DNA of 64,000 bases from Verrucomicrobia bacterium ADurb.Bin006 (GTDB lineage Bacteria > Verrucomicrobiota > Verrucomicrobiia > Limisphaerales > J093). Positions 1 to 64,000 of the stretch are shown here, in pieces; positions within the stretch are counted from its first letter, which is position 1; each line of letters begins with the position of its first letter. Where the stretch lies: the NCBI GenBank assembly GCA_002071485.1, contig MWFF01000132.1, forward strand, positions 21,911-85,910, written 5' to 3'. Both the position numbers and the translations under genes were made by a program. The notes below the pieces were generated by a model. That model saw only the letters and a list, made by a program, of their open reading frames with translations, made no database searches and was not told the origin of the DNA.

Positions 1-1
1 G

Positions 2-622
2 CCCGGCAATGTCTACGCCAGCGAAGGGATCGAGATGCTCGAAGTCCCGTCCGTGCTCGACCGCTCGATGGGCGGGGTGCATCCGGTCGGAAACCCGGCG
101 TTCATGACCGATCCAGTCAACGCCCGGATTGTCGCCGAGCGTCTGGCCAGGGTGTTCGGCCAGCTCGACTCGAAATCGAGCGCTCTGTTCAACGCAAACC
201 TGAAAAGCTTCTCCGACAAACTCGCTGGAAAGCTGATCGAGTGGCGGAATCGCCTGGCACCGTTCAAAGGCAGCCGGATCGTGGCGTATCATAACTCGTG
301 GCCCTACTTCGCCCGCCGGTTCGGACTTCAGGTCGATCTCTTCCTCGAGCCGAAGCCCGGACTGCCGCCCACGCCAACCCATTTGGCCCAGGTCATGGCC
401 AAAATGAAGGAGAGCGGCGCACGGGTCATCCTCGTGCAGCCCTATCTCAACCGGCACACAGCGGAGACTGTCGCCAGCCACACAGGGGCCGTGGTGGTCG
501 ACGCCGCCGGCTTCCCGGGCGGCGTCAAGGGGACGGAGGGCGACTACTGCAAGTTCATGGACCATCTGGTCAATTCCTTGGCCGATGCGTTGGGAGGCAA
601 GACACCGTCGACCCAGCAATGA
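2..622 (+). CDS. metal ABC transporter substrate-binding protein, ZnuA/TroA-like (5' end outside window)
   Basis: The frame is open from the window edge; ORF 35..622 is the in-window part. Motifs GGVHPVGNPAFMTDP, YHNSWPYFARRFGL and ESGARVILVQPY are typical of Zn/Mn/Fe cluster solute-binding proteins. The stop overlaps the next start (ATGA at 619-622). Confidence 0.8.
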   Translation, partial: PGNVYASEGIEMLEVPSVLDRSMGGVHPVGNPAFMTDPVNARIVAERLARVFGQLDSKSSALFNANLKSFSDKLAGKLIEWRNRLAPFKGSRIVAYHNSWPYFARRFGLQVDLFLEPKPGLPPTPTHLAQVMAKMKESGARVILVQPYLNRHTAETVASHTGAVVVDAAGFPGGVKGTEGDYCKFMDHLVNSLADALGGKTPSTQQ

Positions 623-1521
623 CGAGCATGGAACCAATCAACATTCTGGAAATGCTTGTCATTCTCAAGTGGCCGCTGATCGCGAGCCTCACGTTGCCCT
701 GGCTGCTGGTCTATCTGGGCCTGCACGTCGTGCAGCGCGAGATCATCTTCGTCGACCTCGCTCTGGCACAAGTGGCGGCCCTGGGCACATGCGTCTCGCT
801 CCTGATGGACTGCCATCTCCATTCCTGGCAAAGCTACGCCTGGTCGGCCGCCTTCACCGTGGTTGGCGCCGTGGTCTTCACGCTCACCCGCAGCCGGCAT
901 CCGCGTGTGCCTCAGGAGGCGCTGATTGGGATTGTCTATGTCGTGGCGGCCGCCGCCGGAATCCTGATCCTCATGCGGAGCACCGGCGGCAAAGAAGAGC
1001 TGCAACGTTCGCTCGTTGGGGAGTTGCTGGTTGTGCCCCCGCGCGAGGTTATCCAGACCATCGGCTTGTACCTGGGCATCGGGGCGGTGCATTACGTCTT
1101 TCGTCGGAAATTCCTCGCGATTTCCAAAGACCCCGACGCCGCAGTCCGCTCCGGGCTCTCCGTTCGAGGGTGGGATTTCCTCTTCTACGTGACCTTTGGC
1201 TTCGTGGTCACTAGCTTCGTGCATATCGGAGGGGTGCTGTTGACATTCTCGTACCTGATCGTGCCGGCCGTATGCGGCAATTACCTGGCCCACACGCTGC
1301 GCCGACGCCTGGCGATCGGCTGGACCGTCGCCACCCTCGCCAGCCTGGCAAGCCTCTGCCTGACGCCGGCCCTCGACCTGCCTGTCGGGGCCACGACCGT
1401 ATGCATGCTGGGGCTTCTGCTGGCAATCACGATGGCCCTGGCGCGACGGGTCCCGGCACCGCAAACGCGTCCGGCCGCCGCGGACACCCTGACCGTCGCC
1501 CGCAGCCAGAGCGACGCATGA
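619..1521 (+). CDS. metal (Zn/Mn/Fe) ABC transporter permease, ABC-3 family (ZnuB/TroC-like)
   Basis: Internal ATG at 619 of ORF 298..1521. From there the protein is MTSMEPINILEMLVILKWPLIASL..., with multiple hydrophobic helices and REIIFVDLALAQVAALG. The upstream part of the ORF is Arg/Gly-rich read-through of the SBP gene in another frame. Confidence 0.85.
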   Translation: MTSMEPINILEMLVILKWPLIASLTLPWLLVYLGLHVVQREIIFVDLALAQVAALGTCVSLLMDCHLHSWQSYAWSAAFTVVGAVVFTLTRSRHPRVPQEALIGIVYVVAAAAGILILMRSTGGKEELQRSLVGELLVVPPREVIQTIGLYLGIGAVHYVFRRKFLAISKDPDAAVRSGLSVRGWDFLFYVTFGFVVTSFVHIGGVLLTFSYLIVPAVCGNYLAHTLRRRLAIGWTVATLASLASLCLTPALDLPVGATTVCMLGLLLAITMALARRVPAPQTRPAAADTLTVARSQSDA

Positions 1522-1530
1522 GAAGAGACA

Positions 1531-1752
1531 ATGAATCAGAAACAATACTCGAAACTCGATGTGACTCTGGCCAGCGTGTGCCGCAGTTGTCCGGTCTGCC
1601 GCACCGCGCGCCGGCGCCGGACCGGCTTGGCGTATTGGCTGGTCAATCGAGTCGAAAGCTCTCTCTGCCCGTTCTGCCGGGCCTACGAACGTGTTTACGG
1701 GCGCAAGTCCCATGAAACGGGCGCCGCGCACCAACCGCAATCCGACACATGA
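1531..1752 (+). CDS. small Cys-rich protein (CxxCxxC ... CxxC), unknown function
   Basis: 73-aa ORF with CRSCPVCR and CPFCRAYERVYGRK, which look like zinc-ribbon Cys pairs. It starts 9 nt after the permease stop, and its stop overlaps the next start (ATGA at 1749-1752), arguing for translation. Confidence 0.5.
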   Translation: MNQKQYSKLDVTLASVCRSCPVCRTARRRRTGLAYWLVNRVESSLCPFCRAYERVYGRKSHETGAAHQPQSDT

Positions 1753-2996
1753 TAGACCGCTGCACACTCTGGTTGGCGACAGCGCTGACTCTGGTCTGCC
1801 AGGCCGGCAGTCTCGCCGCCGGCGGCAGCCGCGCCCAGGCGCTAAAGGCCCTGTGTGGTCGGCTCGAGATCGGGCCAGGCGCAGTGATTGCCGACGTCGG
1901 TTGCGGCGAGGGACTCGACGCCGCGGAGTTCGCTCGAGTCGTCGGCGAGAGCGGCACGGTGTTGGCCCAGGAGATCGAACCCGCCAAGCTCGCCACGGTC
2001 GTCCGGGTGGCCGCCAAACACGGCCTGCATCAGATCGTTCCGGTCTTGGGACAGAGCGACGATCCCCGATTGCCCGATGGTTTCGTCGACCTCATCTACC
2101 TGAACCGTGTGTTTCATCACTTGGCCCAGCCCCAGGCAATGCTCCGGCGCCTCCATCAGGATCTTAAGCCCGGCGGTCTTTTGGTCGTTGTCGACCAGCA
2201 TAGGGGGCCGTTGACCGATTGGGCGCCGACCGAGCGTCGCGAGGAGGAGCACCATTGGACCGGCGAGACAACTGTCGTCCGCCTGGCACGTGAGGCGGGC
2301 TTCCTCTTTCACGACGTGCTCGAGGACGTGTGGCACGAACCGCAACCGTTCGTGCTCGCATTCCGGAAACCGGCTGCCCCGCCGCCGGATGCCGGCGATC
2401 CGGATTTGCCGCCTCCGCTCGACGCGAAGGCCCTGGTCCGTGCACTGCCAATCCCACAGCAAGACGGTTGGGCCGCGATTTTCGTCGGCCTGGACCGGGG
2501 ACGGGCCGTGCTGCCCGCTCTGAAAGAGGGGCTGCCGCCATCCACCCGGCTGGCGGACGTGGTCTTGGACGAGTGGGCTCTGACGCTGGAGGAACTGCCA
2601 CCTGGCGCTCCACACCCCGGCACCGAGGTGCTGAGAAAAAACAACAACAGCCTGGCCTTGCCCCCCGACATGCGTCTGGGCCTGGTGCTCTTCGTCGACG
2701 CCTACCAATGGCTCTGGGAACCGGTGCCGCTGCTCCGGCAACTCAGGGAACGTATGCCGGACTCAGGGCTGCTCGCCATCGTGGAACGTCAGGGCCCGGA
2801 CGATGAGCCGCGGCGCTTGGCCGGGCACCACCGGCGGATCTCTTCACGGCGGGTCGCAGAGGAGATGCGCGAGGCTGGCTTTCAATTGCGGCAAACCCTG
2901 GCGCCGCCGACCGAGGACCGCTGTTTCCTTCTGTTTGAGCCGCGGACCTCACACGAGAGGCTGCAGCCGGAAGCCCCGAAGGAGTTGCGCCCATGA
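1749..2996 (+). CDS. class I SAM-dependent methyltransferase with a second degenerate MTase-like half
   Basis: Motif I VIADVGCGEGLD, then LIYLNRVFHHL and LKPGGLLVVVD (Methyltransf_11/25-like). The C-terminal half (LVLFVDAYQWLWEP...GLLAIVE) looks like a second degraded MTase fold. The N-terminus LWLATALTLVCQAGSLAAG is hydrophobic. Confidence 0.8.
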   Translation: MIDRCTLWLATALTLVCQAGSLAAGGSRAQALKALCGRLEIGPGAVIADVGCGEGLDAAEFARVVGESGTVLAQEIEPAKLATVVRVAAKHGLHQIVPVLGQSDDPRLPDGFVDLIYLNRVFHHLAQPQAMLRRLHQDLKPGGLLVVVDQHRGPLTDWAPTERREEEHHWTGETTVVRLAREAGFLFHDVLEDVWHEPQPFVLAFRKPAAPPPDAGDPDLPPPLDAKALVRALPIPQQDGWAAIFVGLDRGRAVLPALKEGLPPSTRLADVVLDEWALTLEELPPGAPHPGTEVLRKNNNSLALPPDMRLGLVLFVDAYQWLWEPVPLLRQLRERMPDSGLLAIVERQGPDDEPRRLAGHHRRISSRRVAEEMREAGFQLRQTLAPPTEDRCFLLFEPRTSHERLQPEAPKELRP

Positions 2997-3259
2997 AACC
3001 TTGTTCGAACGATAGGCAAAATCGCGCTCCCAAAGGACCGCAGCACTGGTATCGTCTGACCGGGCTCCCCGGCTGGAGGCGGGCGCAACTTGGGATGCCT
3101 GCTTTCGGCGATCCACACTGCGTGCCCCATCCTCGCCCCAATCTCCTGCGACGGTTCATGGATGCTCTGCGACGACGGTTTGCGAGGCACACACTCGAGT
3201 CTGCCGACCCGTCTGAATCATCCCCCCAAAATGGTGAATCCTCCAACAACAACACATGA
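2993..3259 (+). CDS. small DUF5320-related protein (lacks the N-terminal MPRGDGTGP motif)
   Basis: 88-aa ORF. GGAG lies 8 nt upstream of the ATG. ATGA overlaps occur at both ends (2993-2996 and 3256-3259). HWYRLTGLPGWRRAQLG resembles the central ATGLPGW motif I recall from DUF5320 proteins. Confidence 0.45.
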   Translation: MKPCSNDRQNRAPKGPQHWYRLTGLPGWRRAQLGMPAFGDPHCVPHPRPNLLRRFMDALRRRFARHTLESADPSESSPQNGESSNNNT

Positions 3260-3660
3260 AAATCGCTATCCCTCTCGTAGCCGGACGCTTGTCTGAGCAC
3301 TTCGGCCATTGCGAGCAATTCGCCCTCATCGAAACCGATCTGGAATCCAGACAAATGGTCAGTCAAACCCGCATGGTTCCACCGCCGCACGCGCCGGGAG
3401 TTTTGCCGCGGTGGCTCCATGAACAAGGGGCGAAGGTGATCATTGCCGGCGGCATGGGCCGGCGCGCCCTGGATTTGTTCATTCAGAACGGCATCGCCGT
3501 CCATACCGGCATCGCGGGCGCTTCGCCCGAAGAGTTGGCCCACGCATTCCTGACGGGCGCTCTGGGCGACACCACGCCGACCTGTGGACATCGGCGGGGC
3601 GATGAGCGCCATCGCCATCACGGATGCCACCACGACGCCGGATCGAGCCACGAACCATGA
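3256..3660 (+). CDS. NifB/NifX-family (dinitrogenase FeMo-cofactor-binding fold) protein with His-rich tail
   Basis: MKIAIPL...HFGHCEQFALIE...VIIAGGMGRRALDLF is typical of the NifX/NifB-like family. The C-terminal tail is CGHRRGDERHRHHGCHHD. Confidence 0.85.
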   Translation: MKIAIPLVAGRLSEHFGHCEQFALIETDLESRQMVSQTRMVPPPHAPGVLPRWLHEQGAKVIIAGGMGRRALDLFIQNGIAVHTGIAGASPEELAHAFLTGALGDTTPTCGHRRGDERHRHHGCHHDAGSSHEP

Positions 3661-4016
3661 AAATCGCCATCTCAACACAGGGACCCCAACCGAACTCGGC
3701 CCTCGAACCGCGTTTCGGGCGCGCGCGCTATTTTCGGATCGTCGACACTGAGACCGGGCAGCAGACCGTAGTGGACAATGAAAACGCGGCCGGCGCCGTC
3801 CAAGGCGCCGGCCCCAGGGCGGTCCAGATGCTGGCGCGCCTGGGCGTCCAAGCCGTTCTGACCGGCCATGTCGGTCCCAAGGCATGGACCGCGCTCGAAT
3901 CGAGCAAGATTCAGGCGTATGCGGTCGACGGCGGATCGATCGAGCAAAGCGTGCGCGCCCTGCTGGCCGGCCAACTTCGGGCCATGTCGTGCGCCGAAAC
4001 GGAAGGGCACGGATGA
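3657..4016 (+). CDS. NifB/NifX-family protein (second paralogue)
   Basis: Internal ATG at 3657 of ORF 3624..4016, overlapping the previous stop as ATGA. MKIAISTQG...RFGRARYFRIVD...VLTGHVGPKAW matches the same family. Confidence 0.85.
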   Translation: MKIAISTQGPQPNSALEPRFGRARYFRIVDTETGQQTVVDNENAAGAVQGAGPRAVQMLARLGVQAVLTGHVGPKAWTALESSKIQAYAVDGGSIEQSVRALLAGQLRAMSCAETEGHG

Positions 4017-4897
4017 TGAGAAGCGCGCTGGAATGCATTCCATGTTTTGTGTCGCAAGCCCTGAACGTTACGAGGCTGGCCAGCGCCGACCCGCAGGTGC
4101 ACGAGCGGATTCTGCGCGAGGTGCTCCGGCGCGCCAGCGAGGCGGACCTGGCCCAGGCGCCGGCGCGGTTCAGCGGAACCATTCATCAGTTGGTTCGCGA
4201 CTTGACGGGCCAGAGCGATCCGTACATCGCGATCAAACAGGAATCGAATCGGCTCGCGCTCGAATTGCTGTCGGCCTGGCGCGAGCGCCTGCGGATGGCG
4301 GCGAATCCGCGTCTCGCCGCGGTGAAACTCGCCATTGCGGCCAATGTCATTGACTACGGCATCAAAGGCGACCTGACGGCGGAGCAGATCCCGGACGCGC
4401 TCGAACGCTCATTCGCCGCCCCCTTGCATGGCGACATCGAGGCGTTCTTCACCGCCGCCCAACGCGCGCCCGATATCCTGTTTCTGGCCGACAACGCGGG
4501 GGAACTGGTCTTCGACCGGCTGCTCCTCGAACTCTTGCCACACGAGAAAATCACCGTTGTGGTCAAGGGCGGACCGGCCATCAACGACGCTCTGCGGGCG
4601 GACGCGACCGCGGCAGGCCTGGACGGGTGGGTCGCCGTCACCGACACCGGGTGTGCGGGCGCCGGCATCCTGATCGAGTCATGTTCACCCGATTTCCGGC
4701 AACGGTTCGCGCGCGCCAGCCTGATCATCGCCAAAGGTCAGGCTAACTTCGAGTCGCTCGACGGCTGCGCGCACGACATCTTCTTCCTCTTCAAAGTGAA
4801 GTGCCCCGTCGTGGCGCGCCACATCGGCCGCGCCGTCGGGAGCTTGGTCCTGCACCGGAACATTCCGGACGGAAACACCCACAACAAACAGAGTTGA
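4013..4897 (+). CDS. DUF89/ARMT1-like (damage-control phosphatase family) protein
   Basis: Internal ATG at 4013 of ORF 3884..4897, overlapping the previous stop. MMRSALECIPCFVSQAL..., DILFLADNAGELVFD and IIAKGQANFESL are DUF89 hallmarks. Confidence 0.8.
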   Translation: MMRSALECIPCFVSQALNVTRLASADPQVHERILREVLRRASEADLAQAPARFSGTIHQLVRDLTGQSDPYIAIKQESNRLALELLSAWRERLRMAANPRLAAVKLAIAANVIDYGIKGDLTAEQIPDALERSFAAPLHGDIEAFFTAAQRAPDILFLADNAGELVFDRLLLELLPHEKITVVVKGGPAINDALRADATAAGLDGWVAVTDTGCAGAGILIESCSPDFRQRFARASLIIAKGQANFESLDGCAHDIFFLFKVKCPVVARHIGRAVGSLVLHRNIPDGNTHNKQS

Positions 4898-4918
4898 GCC
4901 AAATCAAGGAGAATGTAT

Positions 4919-5326
4919 ATGCCCAAAGGAGATCAAACCGACCCCTTGCGTCAGGGGCTGAAAAGCGGCAGGGCAGTCGGGTCTTGTGTCGGAACGCAAA
5001 GCCCCGGTTATGCGAATGGCGAATCGGGGTGTGGATTTGGCCGCGGACGGGGTCGAGGTAAAGGCGGTCGAGGATGGCGGCATCAGTTCCGTGCCACCGG
5101 CAAGACCGGACGGGAACGAGCGCAACCGAAAGTGCCATCGGCTGGCAGCGTGGCCTTAACCGCGGCGAGTGAAAGCGAGTCGGCGAAATCGAACACCGAA
5201 GCTCAACAACTCCGGCAGCAACTCGAAGCACTTCAAGCTGAGCTGGTGAACCTCCAGCAACGCCTCCATCAGTTGGAGAACAAAGGGGACCAGCAGCCGG
5301 AGACCGTCGGCACCGATCGAGGCTGA
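4919..5326 (+). CDS. DUF5320 family protein
   Basis: MPKGDQTDP... N-terminus, a GRGRGRGKGGRGWR Gly/Arg region, and a C-terminal coiled coil (LRQQLEALQAELVNLQQRLHQLE). AGGAG at 4907-4911 is well spaced for the ATG at 4919 and too close for the ATG at 4913. Confidence 0.75.
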   Translation: MPKGDQTDPLRQGLKSGRAVGSCVGTQSPGYANGESGCGFGRGRGRGKGGRGWRHQFRATGKTGRERAQPKVPSAGSVALTAASESESAKSNTEAQQLRQQLEALQAELVNLQQRLHQLENKGDQQPETVGTDRG

Positions 5327-5331
5327 CGCGC

Positions 5332-6804
5332 ATGAGGCTCGCCATTGCCAGCGGCAAGGGCGGCACCGGCAAGACCACCGTGGCCGTCAACCTGGCCGTG
5401 ACACTCGCGCGCCATGGTGAGTCAGTGGCTTACGTGGATTGCGATGTCGAGGCGCCGAACGGCCACCTTTTTCTCAACCCGACGGCCCTTCTCGAGAGTC
5501 TCGTCGACAGACTCGTTCCTCGGATCGACCGCAAGCGGTGCACGCTCTGCGGCTCGTGCGCACGCATCTGCCGCTTCAACGCCATCCTCTGCCTCCCCGA
5601 TCGGGTCCTGGTCTACGATGAGTTGTGCCACAGTTGCGGCGGCTGCGCGTTGGTGTGTCCCACCCAGGCCATCGCCGAAGAGCCGCACGCTATAGGCCTG
5701 CTCCGGACCGGCGCCGCCCAGGCGGTACAGTTCGTGTCCGGCACCCTCAACGTGGGCGAATCGAGCAGTCCGCCTGTGATTCGGGCCGCCAAACAAGCTG
5801 TACCACCGGCGGAGTGGACGATCCTCGATGCCCCGCCCGGCACGGCGTGTCCCATGGTCGAGACCGTGCGGGATTGCGACTGCGTATTGCTGGTCACCGA
5901 ACCGACACCGTTTGGCTTGCACGACTTACGGCTGGCCGTGGAGGTGGCACGGGCATTGAAACTGGCCTGCGGGGTGGTGATTAACCGGGCAGACCCAGTC
6001 GCGACTGAAACACGGAAGTGGTGCGAACAAGAGCGATTGCCAATTCTGGCCGAGATTCCCGATTCGCTGGCCGTCGCCAAGGCGTATTCGCACGGTCAAT
6101 TGATCATCGATGCCGTGCCGGGAATGGAACAGACCTTTAATCAGTTGCGGGAACGGCTGCTGGCGGAACTGCACAATTCGAGCGCAATGCAGAGATACCG
6201 GAAATCCTGCGAAACGGAGTTCTGGCAAAATGTCTTTCGCGCTGAATCGGATTACCTGCTAGCCCATTTAACGGGCTGCCAAGACGTTTTAAGCGTGGGC
6301 TGCGGCCCGGCCAGCATTGAAGCCGCGCTGAACCGACACGGCTTCCGCGTCACCGGCTTGGACATGTCGCCCGAGGCGTTCGGGGGCGGGGTGGAAGGTG
6401 TCCGGACAGTCGTGGCACGTGCCCAAGACATGCCGTTTCCACCTGCGTCCTTTGACGCGGTGATCTTTGTGGCTTCACTTCAATTCATCGAAGATTGGCG
6501 AAAGGCCCTGGCGCAGGCCGCTCGGGTCTTGCGCGACGCCGGACGGCTTGTTGTCATGCTGCTCAATCCCGCATCGGGCTTCTTCAAGGAGAAACGGCGC
6601 GATCCGCATTCCTATGTTCGGAAGATGCGGCATTCTGACCTGAACGAAATCGAAGAGGCCGTCCGCAAACGGTTCGATGTCCAGACGGAGTATTGTCTTG
6701 GGATCAAAGGCACGACCCTGTTCGAGAGCCGGGAACCCGCCAGCGCGGCGTTGTACGTCATAAGGGGCGTCCGAAAGGAACCTGGCTCATGGAAGAAATC
6801 TTGA
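5332..6804 (+). CDS. MinD/ParA-superfamily P-loop ATPase with two 4Fe-4S ferredoxin motifs, fused to a C-terminal class I SAM methyltransferase
   Basis: Deviant Walker A GKGGTGKT. Two cluster motifs, CTLCGSCARICRFNAI and CHSCGGCALVCPTQAI. From about residue 290 onward: VLSVGCGPASIEAAL, FDAVIFVASLQFIED and LRDAGRLVVMLLNP (Methyltransf_11-like). Confidence 0.85.
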   Translation: MRLAIASGKGGTGKTTVAVNLAVTLARHGESVAYVDCDVEAPNGHLFLNPTALLESLVDRLVPRIDRKRCTLCGSCARICRFNAILCLPDRVLVYDELCHSCGGCALVCPTQAIAEEPHAIGLLRTGAAQAVQFVSGTLNVGESSSPPVIRAAKQAVPPAEWTILDAPPGTACPMVETVRDCDCVLLVTEPTPFGLHDLRLAVEVARALKLACGVVINRADPVATETRKWCEQERLPILAEIPDSLAVAKAYSHGQLIIDAVPGMEQTFNQLRERLLAELHNSSAMQRYRKSCETEFWQNVFRAESDYLLAHLTGCQDVLSVGCGPASIEAALNRHGFRVTGLDMSPEAFGGGVEGVRTVVARAQDMPFPPASFDAVIFVASLQFIEDWRKALAQAARVLRDAGRLVVMLLNPASGFFKEKRRDPHSYVRKMRHSDLNEIEEAVRKRFDVQTEYCLGIKGTTLFESREPASAALYVIRGVRKEPGSWKKS

Positions 6805-7694
6805 TTCTAAGCGGCAAAGGCGGCACCGGCAAAACTTCGGTGACCGCTTCGCTGGCGGCCTTGGCCGACCGGCCGGTGCTGGCCGATTGCGACGTGGATG
6901 CCTCCAGCCTTCCGTTGATTCTGAAGCCACGCCTGCGACGCCAGGAAACGTTCATTGGCGGGCTGCGCGCTCGAATCCAACCGGGCCATTGTGTCGCCTG
7001 CGGCAAGTGCAAGGAGTTGTGCCGATTCGACGCAATCTTCTTCGATGGACCGTCAAACGGCCAGGTGCCGCGCACGTTTCGTGTCGATCCGTCAGCCTGT
7101 GAGGGCTGCGGCGTCTGCGAGTATTTCTGCGCCGAGCGCGCCATCGAGCTGATTCCCGCCGAGAATGGACGGTGGTTTGTCTCGGACACCCGCTTCGGCC
7201 CGCTCATTCACGCTCGTCTGCGCCCAGGCCAGGGGAATTCGGGTAAGCTTGTCACGCTCGTTCGCAGGCAGGCGCGCCTTGTTGCCGAAGCGTCCGGCCG
7301 CCAGTTGATCCTGATTGACGGTCCGCCCGGTATCGGCTGCACGACGATCGCAGCCCTAACCGGCACGACCCGAATGCTGGTCGTCACAGAGCCAACGCCA
7401 TCCGGCGAGCACGATTTGGAACGGGTGCTTGAATTGGGCCGTCACTTCGGAGTCCACGCCTGGGTCTGCCTCAATAAACACGACCTGAACCCTGCGATGA
7501 CTGAGCGCATCGAACACAAGGCGGCTGCGCTTGGCGCGACGATCGCCGGTCGGATTCCCTATCACATCTCAGTGACTGTTGCCCAACGCCAGGGACGTCC
7601 GGTCGTGGAACTTGACGATAGCCCGGCGGCGGCGGCGATAGCGCGCCTATGGCAGCAGATTCGCACGAGCCTTCCCACCGGGAAGGTTTCCTGA
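6789..7694 (+). CDS. MinD/ParA-superfamily P-loop ATPase with two 4Fe-4S ferredoxin motifs
   Basis: Internal ATG at 6789 of ORF 6693..7694, overlapping the previous gene by 16 nt. MEEILILSGKGGTGKTS, CVACGKCKELCRFDAI and CEGCGVCEYFCAERAI. Confidence 0.85.
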   Translation: MEEILILSGKGGTGKTSVTASLAALADRPVLADCDVDASSLPLILKPRLRRQETFIGGLRARIQPGHCVACGKCKELCRFDAIFFDGPSNGQVPRTFRVDPSACEGCGVCEYFCAERAIELIPAENGRWFVSDTRFGPLIHARLRPGQGNSGKLVTLVRRQARLVAEASGRQLILIDGPPGIGCTTIAALTGTTRMLVVTEPTPSGEHDLERVLELGRHFGVHAWVCLNKHDLNPAMTERIEHKAAALGATIAGRIPYHISVTVAQRQGRPVVELDDSPAAAAIARLWQQIRTSLPTGKVS

Positions 7695-7782
7695 AATGCA
7701 TGGGCGGTGCACGGGAGAAACATCCGATGGACTGGGAACTTGGCTTGATCGGAGCGAGTTTCTAGGTTAAAGGATTTGAACG

Positions 7783-8169
7783 ATGAACGTAGCCATACTG
7801 GGCGCCAGCAACAAACCTGACCGTTACAGTTACAAGGCATTGCGCATGCTCCGCGAAAAAGGGCATACGCCCTTCCCGGTCCATCCGGCCCTGTCCATGG
7901 TGGACGGCATTCCTGTCTGGTCTTCGTTGCGCGCGATTCCAGAACCGATCGACACGGTGACGGTCTACTTGTCCGCCCGCAACCAGGAGGCGATCGCAAA
8001 CGATCTGCTCGACGGCGGGATGCGCCGGGTGATCTTCAATCCCGGCGCCGAGAATCCCGAGCTGGCTGAGCGGCTTCGCCAGCACGGAAAGGAAGTCCTC
8101 GAAGCCTGCACGCTGGTCTTGCTGAGCACCGGACAGTTCGCCAAGTCTGGACCCGAAACCGCCACGTAA
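7783..8169 (+). CDS. CoA-binding domain protein (YccU-like)
   Basis: MNVAILGASNKPDRYSYKALRMLREKGHTPFPVHP...IDTVTVYL is typical of the CoA_binding_2 family. Confidence 0.8.
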   Translation: MNVAILGASNKPDRYSYKALRMLREKGHTPFPVHPALSMVDGIPVWSSLRAIPEPIDTVTVYLSARNQEAIANDLLDGGMRRVIFNPGAENPELAERLRQHGKEVLEACTLVLLSTGQFAKSGPETAT

Positions 8170-8233
8170 TCCGCCTATTTCACGCTGTGTTACGACACGG
8201 AGCGGTCAGACTCCCAGCACAGTCCATCCCGAG

Positions 8234-9193
8234 TCATCGGCGCGAGTCGGCGTGGAGTCTTCTCAAGTAGAATTGGCGGTTGCCGAATTGGGTTCGGGTG
8301 AGTTCATTCCGTTCGAGCAGCCGATCGACCACCGCCCAATCCGCTCCAGCCCGCATCAGGAACTCGTTGACGGCGTCCTGGCGCATAGGATGCACCGACG
8401 TGATGCTCAGAAGGTCTTCCTCGACATTGCCCGTGAACGCGAAGGCGTTGCCCTCGTACCCGATCAGGTACTCGACCCGGTCCATCCGCTCATCGAAGAT
8501 CTGATAGGCGCGATTGATCACTTCCTCGCGCGGGGCTCTCACGCGCTTCTCCGCCGGCGGCCGGATCGGCACGGACAGAAAGGCTGTGGCCGGCTTCAAG
8601 CGAGCCAGAAACTCCGCCACCTCGCCCACCGCGTCGTCGCTGTCGTTGACCCCCTCGACCAGCATGGTCTCGGTCACCAACTCACCTTGGAATATCCGCG
8701 CAAACTCGACAGTCCCATCGAGGATCGAGGAAAGCCGCAGGGCCCCGTGAGGCCGATCGATCTTGCGCCAAATCTCCGGGCGCGTGGAATCCACCTTCAG
8801 AGAGACCCAATCGGCCTTCATCAGGTCCGCCCGCACATCCTCGCGCCCGATCAGGGACGCGTTGGTGATCACGGCAATCTTGATTCCCAACGGCCTCAAC
8901 AGGTCGATCTCGCGCCCGAGATGAATGTCCAGGGTCGGTTCCCCATCCGGCACGAAGGTCAGGTAATCGACGGTCTCCCCTGCTCTTTGAGCCCTTTCCA
9001 CCTTGGTCTGAACATCGCGCGCGACGTTTTCCGGCTCGTAGAAGGCGCGCCGCCGCATCCGCATCGCGTTGGTCCGGCCCAACTGACAATACACACAGCT
9101 ATAGGTGCACAGCTTGGGCGGAATGTTGTTGATCCCCACGCTGCGCCCCAAACGCCTCGATGGAACGGGGCCAAAAGCAATCATTGTGTCCAT
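8234..9193 (-). CDS. radical SAM protein
   Basis: FGPVPSRRLGRSVGINN followed by the CxxxCxxC cluster motif CTYSCVYCQ. The antisense ORF 8252..9280 is Arg/His-rich and is rejected. Confidence 0.85.
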   Translation of the reverse strand: MDTMIAFGPVPSRRLGRSVGINNIPPKLCTYSCVYCQLGRTNAMRMRRRAFYEPENVARDVQTKVERAQRAGETVDYLTFVPDGEPTLDIHLGREIDLLRPLGIKIAVITNASLIGREDVRADLMKADWVSLKVDSTRPEIWRKIDRPHGALRLSSILDGTVEFARIFQGELVTETMLVEGVNDSDDAVGEVAEFLARLKPATAFLSVPIRPPAEKRVRAPREEVINRAYQIFDERMDRVEYLIGYEGNAFAFTGNVEEDLLSITSVHPMRQDAVNEFLMRAGADWAVVDRLLERNELTRTQFGNRQFYLRRLHADSRR

Positions 9194-9731
9194 TCCTTCC
9201 CCGACTTATCGGTTGAAAATGAAGTGTCTGGGATCGATTGGTATTCGAACAAGGGCATAGTCTTCTGTTTGTCGAATTGAGGCTCCTGCTGCGTGGCCAG
9301 GATCATCCCGTTCCACGCCCCATCGGCGCAACCTCGAATGTAACCGATGGCAAACCGCGTGCCAAAGTATGAGCTCGTTCTCTACGACACACGCAATCGT
9401 CGGTCCGGATGCCGACTCCTTTGACGCCGTCGTGCGACGCAGCGTTGTATTGGTAGAGTGTGCGGAGCCATGATGCGGGCCGTGTCACATCCAATTGCCG
9501 ATTCTGAAACGTATCTGTTCATGTTGGGTGTGACCGCGGGCCAGGTTGAATCTGCCCGTTGTAAAGCTTCGTCGGACAAACTGTTTGCGGGCAAGCCCGA
9601 GTCTTGCGTAGCTTCGGCAGCATGCTCTTCGTGAATGCTTGCGGGTTTTGCCTGGCCCGGCCTGGCGTGAAGGTCCGGCGCCGACGCAGTCCGCGCGGCG
9701 TCGGACGGAAGGGTGCGCCCCCCGATCGCCC

Positions 9732-11048
9732 ATGATTCGGCACGCCAGGCAGTCGTCAAAGCGCTGGGTGACCGGCACCGCGGACATTCGGGCTGGCGAA
9801 GGGCGCGCCGTGCTGGCCGCCGCGGTGCTGTTTTTCGTCCTGCTTACCAGTCTGATGCTCTTGCGCCCCGTGCGCGAGGCCCTCGGCCTGGCCCGGGGCG
9901 TCGAGAGTGTGCGGCAACTGTTTTTCGTGACCGTGCTCAGCACATTGCCGTTGGTCCCGCTCTTCGGCTGGCTGGTCTCGAGATGCTCGCGCCGCAGGCT
10001 GATGCGGGTCTCGCTGCATGGCTGCGCCGGAATTCTGGTCGCATTCTTCATCGGACTGACGCTTCTTCCCGAGAGCCCGCGGCTGTTGGTGGCGGCCGTC
10101 TACTACATCTTTCACTCGGTCTTCAATCTCTTCGTCATCTCGCTCTTCTGGGCGTTCATGGTCGATCACTTCAACCTCGCCCAAAGCAAACGCCTCTTCC
10201 CCGCCATCGCCCTGGGCGGCAGCCTCGGGGCGATTGCCGGATCGCTGATCTCCTGGCGCCTGGTCGCGTATTTCGGCGTCAACGGCCTCTTCCTATTGGC
10301 CGCAGCATTGCTCGAAGCGGCCGTTTGGCTCGCCGAACATTTCACGCGGACACACGCGGCGTCGCTGCCCGCCCCCACCGACATGACTCCTATTGGCGGG
10401 TCCTGGTTTGCCGGGATCAATGCCGTCGCGCAATCCGCCTATCTGCGCGGGGTCGGCGTGTGGATCGTCCTCAGCGGCACGGTCTCGACGTTTCTCTACT
10501 TCACCGGCCTGCGTCTGGTGGGCGCGGCCAGCGTGTCGACCGCCGGCCAGACGGCCTGGTTCGCATACATCAACCTCTGGACGCAACTGGCCACGCTGTT
10601 GGCGCAGGGGCTTCTGGCCAGACGAATCATGCGCGTCGCGGGAGTCGGGGGCGCTTTGGCGGTCCTGCCCCTCCTTGCCTCCGGAGGCTTCGCTCTGCTC
10701 GCCGCGGCGCCCGCGCTCGCCGCGTTCACGATCGTCAATGCCCTGTTCCGCGCGGCCCAACAGGGGATTGCGGGCCCAGCCGAGCAAACCCTGTTCACGG
10801 TTCTGCCGCAGCAACACAAGTACAAAGCCAAGTCGTTTCTGGACACGTGCGGATACCGTGCGGGCGATGCCCTCGGCGCCTATCTCGATCGATTCCTGGC
10901 CATCGCCGGGTTCGGTCTTCTCCCGCTGGCGGGCGCCGTGCTCGCGCTGTCGAGTCTCTGGGTGCTGCTCTCGACATTCCTGGGCCGCCGCCAGGCGCGT
11001 TTCGCACGCCCCGACACGAGTATCCTTGAATCTGAAGGCCGGTTGTAA
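9732..11048 (+). CDS. multi-pass membrane transporter, TLC (ATP/ADP-translocase-like)/MFS-type
   Basis: About 11-12 hydrophobic segments. LLRPVREALG and FWAFMVDHFNLAQSKRLFPAIALGGSLGAIAG resemble AAA/TLC-family nucleotide exchangers. The start is uncertain (ATG 9732 chosen; the ORF opens at 9639). Confidence 0.7.
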   Translation: MIRHARQSSKRWVTGTADIRAGEGRAVLAAAVLFFVLLTSLMLLRPVREALGLARGVESVRQLFFVTVLSTLPLVPLFGWLVSRCSRRRLMRVSLHGCAGILVAFFIGLTLLPESPRLLVAAVYYIFHSVFNLFVISLFWAFMVDHFNLAQSKRLFPAIALGGSLGAIAGSLISWRLVAYFGVNGLFLLAAALLEAAVWLAEHFTRTHAASLPAPTDMTPIGGSWFAGINAVAQSAYLRGVGVWIVLSGTVSTFLYFTGLRLVGAASVSTAGQTAWFAYINLWTQLATLLAQGLLARRIMRVAGVGGALAVLPLLASGGFALLAAAPALAAFTIVNALFRAAQQGIAGPAEQTLFTVLPQQHKYKAKSFLDTCGYRAGDALGAYLDRFLAIAGFGLLPLAGAVLALSSLWVLLSTFLGRRQARFARPDTSILESEGRL

Positions 11049-11088
11049 AACACTTCTTGGCGGTGAATCTGAACAAAACACGCGATCT

Positions 11089-12765
11089 ATGTCTTTCAAA
11101 GTTGTGATTGTGGGCGGCGTGGCGGCCGGTCCCAAGGTGGCCGCAAAAATCATGCGGCTCAATCCCGAGGCGGAAGTCACCGTGGTCGAAAAGGGCAAGT
11201 TCCTTTCCTACGCGGGCTGCGGCCTGCCCTACTACATCTCGGGCATGGTCAAGGATCAAAAGGACCTGATGAGCACGCCGATCGGGGTGGTGCGCGACAC
11301 CGCCTTCTTCCAAAAGGTCAAGAACGTCCGGATCCTTAACGAAACCGAGGCCATCGAGATCGACCGCGCCCGGAAACGGGTCCGCGCACTCCCGAAGGGC
11401 AAGAAGGAGGAGATCTGGTTGGACTACGACAAGTTGGTCCTCGCCACTGGCGCGAAACCGGTCATCCCTCCAATACCGAATGTGAACCTCGGCAACATCT
11501 ATACACTGCACGGCATGCACGACGCCGAGGCGATCAAGTCCCTCCTGGGCGAAGCCAGGGCGCGCGACGTCGTGATCGTCGGCGGCGGCCTGATCGGCGT
11601 GGAGACCACCGAGGCCCTGGTCCACAGCGGCTGCCGCGTCACGCTCGTCGAGATGCTGCCGCAGGTCTTGCGTGTGCTCGATTGGGAAATGGCGCGCCTT
11701 GTGGAACAGCACATGGAGTCGCACGGGGTCAAAGTCATGACCAACACCCAGGTGACGGCATTCGAGGGGGAAGATCGCGTGACCGGCGTGATGACCACCC
11801 GCGGCCATCTCCCCGCCGACATGGTGATCCTGGCAATCGGAGTCAAACCCAACGTCGACCTGGCTCGCGCAGCCGATCTGGCTATCGGTCCGAACGGCGG
11901 TATCCGGGTCGATGACACCATGCGCACCTCCGACCCCAACATCTACGCGGCCGGCGATTGTGTCGAGACCACCGACCTCGTGACGGGCAAACCCTGCTTC
12001 GTCCCCCTGGGATCGACCGCCAACAAGCAGGGACGCGTCGCGGCAATCAATGTCTGCGGCGGAACGGATCGCTTCCCCGGCGTTCTCGGCAGCACCGTCT
12101 GCAAGGTGTTCGATTTCTGTGTGGCTCGCACCGGCCTGACCGAGGCGGCCGCCCGCCAGCACGGCTACGAGACCGTCATGGTTCTGGTCCCGGACGTCGA
12201 TCGCGCCCATTACATTCCCGGCGCGCAACTCATCGTCATGAAATTGGTCGTGGACGCCCGCACCCGCAAGTTGCTGGGCGCCCAAGCCGTCGGGTCCGGT
12301 GTCGGCGATAAGCGTATCGATGTCGCGGCCATGGCTCTCACGGCCGGCATGACGGTGGACCAACTGTCCCAAGCCGACCTCTGCTACGCCCCGCCATACG
12401 CCACCGCGCTCGATGCCATCATCACGGCCGCCAACGTCGCCCGCAACAAACTCGACGGCCTCCTGGCCGGCATCAGCTCGCAAGAGGTCAAGCAGCGACT
12501 CGACGCCAAAGAAGATTTCGTCTTTCTCGATGTCCGCAGTCCGGCCGAGCACGCCGAGACACATCTCGCCGGCTCGACGCTGATCCCCTTGGGCGCGTTG
12601 CGCGCACGCTTGAACGAATTGCCCAAAGACAAGGAGATCATCGCGTTCTGCAAAGCCTCCCTCCGCGGCTATGAAGCAGCCCGCATCCTGCAGGGGGCCG
12701 GATTCACACGCGTCCGCGTCATGGACGGCGGGGTGGCCGCCTGGCCGTTCGAGAAATGTCACTAG
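11089..12765 (+). CDS. CoA-disulfide/persulfide reductase-type FAD oxidoreductase with C-terminal rhodanese domain
   Basis: Internal ATG at 11089 of ORF 10393..12765. VVIVGGVAAGPK (FAD binding), redox Cys in SYAGCGLPYY, VVIVGGGLIGVE (NAD binding), and a rhodanese active-site loop FCKASLRG. Confidence 0.9.
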   Translation: MSFKVVIVGGVAAGPKVAAKIMRLNPEAEVTVVEKGKFLSYAGCGLPYYISGMVKDQKDLMSTPIGVVRDTAFFQKVKNVRILNETEAIEIDRARKRVRALPKGKKEEIWLDYDKLVLATGAKPVIPPIPNVNLGNIYTLHGMHDAEAIKSLLGEARARDVVIVGGGLIGVETTEALVHSGCRVTLVEMLPQVLRVLDWEMARLVEQHMESHGVKVMTNTQVTAFEGEDRVTGVMTTRGHLPADMVILAIGVKPNVDLARAADLAIGPNGGIRVDDTMRTSDPNIYAAGDCVETTDLVTGKPCFVPLGSTANKQGRVAAINVCGGTDRFPGVLGSTVCKVFDFCVARTGLTEAAARQHGYETVMVLVPDVDRAHYIPGAQLIVMKLVVDARTRKLLGAQAVGSGVGDKRIDVAAMALTAGMTVDQLSQADLCYAPPYATALDAIITAANVARNKLDGLLAGISSQEVKQRLDAKEDFVFLDVRSPAEHAETHLAGSTLIPLGALRARLNELPKDKEIIAFCKASLRGYEAARILQGAGFTRVRVMDGGVAAWPFEKCH

Positions 12766-12870
12766 CCCGGATTTCGTTGTCATCTTCCCGGTGGTGAGTA
12801 ATCTGGGCTAAGATCGCGCGAGCAACAAGCACGCCGGCATGCAACCGAACATCGAAAATCAAACTCAGAC

Positions 12871-13575
12871 ATGAATCCCGCATCCACCACCCCCGAGACC
12901 ACCGCCGCAAATCGCATCCCGCTGATTGGCGAGATCGCACCCGCCTTCAAGGCGCACACGACCCAGGGGCCGATCGATTTCCCCAAAGACTACGCGGGCA
13001 AGTGGGTCATCTTCTTCAGTCACCCCGCGGATTTCACGCCCGTCTGCACGACCGAATTCATGACCTTTGCCGCCATGATGCCCGAGTTCAAGGCCCTCAA
13101 CTGCGAACTGATCGGGCTCTCGATCGACAGCCATTACGCGCATATCGCCTGGCTGCGCACCATCAAGGAGAAAATCACATACAAGACCATGACCAACATC
13201 GAGGTCACGTTCCCGCTCATCTCCGACATGACGATGGAGGTGGCCAAGGCCTATGGCATGCTCCAGCCCGGCTCCAGCAGCACCGAGGCGGTGCGCGCCG
13301 TCTTCATCATCGATCCCAAGGCCAAGATTCGGGCCGTTCTCTTCTACCCGATGTCCAACGGACGCAACTTCCCGGAGATCAAGCGCCTGCTCATCGGCCT
13401 GCAAACGAGCGACAAATACAACGTCGCCACACCCGCCGACTGGCAGCCCGGCGAGGACGTGATCGTTCCGCCGCCCGGTTCCTGCGGTACAGCCAAACAG
13501 CGGGTCGAGAAACCGGACGCCGACGCCTACGCGCTCGACTGGTTCATGACGTTCAAGAAACTGCCCAAGGTGTGA
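12871..13575 (+). CDS. peroxiredoxin, 1-Cys (Prx6-like) type
   Basis: WVIFFSHPADFTPVCTTEF peroxidatic-Cys motif, IGLSIDSHYAHIAW and PADWQPGEDVIVPPP. Confidence 0.9.
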   Translation: MNPASTTPETTAANRIPLIGEIAPAFKAHTTQGPIDFPKDYAGKWVIFFSHPADFTPVCTTEFMTFAAMMPEFKALNCELIGLSIDSHYAHIAWLRTIKEKITYKTMTNIEVTFPLISDMTMEVAKAYGMLQPGSSSTEAVRAVFIIDPKAKIRAVLFYPMSNGRNFPEIKRLLIGLQTSDKYNVATPADWQPGEDVIVPPPGSCGTAKQRVEKPDADAYALDWFMTFKKLPKV

Positions 13576-13580
13576 TTGGA

Positions 13581-13874
13581 GCCCGGTCACGTGTCCGGTC
13601 GACGATCCGCTGCCCCTGGCCGGTGCACGCCTCAGAGCGGGCCAACTCCCCGGCCAATATGTGGCTCGAACGCCCGACGGCATTCGCGTCTTCCAGGCGG
13701 GCAAGATCGGGCTGCTAGGACCCGGCGCAGGCTGCGACGGCCCGATGACCAAAATCGCTCGCGATTTCGCATTCGAACCGGAAGGGATGGCGCCGGTCAC
13801 CATTGTGGACTTCAAGGCCGGCGCCGAAGACGCCTCGCGCGGGGTCATTACCAGTCTGGACTGGATCGTTGTGG
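13581..13874 (+). repeat. exact 294-bp duplicate of an internal fragment of the CooC-like gene (equals 14678..14971); non-functional gene fragment
   Basis: Base-by-base reading shows 13581-13874 identical to 14678-14971 (offset 1097) with no mismatch seen. The copy lacks both the 5' and 3' parts of the gene and abuts MITE copy A after 5 nt. Confidence 0.9.
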
Positions 13875-13879
13875 CTCTT

Positions 13880-14062
13880 GGGGTCACATCTTCATATTTT
13901 ACATTTTGCCTGAAATCGATCTTGCGACAGCTCCAGCGATGTGAGGGAATGCGGCGGTTTCGCAGGGTCAAGAGCGTCGTTGAGAATCCAAGAATTGATG
14001 TCGTCGGGCGGCGAAATCGGCTGCGTCGCGCGGGCAATTGTCAAATATGAAGATGTGACCCC
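13880..14062. mobile_element. MITE-like non-autonomous element, copy A (183 bp, 20-bp perfect terminal inverted repeats)
   Basis: The left end GGGGTCACATCTTCATATTT is the exact reverse complement of the right end AAATATGAAGATGTGACCCC. A second copy is at 15471-15649. There is no coding capacity for a transposase. Confidence 0.7.
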
Positions 14063-14445
14063 TGAGGTGCCACCGCGCAAATGCCCCGCCACGCCGGTCT
14101 CGAACAGGGCCGGCTGCAATGCGTTCGTGGTGCACACCTTCAGGACGTTGACCGCCGGGTTGAGATCTTCGGTGCCGGCGCTTTCGAGGCGGCGGGCGAG
14201 CGAGGGAGTCATGAATCAGTCGTCGCATTCTGCAACGTCGTTTCCTGACTGACGTTGCAGCCTGCTCGGGCCGGCATCAGCGCTCCGACGCGCCACCCTC
14301 GAGAAAGGGCGCATTCACGAGCCATTCGCCTCATAGCCCCTCCCGCGCAAGCCTGGCACGGTCCGTGCATTATCCTCGCACGCCCGGTGGTCGAACCGAC
14401 GACTCTGGAAGACAGCCGACAGTGGAGACACGACTCGATAACGCG

Positions 14446-15405
14446 ATGAATGAACAACACAGAATCCTGGCCGGGCAACGCATTGGTTTGTTCGGTCGCG
14501 GGGGCAGCGGCAAGAGCACATGCGCCGTCCTTCTGGCTAAAGTGCTTGCTAAAGCCGGCTATGCCGTCTGCGTCGTGGACGCCGATTCCACAAACGAAGG
14601 CTTGCCTCAGGCCCTCGGCGCGGACAGAACACCCGAATCGTTGCTTGCCTGGTTCGGGGGAACCGTGTTCAGCGGCGGCCCGGTCACGTGTCCGGTCGAC
14701 GATCCGCTGCCCCTGGCCGGTGCACGCCTCAGAGCGGGCCAACTCCCCGGCCAATATGTGGCTCGAACGCCCGACGGCATTCGCGTCTTCCAGGCGGGCA
14801 AGATCGGGCTGCTAGGACCCGGCGCAGGCTGCGACGGCCCGATGACCAAAATCGCTCGCGATTTCGCATTCGAACCGGAAGGGATGGCGCCGGTCACCAT
14901 TGTGGACTTCAAGGCCGGCGCCGAAGACGCCTCGCGCGGGGTCATTACCAGTCTGGACTGGATCGTTGTGGTCCTGGATCCCAGTTACGCGGGAATCCGC
15001 GCCGCCGCGACAATGAAAACGATGCTCGACCAAATGCGCGCGGGCTATTTGCCGGCAACGCAGCACCTTGCATCCCCCGAACAAGCCGATGTGATCCGCC
15101 GCGCCTACCGCGAAGCGCGCACCAAAGGCGCGCTTTACGTGCTCAACAAGGTGCCCGACGCGGAGACGGAGCGTCTCATGAGGCAACGCCTGCTTGAATC
15201 GCAGATCGAAGCCCTCGCATCCATCAGAGAAGATCCGGGGCTCCGCCGGTCGTGGTTGCATGGAGAGTGTCTCCAGAGCGCCGCCGCGGAAGCTGAAGCC
15301 GCCAAGATCGTCCGCGCCCTCGAACAGCACTGCGGCACTGCCACGAACCAACAGTCAACCCCACGCCATGCATCGAACGATGCCCTCGCCCCAGAGGCGG
15401 TCTGA
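14446..15405 (+). CDS. CooC/AcsF-like MinD-superfamily P-loop NTPase
   Basis: Internal ATG at 14446 of ORF 14365..15405. IGLFGRGGSGKST Walker A, VCVVDADSTNEGL, GPGAGCDGPMTKIARDF (CooC-like Cys loop) and VTIVDFKAGAED. Confidence 0.8.
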   Translation: MNEQHRILAGQRIGLFGRGGSGKSTCAVLLAKVLAKAGYAVCVVDADSTNEGLPQALGADRTPESLLAWFGGTVFSGGPVTCPVDDPLPLAGARLRAGQLPGQYVARTPDGIRVFQAGKIGLLGPGAGCDGPMTKIARDFAFEPEGMAPVTIVDFKAGAEDASRGVITSLDWIVVVLDPSYAGIRAAATMKTMLDQMRAGYLPATQHLASPEQADVIRRAYREARTKGALYVLNKVPDAETERLMRQRLLESQIEALASIREDPGLRRSWLHGECLQSAAAEAEAAKIVRALEQHCGTATNQQSTPRHASNDALAPEAV

Positions 15406-15470
15406 GTGGTCCGGCGTGAACGAAACCGCTGAGAACAGTCGGTCGCCCGCCCTGCCCTTCTCCCCTCTGA

Positions 15471-15649
15471 GGGTCACATCTTCATATTTTACATTTTGCC
15501 TGAAATCGATCTTGCGGCAGCTCCAGCGATGTGAGGGAATGCGGTTTCGCAGGGTCAAGAGCGTCGCTGAGAATCCAAGAATTGGTGTCGTCGGGCGGCG
15601 AAATCGGCTGCGTCGCGCGGGCAATTGTCAAATATGAAGATGTGACCCC
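15471..15649. mobile_element. MITE-like non-autonomous element, copy B (179 bp)
   Basis: Same terminal inverted repeats as copy A. Relative to A, I count 3 substitutions and one 3-nt indel. It lies 65 nt after the CooC-like stop and ends 9 nt before the ATG of the DUF4405 gene. Confidence 0.7.
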
Positions 15650-15658
15650 TAGGATGTC

Positions 15659-16531
15659 ATGCAACACGATCAGAAGCAGCCTCCGATCCGGCGCCCGGCG
15701 TTCTCCTGGCGCGCCTTGACCTCCGTCATGCTCACGGCCTCGTCGCTGGTTCTCCTCGCCAGCGGCGTTGTGTTGTTCGTCGCTCCGCCGGGACGCGTGG
15801 CCAACTGGAGCGATTGGCGCATCCTCGGGCTGGCGAAGCAGGACTGGTCCGGACTGCACGTCTGGTTCGCCACGGTTTTCGTGGTCGTGGCGCTTGTCCA
15901 CCTGGTCTTCAACGTTCGCCCGCTGGTCAACTACTTCAGGAGCCGGCGGACGCGACGCTTCGCATTGCGTTGGGAATGGGCAGCGGCTCTGGCGCTCTGC
16001 GGCCTGGTCTTCGCCGGGATCAGGCGCGATTGGCCGCCCTTTTCGTGCCTGCTGGCTTTCAAGGAAGAGGTCAAGCGGAGCTGGGAAGACCCGCGCGCAC
16101 AGGCGCCAATTCCTCATGCCGAACTGCTCGCACTCGAAGCCCTCAGCAGCCAGACCGGTGTCCCCTTCGAGACCGCGGTCGAGCGCCTCGAAGCCCGCGG
16201 CGCAACAGATGTCCGGCCCGATATCGTGGTCGAGGATTTCGCCCGCATCAACGCCCTGACACCCCAGCGCGTTCTCGAGATCATCCAGGGCCAGCGCGCG
16301 CGAGGGGGCGGCGGAGGGGGCGGACGCGGCGGTTATGGCGGGGGCGGTGGTGCAGGTCGCATGACGATCGAGCAATACTGTGTCGAGCAGCAGATCGACA
16401 TTGAGAAAGCGATCGACCTGCTGAAGGCCAAGGGAATCCGGGCCTCTCCGAACCAGACACTGCGGGAAGTCGCCAACGAAAACGGCCTCACGCACCCCTC
16501 CGATCTGATCGAAATGCTGCGTCCGCAGTAG
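15659..16531 (+). CDS. DUF4405-like membrane protein with Gly-rich linker and duplicated C-terminal helical module
   Basis: N-terminal TM segments (LVLLASGVVLFVAPPGRVANWSDW, HVWFATVFVVVALVHLVFN) resemble DUF4405. It also has a GGGGGGGRGGYGGGGGAG linker and two similar helical segments of about 50 aa. Confidence 0.65.
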   Translation: MQHDQKQPPIRRPAFSWRALTSVMLTASSLVLLASGVVLFVAPPGRVANWSDWRILGLAKQDWSGLHVWFATVFVVVALVHLVFNVRPLVNYFRSRRTRRFALRWEWAAALALCGLVFAGIRRDWPPFSCLLAFKEEVKRSWEDPRAQAPIPHAELLALEALSSQTGVPFETAVERLEARGATDVRPDIVVEDFARINALTPQRVLEIIQGQRARGGGGGGGRGGYGGGGGAGRMTIEQYCVEQQIDIEKAIDLLKAKGIRASPNQTLREVANENGLTHPSDLIEMLRPQ

Positions 16532-16928
16532 AGTGATGGTACGCCGGGCGTGCTGTCTGTTGCGTCGCGACGCGCTGTCTTGTCTATACACAGCGTCAGA
16601 AGTTCTGCCGCGTGAGGGCACGCCGCCTGCTCATTGGTGGTCAGGTTCCTCGATTCTTTCTCTCCTGACCACCCCAGATTGTCCACACTATGAGCATCGA
16701 CAGCGTGTGATCGGGTCGGGCGACGCCCTCGTCGCCCGCGAACGCATTCTGCGATCCCATCCGCCGGGGACTAGGACGTCTCCACTCCTGCGTGCTCCAG
16801 TGCACGAGCAGGCACACTGGACGGGATTCCCTGACCCGGTGCTGCATCGCAGATGTCGCTCCGCCGAATTGCTGTCCCCACAAATAGCTTGTAACTGTGC
16901 GTGCATTCGCGGCTCGATAGCGCCTGAC

Positions 16929-18119
16929 ATGGGTCGTGGCCGAATCGGACTGTTTCTTCGAGCGATCGCCAAGTGGCTGGTGCCGCTAGCGGTCATTGTT
17001 TTTATTGTCGTTCGCGTCAAGTTTGCTCGAGTTCCGGTTCTTGCCCACGAGGTCAAGGCCGGTCCGATCGTCGCGGAAGTGATGGGCACAGGCACACTCG
17101 AAGCCAGGGTGAAGACAGTTATCAGTCCGCGCATCCAGGGGATTCTCTCCGAAGTCCTCGTTGATCAGAATGACCCGGTCGAGGCGGGCCAATTGCTGGC
17201 CCTGCTCGAGGACCAGGAATTGAAGCTGCAGGTCGACGTCGCCGAATCTGCCCTGGCCGCCGCCAGGGCATCCGCCCAGCGCGTGCGGGCCGACGAAGCG
17301 CGCGCGCAGGCGGTTGTCCACCAGGCGCAACTCGAACATCAGCGAATCGCCGGATTGCTTACGAACCGGATCAGTTCCCAGGCGGACTTCGACAAGGCGA
17401 TCGAGTTGCTGAATGTGGCCAGCGCCGATCTTCGCCGCTCGCAGGCCGCGATAGTCGAGGCGGACAGCCAGGTGCAGACTGCTGAGAAACAGCTCGCGCA
17501 CCAGAGGGAACTCCTCACCTACACTCGCATTGTCAGCCCCTATAACGGCCTGATTGTCCGGCGCGACCGCGATCCCGGCGGCGTCATCGTCCCCGGCGGT
17601 TCTCTGATGCAAGTGATATCGACCAACGAAATCTGGGTTTCGGCCTGGGTCGATGAGACCGCGATGGCCGGCCTCGCCCCCGGACAGCCAGCTCGGGTGG
17701 TGTTCCGATCCGAACCAGCCCGATCTTACCCCGGCGAAGTGGCGCGTCTGGGCCTCGAGGCCGACCGCGAGACACGGGAATTTGTTGTCGATGTGCGTGT
17801 GAACCGGCTTCCGCAGGTCTGGGCGGTGGGACAGCGTGCCGAGGTGTTCATCGAAACCGGGCGCAAGAGCGGGGTGTTGACGGTGCCGCCTCAGTTTGTC
17901 CAGTGGCGCAACAACCGGCCCGGGGTGTTCGTGAACGAGCGCGACGTCGCGGTTTGGCGGGATGTCACTACCGGGCTGCGCGGCCAGGCGGATATCGAGA
18001 TCGCGCAAGGTCTGTCGGAGGGCGAACAGGTGGTCGCCCCGCGCGATTTCCAGACGCAACTGCGCCCCGGCCAGCGCATTCGCGCAGGCGGATCGATCCA
18101 ATTGAAAGCCGCGCCGTGA
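16929..18119 (+). CDS. efflux transporter periplasmic adaptor subunit (HlyD/MacA-like)
   Basis: Internal ATG at 16929 of ORF 16533..18119. It has a TM anchor, then GTLEARVKTVISPRIQGILSEVLVDQNDPVEAGQLLALL (lipoyl-like), a long coiled coil and a beta-barrel region. Confidence 0.85.
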   Translation: MGRGRIGLFLRAIAKWLVPLAVIVFIVVRVKFARVPVLAHEVKAGPIVAEVMGTGTLEARVKTVISPRIQGILSEVLVDQNDPVEAGQLLALLEDQELKLQVDVAESALAAARASAQRVRADEARAQAVVHQAQLEHQRIAGLLTNRISSQADFDKAIELLNVASADLRRSQAAIVEADSQVQTAEKQLAHQRELLTYTRIVSPYNGLIVRRDRDPGGVIVPGGSLMQVISTNEIWVSAWVDETAMAGLAPGQPARVVFRSEPARSYPGEVARLGLEADRETREFVVDVRVNRLPQVWAVGQRAEVFIETGRKSGVLTVPPQFVQWRNNRPGVFVNERDVAVWRDVTTGLRGQADIEIAQGLSEGEQVVAPRDFQTQLRPGQRIRAGGSIQLKAAP

Positions 18120-18156
18120 GGCATTTCCTCCCGGCGCTTGAAATCCTGTCATCCCG

Positions 18157-19368
18157 GTGAACCTCGCCACCAAAGACATCCGCCACAACTTCGGGCGGTT
18201 CGCCCTCACGACAGTGGGTGTTGGTCTGCTGCTGATGATCGTGATGGGAATGGGCGGCATCTACAGGGGGTTGATCCGCGAGGCCACACTGTTGGTCGAC
18301 AGGATCGGGGGCGATTTCTGGGTGGTCCAAGGCAGCACGCGCGGCCCCTTTGCCGAGATTTCACGGGTGCCCCCCATTCTCGAAGACCGTGTGCGCGGGG
18401 TGCCGGGCGTGGCCAGCGCACGCCGCTTTGTTTCGCATACGATCCAGCGCGAATTCCGCGGGCGCCCTCTTCGCATTGTTGTGCAGGGACTGGCCTGGCC
18501 GGACGATCAGGGGGCGTGGCTGCCGTTGATAGCGGGCCGCCCGCTGGGCCAAGCGCACTTGGAAATGGTCGCCGACCGTTCGCTCGGCCTGCCGCTGGGC
18601 GAAAAGGTGAAACTGGGCAAAGATATCTACGAAGTCGTGGGGCTCACAAGCGGCATGGTCGGATCGGGCGGCGACGGCCTGGGTTTCTTCACTGTCAGCG
18701 ACGCCCAGAGCATCCAGTTCGATCTGCCTGGCGACGCGATTCGCCTGGATCGCCAAAGCCGTCGAGCCCGGGCGGAGGCGATGGATATGGGCCGGGTGCA
18801 ACCCCTCGTGCTCGAACGCAGTGCGGGCATGTCCGACGGCATACCGGCGCTGGGGCCGCCCATGGTCAGCGCCGTGCTGGTGGCGCTCGAACCCGGGGCC
18901 GATCCCCACGCCGTGGCCGCCACGATTGCCAGTTGGCCCGATGTGACTGTCTATTCAGAGCAGCAGCAAAAGGACCTGCTCCTGAGCGGTATGGTGGACA
19001 AGGCCAGACGCCAGTTGGGTCTGTTTCGCGCCCTGCTCATCATCATCTCGACCATCATCATGGCCCTGATCATCTATACCCTTACCCTCGACAAGGTCCA
19101 TGACATCGCCATGCTCAAGCTCATCGGCGCGCGGAACAGCGTCATTGTCAGTCTCATCCTTCAGCAGGCGTTGTTAATCGGCGCGCTCGGCTACGGCCTG
19201 GCCTACTGGTTCGGCACGTTCGCCTTCCCGCGCTTTCCCCGAATGGTGACGATCGAGGCGCCCGATCTCCTGCAACTCGCCGCAATTGTTCTGGGGATCT
19301 CGGTGCTCGCCAGTCTGCTCGGCATCTGGAAAGCCGTGCGCATCGAGCCCAACAAGGTCTTGTCATGA
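18157..19368 (+). CDS. ABC transporter permease, FtsX/MacB-like
   Basis: GTG start. LATKDIRHNFGRFALTTVGVGLLL, a large periplasmic loop, and C-terminal FtsX helices (LKLIGARNSVIVSLILQQALLIGALG). Confidence 0.85.
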   Translation: MNLATKDIRHNFGRFALTTVGVGLLLMIVMGMGGIYRGLIREATLLVDRIGGDFWVVQGSTRGPFAEISRVPPILEDRVRGVPGVASARRFVSHTIQREFRGRPLRIVVQGLAWPDDQGAWLPLIAGRPLGQAHLEMVADRSLGLPLGEKVKLGKDIYEVVGLTSGMVGSGGDGLGFFTVSDAQSIQFDLPGDAIRLDRQSRRARAEAMDMGRVQPLVLERSAGMSDGIPALGPPMVSAVLVALEPGADPHAVAATIASWPDVTVYSEQQQKDLLLSGMVDKARRQLGLFRALLIIISTIIMALIIYTLTLDKVHDIAMLKLIGARNSVIVSLILQQALLIGALGYGLAYWFGTFAFPRFPRMVTIEAPDLLQLAAIVLGISVLASLLGIWKAVRIEPNKVLS

Positions 19369-20093
19369 CGCAGACATCCGCGCAATCGACCGCTGCCCTG
19401 GAAGCCCTGAACCTCACGAAGGTCTACGGCACCGGCAACACCGAGGTCATCGCCATGAACGATGTCACCCTGCGCGTCGCCCGCGGCGAAATCGTCGCCT
19501 TGCTCGGCCCAAGTGGTGCCGGCAAGTCGACTCTACTGACCGCGCTCGGCCTGATCAATCCGCCCAACTCGGGTCGGATCGTCATCGGAGGCACACCGGT
19601 CATGGATGGGCCTCGCGCCCTTGTGGACCTGCCCGCTTTCAGACGTCGGCATCTGGGCTTTGTCTTTCAGAAGGCCAACCTCATCCCGTTCCTGAACGCC
19701 GTCGAGAACGTCCAGGTCGCCCTCGAAATCAACGACGTCCCGCCTCGCACGGCCAGACAGCGCGCCATGGAACTGCTCGATTACCTTGGTGTCGCCGACC
19801 GCGCCGACAACCTGCCCGACGCCCTCTCCGGCGGCCAGCAACAACGGGTCGCCGTCGCTCGTGCCCTGGCCAACCACCCCAGCCTCATCCTGGCCGACGA
19901 GCCCACGGCCGCGCTCGACAGCCATCGCGGTCGACAGGTCATGGAGTTGTTTCGCAAAGTCGCTCACGAACGGGCGGCGGCCGTCCTCGTCGTCACCCAC
20001 GACCACCGGTCCCTCGATGTCTTCGACCGCACGTGCGAGATGGAGGACGGGCGCCTGCGCGGCACGGTCGACACCTCGACTGCGATGGTGTGA
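19365..20093 (+). CDS. ABC transporter ATP-binding protein (MacB/LolD-like)
   Basis: Walker [10 protein letters not shown], signature [15 protein letters not shown], Walker [13 protein letters not shown]. The start overlaps the permease stop. Confidence 0.9.
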
Positions 20094-20353
20094 TCTCTTT
20101 TTCCCGAGGCTCGATCTGGGAGGTTGTCCTCAAACGGGCTCTTTGGCTTGGGACAAACTGGGTCTCGCGCTCGAGCGCGGCGACGAACTGGCAGTGGCAG
20201 GTCCGCCGGCTCAACGATGCCCTGCTGCTCGTCGGTGAAAACGGCACGCTGCGCACCAGCTCCGACGGCGTCCACTAGACGGCGCAAGCCAACGACACCG
20301 CGGAGAAGCTCACCGATGCCGCTTATGTCGGAGACGCATGGTTTGTCGCCCCG

Positions 20354-20998
20354 TCAGCCGCCGCTCACCCCATCCTGCGGTGCAAGGATCGTGTAGTCCT
20401 GATCAAACAGCTCGCGCAGGGTCCGCGGTTGCGGAGCCCCCTCTGGCGGGGCCTCGGGCCGCGGAACAATCGCGAGACTGAGGATTCCCTGCTCCATCAG
20501 CCGCGCATACTCGGGACGAAACGAAGAAACCACGACGGTTTTGACACGCCGTTTCCTGAGCGCATCGAGGTCCGCATCGGCCAGGGGCGGGAAAGCGCAG
20601 AAGAGAACAAGAGCGCCGATGTCGGTGTGGGCCGCCAACGCCTCCGACAGCCGATCTGGAGGAACGCTGCCGCCGGTGGCCATCATCAGCATCGGCGTCG
20701 CTACAAACCGCTCGGTGACCTGGCTCAGCCCTCCATGCTTCTTCAGCGTCTGTTGGAATGCCGCCAATTCGGCTTCCACGGACGGATTCTTGTCGGCCCC
20801 GGTATCGCGGGCAATGACAAGCACCCGCCCCTTCGCTCCCATGAGCTTCGCCGTTTCCTCAGCGGTCACCGCGCCCAGCGCCTGGTAGGTGCCCAACTCG
20901 ATTTTAGGTGAACTCCCAACGAAAATCGGGCGCAGCCAAACGATAGCGGCACAGACGAGAAGGCCGGCAATCAGAATGTCTCGTGTTCGCTTGTTCAT
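20354..20998 (-). CDS. hypothetical membrane-anchored protein
   Basis: 214-aa ORF with an N-terminal anchor (ILIAGLLVCAAIVWL) and coding-like composition. I recognise no family. Confidence 0.55.
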   Translation of the reverse strand: MNKRTRDILIAGLLVCAAIVWLRPIFVGSSPKIELGTYQALGAVTAEETAKLMGAKGRVLVIARDTGADKNPSVEAELAAFQQTLKKHGGLSQVTERFVATPMLMMATGGSVPPDRLSEALAAHTDIGALVLFCAFPPLADADLDALRKRRVKTVVVSSFRPEYARLMEQGILSLAIVPRPEAPPEGAPQPRTLRELFDQDYTILAPQDGVSGG

Positions 20999-21129
20999 GT
21001 CAGGGTCCGCCTAACCCGCATCGGTAGTTCTTTTCGGTGTTCCGGCTTCCCGATGTCTAAAAGTAGTCAGGAATGCCGGCTAGCAGGACATTTCCCAGCG
21101 CGACTCAAGCCCCGCTGAAAGCCTGCGGG

Positions 21130-21948
21130 CTAATCCGAGGCAAAGGACCACATCCAACGGTCATCATACAGATTGTTGCCGCCCAGCCAGGACATGCCTG
21201 TAGCCGACTGGCCGCCGGCCGCCCGCCCTGGGAAAAACTGAAGGCCGAGCGCGCTGACTCGAAGCGCCTCCCCGTGGCCGTCGGCGAACCCGGCCATGCA
21301 GCGCTTGAGATGGCGTCCGACCGGACGCTGCGGATCGTCGTCGTAATACCCTCGATTGGTCGGCACGCGCCAATACAGGGATTGCTGTTTCGAGACCTCG
21401 ACCCAATTGTCCGGATCGCGCTCACGCGGGTTGGCAATCAGGCCCGAGTCGACAAACGGCGTTTTCTTGACCGGATTCTTCATCGCAGAGAGCTTTGGCA
21501 TCCACTCCGTCGACCACGCCGAAAGCTCGGGATGACTCAGCGAGACCCCCAGACCTCCCGGACCGCCGGCAGTGCCCGCAACACCTCCCCTGATGCTGGG
21601 GCACACCGTCACGTTTGTCCCCTGCAAGTAAGGGCGCAAGATGTCCACCCACCAGGTCACACCCCCCGGATAAAACGCCCCGCTCGGCGCCGTCTGAAAC
21701 AAATACAGCGTCACCACGTCGTCGTTGTGATCATCCGCGTAAAGAAAATAGCCCAGGCACATCTGCCGCACGTTGCTCAAACAGCGGATCGATTTGCCCT
21801 TCTCCTTGGCCCGGGACAACGCAGGCAACAGCATGCCCGCCAGAATCGCAATGATCGCAATAACGACCAGCAGTTCGATCAGAGTGAAACCAGACCGGCA
21901 CTCACGCCGGGAAAGTGGTTGTGGCCACTGCAACATATGCGTCTTCAT
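21130..21948 (-). CDS. prepilin-type N-terminal cleavage/methylation domain protein with H-X9-DG motif (DUF1559-like)
   Basis: [25 protein letters not shown] prepilin motif, plus a C-terminal H-X9-DG motif ([13 protein letters not shown]). The ATG at 21948 is preferred over the TTG at 21963. Confidence 0.85.
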
Positions 21949-22408
21949 AATTCGTTCGACCAACGCGCGCCCGACATGGCATGGAAGCTTCCGATAAGCG
22001 TCAGGATACCAGCCTCACGCGCCTCGAGCCAACAAAAACCGCGATGGAAAACGAGCCAAATAGTCCTTGAACCGCGCATGTTTTCAAGGAGAGTCCACGG
22101 TGCTTCAGTGAAATCCGGAATGAGATCAACTGCAACGGATTGAATCACATGAACACCACATGAACATCACCAGAACTGCATCGGAACTCCTGGTGGCCCT
22201 TGGACTTCTCGGTGCGAGTGAAGCCACGAAGTATTTCCGCATTCGTGAACTGTTGTAGCCGCGCGCTGACGCTTCGCAGACCACTGGGATGGGCACCGCC
22301 CCCGAACAACCAATCCACATCCGCACCCTTGCGCGCAACGGGCGAGTCAAGGCGCTGGCTCGAGCGATCCTCGGCTGGTTCAGGAGCAAAGTGGACCAGT
22401 CGACGCCA

Positions 22409-23746
22409 ATGGAGAGGCCGACCGCAATGCACAGTCGACGCCTGCATCGCGGGCTGCACGTCATCGCAGGCGCTCTGTTGGCGGGATTGGGTCTGGTGCC
22501 GACCTGCTTTCTCGAACTGGCGGGCTGCTGGCTGTCGTTGAGGGACCCGCTGGTCGAGAGCGGGTGCATTGTCATCCTGTTGGGTTGGGTGACTTATCGT
22601 CCGTCCATTGCCCGCGCCTCGGCGGGGCTGGCCCTGGGAATCAGTCTCTCCGTTCTTGGGTTGGGGGCTGCCGAATGCCTGAGCCGCTGGACCCGATGGG
22701 ATTTTCGCAAAACCGAAGCGACCTTGCGCCGGCTGCCTCCTTATTATCGGAAACCCACGGTCCTGACGGGCGATGTCTTCTTCCGCCGTCCCGGACCCGA
22801 GCGGTGGAAAGGACGGGTGATCGAGCACACGCTGCGGGAGTTGGGCATCGGGGAGGATCTTTACGCCGATGAACTCGAGGTCACGGTGCACTACGATGCG
22901 CAGGGCTTCCGTAACCCCACGGGATTGACGGATTGGGACATAGCGGTCGCCGGCGACTCCTTCACGGAGCTGGGTTTCCTGCCGGAGGATCTGCTGTTCA
23001 CGAGTTTGCTGAGCCGGCGGTTGGGCTTGCGGGTGAAAAATCTCGGCGTGAGCCATACCGGTCCGTTGACCCAACTGCACTACCTCGAGACGTATGGCTT
23101 GGGCCCCTCGACCCGTCGGGTGGCGATCATGTTTTTCGAGGGAAACGACCTCCAGGATCTCGAAGTCGAGTCGCATCGGCTGCGATGGTTCCAGCAAACC
23201 GGAAAGCGTCCTTCCGCACAACCCAAGCCCCAATGCTCATTGCTCCGCGCCATCTGCGACCTGATCCTGCGCCCCGTCCCGCCCGCCGCCCCCGACGCCG
23301 CCCCCGCCCCCGACGCATACCTCGATGTGGCCGGGAAACGCATCGCTGTCGACTTCGGCAGCGTGCCGGTCGCCGCGTCGGATGTGAATCCGAAGCTGCG
23401 CGAAGCGCTGGATGACTTTCTCGCCCGCTACGGCACCTGGGCTCGCGAGCGCGGGCTCGAAGCCTGGTTGTTCTATCTGCCCGCTCCGCTCCGAGTCTGG
23501 CATGGCCGGCTCGATTTCACCGAGCAGGCTCCGGAGCAAGTCCGGCTCTGGCAGCCCACCGATCTGCCCGACCATCTGGAACAACTCGTCCAGGCGCACG
23601 GGCTGCGGTTCTGCGATCTGACGCCGGCGCTCATCGAGGCGACGCACACGCGTGAGGTCCTCCTTTTCAACCCGCGTTTCGACACGCATCTCAATGCGAC
23701 GGGGTCCGCCGTGGTGGCGGAGGCGATGGCGCGCGCGTTCGAGTAG
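22409..23746 (+). CDS. membrane-anchored SGNH/AlgX-AlgJ-like hydrolase or acyltransferase family protein (tentative)
   Basis: N-terminal TM segments, then DIAVAGDSFTELGF (GDS block of the SGNH fold) and MFFEGNDLQDL. The start is uncertain (the ORF opens at 22289). Confidence 0.55.
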   Translation: MERPTAMHSRRLHRGLHVIAGALLAGLGLVPTCFLELAGCWLSLRDPLVESGCIVILLGWVTYRPSIARASAGLALGISLSVLGLGAAECLSRWTRWDFRKTEATLRRLPPYYRKPTVLTGDVFFRRPGPERWKGRVIEHTLRELGIGEDLYADELEVTVHYDAQGFRNPTGLTDWDIAVAGDSFTELGFLPEDLLFTSLLSRRLGLRVKNLGVSHTGPLTQLHYLETYGLGPSTRRVAIMFFEGNDLQDLEVESHRLRWFQQTGKRPSAQPKPQCSLLRAICDLILRPVPPAAPDAAPAPDAYLDVAGKRIAVDFGSVPVAASDVNPKLREALDDFLARYGTWARERGLEAWLFYLPAPLRVWHGRLDFTEQAPEQVRLWQPTDLPDHLEQLVQAHGLRFCDLTPALIEATHTREVLLFNPRFDTHLNATGSAVVAEAMARAFE

Positions 23747-23840
23747 GTTCAACTTTCATTCACGTCTATGTTTGACCTGTGAATCCAACGACATACACTC
23801 GGCGCAAACAGACCATAACCTTCGAGTGGAAGATAAAGCC

Positions 23841-25175
23841 ATGAATCCGCCTTCGCCGTCCCGCCGCAGCTTTCTGAAAACCGCCTCCGTCCTCGCCACG
23901 GCTGTCACCGTCGTGCCCCGTCATGTGCTGGGGCAAGGTCAAATTCCCCCTTCACAGAAACTCAACATCGCCGGGATCGGTGTTGGAGGAATGGGAGCGG
24001 GCGACGTGGCCTCGTGCGCCCAGGCGGGGGAGAACATCGTGGCGCTGTGCGATCCGGACGCGAACGCGCTGGCCGCAACCGCCAAGAAATACCCGCAGGC
24101 TAAGCTCTACAGCGACTTCCGCAAGATGCTCGAGACGCAGAAAGACATTGACGCCGTGACGATCGCCACGCCCGACCACGTGCATGCCGTCGCCGCCTCC
24201 ATGGCGATGAAGCTGGGCAAACATGTCCATTGCCAGAAGCCGCTGACCCACAGCGTCTATGAAGCCCGTATGCTCGGTCGGATCGCCCGCGAAACCAAGG
24301 TCGCAACCCAAATGGGCAATTTCGGCCAGGCCAGCGAAGAGGCCCGCCGCGTCGCCGAGATGATCTGGGCCGGCGCCATCGGCACGCTCAAGGAGGTCCA
24401 CGCCTGGTCCAATCGGAATCCGGACATCTCGCCGCGCGGCGTGCCGCGCCCCAAGGAAACCCCGCCCTGCCCTGCGCACCTCGATTGGGATCTCTGGATC
24501 GGCCCCGCTCCCATGCGGCCCTATCATCCCTGCTATCACCCGTTTGCATGGCGTGGCTGGTGGGATTTCGGCACAGGCGTGCTCGGCGACATCGGCTGCC
24601 ACGAACTCTCCGCCATCTTCAAGGCCATGAAAATTGGCGACCCGGTCAGCGTCGAGGCCTGCTCGACCAACTGGCAGCGGCCCAAGGAGATCAGCACCGA
24701 AACCGCGCCGCTCGCTTCCATCACCCATTACAAATTCGCAGCCAGCGACACGCACGGACCCCTGAGCATCTTCTGGTATGACGGAGGCATGCGCCCGCCC
24801 CGGCCCGAAGAACTGGATCCCGACGCCGAGTTCGCGGTGAACGACGGCACCATGTACGTGGGCGACAAGGGAATCATGCTGCGCGACCGCCTGATCCCCG
24901 AAAGCAAGCGCCAGGAGTTCGGACGTCCGCCCCAGAAGCTCCCGCGCTCCGTCGGGCATTGGAAGGAGTTCCTCGATGCGTGTCGGGGCGGCCAACCGGC
25001 GGGCTCCAACTTGGCCGATCACGCTGCCCATCTCACCGAGGTCGTTCTCCTGGGAAACATCGCCATCCGCATGAACCAGAAACTCGAATGGGACGCCGTG
25101 AACATGCGCTTCCCGCATTGCCCGGAGGCGGATCAGTTCATCAATCCACCGTACCGTCCGGGCTATGCGCTTTAG
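23841..25175 (+). CDS. Gfo/Idh/MocA-family oxidoreductase with twin-arginine (TAT) signal
   Basis: Internal ATG at 23841 of ORF 23652..25175. SRRSFLKTASVLATAV TAT motif, IAGIGVGGMG Rossmann motif, and VTIATPDHVHA / VHCQKPL. Confidence 0.85.
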   Translation: MNPPSPSRRSFLKTASVLATAVTVVPRHVLGQGQIPPSQKLNIAGIGVGGMGAGDVASCAQAGENIVALCDPDANALAATAKKYPQAKLYSDFRKMLETQKDIDAVTIATPDHVHAVAASMAMKLGKHVHCQKPLTHSVYEARMLGRIARETKVATQMGNFGQASEEARRVAEMIWAGAIGTLKEVHAWSNRNPDISPRGVPRPKETPPCPAHLDWDLWIGPAPMRPYHPCYHPFAWRGWWDFGTGVLGDIGCHELSAIFKAMKIGDPVSVEACSTNWQRPKEISTETAPLASITHYKFAASDTHGPLSIFWYDGGMRPPRPEELDPDAEFAVNDGTMYVGDKGIMLRDRLIPESKRQEFGRPPQKLPRSVGHWKEFLDACRGGQPAGSNLADHAAHLTEVVLLGNIAIRMNQKLEWDAVNMRFPHCPEADQFINPPYRPGYAL

Positions 25176-25440
25176 AGTCACTCCCCAGATGAAATCTGTG
25201 GCAAATGAGTGAAGTTTTGGCGCCAAAGGCAGGCCGGCAACCCCATTTTACGAAAACCCCGATCATCGCCCTGGATGCTTGACACTGACTGGAATACACC
25301 ACGAAGAACCGAAGAACCTCAAGCGGCACAGCCGCAACCGAAGCTCGGAGAGACGAGCTCCGCGAGTCCTCGATCCGAGGCCGGTGCGTTTCCCCAACAG
25401 GGCCTCTTCCGCGGCCGCGCATCCGCGTCAACCTATGCCT

Positions 25441-28400
25441 CTACGGGAATACCACGCGGTAGAATTTCTGCGGCGCGGTCGCTGTGACGCTGTAGCTGTT
25501 CTGTGGAATGCCCGCCACGTCGGCCCACGGGCCATTGACCTGGGATGCCTCCTGCAGCCGGCCCTGGCCCGTCCATGTCAGGTTGACCGTGTTCCCGCTC
25601 AGGGTCGGCGGCGCGAACTTCGCGGGAGGCATGGTGTCGGGAAGTCGTCCGATATCGACGTAGCAGATCTTGTTGTTGACGGCAGTCGGACCGTTGCTTA
25701 GCGAGAGTCGGCCATCGGCCACCACCACGATGGCCGTGTTCTCGAACCAGCGCACAGTGGCGGTCGCTTGCCCAGAGATAATCGTCACGCCCTCGGCTTG
25801 AATGTCAAACGTGCTGTCGTAGTTGTCCGATTCGCCTACGACAACGTGGACGCTGTAGTTGCCATTGGGCAACTCGATCTCCCAGACGCGCCCGGCCGGC
25901 AGGTCTTTCTGCAAGTGGTTGAATGTGTCGTACCGTTCGTCAGGCGAGATGACGTTGTTGCGATTGCGCGCATGTGCCGAGTTGTCGGCATCCCACCCGT
26001 AGCTGTAACCGTTCCCCTGATCCCCAAACACCTGGCCGACGTCCATCAGATAGCCAACCGGGGTCTCAGCGGTGCCATCCTGGAAGTTCACACTGATGAC
26101 TGTGCCGACAATCACCTCGACCGGCTGCGATACGCTGACTTGACCGTTGGCCGCGGTGGCGCTGGCCGTCAACCGGTACCGGCCTGCCGGGACGTTGTTC
26201 CAAACGAAGTTGTAAGGCGCGGCAAGCGTTTCGCCCAGTTTGCCCGCTACTGCTTCGAAAAACTCGACTCTGGTCACCGCACTGTCTCTCACCGAAGCAG
26301 TCGCTGCGATCGCAATGCTTGCCGGCGTCGTGGGATACGTTGCCTCGGGCACTGGGCTCGTGATCTCGACCACCGGCACGAAACTGTGCGTCGACGTCGC
26401 ACGCACCACCACGCCGTACATGTTCCGCCCCGCGTTATCCGCGGTATAGAGCGACACGGTGCCGGCCGGCACCTCGCGCACATAGACCGACGAGTAGCTG
26501 TCCACCCCCGCGCCCGCCCCAATCCCGTCGCCGCTCTCATCGACGCCCACTTCGTCTGGAAGCGCCGGCGAGAGAAGGCGGTTGTGTCCGGTCCGAACCG
26601 GGACCCAGCCCTCGGCTTCGAACCACGACATCAGGCCGGTGGTGAACTCGGGTGGATTCGCCGCGTTCGAGTCGCCAAGGCGATTGTCCACCAGCACGTA
26701 GACAAGTGCCGGCGCCGCGACTGTGACATCAAGCTGGAAGCCGCCATTGTCCCGATTGTCGTTGCGGATCATGATGTAGTCCCCGCCCACGAGGTAGGAT
26801 GGCAGCGGAAGGATCGCCGCCGCACCGTTCCACTGGTGCACCCGGTCGCGGTAAGCGGGGACGTCTTCCCGGAACGTCGGGACTGTGATCGTGCCCAGGT
26901 TGGGATGATTGAAGGTCTGGCCGGTGAATTGCGCCGGGGTGAACTCCGAATCATCTCCTCCCGCCTCGACCACGCTCGTGATCACAGGCGCATAAGGCCG
27001 GGTCGTGAACGTCCAGTCCAGGGCGCCCGCCGTTCCTCCCGCATCGGTGAACGCGACACGAACGGAGAACGCGGCGCCGATGGCGAGGGCCCCGGGCGGG
27101 TCATAGGTCACCTGCACGCCATCGGTCGTCGCCGTCACGGAGGCCGCGCTGGTGACTTCTTCCCCGTTGACCGTGAGCGTCACATTGCCTGGCGGCACCG
27201 GGGTCGAACCGTTCACAATCGTGGCGGCGACGACGCTCTCCTGGGCGACATCCGCCGCGTTCATGGCCGGGACGACTTCACTGACATGCGGCAGGCGCGC
27301 GGGTCCTTCGACCGGGACGAGCATGAGGAAATTCAACTGTGAGCTGGGACTTGATGATTCCAGAGCGGTCAGCCGGAGCGTGGTCAGACCGCCAAGTGCC
27401 AACGTGACCGGCTGACCGGCAGCATCGGAAAGGGGAACATAGGTGTACGGGGTGTTGGGCACCGCAAAGACGCCCAGGGGAGAACGGCCTTGGGTGGCGG
27501 AACCCGGATCGCCCGTGACACGGTCCAGGCGAATGGTCTGGGCGCGTCCGGCGGATGCGCGCAGGTACACCCGGTAAGTGTTGTTGTCCAATGTTCGCGT
27601 GTAGTTCATCCAATCGCCCGCGACAAAACCGGTCACGTGATAGTCGGTGGCCTCCACGGACGTAAACCGCGCGCGCAAACCGTCCGTGGAAACCCTCAAC
27701 CCAACGAAATCGGCCGTGCGGTATTCGGTCGCCGCAGTCGTCGTGTTGTTGTCGTGGTAGTCGACGTCCGGCGTGCCGGTCAGACCCGCGTAGCCGGCCG
27801 GCGGCGCTGCCGCCATGCTCATGCCGCCGCCGTAGTTGTAATCCTCGGCTTCGATCAGAGTTGCGGCGGTATCGCTGAACGTGTCAAAGCTCAGATCGGC
27901 GCTCGCGGAGCGGCCCGCTTGGTCTGACACCGTGATGTGCGCCACGTAGACCGTGTTTGCCACGAGACCTTTGAATTCCACCGTGCGATCCGCTGATGTG
28001 CCGCCCACGACCAACTGTGAGGAGACATCAGCCCCGTTCAAGACAAGCCGCAGATTCTGCGGATCGAGCCGATTGGGCGCAACCGTCGAGGCCTTGAAAC
28101 TAAGGCCGCCCGATGCGCCATAGAACAACGTCTGGTTCACTGGCTTGAGATCGGTGATGACCGGCGGATTGCTGATCGAGGTCGGCAGACCTTTGACCAC
28201 CACACCGTACATGTTCCGCCCCTCGCCGAACTCGAAGGTCGAAAACGTGCCGGCCTCGACCTGCTTGAAATAGACCGAGGCCCACTGGTCGACGGTCCCA
28301 TTGGCATTCTCGTCGTAGCCCACTTCGTCAGGGAAGAACGGGTCGCCCGCCCGGTTCAGTCCGTTGACAACCGGCGTGAATCCCTCGGCGCCGACCCAAG

Positions 28401-28569
28401 TCATCGCGGAGTACCACCACTCCGGCTCAATGCCGTCGGTATACACGGGGGGATCGGCACTCGATCCGTCCTGGCGTCGGTTGTCAATCAGCAGATAGAC
28501 CAGCGCCGGTTCCGACACGGTGATGTCGAGCTGAAACGGGACGTTGTCGCGATTGTCATTGCCGATCAT
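25441..28569 (-). CDS. large multi-domain protein (duplicated ~130-aa domain, Ig-like domains, malectin/CBM-like domain, shared C-terminal module); probably 5'-truncated
   Basis: 1042-aa ORF. NDNRDN...NMYGVVV domains occur at the N-terminus and at about residue 600. VISVNFQDG...GYLMDVGQVFGDQGNGYSYGWD is a malectin-like block. It ends ...QKFYRVVFP. There is no signal peptide, and the first domain starts mid-way. Confidence 0.7.
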   Translation of the reverse strand: MIGNDNRDNVPFQLDITVSEPALVYLLIDNRRQDGSSADPPVYTDGIEPEWWYSAMTWVGAEGFTPVVNGLNRAGDPFFPDEVGYDENANGTVDQWASVYFKQVEAGTFSTFEFGEGRNMYGVVVKGLPTSISNPPVITDLKPVNQTLFYGASGGLSFKASTVAPNRLDPQNLRLVLNGADVSSQLVVGGTSADRTVEFKGLVANTVYVAHITVSDQAGRSASADLSFDTFSDTAATLIEAEDYNYGGGMSMAAAPPAGYAGLTGTPDVDYHDNNTTTAATEYRTADFVGLRVSTDGLRARFTSVEATDYHVTGFVAGDWMNYTRTLDNNTYRVYLRASAGRAQTIRLDRVTGDPGSATQGRSPLGVFAVPNTPYTYVPLSDAAGQPVTLALGGLTTLRLTALESSSPSSQLNFLMLVPVEGPARLPHVSEVVPAMNAADVAQESVVAATIVNGSTPVPPGNVTLTVNGEEVTSAASVTATTDGVQVTYDPPGALAIGAAFSVRVAFTDAGGTAGALDWTFTTRPYAPVITSVVEAGGDDSEFTPAQFTGQTFNHPNLGTITVPTFREDVPAYRDRVHQWNGAAAILPLPSYLVGGDYIMIRNDNRDNGGFQLDVTVAAPALVYVLVDNRLGDSNAANPPEFTTGLMSWFEAEGWVPVRTGHNRLLSPALPDEVGVDESGDGIGAGAGVDSYSSVYVREVPAGTVSLYTADNAGRNMYGVVVRATSTHSFVPVVEITSPVPEATYPTTPASIAIAATASVRDSAVTRVEFFEAVAGKLGETLAAPYNFVWNNVPAGRYRLTASATAANGQVSVSQPVEVIVGTVISVNFQDGTAETPVGYLMDVGQVFGDQGNGYSYGWDADNSAHARNRNNVISPDERYDTFNHLQKDLPAGRVWEIELPNGNYSVHVVVGESDNYDSTFDIQAEGVTIISGQATATVRWFENTAIVVVADGRLSLSNGPTAVNNKICYVDIGRLPDTMPPAKFAPPTLSGNTVNLTWTGQGRLQEASQVNGPWADVAGIPQNSYSVTATAPQKFYRVVFP

Positions 28570-29142
28570 TTTTCATGGTCACGCTTCGTGAAGGGTCAGT
28601 ACAGAGTTGTTGGGTATCGCGACAATTCATGTGGTTTCCGCCCGCTGCGTCAACCTCTTTCCAACACCTCTGCCTCCACGGTCTTTTCATTTCGAGCGGT
28701 GCTTGACTCAACAACAGCAACCCTTCGGGAATTTAAATGAAATGACGGTGGGGAAAAGCAAAGGGGCCGCGTCTGAATAGTTGACATGTGACGTTCTGTG
28801 ATCAGATTGGAGCCAGTTCACTTTTCCATTGATCAGACACCGGCACCCATGTCACGGATCGAGGTCATTCTCAGGCCGGCTGCCTTGGTGGCGCACTCTG
28901 GGCTCTTGTTGTGGAGCTATTGGCAGAGAGTTCGTGGTCGCCCCAAACCGGCGACTGCGCCGCCCTGGACTCCTGTGGTGTTGGACACGTCGCATCTGCG
29001 CATGTTTCGTGGTGTCGTGACCGCTGCGATGCCGCCCACTGCAAAACGGGGACTCACGCAGGCAGACAAAGCTGAGTCGCGCTCCAGCGCGGAGAGGCAG
29101 CAATACCGCAGACTGCTGCCGACACGCGAAGGTCTCGGACAA

Positions 29143-30465
29143 ATGGCGGGGGTCATGGGATCGCTTCTGCTATTGCTTGCAAGCGGATCTGGATTGGGTG
29201 CACCGGTTCTGGCGGCGTTCGTGCAGGAGGAGAGTCATCGTCAAGTCGAGGTCCATGCGGTTGCATCAAGTCCTTCGGATGCCACGCGCGTCGCATCGTC
29301 CGCCGACACGCTGCACGCGCTGGAGACGATTCGCAGGCAGTATGCCCTGCCGGCGCTGGCGGTGGTCGTGGTGAAGGACGGGCGGATTTGCGATCGCGCC
29401 GCTTTGGGGGTGCGAAAGGTGGGAGATTCCACTCCGGTGACAATCAACGACCTGTTCCACATCGGGTCATGCACGAAGGCCATGACCGCCACGCTCGCGG
29501 CGCTCTTGATCGAGGAAGGAAAGCTGCGCTGGGACACCGCGATTGCCGAGGTCTTTCCCGAGCTGAAGGGCAGCATGGACAGGCAGTACGAAACCGTCAC
29601 CGTCGAGCAGTTGTTGACCCATCGCGGCGGATGTCCCAACAAACCGCCGCCGAACGCCTGGAAACGGGCCTGGAAACAGAAAGGGACGCCCGCGGAACAG
29701 CGCCGCGAGTTCATCGGCGCCGTTCTCGCACAGCCGCCCGAAGCGGCGCCGGGGACAAAGATGATTTACTCGAACCAGGGTTATTCCGTCATCGGCGCCA
29801 TGCTCGAGCGGGTGGCCGGGGAATCATGGGAAGATCTCATTACGCGAAGGCTGTTCACGCCGTTGAGCATGAGTTCGGCCGGATTCGGTCCGCCCGGGAC
29901 GCCGGGCAAAGTGGATCAACCTTGGGGTCACAAGCGCAAGGATTCGGTGGAGCGAGGCCTTGAGCGAGATCGGCCGAGCCGCGCGGGACGCGAGAGCCGG
30001 GGAGGCATCGGGGGTGTCCACGAGGCTGGGGACTGGGATCGCTTTGAGGCGCGCCTCGCTGTGGCCAGGCCGGATCAGGTCGACAACCCGCCAGCCATCG
30101 GGCCCGGCGGGGGCGTGCACTGCACGCTCGAGGACCTGGCGCGCTTCACCGCCATGCATCTCGAGGGGGAGCGGGGAGGCGGCCTGTTGCGTCCGGAGAC
30201 GTTCCGTCGACTGCACAGCCCGCCTCCCGGATTCGACTATGCCTGCGGTTGGCGGAGTGTTCACTGCGATTGGGCGCGGGGACAGGCCTTGACGCACGAT
30301 GGTTCGAACACGGCGTGGTACGTGGTGATGTGGCTTGCGCCCGAGATCAGGTTATCGGTTGTGGTTGGGACGAACATGGGCGGTTCAGACGCCTCGAAGG
30401 GGTGTGACGAAGTGGCCGGCGCGATGATCCGGAAATGGCTGACGCAGCCGAGGCAAGAGGAGTGA
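29143..30465 (+). CDS. serine hydrolase, beta-lactamase (class C/PBP4*-like) family
   Basis: Signal-like MAGVMGSLLLLLASGSGLGA. SxxK motif FHIGSCTKAM, plus YSNQGYSVIGAMLE. The start is chosen at ATG 29143 within ORF 28798..30465. Confidence 0.8.
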   Translation: MAGVMGSLLLLLASGSGLGAPVLAAFVQEESHRQVEVHAVASSPSDATRVASSADTLHALETIRRQYALPALAVVVVKDGRICDRAALGVRKVGDSTPVTINDLFHIGSCTKAMTATLAALLIEEGKLRWDTAIAEVFPELKGSMDRQYETVTVEQLLTHRGGCPNKPPPNAWKRAWKQKGTPAEQRREFIGAVLAQPPEAAPGTKMIYSNQGYSVIGAMLERVAGESWEDLITRRLFTPLSMSSAGFGPPGTPGKVDQPWGHKRKDSVERGLERDRPSRAGRESRGGIGGVHEAGDWDRFEARLAVARPDQVDNPPAIGPGGGVHCTLEDLARFTAMHLEGERGGGLLRPETFRRLHSPPPGFDYACGWRSVHCDWARGQALTHDGSNTAWYVVMWLAPEIRLSVVVGTNMGGSDASKGCDEVAGAMIRKWLTQPRQEE

Positions 30466-31434
30466 AAGGCGTTGGATCGGGCCGCCTGCCCAGGGGATGG
30501 GATTGGTTTGTGCGGGATGTGGACGACGACCAGTGTTGAATCGTGATCGAGGCGATGGCGGTCGCGATGCGCCTCAATTCTCCGGTGAACAGAGTTTCGA
30601 TATGGCCGTCCCCGTGCTGGACTGTGTACGTGCCCGCGGGACCAGACGCCGAAAGTCGCAGGGCATTGCCTTCGCGCCACAGTTCCACTATGTCGCCATG
30701 TCGGGCTGAGGCGGGCTGGTCATGGGCCGCGCCAGGTTGCGGGCCGGCGTCGGGGCTCTTCTTGAGGGTGGGCGCGGAGGCGACGGCAACAATGGGTTGT
30801 CCGTCGCGGGTGGCTGAGACCACGCGCTGACGAACGGCTGCATCGGTTGTTGTTCGAAAGATCACGAACAGGGAGCCACAGGGCTCGAGGCGGAGGGGCA
30901 GGGCGATCTGTCCGAGCCTCGATGTGACATCGCGCACGTCCACCCTGCGCGTGTCTTCCTCGCCCGGCTCGGGAGAGAGTTCGGTCAGCAGAGGAGTGGT
31001 ATCGGGGGCCGAGAAATGCAGAGTTCTGTTTGAGCCACCACCAATAGGCGCGCACTCGGGAGGATCGGGGAGGGTTAACCCAGCCGGACTCGAGGCTCGA
31101 CGGCCTCGCTTGAGGCGGCGCGGCGGGCTTGACCTCGATGCTGGCCGGATCGCCTGCGAGCACATCGGCCGCCGGCGGCGGATCAAGACAAACGGCGGCA
31201 AAAAAGGCGTATGCGGCGGCCCATGCCACGGAGGCAGCAGCGCGAGTCCAACTGCGCGCGGACACTGGGCGCGGGCAATGCTTGAATCCGAGTCTGCTCG
31301 TCCGGTTTGGCTGGCTGGCAAGGCGTTGTGAAGTCATAGCCGGTGTGTCCAAGCAACGGCCATTCGCAGGCCGATCGCTCTTCCGAGAGCGGCTTGGGCC
31401 TCAGCCGGACGCATCATCCCCGCGCGTCCAGCGG

Positions 31435-32790
31435 TCAGACGGACGCGAGTTGATCGCGGTTCTCGTAAACCTTCAGGACGGCGTCGGCGATGTCGTCCAT
31501 GTCCGCCCTGGTGCCCAGGAGCGGTCCCGAGGCCCAGATCATCGCCATTTCCTCGCAGACCTGATCGCACCTGGGACAGCTCATCGCGTCGCGAAACTCC
31601 TTGAGCCGGCGTTCGGAGAACGTCTTGCGATAGACCCTGCTCTGAACGATGTGGTCCACCCAAGGCTCGCGGTGGAGACCGATGGTGATGTAGGGGCTCA
31701 AGGGCACGCCTTCGGCGGCCATGGCTTTGAGGAAACGCGCGCGGTCGACGTTGTTGAAGTGCTCCTTGCGATAGCGCATGGCGTACAGGTAGAAGGAGCC
31801 ACTCGTGGTGCCCGGGTAGAGCTTCTGCGGAACGAGGCCGGGGCAGCCCTTGAGGCGACTCGTAAGATACGCCGCGTTCTCGTTGCGACGTTGGAAGCGT
31901 TCCTTGACACCATCGAGTTGGCCGAGCAACAGCGCCGCTTCGAGTTCGTTCATCCGATACTTCGGGCCGATCACCTCGGTCTTCCCGCGCCGCGATGTGC
32001 CGTGATTGTGGACCGTGTAAACCTTGTCCATCAGGGCCTCATCGTCGCCGATGACCGCCCCGCCTTCACCGCATGCAATGGTCTTGCTGGTCTGGAAGCT
32101 GAAACAGCCCAGTGGCGCGATCGATCCCAGCTTCTTGCCCTGGTACTCTGAAAGATGCGCCTGGCAGGCGTCCTCGATGACTGTCAGATTGTGTTTTCGG
32201 CCAATCTCGAGGAAGCGTTCGAGGTGGCAGGGCTGCCCCATCATGTGCACCGGCATGAGGGCGCGCGTGTTCTCGGTGATGCGCCGCTCGACGTCGTCCG
32301 GATCGAGCTGGAAGGACTCCGGATCAAGGTCGGCCAGCACGGGCAGCGCTCGGGCGGCCAGGATCGAGGCGATGGTGCCCGGATCGGTATAGGGCGAGGT
32401 GATTACTTCGTCGCCGGCGCCGATGCCCAGAGCCTCGACGCACGTGTGGAGGGCCTGCGTGCCCGAGCCGGTGGCCACGCAGAACTTGGTCCCCATCAGC
32501 TCGGCGTACGCCTTCTCGAAAGTCGGCACCGTGCCCGTCGCCGACTGAATCCGACACCAGATTCCGCTCCGGGTGGTCTTGGCGACAGACTCCATGACCT
32601 TGTCATCCACGTAAGGCCAGGACGGCCACGTGCGATTCTTGCGCACGGGGTCGCCCCCCAGAACAGCCAACTTTTTCGTCGTCGCCGTGCTGCCTCCACG
32701 CAGGGGAAGGGAATGAGAAGCCACTGCTGCCGCCGAGCCGACGGATGCCACCGCGATGAACCGCCGGCGATTCAGGTTGTTCGTTTTCAT
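31435..32790 (-). CDS. DegT/DnrJ/EryC1/StrS-family PLP aminotransferase with TAT signal
   Basis: NRRRFIAVASVGSAAAVA twin-arginine signal. ATGSGTQALH, VIEDACQAH and FSFQTSKTIACGEGG (PLP-Lys region). Confidence 0.85.
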   Translation of the reverse strand: MKTNNLNRRRFIAVASVGSAAAVASHSLPLRGGSTATTKKLAVLGGDPVRKNRTWPSWPYVDDKVMESVAKTTRSGIWCRIQSATGTVPTFEKAYAELMGTKFCVATGSGTQALHTCVEALGIGAGDEVITSPYTDPGTIASILAARALPVLADLDPESFQLDPDDVERRITENTRALMPVHMMGQPCHLERFLEIGRKHNLTVIEDACQAHLSEYQGKKLGSIAPLGCFSFQTSKTIACGEGGAVIGDDEALMDKVYTVHNHGTSRRGKTEVIGPKYRMNELEAALLLGQLDGVKERFQRRNENAAYLTSRLKGCPGLVPQKLYPGTTSGSFYLYAMRYRKEHFNNVDRARFLKAMAAEGVPLSPYITIGLHREPWVDHIVQSRVYRKTFSERRLKEFRDAMSCPRCDQVCEEMAMIWASGPLLGTRADMDDIADAVLKVYENRDQLASV

Positions 32791-32814
32791 AATCGTTCGA
32801 GTTGAGTGGGCTGG

Positions 32815-34197
32815 TCACTTGACACGGAACGGCCCGCGAATGCTGATCAGGTCGGTCGAGGTCTTGCCGTTGCGCGGGACGCGCGCGAGCGTGTAGACAG
32901 TGCCATCTTTGCCCACAGCGATCGAGTTGACGTACGCTGGCCGGTCGCCGCTCTCGAAGAAAATCGGTCCCTGGTCGCGATAGGTGCGGGTGGGAATGTG
33001 GTAGGTGATCAGATGCAGGTTCTCGATCCCTTTGGACTCGCCCCTCGCCGTCGATTCCTTGCCAAGGACGCGCTTGCCGTCCACGTACACCGGTCCGCCC
33101 GTCAGGTAGTGAATCGTCTGGCCGTCCGGACCGAGCGTGAAGCCCAGGTAACCATAGCTGAACTGGTCGAACATTCCGCTGCGTTGCGAGGGAGCCGACG
33201 TGATCCGGTCAAGCACCTCGACCCGATTGGCTGTTGGCTCGTACTTGTAGAGGTGCCCGGAGTTCCCATGCACCATGTAGATGGCACGCTCGGGCTGATA
33301 CCAGAACGTCTGGCGCCAGTTGTAGGCCATGTGGCCGGGCGACGTCGGATCGTAGAGGCCCAGGTAATCTTTCTTGAGATCCTCGCCCGCAATCGTCTCG
33401 ACAGCGTCGGTATCCGCACGCCATCGCAGGATGGCGCCGTCCCCCGTGCTGAAATAGGCCGAGCCGTCGTTGGGATCGATCGCAATCGACCGGCACAAGG
33501 TCCGGTACGTCGCGCCGCGGCCGTTCTCCCCTTGTTGCGCAAAGAGGCCGAAGTCCTTGAGATTCCCGGTGTGTAGATCCTTGCGGAGGAAATGGCCGCA
33601 CGGCCAAGTGATCGCAAAAAGGCGCCCCCGCCGCGCGTCCATGTTCATGGTCAGAATCCCCTCGCCATTGGGGGCAAGCCCCAGATCCTCGAACTTGCCG
33701 GTCTTCATGTCATAGGAGAGCAAGTGGCCGCCAGGGTAAGGCTTGTAGCCGGCCGGGGGGATGCCTATCTTCTCCATACCGTCGATGATGCTGTAATACC
33801 CCACATGCGTCGCAAAGTAGAGCTTGCCGTTGGCTTCGACGAAATTGACGTGCGACTTGCCCTGAGCGATGACTTTCTGGCCCCCTTCGCCGCACGCGGC
33901 GCTCAGGTCGCCCAGATGCCGAATCGTGTCCTTCTTGGGATCGTACGCGTACATCTGGCCTGCCAGATCGAACGCCTCCGAGCACAGCACGTAATAGATG
34001 CGCCCGTCACTGGCCGCCAGCATCCCGTTGTAGGTATCGTGGCCCTGGGGGAATCCGGAGTCATGGATGCGCGCGATCAGACGCCCTGAGGCGCGCTGGC
34101 CGGCGGTGCCGGCCATTGTCTTCGAGCCGGCACAGAGGCTGAGGGCCAGCGTGAACAGGGCGAGTCGGAGAGTGCGGGAGGCAACAGGTGTGATCAT
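32815..34197 (-). CDS. exported hypothetical protein, beta-propeller-like repeats
   Basis: Signal peptide LRLALFTLALSLCAGS. Recurrent DGRIYYV / NGKLYFAT / GRLFAIT / GSAYFSTGDG / GTVYTLA strands suggest a propeller. I recognise no family. Confidence 0.7.
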   Translation of the reverse strand: MITPVASRTLRLALFTLALSLCAGSKTMAGTAGQRASGRLIARIHDSGFPQGHDTYNGMLAASDGRIYYVLCSEAFDLAGQMYAYDPKKDTIRHLGDLSAACGEGGQKVIAQGKSHVNFVEANGKLYFATHVGYYSIIDGMEKIGIPPAGYKPYPGGHLLSYDMKTGKFEDLGLAPNGEGILTMNMDARRGRLFAITWPCGHFLRKDLHTGNLKDFGLFAQQGENGRGATYRTLCRSIAIDPNDGSAYFSTGDGAILRWRADTDAVETIAGEDLKKDYLGLYDPTSPGHMAYNWRQTFWYQPERAIYMVHGNSGHLYKYEPTANRVEVLDRITSAPSQRSGMFDQFSYGYLGFTLGPDGQTIHYLTGGPVYVDGKRVLGKESTARGESKGIENLHLITYHIPTRTYRDQGPIFFESGDRPAYVNSIAVGKDGTVYTLARVPRNGKTSTDLISIRGPFRVK

Positions 34198-34232
34198 GGT
34201 GTTATGTCCGGGATCGTATCGGTGCTATCGCT

Positions 34233-35150
34233 TCATTCGAACGCCGCCAGCGTTCGCAGATAGGCCGCGGACTGGGCGATGTCCTCTTGAATCTGCTGCG
34301 GAGTGCGGGAGACATCCTTGACTCCCTCGATCTCCATCGTGATCGGACCGCTGTAGCCGTGTTCAGTAAGAATCTGAAGCACGGCGGCTATGTTGACGCG
34401 CCCTCGGCCCAGGGCGGGAAAACGCCACTCCCCCACCCCGCCGTCATGGTCCTTGATCTCGACGGTGGCCACAAAGGGCAGAATCTTGCGCAGTTCAGTC
34501 GGAGCGTCCATTCCATCGTTGTAAAAGTGGATGTTGCCGGTGTCGAAGTTGACGCGCACGCACGGATGATCGACCTGCCGCATGGTCTCGAGGAGCACGT
34601 CCCCGTTTGTCCCAAGATCGGGGTGCGTCTCGATCGCGATCGTCACCCCATGCCGGGCGGCCAGGTCGCCCGCCCGCCGCAATCGCTGGTAAACGAGCGC
34701 CTTGGGGACATCGCGGCTCTTGGCCGACAGGAACAGGTACTTGACCCCCATGCGCTCGCAGACAGCCAGTTGCCCGTCGAGTTGATCGACTCCCTCCGGA
34801 CGCGCAAGATCGGCATCGCCCCGAAACACCACCGCCTTCAAACCATGATCGGCAAGGCGTTTCCGAACGATTTCAACCTGATCGGCAGCGGGCACGCTCA
34901 TGAAGACATGCCGAACTCCAATGGCTGGCAGATGCGTCCACGCAGCCTGCTCGCATCCCTGATAGTTCGCCAGACGACAGGCCAGAGTAAACTTGCTGCG
35001 GGGGGCGGATTCACCGGGTGCCGGTTGGCCAAGCGCACAAAACAGGTCGAGACCCACCGCCGACGCGATAACCGCCAGACCCAGCGTGAACTCGCAGAGG
35101 CGCGTCCGCATGCTCCAAACCTCGATCCCGGCACAGACCGTTGCGTTCAT
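34233..35150 (-). CDS. exported sugar-phosphate isomerase/epimerase (xylose-isomerase-like TIM barrel)
   Basis: The ATG at 35150 is preceded by GAGGT with 6-nt spacing. Hydrophobic N-terminus. VTIAIETHPD, VRVNFDTGNIHFY and GYSGPITMEIE are typical of the AP_endonuc_2 fold. Confidence 0.8.
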   Translation of the reverse strand: MNATVCAGIEVWSMRTRLCEFTLGLAVIASAVGLDLFCALGQPAPGESAPRSKFTLACRLANYQGCEQAAWTHLPAIGVRHVFMSVPAADQVEIVRKRLADHGLKAVVFRGDADLARPEGVDQLDGQLAVCERMGVKYLFLSAKSRDVPKALVYQRLRRAGDLAARHGVTIAIETHPDLGTNGDVLLETMRQVDHPCVRVNFDTGNIHFYNDGMDAPTELRKILPFVATVEIKDHDGGVGEWRFPALGRGRVNIAAVLQILTEHGYSGPITMEIEGVKDVSRTPQQIQEDIAQSAAYLRTLAAFE

Positions 35151-35305
35151 CAGGTGACCTCGATTGCCCGAACCGGATGCCAGCGTAGTCCAGGCTCGGA
35201 CCGACAAACAAGCAAAAGTCTTAGGCGTCGGCCGTCGGTGGCCATGGCCAAAACCCATCGCACACGAACTGGCGACAAGCTCCCTCGGTTTGAGACGGAG
35301 CCGCG

Positions 35306-36241
35306 CTAATTGGCAAAACCGCGCTCGATCAGCTCGACTGCTTTCGCGTCGCGCCGTTTCCGATCGGCACTGCCCAGGACCACCGCGACCAGGCGGCGGT
35401 CTTGACGCTGCGCGGTGACGGCGATCGAGAATCCAGCCGCGGCGATGTAGCCGGTCTTGAGACCGTCGCAACCCGCGACCTGAGCGAGGAGCGGATTGTG
35501 GTTTCGCATGACAACCGCGCTCTTGCTCGATGCGGGGCGGAAGGTCCTCTGACGCGTCGAGGTGTAGCGCAACGCATCCCGTTTCTGCAAGACGGCATAG
35601 CAGAGGCGGGCCAGGTCCCTCGCCGTCGTCACGTCAGGCGGCTGGCCAGGGCCTGGCGGAAGACCGTGCACGGAGTTGAATCGGGTGTTGGTCATGCCCA
35701 GTTCCCGGGCACGCTGGTTCATTAAGCCAACAAAAGCCGACGTGCTTCCGGCGACCTTCTCGGCCAAAGCCACGGCGGCGTCATTCGCCGACCTGACCAT
35801 CAACGCATAGAGCATTTCGTCCACGGTAAACACCTCCCGCTCGGCGAGCCACACTTGCGAGCCGCCCGTCGCGGCCGCCTTCGCGCTCACCGGGACCTTA
35901 TCCTGAAACGAAAGCTGCCCGCGCTCGATCCGCTCGAGGATGATCAGCAAATCCATCAGCTTCAGCACGCTCGCGGGGTAACCTTGGACATCCGCCCGAT
36001 CTTCGAACAGCACCCGCTTGGCGCCCACGTCCACGACAATCGCGCCCACATACGGATCGCGCGGAATCGACCGGGCGGGCGCAGGCCTTGGAGCCGACTT
36101 TTCGGAAGGCTTGGCCGTCGCGCCGCCGGGCGCGACCGCGCCGAGAATTGGCGACGGACCGAGGAAGAACCACGCCGCGCAGAGCGCCGCGAGGCCGATG
36201 CGAGTCCCAATGCGTTTTAGAAAAGAAACTTCGCTTCCCAT
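35306..36241 (-). CDS. D-alanyl-D-alanine carboxypeptidase (peptidase S11, PBP5-like)
   Basis: Signal peptide. SxxK motif PASVLKLM, SxN motif RSANDAA, plus GLMNQRARELGMTNTRFNSVHGLP. Confidence 0.85.
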   Translation of the reverse strand: MGSEVSFLKRIGTRIGLAALCAAWFFLGPSPILGAVAPGGATAKPSEKSAPRPAPARSIPRDPYVGAIVVDVGAKRVLFEDRADVQGYPASVLKLMDLLIILERIERGQLSFQDKVPVSAKAAATGGSQVWLAEREVFTVDEMLYALMVRSANDAAVALAEKVAGSTSAFVGLMNQRARELGMTNTRFNSVHGLPPGPGQPPDVTTARDLARLCYAVLQKRDALRYTSTRQRTFRPASSKSAVVMRNHNPLLAQVAGCDGLKTGYIAAAGFSIAVTAQRQDRRLVAVVLGSADRKRRDAKAVELIERGFAN

Positions 36242-36243
36242 AC

Positions 36244-39200
36244 TCAGATCTCCAGATCCGCCCGCACGGTGGTCAAACCCCAGGCCGGGACGGTGACGCG
36301 GCCTTCGAGCTTGCGCAAAGGTCCTTCGCTGGCGTCGCTATGCCAGAGCTGCCGTGCAGAGAATCCGTTCCATCCGATCTCGGTCTGCGCCTCGCGTCCG
36401 GCGGCGCCCCAGAACCGAAAGATGAGCGCTTGGCCGTCATCGCTCGGCTTGACACCGGTCACCAGCATGTCCGGCGAACTCAGTTGGAATCGCGGCGCGC
36501 CGATGGGTTTAGACCCGCGCGCCACAGTCGGGAGCAACGGCTGGCTCGCGGCGATCGCGAGCCTCGACGCAGCCAACGGATCGTAACCGCAGTGCGGGCG
36601 GAGGACGAACCGGAACACGTGCGGCCCGTCCTGGCAGGCCCGATAGTTCGTCCCCCAATGGTTGTTCATGGCCCACGAGTAGAGTTTCTGAGTCGGACCG
36701 ACCTTCTTCCGCCACACCTCGGGGTTGGCCTGCGAGTTAAGCAGGTTCGCCGACAGTTCGCCGACCTGCACCAGCGGCGCATCGAGCGTGATCCAGGTGA
36801 CGCCGAACCGATCGTTCGCCACGTCCGCCCAACGGTTCACGCTGAACCAGTTCTTGCAGGCGCTTGGAATCTGATCGAGATCGGGGCGGATGACGCCATA
36901 AGACACCTCGAGGCGCATCTGGCCATCGGGCACTGCAAAGGGGAAGCCGAAATTAAGACTCTCCTTGCCCTCAGCCGCGTGGTAGCTCGATGCGAGGAGA
37001 CGGCTCTTGTCCAGCGTGTTGACAATCTCGACGGCGTCTCTGCCGGCAACGAGCCGGATTTCGCGTTCGAGGCGATGGCAACCCGGCGCATCGGACGCGA
37101 TCAGGAGCGATGCGACAAGCGGACCCGTCTCGCGCTCGCGGATCGTGACCGGCCCGTTGCGCCTGGCATTGGACGGCTTGTCCCCGTTGAAATAGAGATA
37201 CTCGTTGAGCGCCTGCCCATCGGCGGCGTCGGCAAGATTGGCATCGAGACCCGCCAGACGCAGCTCGACGATCCCGCCGGTCCGCTCGTCCACACACAGG
37301 CTGACGATCCCGTTCTCCAGCGTTGCGCCTCGCGCAGTGACCTTTCCATCGACGTGCGGGGCGCCTGAGGCGAGCCTGTAACGCCGCGCCGCAAACGGTG
37401 GCACGTCTCGGGCGAGAAGGACCAGTTCGCCGCTGCGCAACCGCTGCGACGCCACGGGCTGGTCCGAGTCGTCCGTGACGCGGTCTTTGCCCTCCGAAAG
37501 GAACTTGGGCACCACGACCAGTTCCGTGCGCGGCCATGATGTGGTATTGAAGATGTCCACAGCCGCGTTTTGGGCCGGACCGTCGGATTGGGCGAGGGCA
37601 CGGCTAAGGAGGTCGCGCGACTGGAGATCGGCGGCGACGGCATAGGATTGCTTGACGGCCCATTGCTCGCGGGTCTCGCGGCGGAAGGGTTCGCTGACGC
37701 TGCACCAGGCGCCCCATGTGTGTTCGGAGTAGAGCAACACGTTGCGCCAGGCATCCTCGAACGCGTCAACCGGATACGTCCGCGGATTGAGCATCGCCCA
37801 GAGCGCCTCGGCCTGGATCACACGGTCCGAACTCGCCCGATTCATCGCCGTCTCGAGTGCCGACGACCCGGCGCCATCCTCCCAGTAGGGCGTCCAGTCG
37901 CCGGCCACCTGCTCGAGCTCCGCCCCGTGCCGCTCCTCGAAGGCGCGGAAGGCCGTGCCGGTCGAGCTGATGATGAATTGGGGCGAAGCATGCGTCTGGT
38001 TCCAATCCTTGATGAACTCGCAGATCGCAGGGTCGGGCGTGGCGTTGTCCCCCACGCCGCTCCACCGCACGTAGGCGATCTCATAGGGATACGCCCGCTG
38101 CGCCAGGCCATTGCAGAAATCCTCGACCAGGCGCGGCGACATCGCGTGGTACCGGTGGGACATCGCGTAACCCCAGAACGGAATCCAGACCAGCACCTTG
38201 CTCCGCCCGTCCGGCCCGACCCAGTAAAACGGCTTGTTCTCCCACTGCACCAGGATGTCCCCGATGCGATCGAAATAGTTCGGCGCCACGCTGAAATACC
38301 GGATGCCGGCTTCGGTCATTGCGCTCACGGTCCCCCACGAATAGCCCGGCACGTCGCTGATCATCGCCGCGTCCACGGGCACGCCCGTCTCGGTCCCCAG
38401 GCGCGTCGCCATGCGAAAGAGCCGGATCAACTCCTCCGGTCGGCAAAGACCGGTGAGTTCGTTCAGATACAGGCCGTTGAGAGCGACCCGCCCAGCCCGC
38501 ACGGCCTCGATGAATTCCTTGCGCTGGGTCTCGCCAAGCCGCCGCAGGTACAGGTCCGCCGCCCACAGCACTTCGACATTCCACACAAAACGCGCCCCCG
38601 GCGGATAGCTCGCCGTCTGGCGGGCGATCTCCATGCCGCGAACCAGGTTCTGCACCTGCTTGTCCTCGATCTCGGTCTGGATCTCCGTGTAGCCAATGTC
38701 GGTGTGCGAATGCGGCAGCACATAAACCGTCAACGGGCGCACAGGCGCCCGACGCAACTCGGTCTGGACCACGGTCTGACCCGCCACTTCGAGAACCAGG
38801 GGCGCCGTCTCCGCGCTCGCCACAGCCGGCACACGCCACTCGATGGTCTGTCGCCCGGGTTGCAGACGCAGGGCATTCGGCTGCTCCGCGCCGAGCCGCA
38901 CCACGGCGTCCGCAGCCTCCGCATACGGGTGATCTAACGTGACGCGCAACGTCTGGACCAGGCCGAGGCTGGTCTTCTCGACAATCGGGACCTGTTTGAC
39001 CTCGACCGTATCCCTGGCTGCCGCCTCCTCGACCGGTCCGCTCGAGTAGAACGCAATCTCGGCACCGCCAACCGTGCCGAAGCCCTGAGGCCCCAGCCTT
39101 GTCACGCTCCATTTCACCCGCCGCGCCGTCACGGGCGCCGGCAGAGTGAAAAACGTCTCGCCGCCGCGCACCCCGCTGTGCTTGACCGGCACGGTCGCCA

Positions 39201-39552
39201 CCGTCGTGCCATCGGCATCGGCAAAGACAAGTTCGGATGCGACGATCGTGGCAGGATCGTTGCGATCGACGTGTCGAAAGGCGCCGATGGTCGAAGGCGC
39301 GTCGAACTCGAACTCGACAAAGGTCCCCGTGCCTTTGTTGTCGGACGAGTACTCGGTCTTGAGAACTCGATCAACGAGGTTGCCGACCTCGAAGGCCCCG
39401 CCGGGATAAGCCGTCGAACTCGCCGTGATGCGAGCGGTTTGGATTGGAGTCAGCGGCGTAAACGCGGCGTTACCGCTCACGGCCCCGAGAACGCCGGCAA
39501 GAACCAGCCGCAAACCGCTGAACCACTGAATACGGACGTCTGACTTGCGCAT
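36244..39552 (-). CDS. GH38-family alpha-mannosidase with N-terminal discoidin/CBM32-like domain
   Basis: VYVLPHSHTDIGYTE (GH38 HSHxD block). The N-terminal segment TASSTAYPGGAFEVGNLVDRVLKTEYSS looks like F5/8 type C. Signal peptide LRLVLAGVLGAVSG. The start could be 39552 or 39561 (the ORF opens at 39669). Confidence 0.75.
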   Translation of the reverse strand: MRKSDVRIQWFSGLRLVLAGVLGAVSGNAAFTPLTPIQTARITASSTAYPGGAFEVGNLVDRVLKTEYSSDNKGTGTFVEFEFDAPSTIGAFRHVDRNDPATIVASELVFADADGTTVATVPVKHSGVRGGETFFTLPAPVTARRVKWSVTRLGPQGFGTVGGAEIAFYSSGPVEEAAARDTVEVKQVPIVEKTSLGLVQTLRVTLDHPYAEAADAVVRLGAEQPNALRLQPGRQTIEWRVPAVASAETAPLVLEVAGQTVVQTELRRAPVRPLTVYVLPHSHTDIGYTEIQTEIEDKQVQNLVRGMEIARQTASYPPGARFVWNVEVLWAADLYLRRLGETQRKEFIEAVRAGRVALNGLYLNELTGLCRPEELIRLFRMATRLGTETGVPVDAAMISDVPGYSWGTVSAMTEAGIRYFSVAPNYFDRIGDILVQWENKPFYWVGPDGRSKVLVWIPFWGYAMSHRYHAMSPRLVEDFCNGLAQRAYPYEIAYVRWSGVGDNATPDPAICEFIKDWNQTHASPQFIISSTGTAFRAFEERHGAELEQVAGDWTPYWEDGAGSSALETAMNRASSDRVIQAEALWAMLNPRTYPVDAFEDAWRNVLLYSEHTWGAWCSVSEPFRRETREQWAVKQSYAVAADLQSRDLLSRALAQSDGPAQNAAVDIFNTTSWPRTELVVVPKFLSEGKDRVTDDSDQPVASQRLRSGELVLLARDVPPFAARRYRLASGAPHVDGKVTARGATLENGIVSLCVDERTGGIVELRLAGLDANLADAADGQALNEYLYFNGDKPSNARRNGPVTIRERETGPLVASLLIASDAPGCHRLEREIRLVAGRDAVEIVNTLDKSRLLASSYHAAEGKESLNFGFPFAVPDGQMRLEVSYGVIRPDLDQIPSACKNWFSVNRWADVANDRFGVTWITLDAPLVQVGELSANLLNSQANPEVWRKKVGPTQKLYSWAMNNHWGTNYRACQDGPHVFRFVLRPHCGYDPLAASRLAIAASQPLLPTVARGSKPIGAPRFQLSSPDMLVTGVKPSDDGQALIFRFWGAAGREAQTEIGWNGFSARQLWHSDASEGPLRKLEGRVTVPAWGLTTVRADLEI

Positions 39553-39886
39553 GGGCGCCATTCTTGCCCAGGCGCCCCGCGGCGTCGAGCCGTTTGCACC
39601 GACATCCGCATTGCCCCCCGGATCGGCTAACGCCTGAACCGCTCCGGTTGGGTCATGGACCCACCACAATGAAACGGCCAGTCAGAATCCAATGCTTCAA
39701 GAGTGCCCGCCGCGATTCACGAGACAGGATTATGCCTTGCGCCACCACGGCGGCTACCTGGGGCGTCGGGCGCGCGACTAGCTTTCGCGTTGAAACGATT
39801 CTTCCCCACAGGCATGCTCCCATCACGCGGACACAGTCTGCACCAGCTTGACCCATGCCTGGCAGCGGGCTGAATGGGGTGAAAGC

Positions 39887-42800
39887 ATGAGATACACACC
39901 TAACGCCAAATGCCCTCAGCATGGCCTTCTCGAATCAGGAAAGGCCCAAGGTGAAGACGAAAACGCAAGCCATTCTCGAAGCCAGCCGCGCCTCCAACAT
40001 CATCCTCCCGCAGTCGTGACGCGAATCAAACCGCCATGCCCCGGACCCGCCATCGCCATCGCCCTTGCCCTGTTCTGCGTCACGACACTTCGCGCGCAGA
40101 CCGCAGGCGGCCTGCCTGCTCCCCTCACACCAGCGGACGGGGCTGCATCGGCGTCGGCCCAAGCCGCCCCCGACCCCGCCACAACGCGCTCCCGGCAGCT
40201 TTCTCCCTCGAACCGGGGCACGGGTCTAATCATCTCGGAGATCATGTATCACCCCCGGGAAAACGGCGGCACTGAGGTTCTGGAATACATCGAAATCTTC
40301 AACACGGAACCGGTGTCCGAGATCATCGGCGGCTGTCGACTTGGCGGCGACATCGAGTTCACGTTCCCGCCTCGCATGGCGCTCCCCGGACGCAGTTTTG
40401 TCGTCGTCGCGCGCGATCCGGAGTCGCTGCGGCGGGCGACCGGGATCACCAACGCGATCGGTCCCTTCGCGGGAAGCCTGCCCAACGACGCCGGACAAGT
40501 GCGGCTTTACAACCGCGCAGGCGCCCTGTTGCTCGAGGTCAAGTATGAGGATCAGATGCCGTGGCCGATCGCGGCTGACGGCGCCGGGCATTCCCTCGTG
40601 CTGGCCCGGCCGGACTACGGCGAGAATTCCGTCTACGCCTGGTCCGCCAGCGCCGAGATTGGAGGTTCGCCGGGCCGGGCCGACCCCGAGGTCGAGGATC
40701 CGCTCGACGCGGTGGTGATCAATGAGTTCCTCGCAAACAGCGACCTCCCCGAGGTTGACTTCATCGAACTCTTCAACCGCGGCACTCAGACCGTCGACCT
40801 GTCCGGATGCATCCTCAGCGACCGGCCTGATATCAACAAGTTCATCATCCCCGCCGGAACTCTGCTCCCGCCCGGTCGATCGGCGCTCTTCTCCGAAGCG
40901 GGCCTCGGCTTTGGTCTCAGCAGCCACGGGGAGTCGATCTTCTTCGTGCGCGCCGACGCCACCCGGGTGATCGACGCAGTGCGATTCGGCGCGCAATCCC
41001 CAGGCGTCTCCTATGGACGCTCCCCTGACGGAGCGCCGGCCATCCGCGAACTCTCGCGTCCGACGCCCGGCGCCCCCAACAGCGCTCCGGCCCTCCACGA
41101 CATCGTCATCCACGAGATCATGTATCATCCGATCTCAGGTCTCATCGAGGACGAATACGTCGAACTGCACAATCGGGGCAGCAATGCGGTGGACGTTGGC
41201 TACTGGCGGTTTGTGGACGGCATTAGCTTCATGATCCCGCCCGACACCCGTATCGAGCCCGGCGGCTACCTGGTTGTGGCGCGCGACCGCGCCCGGCTCC
41301 TCGGCAAATACCCGCAACTCAACTCGGCCAACACGCTGGGAGACTACGAGGGCGAACTCTCGGACCGCGGCGAACGGCTGGCCCTGGCGAAACCGCTCGA
41401 TCCGTTGCGGCCGTTCCAGGACTTCGTGGTGGTTGATGAGGTCACGTACAGTGACGGCTGGGGACAGTGGACCGACGGAGGCGGAAGCAGTCTGGAACTG
41501 ATCGATGCGCATGCCGACAACACCCTGGGCGCGAACTGGATGGGCAGCGACGAGACGGCCAAGAGTTCCTGGACCGATATCGAACACACGGGTGTGATTG
41601 ACAACCAGGCCGGGAGCATGGACGAACTTCAAGTCTTTTGTCAGCAGGGCGGCGAGTGCCTCCTCGACAACATCGAATTGACAAAAGCCGGCGAGACCGT
41701 CAACCGCGTCAAGAATCCCGGCTTCGAAACCAGCCTCAGCGGATGGGAAGCGCTCGGCACACACGAGCGGTCCGGGATTGAAGCCGGCGAGGGCTATCAG
41801 AGCAACCGCAGCCTGCACGTGCGCGCAACCAGCCAGGGCCGTTACACCATCTCCGTTTACCGGATCACTTACGACCGCCTCTCGACACCAATCGCCGCAC
41901 CCCGCGCCGGAGAGACGTTCACCATCCGCGCCAAAGGCCGCTGGATCGCCGGTTGGCCCTACATCATCATCGGAGTCAAGGGCCACGCCCTCGAGGCCGT
42001 GGGCGCCCTCGAGGTGCCCGACAACCTCGGCACCCCCGGCCTGCCCAACAGCCGACGCGTGGCCAATGCCGGTCCGGCCATCTGGGACGTTCAGCACGCG
42101 CCCGTGCTGCCCGCAGCCGCTCAACCTGTGACTGTGTCCGCCCGGGTCCATGATCCCGATGGCGTGGCGTCGGTAGTCCTCAAGTGGCGCAACGACACCG
42201 CCGCTGGTTCGTTCACCACCACGCCAATGACCGATCCGGACGGCGACGGCGTCTACCGTGCGACCTTCCCCGGCCTGCTCACGGGACAGATCGCAACCTT
42301 CTCGATCGAGGCCGCCGATGCCGCGATGCCCCCCGCTACCAGCCGGTTCCCGGGACCGGCGCCGACGGGAATGCCGGCCCTCGAGTGTCTGGTGCGGTTC
42401 GGCGACACACTCCCGCCCGGGGTGTTCGGCGCATACAGGGTCTGGGTGTCGTCCGGCAACGTCGCGCGGTGGCAGGCCCGCCCGACTCGCAGCAACGAGC
42501 CTGTCGACGCCACCTTCACCTATGACAATTATCGCACGGTCTATAACGCCGCCGTCCGCTACCGCGGCAATTGGCGTGAGGGCGGGTTCGAGGACTACAG
42601 CCGCGCCGCCTACATGATCGACTTTCCAAAGACCGAGCGCGTCCTCGGGGACACGCAGATCGCCCTGGATTTCATCAGCCTCAACTATGACAACGGCACC
42701 AAACAACAGGAGAAACACGCCTACTGGATCGCGCGGCAGGTCGATCTCGCCTCGATCGCCATGCGCTATGTGCACGTCAGCGTCAACGGTTCCGCCCTGT

Positions 42801-45800
42801 TCCGCTACGACTCCTTCTCGCCTTCGAGGTCGCTCTGCAGCCGCTGGTACGGCGACGACGATCCGCACGTGTACGAACAGCTCTATCCGCACGAGCCCTT
42901 CGCCAATTACACCACGACCGGCGGCGTCAAGAAGCAAGCCAAATACCGCTACTGCATGCGCAAGAAGGTCACCACCGTGCCCGACGACGATTTCTCGCCT
43001 CTCTATCGGGTGGTCGACGCCCTCAGAGCCCCAACCGACGACCTCTACGTCGCCCGCGTGTCCGCCCTGGCCGATATCCGGAGTTGGGCGGGGTACTGGG
43101 TGATCAACCGGATGTGCGGCAACGGCGACCACTACAACTCGTCCGGTTACCCGCACAACATGTACACGTACATCCCTCCCTACGGACGCTCCAGACTCCA
43201 CGTCAACGACACCGACGGCGCCTTCCAAACCGTCTACTCGATCTTCCCCGACTCCGGCTTCCTGCCCGGGATCATGTTCGCCAAACCCGAGTTCCGCCGC
43301 GTCTACTGGCGTCTGGCCTGCGACGTGGCGCGGGGCCCCATGGACCCGGCCATCAGCACCACACGCCTCAACGACTGGTACCAGGTCTTCCGCGACAATC
43401 GAATCGCCGCCGACTCACCCAACAAGATGAGCAACTGGATCACTGCCCGCAGAAGCAGCTACCTCCAATCGTTGGCCCCCATGACAAACCTCGCCTTCAA
43501 GGTTTCCACCCCGAACATCACGACAAACACAACACCCATCACCGTCATCGGCGAGGCGCCGATCGCCGTCACCGCCATCGAAGTCAACGGCCTCCCCCAC
43601 GCCGTCAAATGGATCGGCGAAACCGTCTGGCAAATCCGCGTCGCTCTCAGCCCCGGCGCCAACGCCCTTGCCTTCCGCGCCCTGGATGAACATGGTGGCA
43701 TCGTCGGAAACGCCGCCCGCACGGTCACCTACACCGGAGCGCCCGTGTCACTCGAAGGTAAGCTCCTCATCAGCGAAATCATGTACCACCCCGCGGCCCC
43801 CGCCTCGAGCTTCGTCGAAATCCTCAACCTCTCCCCCACGGAAACCCTTCCCCTGGGCGGGCTGCGCGTGGACGGAATCGATGCCACCATCGGACACGGA
43901 CGCTTCATCGCGCCGGGCGAGTATGCGGTTGTGGCCAGGAGCCTGCCGGGCTATCAATCGAGCTACGGCAATGCTGAGGTCGTCGTCGCGGAATTCAATG
44001 GCGCACTCGACAATGGCGGAGAGACGCTCACCCTGCAATGGACTGATGGCACAAACACAATCGTTCTCGACCAGGTCACCTACGGCGGCCATCCGCCCTG
44101 GCCCGCCGCCGCCGACGGCGCCGGCGCATCGCTGCAGTTGATCGACGTGTTCCGTGACAACGACCGCATCGGCAATTGGACCGCCATCCAACCCGGCGGC
44201 ACGCTGCCCCTGGCAACGCCAGGCCAGTCAAACAACGTCACCGCGCGCCTCCCCGAATTCCCCCTGCTCTGGATCAATGAAGTCATGCCGTCCAACACCA
44301 GCGCGCTGGCGGACAACGCCGGCGAATTCGACCCCTGGATCGAACTGTTCAACGCCGGCACGAATGCGATCGCTCTCACAGGCTGCCACCTCAGCAACGA
44401 TCCCTCGAATCTGCGCCAATGGGCCTTCCCCGACGGATCGAAGATCGGCCCGGGTGAACGTCTGCTGGTCTGGGCCGACGCGCAGCCCCAGCAGACCGAT
44501 GGCTCCCATCTGCATGCCACCTTCCACCTAGAGAGCGGCAGCGGCACCGTGGTTCTGGCCTGGCATTACCTGGGCCGTACCATCGTCCTCGATGCCATCT
44601 CCTACGCCGATGTCCCCGCCGACTGCTCGTACGGATCCTATCCGGACGGCGCCCCGCACGCCCGCCGGCTTTTCCACAATCCCACGCCGGCATTGCCCAA
44701 CAGCCCCGCCTGGCCGCCGCTGCTTGTCACCATCAACGAGTGGATGGCCGCCAACACTCGGACGATCGCCGATCCTGCCGATGGCGATTTCGACGATTGG
44801 TTCGAACTCCACAACGCCGGTCCCTACCCGGCGTACCTCGGCACGTACACATTGACCGACAACCTCGATATCCCAACGAAGTTCTCGATCCCCGCCGGCA
44901 CCGTCATCCCGCCCGGCGGCTTCCTGCTGCTCTGGGCGGACGAGGAGACCAACCAGAACGCTCCAGGCCAGGACCTGCACGTCAACTTCAAGCTCGCCCA
45001 GGGCGGCGAACAGATCGGCCTGTTCGATCCGGACGGCGTCCCTGTCGACACGGTCTCCTTCGGTCCACAGTCCGATGACGTCAGCTTCGGGCGATTCCCC
45101 GATGGCGCCGATTTGCCCGCATACGAAATGGTCGAACCTACTCCCCGCACCCCGAACAGCCTGGCCGGCGCCAACCGCCCCCCCGTCTTCGATCCGCTGC
45201 CCGATCAGACTGTCGCCGAAGGCAGCCCGCTGGTCTTCACCGTCAGAGCCACTGATCCCGATGCCGGCGATACGGTGCGGTACAGCCTCGGCCTGGGCGC
45301 TCCGCCCGAGGCCGAGTTGAACGAACAGACCGGCGAGTTCCGCTGGGTCCCCGGGGAAGCCGATGGCCCGAGCCGCCTGCGCTTCCTCGTTCACGCCGCG
45401 GACAACGGAACACCGGTCCGAATCGGGAATCTGTGGGTCGACGTGAACGTCACGGAAGTGAACGAACCGCCTCGGATCAGTCCCATCGCGGACCAAATCG
45501 TGGATGAAGGGGCTTTGCTCGCCCTCGAGTTCACCGCCAGTGATCCCGATCTGCCTCCCAATCGCCTCATCTTCACTCTCGCCCCCGGCGCGCCCGAAGA
45601 TGCCATCCTCACAAAGGACGGCGCCTTTACATGGATTCCCGACGAATCGCGAGGCGACACCACCGTAACCATCACCGTGCGCGTCTCCGACCAGGGCTCG
45701 CCCGAGTACACCGACACCACCAGCTTCAACGTCCTGGTTCGTGAGGTGCCCAATCCGCCCGTCATGCCGTCCCTTCCACCGCTGTTTGTCGCCGAAAACA

Positions 45801-48016
45801 GTCTGTTCTGCCTCCGCATCGATGCGTTTGATCCGGACACGCCGCCCAGTCCGCTGGTCTTCGCGCTGGATGCCGCTCCGCATGGGGCGACGATCGCGCC
45901 TCTGACCGGCGAGATCAGATGGCTGCCCGGCGAGGAAATCGGTCCCACCAACGCCACCTTCGTCGTGCGCGCCACCGAGCTGCAACCGCCTTATGCCAGT
46001 TCCACCCGTGCCTACTACGTCACGGTGACCGAGGTGAACCAGGCCCCAGTCCTCCTCCCGATCGCCGATCAGGCTCTGCGCGAAGGCGACACGCTCGCCA
46101 TCCAGGCGGCGGCGCTAGATGCCGACCTGCCACCGCAAACGCTCACCTTTTCGTTCGCCGGCGGCGCCCCCGCCGACATGTCCATCGACACCGCCACTGG
46201 CCGCATTTTCTGGCCTGTCGGACCTGACCAGGGCGCCAGCACCAACGACGTGACCGTGCGGGTCACCGACGACGGTCCGCCTCCTCGCTACGCCGAGCGG
46301 ACGTTTCGCGTTGTCGTCCAACCCCAGTCGCACCTGGTCATCAACGAAATCATGTACCGCCCCGCATCCAACGCGACCGAGTTCATCGAGATCGTCAATA
46401 ACTCTTCCAGTGCGACGGCGGACCTCGACGGCGTGGAACTTACCGCCGATGCCCTCGCGTTTGCGTTCCCGCATGGCAGGACGCTCGAACCCGGCGCCTT
46501 CACCGTCGTGGTGCGTAATCGAACAGCCTTCGAAGCGGTTTACGGCACCGAGGTCCCGATCGCCGGCCAGTGGACCGGCCAGCTCGATTCGACCGCCGAC
46601 ACCGTCCGCCTGACACGCGTCGCGCCGGGTGGCCAGACCGACACGCTCGACGCGGTGCGTTTTTCCTCGGAAGCCCCCTGGCCCAGCGCGGCCAATGGCC
46701 AGGGCGGGTCGCTCCAGTTGATCGATGCCAAACAGGACAACACACGCGTCGCCAATTGGACCGCCATCCCCGCTCTCGGATCAGTCCAGTCCCGCCGGCT
46801 GCTCGAGATGACGAACCTCTGGCGCTACGAGCAGTCGGGCAGGAATTTCGGCGTTGCCTGGCGCAATCCCGGCTATGACGACTCCGCCTGGCCCTCCGGA
46901 CGCGCCCTGCTCTACGCCGATAACGCGGCCTTGCCCGCGCCCAAGAATACGCGGCTGACCCTCGGGCCGACCACGTTCTACTTTCGCACCTCGTTCCTGT
47001 ACGACGGCCCAACCGCGGGTGCGCGCCTCAAGGTCAACACCATCATCGATGACTCCGCCATCGTCTACCTCAACGGCACCGAGGTGTTGCGGGTCGGATT
47101 CAACCAAGACGACAAGGTCGCGTTCAACACCTTCGCCAGGCGATGGGTCGATAACGCCGCCCTCGAAGGCCCGTTTCTCATCGACCAGGATGCACTCCGA
47201 TACGGCACCAACGTCGTCGCAGTCGAGGTTCACCAGAACAACGCCAACAGCTCGGATGTCGCCTGGGGAATGGACCTCGAAGTCGAAGGCACAGCCGACG
47301 CCGCCACGCCTGGCCGCCCCAACTCGCTCGCCCATGCTCTGACCCCGTTCCCGCCCGTTTTCCTCAACGAAGCCGTCGCCGTGAATGCCGCTGGCCCGGT
47401 CGACAACGCCGGCGAGCGCGAACCCTGGATCGAGTTGCTCAACGACGGCCCCCTACCCGTCTCACTCGAAGGTTGGTATCTTACCGATTCGTTCACCGAT
47501 CTGACGCGATGGCCGGTCCCCGCCGGATTCGAGCTCGAAGCAGGGGAGTTGCGTCTGCTCTGGGCCGATGGCGACCCGTCTCAAACCACCCCAACCGATG
47601 CCCATACCAGCTTCCGAATCGACAACGGCGGCGTGGTCGCGCTGGTCCGGATGCAGGCCGACGTGCCGGTGATCGTCGACTATCTGCGCCTCCCAACCCT
47701 GCCGCCAGACACCTCCTACGGCTCGATGCCGGATGGACAGGCCCTGATCCGCGATCTCCTCGCTTCGCCCACACCCCGCGATCCCAATCGCCACATCCCG
47801 GCGCCGCAACTTGCGAACCTGGCATCGGGTTCCGCCGATGGCCTTCGCTTCGAGTGGGTGAGCATCCCGGGCGTCAGGTACCGCGTCGAAGGCGCTGTCG
47901 CCCTGACCGGGCAACCCTGGGTGACTCTCGCGGAATCCGTGGCGCAGTCCGGGTCCATGCGCTATACCGAACCGCCGTCCGCAGCCATGCGTTACTATCG
48001 CGTGCTGGTCCCGTAA
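39887..48016 (+). CDS. giant exported lamin-tail-domain (LTD) x8 / CotH / cadherin-like-repeat protein
   Basis: About 2700 aa. There are eight LTD starts (LIISEIMYHP, VVINEFLANS, IVIHEIMYHP, LLISEIMYHP, LWINEVMPSN, VTINEWMAAN, LVINEIMYRP, VFLNEAVAVN). A CotH-like core lies at about 42430-43540 (YRGNWREGG..., GNGDHYNSSGYPHNMYTY..., NDTDGAF). Four cadherin-like repeats lie at about 45170-46320. Hydrophobic signal AIAIALALFCVTTLRAQ. The start codon is uncertain. Confidence 0.85.
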   Translation: MRYTPNAKCPQHGLLESGKAQGEDENASHSRSQPRLQHHPPAVVTRIKPPCPGPAIAIALALFCVTTLRAQTAGGLPAPLTPADGAASASAQAAPDPATTRSRQLSPSNRGTGLIISEIMYHPRENGGTEVLEYIEIFNTEPVSEIIGGCRLGGDIEFTFPPRMALPGRSFVVVARDPESLRRATGITNAIGPFAGSLPNDAGQVRLYNRAGALLLEVKYEDQMPWPIAADGAGHSLVLARPDYGENSVYAWSASAEIGGSPGRADPEVEDPLDAVVINEFLANSDLPEVDFIELFNRGTQTVDLSGCILSDRPDINKFIIPAGTLLPPGRSALFSEAGLGFGLSSHGESIFFVRADATRVIDAVRFGAQSPGVSYGRSPDGAPAIRELSRPTPGAPNSAPALHDIVIHEIMYHPISGLIEDEYVELHNRGSNAVDVGYWRFVDGISFMIPPDTRIEPGGYLVVARDRARLLGKYPQLNSANTLGDYEGELSDRGERLALAKPLDPLRPFQDFVVVDEVTYSDGWGQWTDGGGSSLELIDAHADNTLGANWMGSDETAKSSWTDIEHTGVIDNQAGSMDELQVFCQQGGECLLDNIELTKAGETVNRVKNPGFETSLSGWEALGTHERSGIEAGEGYQSNRSLHVRATSQGRYTISVYRITYDRLSTPIAAPRAGETFTIRAKGRWIAGWPYIIIGVKGHALEAVGALEVPDNLGTPGLPNSRRVANAGPAIWDVQHAPVLPAAAQPVTVSARVHDPDGVASVVLKWRNDTAAGSFTTTPMTDPDGDGVYRATFPGLLTGQIATFSIEAADAAMPPATSRFPGPAPTGMPALECLVRFGDTLPPGVFGAYRVWVSSGNVARWQARPTRSNEPVDATFTYDNYRTVYNAAVRYRGNWREGGFEDYSRAAYMIDFPKTERVLGDTQIALDFISLNYDNGTKQQEKHAYWIARQVDLASIAMRYVHVSVNGSALFRYDSFSPSRSLCSRWYGDDDPHVYEQLYPHEPFANYTTTGGVKKQAKYRYCMRKKVTTVPDDDFSPLYRVVDALRAPTDDLYVARVSALADIRSWAGYWVINRMCGNGDHYNSSGYPHNMYTYIPPYGRSRLHVNDTDGAFQTVYSIFPDSGFLPGIMFAKPEFRRVYWRLACDVARGPMDPAISTTRLNDWYQVFRDNRIAADSPNKMSNWITARRSSYLQSLAPMTNLAFKVSTPNITTNTTPITVIGEAPIAVTAIEVNGLPHAVKWIGETVWQIRVALSPGANALAFRALDEHGGIVGNAARTVTYTGAPVSLEGKLLISEIMYHPAAPASSFVEILNLSPTETLPLGGLRVDGIDATIGHGRFIAPGEYAVVARSLPGYQSSYGNAEVVVAEFNGALDNGGETLTLQWTDGTNTIVLDQVTYGGHPPWPAAADGAGASLQLIDVFRDNDRIGNWTAIQPGGTLPLATPGQSNNVTARLPEFPLLWINEVMPSNTSALADNAGEFDPWIELFNAGTNAIALTGCHLSNDPSNLRQWAFPDGSKIGPGERLLVWADAQPQQTDGSHLHATFHLESGSGTVVLAWHYLGRTIVLDAISYADVPADCSYGSYPDGAPHARRLFHNPTPALPNSPAWPPLLVTINEWMAANTRTIADPADGDFDDWFELHNAGPYPAYLGTYTLTDNLDIPTKFSIPAGTVIPPGGFLLLWADEETNQNAPGQDLHVNFKLAQGGEQIGLFDPDGVPVDTVSFGPQSDDVSFGRFPDGADLPAYEMVEPTPRTPNSLAGANRPPVFDPLPDQTVAEGSPLVFTVRATDPDAGDTVRYSLGLGAPPEAELNEQTGEFRWVPGEADGPSRLRFLVHAADNGTPVRIGNLWVDVNVTEVNEPPRISPIADQIVDEGALLALEFTASDPDLPPNRLIFTLAPGAPEDAILTKDGAFTWIPDESRGDTTVTITVRVSDQGSPEYTDTTSFNVLVREVPNPPVMPSLPPLFVAENSLFCLRIDAFDPDTPPSPLVFALDAAPHGATIAPLTGEIRWLPGEEIGPTNATFVVRATELQPPYASSTRAYYVTVTEVNQAPVLLPIADQALREGDTLAIQAAALDADLPPQTLTFSFAGGAPADMSIDTATGRIFWPVGPDQGASTNDVTVRVTDDGPPPRYAERTFRVVVQPQSHLVINEIMYRPASNATEFIEIVNNSSSATADLDGVELTADALAFAFPHGRTLEPGAFTVVVRNRTAFEAVYGTEVPIAGQWTGQLDSTADTVRLTRVAPGGQTDTLDAVRFSSEAPWPSAANGQGGSLQLIDAKQDNTRVANWTAIPALGSVQSRRLLEMTNLWRYEQSGRNFGVAWRNPGYDDSAWPSGRALLYADNAALPAPKNTRLTLGPTTFYFRTSFLYDGPTAGARLKVNTIIDDSAIVYLNGTEVLRVGFNQDDKVAFNTFARRWVDNAALEGPFLIDQDALRYGTNVVAVEVHQNNANSSDVAWGMDLEVEGTADAATPGRPNSLAHALTPFPPVFLNEAVAVNAAGPVDNAGEREPWIELLNDGPLPVSLEGWYLTDSFTDLTRWPVPAGFELEAGELRLLWADGDPSQTTPTDAHTSFRIDNGGVVALVRMQADVPVIVDYLRLPTLPPDTSYGSMPDGQALIRDLLASPTPRDPNRHIPAPQLANLASGSADGLRFEWVSIPGVRYRVEGAVALTGQPWVTLAESVAQSGSMRYTEPPSAAMRYYRVLVP

Positions 48017-48272
48017 CCCCAATCCACCATCCCACCAGAAGAGTCAGAGTCTTCATGTTACTGTTGCCACGATTTAGCTTGGCATGCCCGAGTCCCACAC
48101 TGCTCGAATAACACGGGGAGGCCGGCAAAAGTTGCAAACAACCGGCCCATTGCATCCACCTGCATGCTCGATCGAGCCGCGTTGCAGTGCCCAACAAGCG
48201 CGCGCCCCGAGGCCCAATCACCAACAGATGGGCGCGACAAACGGAAACCAAAGCGCGCGCGCTTGCGTCCGT

Positions 48273-48989
48273 TCAACGGCGGCGCAAGCCGTATCGGGTC
48301 CCAAGCAGGGCCATGCCGCCCAAAAATCCGAGCAACCCGATGCTGGGCTCGGGGATGGCCGTGAAATGAACCGTGTAGGCCGCCGCCCAATCCTGACTCA
48401 CCCCGCCCTGCGTGATCCCTTGGACGGTATCGTCCACCAGGTAACCCTTGCCTTGTCCGGGCGTGCTATTGTCCCCGGAGGTGTTGACCAGGAACCGGAA
48501 GTTGGACACCTCGCCATCGACGTTGTCTTCCGAGAAGACGAACCAGTACTTCTGATTCGAATCGAGCGTCAGGCCGGCAAAGCCGAATGTGTAAGGCTCG
48601 CCGGGCAGGGTGCTGTTCCACGTCACCGACGAACTCGAAGAGCCGAGATAACCGCCGAATGCCGCGCCGTCGTAACTCGAATACAGGTCCAGATACACGG
48701 CAGTGTCTGCATCGGTCGTCTGACGGGCGCCTCCGCCAAAGGAAGGCGTCACGGCGTCATTGGGACGCGTGAGAGTGAGTGCGTTCAATTGGAAAACCGG
48801 GGTGAGTGATCCGAACGGAGTGACGCTGTTCGGGTAAACGCCGGCATCGGCCCGGAATGCAAATGCCGCCATGTTGGCCTTGTCACCCGTAACACCCGAC
48901 CATTCGTTAACAATGGTGCCGGTGTCCGCCGCCCATGCCGCGGCGCTTGCAATCAGACTGGCAGTGCAGAGTACAGTTTTCATAATCAT
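48273..48989 (-). CDS. PEP-CTERM sorting-domain protein
   Basis: Signal peptide MKTVLCTASLIASAAAWA. The C-terminus IPEPSIGLLGFLGGMALLGTRYGLRRR has the PEP motif, a TM helix and a basic tail. Confidence 0.85.
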   Translation of the reverse strand: MIMKTVLCTASLIASAAAWAADTGTIVNEWSGVTGDKANMAAFAFRADAGVYPNSVTPFGSLTPVFQLNALTLTRPNDAVTPSFGGGARQTTDADTAVYLDLYSSYDGAAFGGYLGSSSSSVTWNSTLPGEPYTFGFAGLTLDSNQKYWFVFSEDNVDGEVSNFRFLVNTSGDNSTPGQGKGYLVDDTVQGITQGGVSQDWAAAYTVHFTAIPEPSIGLLGFLGGMALLGTRYGLRRR

Positions 48990-49036
48990 TCACACATTCA
49001 GCAGCATAGAAGAACGAACGCAAAATCCAAGGCCCA

Positions 49037-49088
49037 CTAAGGGTCTGTGCAAAAATCAATCGGAACTATTTTTTGCACAGACCCTAAG
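49037..49088 (-). terminator. long hairpin between the sialidase stop and the PEP-CTERM gene start (possible intrinsic terminator or operator)
   Basis: AGGGTCTGTGCAAAAA (49040-49055) pairs perfectly with TTTTTGCACAGACCCT (49070-49085), and 2 more pairs follow a single mismatch. The loop is about 14 nt. No clear U-tract follows on either strand. Confidence 0.35.
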
Positions 49089-49133
49089 CACAAAACCTTG
49101 GCATAAACAAGGCCTATCTGTGTTCTGTTTTGG

Positions 49134-51815
49134 TCAGCGTCGTCTCGGGGTCGACACCCGGAAGAACCGCTGTCCGGTCAACGAGCCTGGCATGACGCGA
49201 GCCGCGCGAAAGCCGGCGGCAAGCACTTCTTCTCCCCCGGCCTGAGGTGTCCAGTCTCCCGTAAGATCCGCCGCGCCCTCGACCGCATAGAGCCTGCCGG
49301 GGAGGCTCGACCAGACAAGCCGCAGTCCGTCCGGACCGACCGAGACGTACTCGATGCGAAGAAGGGACGAGGGGTCGTTGGCCATCGTGCCGGCCTCGAA
49401 TTCATCCACGTTACTCATGCCGTCGCCGTCCAGGTCCTCTTCCGCGTCGTCGGCGCCATGATTCAAGCCAGTGATCGCCTCGTAATAATCGCTCATGCCA
49501 TCCCCGTCGCTGTCGAGGTCGGCCTGCGTCAGCCAATCGAGATGGAATCGGACAAAAGTCAGCGTCTCGTAGGCGTTCGCGTTCCCGGTTTCGTACAGCA
49601 ATCCGACAGTGCCGTCCGCCAGGATGGCCAGATCCGAGTACGCGGCGGGCCGGTTGTCGATCCGCCGCGACACCGTCCACGTCTTGCCTTCGTCTTCCGA
49701 CATCCGGACGGTCATATCGACCCGCGCCGATGCGGAACCGGGGTTGGCGAAGAGGAGCCGATCGCGCGGTGCTCCGTCGAGGGTCGAGCTAAGGCGGATG
49801 AAACTGGCCTGGCACACGGGATCGGCTAGCGCATAGGTGAGAGGCGACCACGTCCCGTCGCTCAGCGTGGCGCCCCGGGTGTAGGTGGCCCAGACGCGTT
49901 TGCCGCCGCCGCCGCTGGGCGCGCGCGACGAGATCATGATCTGCCCCGAGTTGAGCTCGACCATCTGGTTCTCGTTGAGCTGGGGTGGGATGGTCCGGTT
50001 CACGTCCGGACTCGTCAGCCAACTGGCGCCATGGTTCGTGCTGTAGATGAAAAACGCACGCGCATTGACGCCGCCCGGATCCGTATGCTGCGATGGGAAG
50101 AGCAGTGTACCGTCACGCAGTTGGATGCCGTGTCCCGGCCCCTGGAAACAGACGCCCCAGTTCGGGTTCGCCTTGGCCTGGGCCGTGATATTGATGGGCG
50201 GCGACCATGTCCGCCCATCGTCGTCGCTCCGCGCGAGAACGTACTGGCCGGTTTGGTTCGTGCTCAGCCCGGCGCCCGATCCCACATAGGCGCGGTTGCC
50301 GAAAGACCACAAAGCGGCCACCCAAATCGTGCCGGTCTCGCGATCCACCAACACCGCGGGATCGCCAACGCCGTTCCCGCTCGATCCAGCCACCGTTTTG
50401 TCGTAATCGAGGATTGCCTTGGTGTTGGTCGCCCAGTGCCAGGTGCTGCCGTTGTCCGTGCTGCGCATGCACCCGACGTCGACGTTCGCCGGCAGGTCAT
50501 TGGCGTTGTCCCAGCGCAGGTCGAACATCGCGAGGAGTGTGCCGCGCGTCGTCGTTGCCAACGCAGGGATGCGGTAGGTGTGCACACCGTCATCGCCGGC
50601 CCGGCGGACGACCGTGCTGAACAAGGCATTGCCGACTGTCAGGAACTCCGGCGGCGACCCGACCTCGGGCACACGAACCTCATCTTCGAGCCCGACGCTC
50701 AGCAACGCGCCGTCGAGCACTCGACCCCACTTCGTCCCGGTCCGCGGTTCGACGGCGATCCAGAAGTGATTCACCCCGGCGCTCAACCCCTGGCTGCCCC
50801 CGACGGACAGCGCGCCGTCGAGCGGACTATCCAATGATCCAAAGGCAACCAGGGGCCGGAACTCGGGGCTGGTGCCGGTGAAGTAAACGCCGACCGACGC
50901 GATGTCCGTCAGGTCGGTCGTTCCATCGAGGTTGAATGCCACGTTGGTGACGACACCCGGGCCGCGCACCTGGACATCGAGCAGAGCGTGCAACCCGAAG
51001 GGCGGCACGTTCCGGGTTGTCTGCACGACCGTGCACGCTGCGGGCGGGATCTCCTCTGGCGTCCCCCATTTGGCCGACAGGTATGCGGGGATCTCCAGCC
51101 GCTCGACTTCGGTGAGCACCCGGTCATAGACGAGCACCTCGGCCAAATCGACCGCCAGCCCTCGAGTCGCGGCAACGTTCTGGCCGAGGATCAAACCTCC
51201 GAGGCCGCTGGTGAGGTTGTTTGTGTGGATGAAGCTCTCTCCGCCCCCGATCGAATGCCTGACACGAGTCGTCGCGCCGAGCTTCTCAAACTCGAAGAGG
51301 TGCGTCTGCCAGACGTTGACCTCGGCGGCGAGCGTATTGGGATCGGCGTTGCTGCCGGCGCCGCTCGGTTGAAGTCCCACCTGCCAGAATCCGGCACGCA
51401 CCTGCGCCCGGGTGAGGCCCGGCGCGTTGGCCGAGCCGTCGAAAAGAAAGCCGTCGTTCGTTGAGGTCAGGCGACAATAGGCGACCAGGGCGCGGCTCGA
51501 TGTGATGGTGCCGAAGTTCGCGGAAGTGCCCCAGACCGCGTCCCGGCCGTCACACCGCACGATGCGTCGCACGCCGCCCGCGGTGTTGAAGGAGACCGAT
51601 TCCGGCGTGCCGCTAATGCGGTCGAGGTTTCGGGAGGCGGGGATGCCGGTCGTCGCCTGGTTCCGCCAGAGAGTAACCTGTGCTGACGCGTTGGCTTCGA
51701 GGCCCATATCACTCCGGTACCACGCATAAAGCGAGCTGGGTGAAGGAGACGGCGCAGGCGCGGCCAGAGCCGATGCGCATCCGAACACCGCGAGGGAGAG
51801 TGTGATCAGATTCAT
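49134..51815 (-). CDS. exo-alpha-sialidase (GH33) with N-terminal LamG-like domain and C-terminal Ca-binding (TSP3-like) repeats
   Basis: Signal MNLITLSLAVFGCASALA. YRIP motif (HTYRIPALATT). Asp-boxes STDNGSTW, SDDDGRTW, STNHGASW and SEDEGKTW. DLDSDGDGMSDYYE and DLDGDGMSNVDEF. Ends ...QRFFRVSTPRRR. Confidence 0.85.
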   Translation of the reverse strand: MNLITLSLAVFGCASALAAPAPSPSPSSLYAWYRSDMGLEANASAQVTLWRNQATTGIPASRNLDRISGTPESVSFNTAGGVRRIVRCDGRDAVWGTSANFGTITSSRALVAYCRLTSTNDGFLFDGSANAPGLTRAQVRAGFWQVGLQPSGAGSNADPNTLAAEVNVWQTHLFEFEKLGATTRVRHSIGGGESFIHTNNLTSGLGGLILGQNVAATRGLAVDLAEVLVYDRVLTEVERLEIPAYLSAKWGTPEEIPPAACTVVQTTRNVPPFGLHALLDVQVRGPGVVTNVAFNLDGTTDLTDIASVGVYFTGTSPEFRPLVAFGSLDSPLDGALSVGGSQGLSAGVNHFWIAVEPRTGTKWGRVLDGALLSVGLEDEVRVPEVGSPPEFLTVGNALFSTVVRRAGDDGVHTYRIPALATTTRGTLLAMFDLRWDNANDLPANVDVGCMRSTDNGSTWHWATNTKAILDYDKTVAGSSGNGVGDPAVLVDRETGTIWVAALWSFGNRAYVGSGAGLSTNQTGQYVLARSDDDGRTWSPPINITAQAKANPNWGVCFQGPGHGIQLRDGTLLFPSQHTDPGGVNARAFFIYSTNHGASWLTSPDVNRTIPPQLNENQMVELNSGQIMISSRAPSGGGGKRVWATYTRGATLSDGTWSPLTYALADPVCQASFIRLSSTLDGAPRDRLLFANPGSASARVDMTVRMSEDEGKTWTVSRRIDNRPAAYSDLAILADGTVGLLYETGNANAYETLTFVRFHLDWLTQADLDSDGDGMSDYYEAITGLNHGADDAEEDLDGDGMSNVDEFEAGTMANDPSSLLRIEYVSVGPDGLRLVWSSLPGRLYAVEGAADLTGDWTPQAGGEEVLAAGFRAARVMPGSLTGQRFFRVSTPRRR

Positions 51816-52337
51816 TGTCGCGGCTTGTTGAGGTCGGGAGGACTGAGAACCGTGCCCCAAGTGTTGGACCACGGAATCGAGAGTTCAAGTTAGGCTCTCC
51901 GGGGTCGCTGAGATCGTTGTTGTTGTCTTGTGTTCTGTTCCTGTCGATCCGGTTGGAAATGAGAAAGGGAGGATCCAACCTCATCCCTTTCCCCTCTCCG
52001 TCTCTTAGGACACACTCTCTATGACTCATGGTGCCCGCTTCGTTCAAGCCCAAACGGCTGGCCGTGCTCCATGGCCCTCGGGGTCTAGGCACTAGAGTCA
52101 AGGGGATATGCAGAAGACCACGATTTTCGCCTATTTGGAGAAATCCACATCCAATCTGGAGCCTCCCTACACCCTCGACATCAAGCCCTATGTACCCCCG
52201 CTCCCTTCGGGACAGGCTCGACCCTCAGAATCTGTGCAGTTTGCCGGCCAGCCCTCGATGCCTGCCCAGCGACTGCGTCATGCACAACATGCCTGCTTTC
52301 CGGGACTGATAACCCTCTCGCTGACGGAAACTGAGGG

Positions 52338-52364
52338 GGACCGCCCGCGGTAAGCGGGCGGTCC
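52338..52364 (-). terminator. GC-rich hairpin directly after the stop of the 52383..54488 gene
   Basis: GGACCGCCCGC (52338-52348) and GCGGGCGGTCC (52354-52364) form an 11-bp perfect stem with a 5-nt loop, about 19 nt downstream of the stop on the - strand. The trailing U-tract is weak. Confidence 0.5.
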
Positions 52365-52382
52365 GCATCCGGCGCGACACGA

Positions 52383-54488
52383 TCAATCGACGAGCCGGAA
52401 GAATCGCTGCGGCTCGGGGAATGTGTTCGTGTAGGGCGCCAGGGTGACACCGGGCACGTTGGTATACGAGCCGGTCACAGCTGGGGCGGTCTGGAGGCGA
52501 TGGCCGCCGACCCAGTCGAGGAGAGTCTGGCCATCGGTCTGAAGGATCGAGAGGTTCGGCGCGGGCGGCGGGGCCGGCATGGCGCCGCCATCGGGCACGA
52601 ACAGGAAGCGGATCGTGATCGGGTCCAGGACATTGACCTGAGGGTTGCCGACGCCCGAGGTGGTCAGGCGCAGCCATTTGGAGTTGACCAGGCCGTTCCA
52701 CGCCCATTGGACGCGGATGGATTTGGTGCCCTCGTAGGCGGCGGTGTTGACGATAGCCGCCGAGTTGGGCGCGCCAGCCAGGTTGCCACTGGTGCTGCCG
52801 GAGAAATCCGGGGCCCGAAAGCCGACATCGGTTGTGCCGGCCGGCGAGGCCTCGAATCCGTAAAACACATTGGTGCCATTCTCGATGGTATCGATGTAGA
52901 TGTCGTGCGGGCCGACGGACGTGAGGTCGTCTATGGCAAAGGCCAGCGCGTCGATCGTGTACCAGTTGCTTCGGAGACAGGAGATGCAGCCCACGGCATC
53001 GGGATCGCCGGTGGCGGTGTACCACTTGACCGACGGTCCGGTCTGGAGCCGGTTGGGTGTCACCTCGCCACCCCACAGCCAGGCGTTATTGGCATCGCCG
53101 AAGGTCGTGGCGCCAGTCACGTCGACATACTCGAGGTAGCCGCCGCTGTTGAGATCCCGCAGCAACCGGTAGCCGTCCGCGCCGGGCACGGCATCCCAGG
53201 CCCAGTTCACTTGAAATCCCCCGGTGCTGGTGACAGCCGACGACTCGGCGGGCGTGGTCGAGTAAATGTTACCGGCGCCGTTCGGAAGGGTGCGATAGGC
53301 GTACACCTGGATGGCGACGGTTTCATGGGGGTTGTATCCCGCCCCCGCGACTGCGGTTCCCGTTGCGTTCGCGGAGTCGCCCACGCGCTGAATCCCGGCG
53401 TCGAACGTGACGGTCTGCCAGCCGTCGCTGCTCGGGACAAGCACCTGTCCTGGATAGCCCGGAGCGGCAGTGAGTCGGTTGGTGACGCCCAGGAAGTGGA
53501 TATTTGCCGTCGTGCCGCCGGTCGTCACGCCCGCCGAGCCGACCGGTCCGGTGCTGGGAGTCTCGCGCAGGCTCAAGGCGAGGCGCACGCGCGGGTTGAC
53601 TGCGCCCACCACGATGCCCGTCGGGACACCCCACAGACAGCCTTCCCGGCCGTCGATCGTTTGGGTGGCGGCGAGCTGGCCCGTGCTGACGAGGCCCGTG
53701 ACGGGCACCGTCAGGGTGCCCGCAGCGATCGCGTCGGTCCTCTGCCCGACGAGCGTCCAGGCGTTATTGACGTATTGATACACCTTGACGGCCGTGGCGG
53801 CGGCATCGACATCGGTCACGGTGACCGACGTCGACGTGGTCACGTACGATCCCGAAATCCCCACTGCCGGCACCTCAGTGCAGCTGTCGCTGACAAACAG
53901 GAATGTGTCGATCAGGAGGCGATGCTGCGCCCCCGCATCGACGTCACCGCTTTCCCAGTAGAAGTTGATAGTGGGAACGTTGACCTCTGCCGCGTTGGTC
54001 AGGTAGCCGAGGAACTGCCACGTGTTCATCCCGCCGGAGGAGACGCCGAATCTGGCCTGGAACTTGTCGGTGTTGGTAAATGAGAGTGTGCAGCCATCGA
54101 TCGCAGTCACGCCAAGCACAACGTCGGCGCTCACATTCCCGGCTGCCGAGCTGAAGACATGGTAGATTCGGTAAACGCCGCCGGGGATTCCGAGCGTGGG
54201 ACTGATGGTCACGCCGAAGTCCGGCGAAGAGCCGCTCATGAACGAGGTGCTGAAGTAGCGGGCACCGGCAGTGGCGGGCTTGCCTGGGGCGAGGGAAACG
54301 GCGGTGGTGAATGCGCCGAAGCTGTTCTCGTTGTATACGTAACCGCCGTAAAGATTGACATCCTCATTGAGGCGGCACTCGGCGGTGTCGGTGCAGTTCG
54401 ATGTGGTCGCCGTCACGTAAACGAAGTCAGCCCAAGCCGCAATCGAGCAGGCGGCCAGGGTTCCCAGTGTCAACAGTAGTTTCTTCAT
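52383..54488 (-). CDS. large exported hypothetical protein with shared C-terminal module
   Basis: Signal MKKLLLTLGTLAACSIAAWA (ATG 54488 within ORF 52383..54569). About 700 aa and Thr/Gly/Val-rich, with beta-rich composition. Ends ...PQRFFRLVD. I recognise no family. Confidence 0.7.
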   Translation of the reverse strand: MKKLLLTLGTLAACSIAAWADFVYVTATTSNCTDTAECRLNEDVNLYGGYVYNENSFGAFTTAVSLAPGKPATAGARYFSTSFMSGSSPDFGVTISPTLGIPGGVYRIYHVFSSAAGNVSADVVLGVTAIDGCTLSFTNTDKFQARFGVSSGGMNTWQFLGYLTNAAEVNVPTINFYWESGDVDAGAQHRLLIDTFLFVSDSCTEVPAVGISGSYVTTSTSVTVTDVDAAATAVKVYQYVNNAWTLVGQRTDAIAAGTLTVPVTGLVSTGQLAATQTIDGREGCLWGVPTGIVVGAVNPRVRLALSLRETPSTGPVGSAGVTTGGTTANIHFLGVTNRLTAAPGYPGQVLVPSSDGWQTVTFDAGIQRVGDSANATGTAVAGAGYNPHETVAIQVYAYRTLPNGAGNIYSTTPAESSAVTSTGGFQVNWAWDAVPGADGYRLLRDLNSGGYLEYVDVTGATTFGDANNAWLWGGEVTPNRLQTGPSVKWYTATGDPDAVGCISCLRSNWYTIDALAFAIDDLTSVGPHDIYIDTIENGTNVFYGFEASPAGTTDVGFRAPDFSGSTSGNLAGAPNSAAIVNTAAYEGTKSIRVQWAWNGLVNSKWLRLTTSGVGNPQVNVLDPITIRFLFVPDGGAMPAPPPAPNLSILQTDGQTLLDWVGGHRLQTAPAVTGSYTNVPGVTLAPYTNTFPEPQRFFRLVD

Positions 54489-55079
54489 AAGAATACGTTT
54501 CAACGCGAATTTGTTGGCGATCAATACTATACGATGGGTAACACCCGAGCGCCGCCAGGTCAAGACCATTCGCAGCCCGGGGCGCAGCTCAGGTTTTTCC
54601 AGGGGGGTGCCATTTGTGAACGACCGGTCGGGTCATTGTGGCGTGAGGGAGTGATGGTTGGTGAGGGGTTGATGGGATCAATTGCTGGCGAGGGATGGGG
54701 GCGCGGCGTGCGGGAAGAGGTGGTGCCAGCGGTCGTTACGCCAGAAGGTCTCCAGACCCATCAGGGCCTCGCCACCGACGGTGGTCCAGAACTGGCCGGT
54801 GCGATTGAATCGACAAAGGTCCGCTGGGGGTAATCAGTCCGCTGGATACCCTGTAATGCGTATTGAGGGCACCCAAAGTAATTGACCGGTTGCTCAAAGC
54901 CCGGCAGCTTGAGGCCCAACTCAAGCTCATCCTGGCAGGCGAAGCACCGTATTATGTTTTTGAACATTCTCTACTACACTGACGCGCGTGAGGCCCTTCT
55001 GAAGGCGATCATCTAGTGATGTCTGCCGGCCCAACGCGTCGCCTGGGACATTCACGTCAGTACTGCAATAGCTACGGTT

Positions 55080-55175
55080 GGAGAGTGAAGGGTGCCTGGT
55101 GGCCCTCGCGGTCTTCAAAACCGCCGTGTCGGCGCTTGCGTCGACAGGAGTGTTCGATTCGCTCCCTCTCCGCCA
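55080..55175 (+). tRNA. selC: class II tRNA with UCA anticodon, selenocysteine-type (tRNA-Sec candidate)
   Basis: Hand fold of the 96 nt:
- acceptor GGAGAG(UG) pairing with (CC)CUCUCC, G73 discriminator, encoded CCA;
- D arm GGGUGCC-UGGU-GGCCCUC;
- anticodon arm GCGGU-CUUCAAA-ACCGC (anticodon UCA);
- variable arm of about 22 nt (UGUCG...CGACA);
- T arm GGAGUG-UUCGAUU-CGCUCC. Confidence 0.75.
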
Positions 55176-55210
55176 AACACCGAGATCCAGTCGATTGCGG
55201 ATGCGCGCGG

Positions 55211-56647
55211 CTAGTTTGCGGCGAACGGCAGCACAAGGGACAGCACCAGCGTGGCCAGGAGGCCGACCACGCTGTTGACGGTGACCACGAGGGTCCACGA
55301 CTTGAGCGTTTCCTTCTCGGTGAAGCCGCTGAGCTTGCCGACAACCCAAAAACCGCTGTCGTTCATCCAGGAACAGATCATCGCGCCGAACCCGATCGCC
55401 AGGAAGACGTAGATCGGATGATGCGGCAGGGTCCCGCCCGTCATCAGGGGATATACCATTGCCGCCGTTGTCAGCATCGCCACCGTGGCTGAGCCTTGTG
55501 CAATCCGGATCACGGCCGCGACAGTCCAGGCGAGCAGGACCAGGTTCACGTTGTGGCCGGCGGCCGCTTGCTTGACCGCCTCCCCCACTCCGGCGTTCTT
55601 GAGCATGAGACCGAACGCGCCGCCGGCGCTCGTGATGAGAATAATGACGCCTGCCGTGGCCAAGGGCGGTCCGATCATCTCGTTCACACGGGCCAGCGTG
55701 ATGCGGCGTTGTCGCATAAGGACGCCGATGGCAATGGCCGCCCCGATCAGCAAAGCCACGTTGCGGTTGCCGGCGAAAGCGATCATTGCATGCCAAATCG
55801 GACGCTGATCCGCGGGCAGCGGACCGGCCGCGAACGCCGACGCGAGACTGATCAGGAGGATCGGGAGAATAACCGGGAGAATCGACCAGAAGAAGGACGG
55901 CAGCTCGTCTTCACTCTGGTTGACGATCGCGCGGAGATCATCGAGCGCCACCCCGGGCGTGTCGCGCATCGGCACCGTCATCCGCGCGTTGATCCATTTG
56001 GCCACGGTCCAGGACGCCGCAACGGGCACAATGCCGACGGCTACGCCGACGAAGATCGAGAGGCCCAGATCGACGTGGAGGACTTCGGCCATCGCCAGCG
56101 GCCCGGGATGCGGCGCGCACATCGAATGCGTCACCACGCCGCTGCAACAGATGGCCATGACATAAAGCAGATAGTCTTTGCCGGTCCGGAGGCACAGGGC
56201 GCGCGCCAGCGGCAGCAGGAGCATGAAGAAGGTGTCGAAGAAGATGGGGATGGACAGGATATACCCGGATATCAGGATCGCGGCGCCCGCCCGACGTTCG
56301 CCAAAAATAGCCAGGAAACGCCGCACAACCTTGTCCGCCGCGCCGCTCTCCATCAGGCACATGCTGATCACCGAAGCGAGCCCGATCACCACGGCGATCT
56401 TTCCGGCTGTGAGGCCAAACTCGGATGTCGTCAACTCGACGGCGTGGACCCAATGGCCGGCGCCGGGCGTCTCGCCCGGCAAAGACCCGGCGGGCGCGAG
56501 GAGACCCGCCGCAATGGCAGCCAGGATGAGGGCGATGAAGGCGTGCAGGCGAGCCACGGTGATCAGAAAGATCACCAGGGCCATGCAGATGGCCAGGACC
56601 ACCAGGGGCCAGTACGCTGAGGCGCCGGCGGCAAAGAGAGATCCCAT
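55211..56647 (-). CDS. GntP-family (gluconate:H+ symporter-like) permease
   Basis: 478 aa and highly hydrophobic. VARLHAFIALILAAIAAGLL, GSATVAMLTTAAM and FLAIGFGAMICSWMNDSGFWVV are typical GntP blocks. Confidence 0.9.
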   Translation of the reverse strand: MGSLFAAGASAYWPLVVLAICMALVIFLITVARLHAFIALILAAIAAGLLAPAGSLPGETPGAGHWVHAVELTTSEFGLTAGKIAVVIGLASVISMCLMESGAADKVVRRFLAIFGERRAGAAILISGYILSIPIFFDTFFMLLLPLARALCLRTGKDYLLYVMAICCSGVVTHSMCAPHPGPLAMAEVLHVDLGLSIFVGVAVGIVPVAASWTVAKWINARMTVPMRDTPGVALDDLRAIVNQSEDELPSFFWSILPVILPILLISLASAFAAGPLPADQRPIWHAMIAFAGNRNVALLIGAAIAIGVLMRQRRITLARVNEMIGPPLATAGVIILITSAGGAFGLMLKNAGVGEAVKQAAAGHNVNLVLLAWTVAAVIRIAQGSATVAMLTTAAMVYPLMTGGTLPHHPIYVFLAIGFGAMICSWMNDSGFWVVGKLSGFTEKETLKSWTLVVTVNSVVGLLATLVLSLVLPFAAN

Positions 56648-56659
56648 GCAGTCCTCTGG

Positions 56660-57883
56660 TTAGCGCGCGTTGCCGCTCTCGAAACGACGAAACCGATCTT
56701 CCCCCAGGAGCGCACGCAGGAAATCCATCCGGGCCTGGTCCACCGCTGTCAGTTCCTTGGTCTGCTGGTCGGGGGTGAGCGTCAGGTCGTTGAGGATGCG
56801 GCGGCGTTCCCGGTCCGTTTCCTGGGCGATCTGGTAGAGCGGCAGCACGGTTTCGGCAGGGGCCCCCAAACGCTCGGCCGCCTGCCGCGCCTGCTGGAAG
56901 ACGGGATCCTGGCTCAGTTGGTAGTAGGTGTTGCGCGCGTCGCCAAGGGCTGAACGCGTCGCCTCGGCCCGCTGGTGTTCGAGTTCCTGGCGCCGCTTGG
57001 CGCTCTGGGGATCGGTGGCCCCGGCCAGGGCGGCCAGTTCGAGGTCGATGCTGTCGGTCGCGCGGAACAAGCTTCGGAACTCCTCCGCGGTCGCGTCGAA
57101 GCCCGCCAGGGTGCGGCGGAGCCGGTCGGCGTTCTCCGAGTACCGCAGCAGGTACTCTTCGAGCTGTGCGGGCGTGAGGACCTTGGCCATCTCCTCGCGC
57201 AGTTCCCTGGCGACACGAGCGGACTCGGCGGGATCCATCTCCCTCCCCTGTTCGCGCATCGACTGGGCATGCAAGCGCAGCTTCTCGCGGCCGCGGAACT
57301 CGATGTCGCGCAGGGTCTGCTTAGTTTCGGCTGAGAGCTCCCCGAGCAGAGGCCCATCGAGAGTGATGGCGCTGCCAGGAATCTCCGTGGCTGTGCCGGT
57401 GACATCCCAGTGCGGACCCAGAAGGCGGGTGAGCAGATCGCGCCGCTCGGCTTCGAGCGCGCCCTTTTCTTCGATCGCCTCCTGGACGACCTCGGGATCG
57501 GGCTCGGGCAGCCACCATTGGTGATTGGGCGACACCACCTCGGTGGCGCGGCGTCGGGCGAACAACTCGTTAACATCGGCCACCACGATATCGCGAATGG
57601 TTTCCCTGGGGCACCCGATGCTTTCGAGGTTTCGGATGTAGGTGGGGTAGTCGTCGGATTCGATGTCGCGCCAACTCAGGAGCCGCGGCTGGAAAACGAG
57701 GTTCGTGCGAATGGGCCGGAGAATATTCGTCACCACGGCGCGGCGCGGCGGCGGTTCCAGGTGATAGACGGCGGATGGCTTGCGCGCACGCCGCCACGCC
57801 GTCGCAATAACGAAGTTGGCCAGCAGCGACAGCAACAGCAGAACCAGGGTCACCCGGTAGCGCATGGGGCGATTCTGGCGCAT
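56660..57883 (-). CDS. hypothetical membrane-anchored, coiled-coil-rich protein
   Basis: N-terminal anchor VTLVLLLLSLLANFVIATAW, then a long charged helical region. It sits 12 nt upstream of the GntP gene on the same strand. I recognise no family. Confidence 0.6.
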   Translation of the reverse strand: MRQNRPMRYRVTLVLLLLSLLANFVIATAWRRARKPSAVYHLEPPPRRAVVTNILRPIRTNLVFQPRLLSWRDIESDDYPTYIRNLESIGCPRETIRDIVVADVNELFARRRATEVVSPNHQWWLPEPDPEVVQEAIEEKGALEAERRDLLTRLLGPHWDVTGTATEIPGSAITLDGPLLGELSAETKQTLRDIEFRGREKLRLHAQSMREQGREMDPAESARVARELREEMAKVLTPAQLEEYLLRYSENADRLRRTLAGFDATAEEFRSLFRATDSIDLELAALAGATDPQSAKRRQELEHQRAEATRSALGDARNTYYQLSQDPVFQQARQAAERLGAPAETVLPLYQIAQETDRERRRILNDLTLTPDQQTKELTAVDQARMDFLRALLGEDRFRRFESGNAR

Positions 57884-57974
57884 TCGCCCGCAATGGGCAA
57901 ATCCAAAGTCGCGCTGGGCTCATTGTGCGCTTATTGGTTGGTCAGTCGCGTGCCGACCCGCTAGTCTGTCCGCC

Positions 57975-58826
57975 ATGAGCGAACGCATGTTCACACTCGG
58001 ACACTCGCCCGACCCGGACGACGCCTTCATGTTCTACGGTCTGGCGAAAGGCCTGATCCCGACGCCTGGCTATCGCTTCGAGCATATCCTCGAGGACATC
58101 CAGACGCTGAACGAGCGGGCCACGCGCGGCGAACTCGACATCTCCGCCATCAGCATCCATGCCTATGCCTACGTGGCGGACACCTACGCGCTGTTGCCCA
58201 GCGGCGCCAGCATGGGCGACGGCTATGGCCCCATGCTCGTCGCCAAGCGGCCCGTCGGACGGAACGACATTGCCGCGTGCCGCATCGCGGTGCCGGGCAC
58301 AATGACCAGCGCCTTTCTCGCCCTGCAACTCTGGCTGGAGCGACGCGCCGACCAGCTCTCGTGCGTGGTCGTCCCGTTCGATCGCATCTTCGCCGCCGTC
58401 AAAGAGGATCGGGCCGATGTCGGTCTCATCATTCACGAGGGCCAACTGACCTGGGACAAGGAGGGGCTCGTTGTTTGCCAGGATCTCGGGGCGTGGTGGA
58501 AACGCGAAAACACCGGCCTCCCCCTGCCCCTGGGCGGCAACGTCATCCATAAACGCATCCCCGCGGAGGATCGCTGTCGCATCGCCGACATCGTTCGGAC
58601 CAGCATCCAGTTCAGTCTGGATCACCGCGCGGAAGCCGTCGGCCATGCGCTTCAGTACGCGCGGGACATGGGACGCGACCTCGCCGATCAGTTTGTCGGC
58701 ATGTACGTGAACCACTGGACGCTCGATTACGGCGACCCGGGCCGCGAAGCGATCCGCCGCTTCCTCGCCGCGGCGCAAGCCCGCGGTCTCATCCCCAAAA
58801 GCCCGCCCCTCGAATTCGTCAATTGA
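57975..58826 (+). CDS. MqnA/MqnD-family protein (futalosine-pathway menaquinone biosynthesis, likely 1,4-dihydroxy-6-naphthoate synthase-like)
   Basis: Internal ATG at 57975 of ORF 57864..58826. FTLGHSPDPDDAFMFYGL, EDIQTLNERA, LDISAISIHAYA and SGASMGDGYGPMLVA match the VitK2_biosynth (MqnA/MqnD) pattern. Confidence 0.75.
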   Translation: MSERMFTLGHSPDPDDAFMFYGLAKGLIPTPGYRFEHILEDIQTLNERATRGELDISAISIHAYAYVADTYALLPSGASMGDGYGPMLVAKRPVGRNDIAACRIAVPGTMTSAFLALQLWLERRADQLSCVVVPFDRIFAAVKEDRADVGLIIHEGQLTWDKEGLVVCQDLGAWWKRENTGLPLPLGGNVIHKRIPAEDRCRIADIVRTSIQFSLDHRAEAVGHALQYARDMGRDLADQFVGMYVNHWTLDYGDPGREAIRRFLAAAQARGLIPKSPPLEFVN

Positions 58827-58844
58827 CTCGCATCCACACCCATC

Positions 58845-59228
58845 ATGAAAAACCACACGATCATTCAGCCTGTCGGCGCGCCGGCACCCGTGGGCCCCTA
58901 CAGCCACGCTGTTCGGGTTGGTCCCCTGCTCTTCTGCTCGGGCCAGATTCCGCTCGATCCCGCCACCGGCGTCCTGGTGCCGGGCGACGTCAAGGCGCAG
59001 ACCGACCGGGCCATCGAGAACATCAGGATCATCCTCGCCAGCGAGAACCTGACGCTGGCCAATGTGGTGAAGACAACCGTGTACCTGCTCGACATGGCGG
59101 ATTTCGCCGCGATGAACGAGGTTTACGGACGCCACTTCAGCGGCGACTGCCCGGCGCGCTCGGCCGTGCAGGTTGCGGCCCTGCCACGGGGCGCGCGCGT
59201 CGAGATCGAGGCGATCGCAGCATATTGA
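58845..59228 (+). CDS. ridA: RidA (YjgF/TdcF) family reactive-intermediate/imine deaminase
   Basis: APAPVGPYSHAV, LFCSGQIPLDPATG, VKTTVYL.DM.DFAAMNEVY and PARSAVQVAALPRGARVEIEAIA. Confidence 0.9.
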   Translation: MKNHTIIQPVGAPAPVGPYSHAVRVGPLLFCSGQIPLDPATGVLVPGDVKAQTDRAIENIRIILASENLTLANVVKTTVYLLDMADFAAMNEVYGRHFSGDCPARSAVQVAALPRGARVEIEAIAAY

Positions 59229-59434
59229 TGTTTCCGGCAGTCCCGGGCTTATTTCCGCCATTCAGCGGGAAAAACCTGCAATTCTCGATTTGACAACGCG
59301 CAGAGCGGCGAATCCGGGAACCCGGCCTACGACCGCTCGATTCTCCGGTGCTGTAAGCCGGGCGCCCGCACCTGGCGGCAAAGCCAAGCACCCGGAATGA
59401 GAGCCGCCAGGGGAACACGGCAGGAACAGATCAC

Positions 59435-60547
59435 ATGAACGCGATGCCGGACAAGGAAAGGCCCCGCAGCGCGGCAAAGCCGCGACCAAAACAACTAGAA
59501 CCTCGCGCACGTCCGGTGGTGACGAACGCGCCAGTCGCCCCGCTGCGCCGGCGCCGCTTCGAACGGGGCGGTCGGTCGCGTCCGCCGCTCGAGCGGATGC
59601 TGCGGATTCACCAGGCCATCCAGTCGGGTCGGCATCCCAACGCGACCACGCTCGCGCGCGAACTCGAAGTCAGCGCCAAGTCGATTGTCCGCGATTTGCA
59701 GTTCATGCGCGACCGCCTGGACCTGCCCATCGAGTATGACGATCGCCGCTGGGGGTATTTTTACACGCAGGAAGTCAGCGCGTTCCCGAATCTGCAGATT
59801 ACCGAAGGAGAACTCTTCGCCTTGCTCGTGGCCGAGAAAGCAGTCCGGCAATATCGCGGCACGAATTTCGAGCGTCCGCTCGTGAGCGCCCTCAAGAAGC
59901 TGGCCGACGCACTGCCCGAGACCGTCTCACTCCAGTGGTCGGACTGGGACCAGACGATCTCGTTCCGCACCAGTGCCGAACCGGTCCTGAATCTCGAGGT
60001 TTTTGACGCCCTGGCCAGAGCAGTTGCGCGGCGCGAACAGATCGAGTTGGCTTATCGGAAACCGGGCTGCTCCGAGGCGGATCGCCGGGTGGTCGACCCG
60101 TATCATCTGGCGAATATCAACGGCGAGTGGTTTCTCTTCGCATTCGATCATCTGCGGCGCGACTTGCGGACATTCGTGCCCGCCAGGATTCAGTCGGTGC
60201 GCCCGACGGGCCGGCGCTTCGTGCGTCCCCGAGGATTCTCGGTCGACCGGCAATTGCGGGGCAGTTTCGGCGTCCACTCGGCCGAGGGCCGCTTCGATGT
60301 GGTGCTTCGCTTCACGCCCAGGGTGGCCGATTACATCCGCGAGAAGCGGTGGCATCCTTCCCAGGTCCTTGCAGACCGCCCCAACGGCGGTGTCGAACTG
60401 CGGCTGAAATTGTCGAGTCTGATCGAGATACGGCGCTGGATTCTCGGTTGGGGGGGTGAGGCGACCGTGGTCCGTCCGCCGGAGCTGGCGGATGCGGTGT
60501 GTCAGGCCGCGCAGGCGATCCTCGATACCAGAATTGCTGACCGGTGA
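59435..60547 (+). CDS. HTH + WYL domain transcriptional regulator
   Basis: ERMLRIHQAIQSGRHPNATTLARELEVSAKSIVRDLQFMRDRLDLPIEYD (HTH_11/DeoR-like). The WYL region is VVDPYHLANINGEWFLFAFDHLRRDLRTFVPARI. The C-terminal WCX-like segment is LIEIRRWILGWGGEATVVRP. The N-terminal extension makes the start uncertain. Confidence 0.8.
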   Translation: MNAMPDKERPRSAAKPRPKQLEPRARPVVTNAPVAPLRRRRFERGGRSRPPLERMLRIHQAIQSGRHPNATTLARELEVSAKSIVRDLQFMRDRLDLPIEYDDRRWGYFYTQEVSAFPNLQITEGELFALLVAEKAVRQYRGTNFERPLVSALKKLADALPETVSLQWSDWDQTISFRTSAEPVLNLEVFDALARAVARREQIELAYRKPGCSEADRRVVDPYHLANINGEWFLFAFDHLRRDLRTFVPARIQSVRPTGRRFVRPRGFSVDRQLRGSFGVHSAEGRFDVVLRFTPRVADYIREKRWHPSQVLADRPNGGVELRLKLSSLIEIRRWILGWGGEATVVRPPELADAVCQAAQAILDTRIADR

Positions 60548-60570
60548 GTCTGCGGAGATCGGAGATCGGG

Positions 60571-60610
60571 GTGCGTCGGTACGTCGGTGCGTCGGTGCGT
60601 CGGTGCGTCG
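60571..60610. repeat. tandem 8-mer repeat (GTGCGTCG x5, one GTACGTCG variant) in a convergent intergenic spacer
   Basis: Read directly: gtgcgtcg gtacgtcg gtgcgtcg gtgcgtcg gtgcgtcg. It is preceded by GGAGATC x2 at 60554-60567. Confidence 0.85.
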
Positions 60611-60626
60611 AAGGCCGGTCTGATGT

Positions 60627-63518
60627 TCAGTGCGGGGTCGCAGGCGGGTTCGGCTGACGTGCCTGCGCCGGCACGGACAGGCCGGTAGCCGCCGCCAGGG
60701 CCAGGCTCACTTTTTCGAACTCGGAACTTGCCGCGCCGACGTCCCGCTGCACGGAGGCGAGGTCGCCTGCCTTGGCACTCTGTTCGAGTTCGGCGCACAG
60801 GCGCGCCAATCGCTGGGCGCCCAAACCGCTGGCGCTGCCCTTGAGACTGTGGGCGGCGCGCGCGAAGCCGGCGAGATCGCCGGCCGCGGCGGTGGCAAGG
60901 AGGCCATCGCGGAGAGGGACGGCGCTCTGAAAGAAAAGCTCGGCCATCTCGACGACGGCGTCGGTCTCGCCCGGCACGTTCAGTTCGGAGAGGCTGCGCA
61001 ACATGGAGAGGTTGAGCGTTTCCTCGTCGGAACCCGGCTGGGCCACCGAGGGAGCCGAGGGCAGGTCCAGGTCAGCAGTCAGCCTTTCACTTGCCCGCTG
61101 CAAGGCGGCTTCGAGGTCGGGAAGGCGGACGGGCTTGGGGATGTAGTCGTCCATCCCAGCGGCAACGCAGCGTTCCCGATCCCCTTCCATGGAGTTCGCG
61201 GTCATCGCGATGATCCGCAAGGGGCGCCGGGGCGTCCCGGCCGTGCCGCTGATCGGCACCTCCTGTTTGCGGATGGCGCGGGCGGTTTCGTAGCCATCGA
61301 GTTCGGGCATCTGACAATCGAGGAGCAGGAGGTCGTACGTTTGCCGTTCCAAGGCCTGGAGCACCTGCCGACCGTTCGAGACGGCATCTGCGGCATGACC
61401 CAGCCGGCGGAGCTGACGCAGGGCAAGGCGCTGGTTGACGAGATTGTCCTCGGCCAACAGGATGCGAAGCGAGACGGACGCCGTGGCTGAGGGGGACGGA
61501 CTGTGGAGTCGGGCGGCAAGACTTGCAGGTTCATGTGCGCCTGAGGGTGTGGCGGCGGCCATCACCTTGACCAGGCCGTCGTAGAGACGGCCCTCGCGCG
61601 GCGGCTTGACGAGGCACGCGGCGATTCCTGCGCTGCGCATGGTTGCCACATCGAGCCGGTCCCGCAGCGAGGTCAGCATGATGAGCCGTGTCTGGCTGGT
61701 GTTTGGATCCGCGCGAATGCCCTCGGCCAGGCTCAGACCGTCCATCTCCGGCATCTCCATGTCGATCAGGGCCAAATCGTACGCGGCCCCCGCGCGGGCG
61801 GCGCTCTGGAGCAGGGCCAGGGCCGCGGCGCCGTTTGCGGCTTCATCGGCGTGAACGCGCCAGCGGCCAAGGGTCTCGACCAGCAGACGCCGATTGAGCG
61901 GGTGGTCATCGACAACCAGGGCCCGCACGCCGGCCAGAAGGTCGCGGCTCGGCTCGGCGGCCCGGGCGCTTTCGGGTTGGCGCTCGAACGATGCCGTGAA
62001 CCAGAAAGTGGATCCGCGTCCGACCTGGCTGCGGACGCCAATCTCTCCCCCCATCAACTCGACGAGCTGCTTGCAGATCGCCAGCCCCAGGCCGGTCCCG
62101 CCATACTTACGCGTGGTCGATCCGTCGGCCTGGCTGAAGGCTCCGAAGATGCGCGATTGCGCTTCGGGGACAATGCCGATGCCCGTGTCGCGGATCTCGG
62201 CTCGAATCGTCGTGTGAGTCTCCGTTGTCTCGCGCGACTGGATATCGAGAACGATTTCGCCGCGGTCGGTGAACTTGATGGCATTGCCGATGAGGTTGGT
62301 CAGGACCTGGCCCAAGCGGCCCGGATCGCCACGCAGCCGGCGAGGCAGCGCATCCCCAAGGCAATAGACCAGTTCCACGCCCTTGGCATGGGCGGACTCG
62401 GCCAGCAAATCCACCGTGCCCTCGACAACCTCTTGGAGATCGAAGTCGACATGGTCGAGCTTCATCCGGCCGGCTTCCATCCTCGAGAAATCGAGGATGT
62501 CGTTGATGATGTTCAGGAGCAACTCACCGCTACGGCGGATGGTCTCGGCGCCGTCCCGTTGCTCGACCGACAGTTCGGTTTCAAGCAGGAGGCCTGCCAT
62601 GCCGATGATGGCATGCATCGGGGTGCGGATTTCGTGGCTCATGTTGGCCAGAAACTCGCCCTTGAGCCGCACTGACTCGACGGCAGCGTCGCGGGCCTTC
62701 TCCAATTGTCGCTCGGCCTCGACGAGCGTCGTGATGTCCTTCGACACACCGATCGTGCCGATGATGTTGCCGTTGCGATCGCACAACGGCATCTTGGTTG
62801 TCAGCGCCCAGGTCTGGCGCCCGTCGGGCCACGTCTCGAGCTCCTTCTTGGCCACGATCGGCTCGCCCGTGGCGATGATCCGCTGCTCGTCCTCATAGGC
62901 CTGACGGGCATGGGCTTCGCCGAAGAAATCGAAGTCGGTCTTCCCCACCACCTGGCTCGAATCGCGCGCGCCGAACATCCGCGCCATTTCGCGGCTGACT
63001 CGCAGGAAACGGGATTGCCGGTCCTTGAAATAGATGGCGTCGGGGATGCTGTCCAGGAGCGCCTGGAGCAGGTCGCGCTCGTGCTCGATCGCCTCCTCCA
63101 TCCGCTTGCGCTCGGTCACGTCCCAGAAGATCCCCTGCACGCCGGTCACCTTGCCGCTGGCGTCGTGGAGCGGCGTCTTGATCACCTGAACATACGTCCG
63201 CTCGCCATTGGGCCGGACATTCTCCTCGATCGCATCCAGGACCGTGAGCGTGTCCATCACACGCTCATCGTCATCGCGATACTTGGCCGCCAGTTCCGAC
63301 GGATAGAAATCGGCGTCCGTCTTGCCGAGGATTTCCTCGGGCGGCCGGCCCACCGTGCGACAGAATCGTTGGTTGACAAAGGTGAATCGCCCTTCGGTGT
63401 CCTTGCGAAAGATGCTCTGCGGCAGGCAATCGACCAGCGAATGATAGAGCATCTCCGAGTCCCAAAACGCCTGCTCGGTCTCGCGGCGACTGTTGTCCGC
63501 TTCGGACGACGCGCTCAT
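60627..63518 (-). CDS. hybrid sensor histidine kinase/response regulator (PAS x3, HisKA, HATPase_c, REC x2, HPt)
   Basis: H-box [19 protein letters not shown]-boxes RDTGIGI / [12 protein letters not shown] motifs [12 protein letters not shown]...[14 protein letters not shown] and [12 protein letters not shown]...[13 protein letters not shown], and HPt [12 protein letters not shown]. Confidence 0.9.
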
Positions 63519-63528
63519 GTGGGCCTCC

Positions 63529-63999
63529 TCAGACTGAGATCAACGACGCCTTGCTTGGATCGACCAATCCGATCTCGTGCGCCAGCAGGGCCGCCTGCTC
63601 GCGCGCCGCCGCCATTTTCGGATAGCGGATTTCCCGGTAGCCGGTGACCGTCTCGGGGAGGCGCAGCACGCGGACGCAGGCATCGTAACCGCGGGGTGTG
63701 CGGGATGCCTCGTCGAAGCCCGCCAAGAGGCCGATGTACCAGTCGCGAAAGTCCTTCTCCTGCCTATGCCAGTCGGGCATGACGCGCCGAAGCCAGCGCT
63801 GGTGCTTGATCAACGAGAGCATCCAATCGCGCGTCCGCAGGTTGAAGGCAACCTGGCGACCGAGCAGGGCGAATTGCGGGCGATTGAGGTGCCGATAGAC
63901 CAGGCGGTCGCCTCGGGCGGGATCGACGTTGTACCAGGCCCGGTCGCGGCGGTGTTTCTCTTCGCTGGTCAGGAGGTGGGCCACGTACACTTCGTCCTT
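63529..63999 (-). CDS. C-terminal part of an indolepyruvate/2-oxoacid:ferredoxin oxidoreductase-family protein (5' end outside window)
   Basis: The frame is open to the window edge. The tail (HLNRPQFALLGRQ..., LRRVMPDWHRQEKDFRDWY..., LPETVTGYREIRYPKMAAAREQAALL) resembles the conserved C-terminal (DUF6537-type) region of fused IOR-family enzymes. Confidence 0.55.
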   Translation of the reverse strand, partial: KDEVYVAHLLTSEEKHRRDRAWYNVDPARGDRLVYRHLNRPQFALLGRQVAFNLRTRDWMLSLIKHQRWLRRVMPDWHRQEKDFRDWYIGLLAGFDEASRTPRGYDACVRVLRLPETVTGYREIRYPKMAAAREQAALLAHEIGLVDPSKASLISV

Positions 64000-64000
64000 A

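Follow-up and report, generated by a model that had tools for sequence, protein, structure and literature searches.

A sigma-54-dependent operon of a Verrucomicrobia bacterium as a probable form of the ORP system with a built-in metal importer

The stretch of DNA analysed here, 64,000 nucleotides of Verrucomicrobia bacterium ADurb.Bin006 (GCA_002071485.1 MWFF01000132.1:21911-85910; hereafter the window), opens with twelve closely packed genes on the plus strand (Table 1). An ORF check of the window returned all twelve together with their junctions exactly as the initial annotation had listed them, and its description of a single tightly packed operon is borne out: ATGA start/stop overlaps join genes at 619-622, 1749-1752, 2993-2996, 3256-3259, 3657-3660 and 4013-4016, the two MinD genes share 16 nt (6789-6804), and the remaining intergenic gaps in the unit measure 9, 21, 5 and 88 nt. 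Terminator-like sites were not found between the operon genes. Metatranscriptome contigs of 100% identity cover the operon and bridge most of the gene junctions, including the junction before the CoA_binding_2 gene (contig 7520-7945); these contigs are unstranded assemblies of low depth in which DNA carry-over is possible, and within those bounds they agree with a single transcript. Pfam assigns ZnuA, ABC-3, class I methyltransferase, two PF02579, ARMT1/DUF89 and DUF5320 domains to the products of the 5' genes, and MinD with two Fer4 and a methyltransferase, MinD with two Fer4, and CoA_binding_2 domains to those of the 3' genes. Most of the original domain calls are thereby supported; the DUF5320-like call for the 88-aa ORF was recovered by a custom HMM only. 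Neither the 73-aa nor the 88-aa ORF has a Pfam match, and despite this both are, judged by their homologues, conserved genes.

The twelve genes first listed are correct, but the operon begins further 5', at a sigma-54 promoter some 3.1 kb before the window: these twelve are the 3' portion of a 16-gene sigma-54-dependent operon. The upstream part is visible in L001, a metagenome contig identical to the window that reaches 10 kb further 5' (related loci are likewise denoted by L numbers). It adds four genes, encoding a third NifX-like protein, a metallo-beta-lactamase (MBL)-fold protein of the COG1237 type, an outer-membrane porin-like protein and the N-terminal part of the ZnuA-type protein, whose other 206 of 320 aa are encoded in the window (full gene, L001 9042-10004). 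A missing ABC ATPase gene had been proposed to lie upstream; in its place we find the porin-like, MBL-fold and third NifX-like genes and, directly upstream of the operon, the gene of a PAS/sigma-54 activator (L001 4606-5952).

Table 1. Features at the start of the window (positions counted from its first letter)
Feature	Position	Strand	Basis
ZnuA/TroA-type (cluster A-I) periplasmic metal-binding protein, 3' part	2..622	+	PF01297, E=9e-29
ABC-3 family metal permease, ZnuB/AztB-like	619..1521	+	PF00950, E=1.5e-26, whole model covered
Cys4 mini-protein, 73 aa (CxxC...CPFC), unnamed family	1531..1752	+	homologue search
Variable 1.7-kb cassette (mini-protein, methyltransferase and 88-aa gene)	1559..3247	.	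locus comparison
Class I SAM methyltransferase, 415 aa, long C-terminal extension	1749..2996	+	Methyltransf_23/11/25, residues 42-185
Truncated DUF5320-like protein, 88 aa, central GW..Y.LTGLPGW motif only	2993..3259	+	custom HMM
NifX-like protein, MrpORP 'Di-Nase' type, His-rich tail	3256..3660	+	PF02579; motif HFGHCE ... C-H-H-D
Orange protein (Orp8/ORP) homologue	3657..4016	+	PF02579; best PDB match 2WFB
DUF89/ARMT1-like protein, N-terminal CxxC, PH1575/AF1104 kind	4013..4897	+	PF01937, E=3.6e-59
DUF5320 protein, Gly/Arg-rich N-terminal half, C-terminal coiled coil	4919..5326	+	PF17253, 56.8 bits vs cut-off 27
Orp3/Orp4-type MinD ATPase, 2x[4Fe-4S], fused to class I methyltransferase	5332..6804	+	CbiA/ParA + Fer4 x2 + Methyltransf_11
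Second Orp3/Orp4-type MinD ATPase, 2x[4Fe-4S]	6789..7694	+	ParA/CbiA + Fer4 x2
CoA_binding_2 protein, last gene of unit	7783..8169	+	PF13380, E=1.5e-28
Radical SAM protein, convergent	8234..9193	-	PF04055

The core of the operon is, as classed from its predicted products, the ORP set: three PF02579 proteins, two MinD ATPases with inserted 2x[4Fe-4S], and DUF5320. The 3256-3660 product matches positions 265-364, the C-terminal domain, of NF041136 MrpORP (E=8e-34, 117 bits against a cut-off of 450 for the model); the Mrp/NBP35 P-loop ATPase domain (Orp9) was not found in the operon and the Di-Nase part is a stand-alone protein, while Mrp/NBP35 genes occur in 8 of 23 other ORP loci sampled. Orthologues of this product in other phyla are 108-112 aa long and end in ...CDH, and the His-rich tail is found mainly in relatives with an adjacent Znu-type or ZIP metal importer, a correlation that comes from two or three lineages. 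The next product aligns with the D. gigas ORP structure over residues 2-108 of 119 (E=1.7e-17), and the third PF02579 protein, a 142-aa product encoded by the first gene after the promoter, is matched weakly (E=1e-6) and is a candidate counterpart of the small Fe-S protein Orp5. The MinD-methyltransferase fusion is shared, among the best 120 homologues, by the closest relative only, and five independent assemblies contain the fused ORF; in L076 and L077 the first MinD gene is followed by a separate methyltransferase gene whose product shares 53-54% identity with the fused domain.

The activator combines PAS, Sigma54_activat and HTH_8 domains (Pfam), and its PAS cysteines, C49-x8-C58-x3-C62, are spaced identically to C52, C61 and C65 of OrpR of Desulfovibrio (DvH), three conserved PAS cysteines that ligate a redox-sensing [4Fe-4S] cluster (PMC8359166). 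The motif CxDVFRASICExxC recurs in 28 of the 30 EBP matches that cover the N-terminus. The protein also carries the atypical GAFTDA loop with which DVU2106 is listed (PMC4641369); architecture, Cys triad and GAFTDA together identify it, at the level of sequence, as an OrpR-type activator. Such an activator (43-70% identity) adjoins the ORP core in 24 of 80 loci. The -24/-12 sigma-54 promoter TGGCAT-N5-TTGCA (TGGCATGACAGTTGCA) is located at L001 6248-6263, 13 nt 5' of the first start codon, and forms the best-conserved island of its intergenic region in L003 and L089. Of 38 loci, 24 have a matching motif ahead of the first NifX gene, in most cases 29-57 nt from the start codon; the chance expectation is about 0.03 matches per 270 nt.

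The initial annotation had suggested an undescribed pathway for this gene set. Its core is instead the ORP system of Desulfovibrio with OrpR; the ORP complex, the orp operons and their sigma-54 activator have been studied there since 2011 and are described in the literature (PMC6345978, PMC8359166, PMC3897727). The cellular function of the ORP complex is still unsettled, with a cell-division phenotype on record (PMC6345978). A wholly undescribed metallocofactor pathway, unrelated to studied systems, might be suggested by the DUF5320, Cys4 mini-protein, COG1237-type MBL and methyltransferase genes, which are without assigned function, and by full-text searches on orange protein, DUF5320 and OrpR, which turned up Desulfovibrio ORP work only. 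We consider it extremely improbable in view of the orange protein, MrpORP-type domain, Orp3/Orp4-type ATPases, OrpR signatures and sigma-54 promoter, all of which are present; membership tests for ORP and OrpR largely refute it.

A synteny survey anchored on the first MinD gene and covering 80 genomes of many anaerobe phyla found the second MinD gene adjacent in 77 loci, with an ORP-type NifX at 67 loci and a NifX of the second type at 60, so that the recurrence of NifX-like, MinD-ferredoxin and DUF5320 neighbourhoods in anaerobes, stated in the initial annotation, is confirmed. Recurrent partners of the ORP core across the 80 loci and in a sample of 23 are NifX-like, Mrp/NBP35, NifU and radical SAM proteins. 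DUF5320 occurs at 22 of the 80 cores by tblastn, with seven more found by Pfam in the sample of 23. DUF89 lies near the core in 19 of 80 loci and is fused to DUF5320 in L006, which links both families; the product encoded here scores 200.9 bits against PF01937 and 156.7 bits against NF040824 (cut-off 440), its nearest PDB structures are 2G8L and 2FFJ, and its phosphatase role is putative. At 22 of 80 loci a radical SAM homologue stands inside the ORP neighbourhood, in most cases transcribed in the same direction. The CoA_binding_2 gene is kept in L003-L005, lies nearby in L006 and is found in none of the 80 wider loci. Downstream of the unit are a CoA-disulfide-reductase/rhodanese gene and a 1-Cys peroxiredoxin gene, and a reductase related to the former occurs near 8 of 80 ORP cores.

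The same survey bears on the proposal, originally derived from Desulfovibrio mutants, that the ORP core acts in cell division or polar positioning, in a MinD-like manner; the metal genes would then serve to mature its own Fe-S proteins. The ORP complex has been called 'putatively involved in cell division' and MrpORP has a polar location (PMC6345978), the DVU2106 regulon is labelled 'Cell division' (PMC4641369), and the ATPases belong to the MinD/ParA class. Every conserved partner, however, is metal- or cluster-related, and cell-division genes were found neither among the genes called at the examined loci nor among the recurrent neighbour families, which makes a division role for this operon very unlikely.

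The importer module comprises the binding protein, the permease and, preceding them, the porin-like protein, for which the predicted secondary structure is a coiled coil and then about 17 strands, and whose listed Foldseek matches are all outer-membrane porins. The top NCBIfam match of the binding protein is AztC (zinc), with 94.7 bits (cut-off 350); its best PDB matches are PsaA and ZnuA. Its ligands include the His of a DPH motif, while a second His aligns ambiguously. The His of YHNSW falls at the Glu-ligand position of PsaA, where Mn/Fe-type proteins have Glu. The AztB/ZnuB-like matches of the permease fall below cut-off. No cognate ABC ATPase gene is present in the operon or in 74 kb (the window plus 10 kb upstream), so the activity of the importer is a prediction only; the one ABC ATPase that the window does encode (19365-20093) is part of a MacB-type efflux system, and the importer ATPase was likewise not found at the L003 and L089 loci.

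The joining of importer and core claimed at the outset holds in the immediate clade, where L003 and L089 keep the importer, and is rare elsewhere: of 80 other ORP cores, two have ZnuA beside them and one has ABC-3, and no transporter family is among the recurrent neighbour families of the sampled ORP loci. The porin, ZnuA-like and ABC-3 module is a lineage-specific addition to the ORP operon. Owing to its rarity at other ORP loci, the case for a direct biochemical coupling of the importer to ORP rests on co-transcription and on the tail correlation. That the importer, His-rich tail, DUF89 and methyltransferases are add-ons to the core was correctly recognised; the lineage additions are porin/ZnuA/ABC-3, mini-protein plus methyltransferase, ATPase-fused methyltransferase, DUF89, MBL and His-rich tail.

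A variable element lies directly behind the permease gene. The mini-protein family has 147 cluster representatives (E<=1e-3) among 1.84 billion proteins, with all four Cys conserved; its model has a four-helix fold (pLDDT 77), with which a PDB structural search returned no match. Its homologues adjoin ABC-3 (L089), ZIP (L007) or MBL (L090) genes, and one is fused to a methyltransferase (L091). Full-length homologues of the 415-aa methyltransferase number about 115 and mostly carry Verrucomicrobiota or Planctomycetota names; in L089, L090 and L091 they stand in OrpR/NifX or Znu-type contexts. The 88-aa ORF scores 18.8 bits against a DUF5320 HMM from neighbouring loci (200 shuffles, <=6.0 bits); BLASTP does not match it to the DUF5320 protein encoded at 4919-5326. 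In L089 an orthologue of 92 aa, with 74% identity, occupies the equivalent place. The cassette of these three genes is present in L089, an 81-90% relative, and missing from L003, a locus that apart from this difference is collinear and about 95% identical; in L002, a second assembly of the same species, there is a 2-bp gap and the methyltransferase frame is broken. In L003 the cassette is, by this comparison, apparently dispensable.

In another account the importer, mini-protein and methyltransferase together form an independent metal-homeostasis module, placed in the ORP operon for co-regulation by low redox and passing no metal to ORP. Near-general absence of the module from other ORP loci fits this account, as do the loss of the cassette in L003 with the remaining operon kept, the mini-protein beside ZIP, and L090, where the methyltransferase and mini-protein families accompany a NikR-ZnuA-ABC_tran-ABC-3 operon and no ORP genes. 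We nevertheless regard it as doubtful, though possible: the importer is flanked by ORP-type genes (the first NifX-like gene 5'; the other NifX and the MinD genes 3') across translationally coupled junctions, the His-rich tail belongs to a protein of ORP type and goes together with an importer, and in L091 a homologue of the 415-aa methyltransferase lies directly behind an OrpR-type activator and NifX, no importer being called within 8 kb on either side.

A further account invokes inorganic (thioferrate-like) iron-sulfur storage and mobilisation as by IssA of Pyrococcus, the importer bringing in Fe2+ or Mn2+ and not Zn2+. Three proteins of the IssA family (PF02579), one with a charged tail, the reductase/rhodanese and peroxiredoxin genes downstream, and the inclusion of Mn/Fe-specific members among cluster A-I binding proteins lend it some appeal. 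The tail, however, is rich in His/Cys and not Lys/Arg, the alignment gives the binding protein a His where Mn/Fe-type proteins such as PsaA have Glu, and ferritin and Feo genes were not found in approximately the first 25 kb of the window; we judge iron-sulfur storage unlikely.

The reading that we favour, with a probability of roughly 0.65, is that the locus is a single-operon, Verrucomicrobia-type form of the ORP system with a built-in metal importer. Because a known ORP core and an OrpR-type activator are combined with a lineage-added importer and methyltransferases, it is to be viewed as a variant of the ORP system and not as an unknown pathway. By analogy with the Desulfovibrio work, the operon would be expressed only at very low redox potential, and the ATPases and NifX-like proteins would form a complex holding Fe-S or other metal-sulfide clusters. 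Thiophilic cations may be scarce under reducing, sulfidic conditions; the operon products would then take up a divalent metal, with Zn2+ as the likeliest candidate and Ni, Co, Mn or Fe as possible alternatives. The His-rich tail could buffer this metal and deliver it to the ORP complex, where metal-sulfur species would be handled in an ATP- and electron-dependent manner.

Small single-domain PF02579 proteins, one bearing a charged C-terminal tail, are also found in IssA of Pyrococcus furiosus and in NifX/NafY, which carry inorganic metal-sulfur species non-covalently; the likeness is at the level of the Pfam family only, the tail is His/Cys-rich as opposed to the cationic Lys/Arg-rich tail of IssA, and nitrogenase genes were not seen in the examined parts of the window. 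A His-rich C-terminal stretch beside a metal transporter presumably recalls the metallochaperones HypB, UreE, CooJ and SlyD, although fold (NifX-like) and context differ. With ZnuABC, AztABCD and MntABC the importer shares translationally coupled PF01297 and PF00950 genes, and its binding protein scores best against AztC/ZnuA. It departs from them in having scores far below the equivalog cut-offs, no ATPase gene in the operon or the 74 kb, a porin-like outer-membrane protein gene ahead of the binding-protein gene, and a place inside a sigma-54/OrpR operon where those systems are under Zur or MntR control.

The closest counterpart is the orp locus of D. vulgaris Hildenborough (DVU2103-DVU2109), which likewise encodes two adjacent MinD-type 2x[4Fe-4S] ATPases. 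Shared with Desulfovibrio ORP are an orange-protein homologue (cf. D. gigas 2WFB), an HFGHCE Di-Nase (PF02579) domain, a PAS/sigma-54 activator with C-x8-C-x3-C and GAFTDA, and a -24/-12 promoter. In contrast to the two divergent three-gene operons of Desulfovibrio, the Verrucomicrobiota-like bacterium of activated sludge has one 16-gene operon, in which the Di-Nase domain stands alone without the Mrp/NBP35 domain of the MrpORP fusion and to which DUF5320 (x2), DUF89, an MBL-fold protein, two methyltransferases (one ATPase-fused), the Cys4 mini-protein, the CoA-binding protein and the porin/ZnuA/ABC-3 module have been added.

All twelve ORFs that the initial annotation had described as an operon at the head of the window lie on the forward strand exactly where it had placed them, and their junctions are as it described, with ATGA start/stop overlaps at 619, 1749, 2993, 3256, 3657 and 4013; the 16-nt overlap falls at 6789-6804 and the remaining gaps measure 9, 21, 5 and 88 nt. 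The domains it had proposed are borne out by Pfam for most products, but the 88-aa ORF that it had called DUF5320-like has neither a Pfam nor a BLASTP match and shares the central motif alone, which leaves full membership of that family unsupported. No terminator-like sites occur between the operon genes; the 11 found, against 8 expected, are all intragenic. The permease sequence is also present on a 140-kb metagenome contig (L001) that is 100% identical to window 1-9500. Read towards the window, this contig carries an activator gene, a 323-bp spacer and genes for 142-aa, 280-aa, 485-aa and 320-aa ZnuA-type proteins, all co-directional and separated by gaps of at most 27 nt. The operon is larger than the twelve genes first noted.

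Features of the operon, of its upstream part on L001, of the outer-membrane protein family in related loci, and RNA contigs from metatranscriptomes (positions refer to the window unless a locus is named)
Feature	Position	Strand	Basis or remark
Activator, PAS + Sigma54_activat + HTH_8, 448 aa	L001, upstream of spacer		Pfam
142-aa weak PF02579 protein	L001, first gene after spacer		Pfam
280-aa MBL-fold protein	L001, second gene after spacer		
485-aa protein, outer-membrane protein family	L001 7571-9028, third gene after spacer		no Pfam match
Full-length ZnuA-type gene, 320 aa	L001, fourth gene after spacer		
ZnuA	2-622	+	Pfam
ABC-3	619-1521	+	Pfam
Class I methyltransferase	1749-2996	+	Pfam
NifX-like PF02579 (Di-Nase type)	3256-3660	+	Pfam
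NifX-like PF02579 (ORP type)	3657-4016	+	Pfam
ARMT1/DUF89	4013-4897	+	Pfam
DUF5320	4919-5326	+	Pfam
MinD + 2xFer4 + methyltransferase	5332-6804	+	Pfam
MinD + 2xFer4	6789-7694	+	Pfam
CoA_binding_2	7783-8169	+	Pfam
Outer-membrane protein family member	L019 705-2141	-	
Outer-membrane protein family member	L031 10384-11628		
Outer-membrane protein family member	L015 19697-20833		
RNA contig	1239-2300		spans permease / mini-protein / methyltransferase
RNA contig	2845-3940		spans methyltransferase / 88-aa gene / both NifX genes
RNA contig	3756-4270		crosses junction
RNA contig	4648-5658		spans DUF89 / DUF5320 / ATPase
RNA contig	7520-7945		spans ATPase / CoA-binding gene

The operon is found at 100% identity in activated-sludge metatranscriptome assemblies, and the RNA contigs, which are unstranded and of low depth, are consistent with a single transcript without proving one. 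A further contig (7788-8462; run X4, depth 22) crosses the convergent junction between the CoA-binding and radical SAM genes, a sign either of overlap between the two 3' transcript ends or of DNA in the library. A weak sigma-54-like motif, TGGCAGCAGATTCGCA, lies inside the second ATPase gene at its 3' end (window 7650-7665), 133 nt 5' of the CoA-binding gene, and could be an internal promoter.

The spacer on L001 is closed by a -24/-12 sigma-54 promoter, TGGCATGACAGTTGCA, situated 13 nt 5' of the first ATG (L001 6248-6276); in an alignment with the more distant relative L089 (81-90% protein identity) this element is the sole well-conserved island of the spacer. Of 38 loci drawn from many phyla, 24 have a matching motif 5' of the homologous first gene, in most cases 29-57 nt ahead of its start codon, against a chance expectation of ~0.03 matches per 270 nt. 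Since the -12 element ends 13 nt before the ATG, the mRNA would be nearly leaderless, with no space for a Shine-Dalgarno site; a promoter-to-start distance of 29-33 nt is also seen in L003, L015, L016, L018, L028, L043, L082 and L089. The activator carries the motif C49-x8-C58-x3-C62, retained in 28 of the 30 EBP hits whose match covers the N-terminus, together with an unusual GAFTDA loop, which is listed for DVU2106 (PMC4641369). The orp operons of Desulfovibrio are controlled by the sigma-54 activator OrpR, by which low redox potential is sensed via a [4Fe-4S] cluster on C52, C61 and C65 of the PAS domain (PMC8359166).

The orange protein (ORP) system occurs widely among anaerobes; a complex and a regulator have been published since 2011, and its function is not agreed. 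Orp3 and Orp4 of D. vulgaris are MinD-like with two [4Fe-4S] motifs apiece, the ORP complex also has Orp5 and Orp8 (the orange protein itself), Orp9 is MrpORP, and the orp genes are arranged as two sigma-54 operons (PMC6345978). Both operon ATPases show the Orp3/Orp4 architecture in Pfam. NCBIfam aligns the first NifX-like protein of the window with the 'Di-Nase' domain at the C-terminus of MrpORP (E=8e-34); the protein has an HFGHCE motif and a C-H-H-D end, its orthologues from other phyla ending in ...CDH, a motif noted for MrpORP; the top PDB match of the second, nearly full length, is the D. gigas orange protein 2WFB (E=1.7e-17). The assignment of the system as an ORP/OrpR operon is well supported.

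Close relatives of the system were met in dozens of phyla-level lineages, and synteny was counted by tblastn in 80 loci of named genomes, each centred on a first-ATPase homologue; the genomes belong to Planctomycetota, Verrucomicrobiota, NC10, Acidobacteriota, Desulfobacterota, Bacillota, Ignavibacteria, Omnitrophota and further groups. The second ATPase is present in 77 of the 80, the ORP-type NifX in 67 and the Di-Nase-type NifX in 60, followed by the first-gene NifX (33), the activator (24), MBL, DUF5320 and radical SAM proteins (22 each), DUF89 (19), and a methyltransferase resembling the fused one and a CoADR-rhodanese (8 each). The porin-like protein is found in 3 loci, ZnuA in 2 and ABC-3 in 1; the mini-protein, the 415-aa methyltransferase, the 88-aa ORF and the CoA-binding protein are each found in 0/80. 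A Pfam tally of 148 unassigned neighbour ORFs from 23 of these loci adds Mrp/NBP35 (8), further DUF5320 (7), 4HBT thioesterase (7), further NifX (6) and methyltransferases (5), with no recurrent transporter family among them. Counts and tally together indicate that the core and a shell of MBL, DUF5320, DUF89 and radical SAM genes are widely linked whereas the importer is not, which favours the main rival explanation, namely that the importer module is merely co-regulated with the ORP genes. The thioesterase genes of the tally stand beside ORP cores in the L010-L031 neighbourhoods; in L091 such a gene also lies 3' of the homologue of the 415-aa methyltransferase, and in L090 one lies 3' of the MBL gene. 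Downstream genes on the forward strand (window 9639-13575) encode a TLC/MFS-like transporter, a fusion of CoA-disulfide reductase with rhodanese that scores 448 bits against TIGR03385, under the cut-off, and a 1-Cys peroxiredoxin; L003-L005 preserve the set in synteny and L006 part of it. The related reductase near 8 of the 80 ORP cores may point to a connection with persulfide chemistry.

What speaks against mere co-regulation is the C-terminal tail of the Di-Nase-type NifX protein. Orthologues from most phyla are 108-112 aa long with a CDH end; long His-rich tails, with 7-11 His, are found in the window's own clade (L001-L003 and L089), which has the Znu-type importer, and in L007/L008, with an adjoining ZIP transporter, and shorter ones in L006, L028 and L043. 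This correlation, from a small sample of 2-3 lineages, is the best evidence here that importer and ORP proteins share a substrate. The importer is kept within the operon in the close relatives L003 (~95% nucleotide identity) and L089.

An ABC ATPase had been surmised upstream; over 10 kb that region has the activator, NifX-like, MBL-fold and porin-like genes instead, and the sole ABC ATPase of the window belongs to an HlyD-FtsX/MacB-ABC_tran efflux operon (16533-20093). The 485-aa protein begins with a signal peptide, contains a coiled coil and ends in ...HKF; its low-confidence model (pLDDT 53.7) shows a long N-terminal helix and ~17 long strands, and each of the listed Foldseek hits is an outer-membrane porin (e.g. 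OprP, AlgE, OmpC and DcaP) at TM-scores of 0.3-0.5, a match that these values limit to the level of fold class. Members of its family share the signal peptide, a coiled coil at the N-terminus and a barrel whose end reads G-[PS]-H-x-[AH]-[HA]-[KR]-[FY], have no sequence match in Pfam, NCBIfam or PDB, and are encoded immediately 5' of a ZnuA-type gene in L001, L019 and L031. Together with ZnuA and ABC-3, and with no ATPase found, the porin-like call yields a module of putative porin, binding protein and ATPase-less permease. The binding protein scores highest with AztC/ZnuA/PsaA-type models, well under equivalog cut-offs, and has His where PsaA aligns Glu; judged by the PsaA ligand set, this favours zinc, if not decisively.

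Window 1559-3247, comprising the 73-aa mini-protein, the 415-aa methyltransferase and the 88-aa ORF, is missing from L003. Because L089 carries all three genes at the same place, loss in L003 is most likely, and a recent insertion was dropped from consideration. In L002, another assembly of the window's species, the 415-aa methyltransferase gene contains a 2-bp gap and its frame is disrupted (~11900-12376, window ~2520-2996); variation in the population or faulty assembly could account for this. The 88-aa ORF is kept and the canonical DUF5320 absent in L089, the reverse holding in L003, and this reciprocal retention suggests that the two are redundant. The first 15 residues of the mini-protein resemble the N-terminal extension of the L003 NifX; its ORF is nonetheless no insertion artefact, as it belongs to a conserved family of 147 cluster representatives with four conserved Cys. 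Its model has a four-helix fold (pLDDT 77) that matches no PDB structure, leaving a Trm112-like zinc-knuckle methyltransferase partner unsupported. Homologues lie 5' of the ZIP transporter in L007, 3' of an MBL gene in L090 and, as part of a methyltransferase fusion, next to an OrpR-type activator in L091; those of the 415-aa methyltransferase adjoin a NikR-ZnuA-ABC_tran-ABC-3 operon in L090 and lie 3' of an OrpR-type activator and a NifX gene in L091. Both methyltransferase domains of the operon match the NCBIfam 'DVU_1556 family' model weakly. Among the best 120 homologues the MinD-methyltransferase fusion recurs in the nearest relative only, and two Pirellulales genomes have a separate methyltransferase gene in the fusion slot, 53-54% identical to the fused domain. 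A related ORP operon encodes a 400-aa DUF89 (ARMT1-like)-DUF5320 fusion (L006 8802-10004), followed by NifU_N-ParA (Mrp-like) and hybrid-cluster protein genes; judged from its predicted domains, this fusion is a Rosetta-stone link between the two families.

Three comparative points favour metal handling over cell division: the importer, which would provide a full outer-membrane-to-cytoplasm uptake route inside the operon (no ATPase gene for it found in the window or the 10 kb upstream); the His-rich tail, present on the MrpORP-type NifX mainly where a Znu-type or ZIP-type importer adjoins; and the fusions (DUF89-DUF5320, MinD-methyltransferase and Cys4 domain-methyltransferase), which bind accessory families to the core. 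We infer that the operon would be expressed at low redox potential, because of its OrpR-type control, that its products would handle clusters, given the Desulfovibrio biochemistry, and that the importer would supply metal, being embedded and accompanied by the tail. A bolder proposal, to which we give roughly one chance in eight, is that ORP is a redox-gated machine acquiring thiophilic metals (Zn, Ni or Co) when they are made scarce by sulfide. The His-tailed NifX-like chaperone would receive the metal from a dedicated porin, binding protein and permease, and its insertion or storage in the form of metal-sulfide clusters would fall to the MinD/[4Fe-4S] ATPases. The permease, ATPase-less as it is, might draw its power from a non-cognate ATPase or, in a more radical version, from coupling to those of the ORP core; the methyltransferases might modify the Gly/Arg-rich DUF5320 partners. 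If this holds, the add-ons of this lineage may show what ORP systems are for. The analysis also defines two unnamed families, a predicted Cys4 four-helix mini-protein and a putative ZnuA-associated coiled-coil porin.

Encoded 6 kb downstream (window 14365-15405) is a 346-aa P-loop ATPase akin to ParA/NUBPL/CooC, which matches MrpORP over the P-loop only and might substitute for the missing Mrp domain. Whereas the operon differs from the Desulfovibrio ORP system in the absence of the Mrp/NBP35 domain of Orp9, a defining ORP component, it shares with that system two MinD/2x[4Fe-4S] ATPases, an orange protein, an OrpR-type activator and a sigma-54 promoter.

Follow-up and report, generated by a model that had tools for sequence, protein, structure and literature searches.

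A verrucomicrobial selenocysteine tRNA gene with a 12-bp acceptor/T branch, a short form that appears to be the norm in its clade

A stretch of 64,000 nucleotides of bacterial DNA (the window) carries a 96-nt gene for a selenocysteine tRNA (tRNA-Sec), anticodon UCA, which is very likely a functional selC of a Verrucomicrobiota bacterium. Its acceptor/T branch is shorter than that of the textbook tRNA-Sec, and comparison with related sequences suggests that this short arm is not an oddity of one gene: it appears to be the lineage norm, fixed across a verrucomicrobial clade. The gene, including its encoded CCA, lies at 55080–55175 on the plus strand and reads GGAGAGTGAAGGGTGCCTGGTGGCCCTCGCGGTCTTCAAAACCGCCGTGTCGGCGCTTGCGTCGACAGGAGTGTTCGATTCGCTCCCTCTCCGCCA. 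ARAGORN reported tRNA-SeC with the anticodon tca at tRNA position 36 (window 55115–55117). The Rfam model for tRNA-Sec, RF01852, matched with 60.6 bits against a gathering score of 47 (E 8e-10), and this was the sole Rfam or tRNA family in the 64-kb window. A first-pass annotation, made from the sequence alone, had proposed a tRNA-Sec (UCA) at this place; ARAGORN and RF01852 bear it out, with no other tRNA family assigned. As to the host, a relative of the window's MqnA-like protein at 95% identity is named Verrucomicrobiota bacterium by NCBI. The parts of the gene and its left border are as follows.

55080–55175, plus strand: selC, 96-nt tRNA-Sec with CCA (ARAGORN; RF01852, 60.6 bits; sequence).
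55080–55087, plus strand: 5' strand of the acceptor stem, GGAGAGUG; G1–G6 pair with 55166–55171, U7 (55086) is unpaired, and G8 can pair with C 55165.
55090–55106, plus strand: D arm with a 6-bp stem, bulged U at 55093 and loop UGGU at 55097–55100 (pair counts, covariation).
55107–55126, plus strand: anticodon arm of 5 bp plus the closing pair C28:G47, with bulged C at 55125, loop CUUCAAA and UCA at 55115–55117 (pair counts).
55127–55146, plus strand: variable arm, 8-bp stem and CUUG loop (compensatory changes; fold).
55147–55164, plus strand: G68 (55147), then the T arm GAGUG/CGCUC around the loop UUCGAUU at 55153–55159 (pair counts).
55147, plus strand: G68, a possible sixth T-stem pair with C 55165 (u6:t6, GC in 96/96).
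55165–55171, plus strand: 3' strand of the acceptor stem, CCCUCUC-C, 7 nt; together with 55160–55164 it makes up the 12-nt 3' side (sequence; 137/137 loci).
55172–55175, plus strand: discriminator G73 and encoded CCA (sequence).
55062–55079, no strand: left edge of synteny with the sister species; leftward of 55062 homology is broken by inversion and insertion (blastn against L247).

Much of the tRNA can be read directly from the gene. The anticodon loop is CTTCAAA, the D loop is TGGT, and the T loop TTCGATT is followed by 12 nt (CGCTCCCTCTCC), the discriminator G and CCA. The first-pass annotation had named the same anticodon loop, discriminator and CCA, all of which are seen in the sequence, and its count of 12 rather than 13 nt from T loop to discriminator was right. 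The gene thus combines a covariance score above threshold with UCA in a 7-nt loop, and it has a 6-bp D stem with a 4-nt D loop and one bulged U. G73 (the G at 55172) and a long variable arm, the identity elements for SerRS, are both present. The variable arm had been put at about 22 nt; it is indeed long, but its 8-bp stem and 4-nt loop give a total of 20 nt. All helices of this copy are fully paired. The one feature of the classical tRNA-Sec that the gene lacks is the 13-bp (8/5) acceptor/T branch, as its 3' side has only 12 nt. A simple scan detected no sigma-70-like promoter or intrinsic terminator adjoining selC.

We analysed the helix geometry with pair counts in a 14-sequence alignment and in 96 unique sequences of the clade, indexed from both ends. 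In the 14-sequence alignment, 96% of the cells pair and 15 pairs show compensatory changes, a result reached by 0 of 500 shuffles. Among the 96 sequences, acceptor pairs 1–6 are invariant (96/96), and nucleotide 7 (U, rarely A) stands opposite an invariant C with which it never pairs (7:t6, 0/96). The fifth pair of the T stem, u5:t5, is present in 95/96 and covaries (GC 45, GU 40, AU 7, CG 3), whereas the pair specific to an 8/4 arrangement, 8:t5, is found in 88/96, with 8 breaks and one-sided changes only. These counts indicated that the T stem has at least 5 bp, and on this covariation the 8/4 geometry was rejected as disfavoured. The first-pass annotation had listed 8/4, 7/5 and 6/6 as the possible splits, and never 8/5; the list was sound as such, with its 8/4 member now disfavoured.

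The junction C can be paired in two ways. It pairs with G8 in 90/96 sequences when nucleotide 7 is bulged (8:t6), and with the invariant G just 5' of the T stem as GC in 96/96 (u6:t6). Because C66 and both of its candidate partners are nearly invariant, an acceptor stem of 7 bp plus a bulge over a 5-bp T stem fits the counts, and so does a 6/6 split. Compared with its 13-bp relatives, the tRNA has a 5' strand of full length (8 nt plus a 2-nt linker), and only the 3' partner of nucleotide 7 is missing; the acceptor/T helix therefore stacks 12 bp and not 13, and a bulged nucleotide 7 would be the more natural reading. Thus, the cloverleaf most likely consists of a 7-bp acceptor stem (G1–G6 plus G8, with U7 bulged) over a 5-bp T stem, to judge from the pairing pattern, although the 6/6 split appears equally compatible with the pair data.

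Bulges were also located in two other helices. The D stem has 6 bp with U14 bulged, and its pairs hold in 91–96 of the 96 sequences (13:25 in 96/96, 12:26 in 96/96, 11:27 in 95/96), with covariation at 12:26 (GC, CG, GU and AU). The first-pass annotation had correctly seen the 4-nt loop UGGU, but had closed it with a helix of seven positions and six pairs; we rejected such a seven-position stem with one mismatch, as 14:25 pairs in only 1/96. The anticodon stem has 5 bp plus C28:G47, which is formed in 96/96 sequences (CG 95, UA 1) with nucleotide 46 bulged; the alternative 28:46 is formed in 0/96, and 29:45 occurs as GU, GC and AU. In the stem of the variable arm, compensatory changes among the relatives were found at 8/8 pairs.

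To place the 12-nt form, we scanned one genome per GTDB species with a pattern search, which returned at least 120 tRNA-Sec loci. Among the matches listed, 99 of the 119 readable tRNA-Sec have 13 nt after the T loop, their sources being Actinomycetota, Planctomycetota, Gemmatimonadota and other phyla; two genes with 12 nt among these genome matches are from Rubrobacter, for which the short form had been published before. Thirteen further genome loci listed combine 12 nt with 5' (GGAGAG(U/A)..) and 3' (..CCUCUCC) strands of the window type. Twelve of these are labelled Verrucomicrobiota and one Phycisphaerales. Conversely, all Verrucomicrobiota-labelled genome matches listed (12/12) are of the window type, and no 13-nt tRNA-Sec from a genome with this label was found among the matches listed. 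A second scan covered metagenome contigs with a pattern permitting 12 or 13 nt, and all of the 120 additional loci listed have 12 nt. Genomes and metagenomes together gave 12 nt in 137/137 related loci, with 96 unique sequences. In the patterns used for this collection, the anticodon and D loops were preset, as was part of the acceptor stem, so the invariance of these parts is no evidence. The first-pass annotation had offered 'a slightly atypical selC' as one option. The gene is shorter than the 8/5 form, as that wording implied, but it is not peculiar, as 137/137 relatives have 12 nt.

Two observations were made on individual members of the collection. The locus labelled Phycisphaerales (L027, JAQGHP010000636.1) is a 12-nt selC of verrucomicrobial type on a 6.5-kb contig of a metagenome-assembled genome, and may represent a mis-binned contig or a transfer. 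In addition, L022, L042, L054, L065 and several metagenome loci (T arm GGUUGG/CCUUCC) form a subgroup with two adjacent U-U mismatches at the centre of the T stem, and in a relative, L222 (GGAAGG/CCUUCC), both T-stem pairs are restored.

In the relatives, the same type of tRNA is linked to genes for selenocysteine synthesis and decoding. On the closed verrucomicrobial chromosome OY969763 (L019), Pfam assignments gave the order selC, selD, selA, a transglutaminase-like gene and selB on one strand, with an AIRS-family selD, a selA matching PF03841 at 1e-122, and a selB with GTP_EFTU and SelB wing domains. The usual operon order in the relatives is selC-selD-selA-selB. A tblastn search found selD or selA adjoining selC in 95/137 loci, and in 70/92 of the loci with at least 1.2 kb of downstream sequence. 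In the other 22/92 relatives with sufficient flank selC stands apart from selD; such separation is thus common in the clade. The transglutaminase-core (PF01841) gene lies repeatedly between selA and selB (L019 3177–4130, L251 2755–3729, L258 5341–6324).

The selD gene next to selC contains an informative codon. Its reading frame can be followed 5' of the annotated start, past an in-frame stop codon that lies in the catalytic motif SSCAG-x-ASKL. At this Cys/Sec site, SSCAG[U]ASKL, 84 loci have TGA and 4 have TGC or TGT (84/88 TGA), which is the classic Sec/Cys signature. A hairpin lies +28 to +48 nt after the TGA, and three pairs in it show covariation that is kept up despite the amino-acid changes it entails, making it a SECIS-like candidate. 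The selD calls (L019 5482–6444 and 84 other loci, e.g. L147 from ~900) begin after the TGA and give proteins of 314–347 aa. On these sequence features, the verrucomicrobial selD adjoining selC is itself a predicted selenoprotein gene. A small Rdx/SelW-like gene located just 5' of selC in several relatives has a TGA in its CxxU motif, EYCTA[U]NYEP (L254 240–413, L255 7332–7505 and L256 4386–4559; motif MNPEIIIEYCTA[U]NYEP), and its public call of 57 aa begins after the TGA and lacks the N-terminus. The linkage to the sel cluster and the TGA codons in the selD and SelW-like genes indicated that relatives with this tRNA type decode UGA as selenocysteine. The T arm of the window tRNA is common to five metagenomic tRNAs. 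Two of these have sufficient downstream sequence and a selD match, and in L147 and L228, its closest tRNA relatives with downstream sequence and the same T arm, a UGA-containing selD follows directly after selC. The option of a selC of slightly unusual form was therefore upheld: the same tRNA type heads selC-selD-selA-selB clusters in which selD has a TGA at the Cys/Sec site.

We searched for the corresponding machinery in this genome. With verrucomicrobial SelA, SelB and SelD as queries, tblastn found no match in the window, confirming the first-pass annotation on this point, and none in further stretches of the same contig; an Rdx homologue was likewise not matched in the window or its flanks. 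In all, no sel or selenoprotein genes were found in ~75 kb of the 140-kb contig. When a Udaeobacter-like SelA and the SelD of the closest tRNA relative were used as queries, the best 120 homologues of each were from other lineages. The Sec machinery is highly likely to be encoded elsewhere in this genome.

A scan of the window for in-frame TGA codons accepted only cases with 40 or more codons on both sides, and would thus miss genes of the Rdx type; it gave five candidates, none convincing. Those at 37366, 56951 and 4411 lie inside clear genes on the opposite strand, and for the one at 15357 another reading frame or the opposite strand holds a likelier gene. The fifth consists of two adjacent genes, one MqnA-like (57975–58826) and one RidA-like (58845–59228), which are in the same frame and separated by TGA plus 18 nt, and so mimic read-through. 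A 439-aa ORF on the minus strand (57942–59261), opposite these two genes, is probably spurious. Other parts of the window were also inspected. At 39848–48016 on the plus strand there is an ORF of 2722 aa, across which the GC skew is strongly negative. The LTD, CotH, RibLong and He_PIG domains that public calls list for this gene point to a large protein of the surface or adhesin-like kind. The region 1749–13575 holds a gene cluster typical of an anaerobe, according to precomputed Pfam assignments on the public contig: SAM methyltransferases, an ARMT1-like protein, a radical-SAM protein, a 1-Cys peroxiredoxin, two small Nitro_FeMo-Co (dinitrogenase cofactor-binding-like) proteins, CbiA/ParA-type ATPases, one with Fer4 motifs, and a pyridine-nucleotide disulfide oxidoreductase fused to a rhodanese.

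In the window selC is solitary, located between the gene of a 728-aa protein (52383–54569, minus strand) and the 3' end of a GntP-family permease gene (55211–56647, minus strand). Three independent assemblies are 100% identical to the window over the 2.7 kb compared around the tRNA. Apart from these identical assemblies, no synteny of the GntP neighbourhood was found among 240 tRNA loci. A sister species (JGI 3300010429, NCBI GCA_022710935.1), with ~91.6% nucleotide identity in the flanking genes, has selC at the same place. Its tRNA differs at 3 of 96 positions (3.1%), compared with ~8.4% in the neighbouring coding DNA, and all three changes are structure-neutral: C45U turns a G-C into a G.U pair, C46U replaces the bulged nucleotide, and U57C falls within the variable loop. 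The T-arm and variable-arm sequences of the window tRNA are specific to its lineage, yet fully paired. Together with the conservation in the sister species, this is a pattern suggestive of purifying selection on a working tRNA.

On the 5' side of the gene the two species differ. Synteny with the sister (window 52231–55079; L247 1431–7041) breaks 18 nt upstream of selC, and the segment with the 728-aa gene is inverted in the sister relative to the window. The sister has an extra segment of ~2.7 kb that encodes a PQQ-repeat protein, a 120-aa Cas7-like fragment and a 145-aa ORF, and is flanked by direct repeats of ~85 nt (L247 4150–4232 and 6875–6957); the window has a single copy (52231–52309). 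This comparison suggests a hot spot of rearrangement on the 5' side of selC.

The solitary position raises the question of whether the gene is a relic. The lineage could have moved selC out of its sel operon and then lost selA, selB and selD, so that the gene would be an undecayed leftover without a role. The absence of any adjoining sel gene in the window and in the sister, unlike in most relatives, and the lack of Sec machinery in ~75 kb of the contig would be expected under this explanation. However, all helices are preserved in the window copy, full compensation is seen in the lineage-specific sequences of its variable and T arms, and the three differences from the sister are structure-neutral and amount to well under the divergence of the neighbouring coding DNA. 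Moreover, the 22/92 relatives described above also have selC away from selD. We therefore consider a relic improbable, and a functional selC remains the preferred reading.

We then compared the tRNA with known classes. It shares with the canonical 8/5 tRNA-Sec of E. coli and Aquifex (13 bp) the UCA in CUUCAAA, the 6-bp D stem with a 4-nt loop, the long variable arm, G73, the 5' side of 8 nt plus a 2-nt linker, and the match to RF01852. It differs in that its 3' strand is one nucleotide shorter, giving the 12-bp stack, and in the extra bulges in the D and anticodon stems. A closer match is a class described by Santesmasses, Mariotti and Guigo (2017), who reported 47 tRNA-Sec genes from bacteria in which the acceptor/T (AT) stem has 12 bp, in a 7/5 fold with bulged nucleotides (PMC5330540). 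In that class the T stem and G73 are separated by 7 residues, the anticodon stem commonly has a bulge at 43a, and the Clostridiales members have a D-stem bulge at 13a (PMC5330540). The window tRNA likewise has 7 residues between a 5-bp T stem (u5:t5 in 95/96) and G73, and its family has the corresponding single bulges in the acceptor stem (nucleotide 7 unpaired in 96/96, G8:C formed in 90/96), the anticodon stem (43a-like; C28:G47 in 96/96 with nucleotide 46 bulged) and the D stem (13a-like). Also shared are G73, an often encoded CCA and, in most relatives, adjacency to sel genes; 12-bp tRNA-Sec genes usually lie beside selA and selB (PMC5330540).

The two groups are not identical. In the 12-bp groups only some members have the short form, whereas in the verrucomicrobial clade every member sampled has it (137/137), and the operon is selABC in the former compared with selC-selD-selA-selB in the latter. 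The class was reported from Gamma- and Alphaproteobacteria, Clostridiales, Spirochaetes, Rubrobacter and Dehalogenimonas, and Verrucomicrobia appear in neither the text nor the supplements of that study (PMC5330540). Our literature search found no description of a verrucomicrobial tRNA-Sec. A Cloacimonetes-type tRNA-Sec from Mukai et al. in 2016 is reportedly placed with the 12-bp AT-stem class as well.

Other tRNAs also have a 12-bp branch. Mukai et al. (2017) interpreted some tRNA-Sec of the 12-bp kind as 8/4 structures bulged in the T stem, and such 8/4 forms with bulge A51a are known from Actinobacteria and Chloroflexi (PMC5389517). Allo-tRNAs are defined by an 8/4 or 9/3 split (PMC5389517). 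The 8/4 tRNA-Sec and the allo-tRNAs share with the window tRNA the 12-bp branch and the Sec-like D and variable arms; they differ from it in that its T stem has at least 5 bp and needs no bulge, while position 7 is unpaired and an 8-bp acceptor stem finds no support in the counts. The window tRNA has neither the 8/4 nor the 9/3 split. As it shares the features of the 12-bp bona fide tRNA-Sec and falls outside the definitions of allo-tRNAs and of the selC* type discussed below, we placed it in the former class.

This comparison bears on a second explanation, in which the gene would encode an allo-tRNA-like opal suppressor: a serylated tRNA carried by EF-Tu. Without involving SelA or SelB, this tRNA would place serine at UGA codons or have a regulatory role as an RNA. 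Allo-tRNAs too have a 12-bp branch, a long variable arm, G73 and a Sec-like D arm (PMC5389517), and SerRS prefers 12-bp acceptor domains (PMC7609411). Allo-tRNAs are by definition 8/4 or 9/3, however, and in this family there is covariation at the fifth pair of the T stem, while nucleotide 7 is always unpaired. Furthermore, this tRNA type is linked in the relatives to selD-selA-selB and to TGA codons at Sec/Cys positions, and the allo-tRNAs reported come from Clostridia, Proteobacteria and Acidobacteria, with none from this phylum (PMC5389517). We regard such a suppressor as very improbable, and the first-pass annotation's option of an allo-type non-canonical UGA tRNA was set aside because 8/4 is disfavoured and the tRNA of the relatives is linked to selD-selA-selB. 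A version confined to this species and its sister is just as hard to credit: selC would have been uncoupled and the Sec machinery lost, and the serylated tRNA(UCA), with its EF-Tu-compatible 12-bp branch, would now serve as a UGA-to-Ser suppressor or regulatory RNA. If it were true, an allo-tRNA-like function would have evolved out of a genuine selC.

A selC*-type tRNA-Cys, that is, a mimic of tRNA-Sec charged with cysteine that reads UGA, would agree with the anticodon, UCA, and with a Sec-like shape that includes a 12-bp branch, but it can practically be dismissed: in that type U73 is the main CysRS identity element and selB* or cysS* is often located downstream (PMC5389517), while the window tRNA and all 13 genome-scan relatives listed have G73, a base left unfixed in the scan, and downstream of the window gene there is no selB* or cysS* but the GntP permease gene on the opposite strand.

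For a functional selC, the pathway would run as in other bacteria. SerRS would charge the tRNA with serine by means of the long variable arm and G73, SelA would convert Ser to Sec with selenophosphate made by SelD, and SelB-GTP would bring the Sec-tRNA to UGA codons with a downstream SECIS hairpin. One point counts against this reading. In E. coli, the 8-bp acceptor stem within the 13-bp branch is described as the main determinant of SelB binding and EF-Tu rejection (review, PMC7609411), and the tRNA has 12 bp. SelB would thus have to accept the 12-bp form, and EF-Tu to reject it. The bulged nucleotide 7 may substitute for the missing base-pair layer: stacked into the helix, it might restore the spacing of the 5' strand, or the cognate SelB might have adapted.

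These results suggest that this organism very probably reads some UGA codons as selenocysteine, and in that case gene callers will truncate its selenoprotein genes, as seen in the relatives, where selD and the SelW-like gene are called without their N-terminal parts. For the tRNA family, the 12-bp class has been known since 2017, and the verrucomicrobial clade extends that picture and does not change it. A 12-bp branch apparently fixed throughout a clade conflicts with the textbook rule that 13 bp are required for acceptance by SelB and rejection by EF-Tu, and the clade offers many natural SelB/tRNA pairs for testing what measures the length of the arm.
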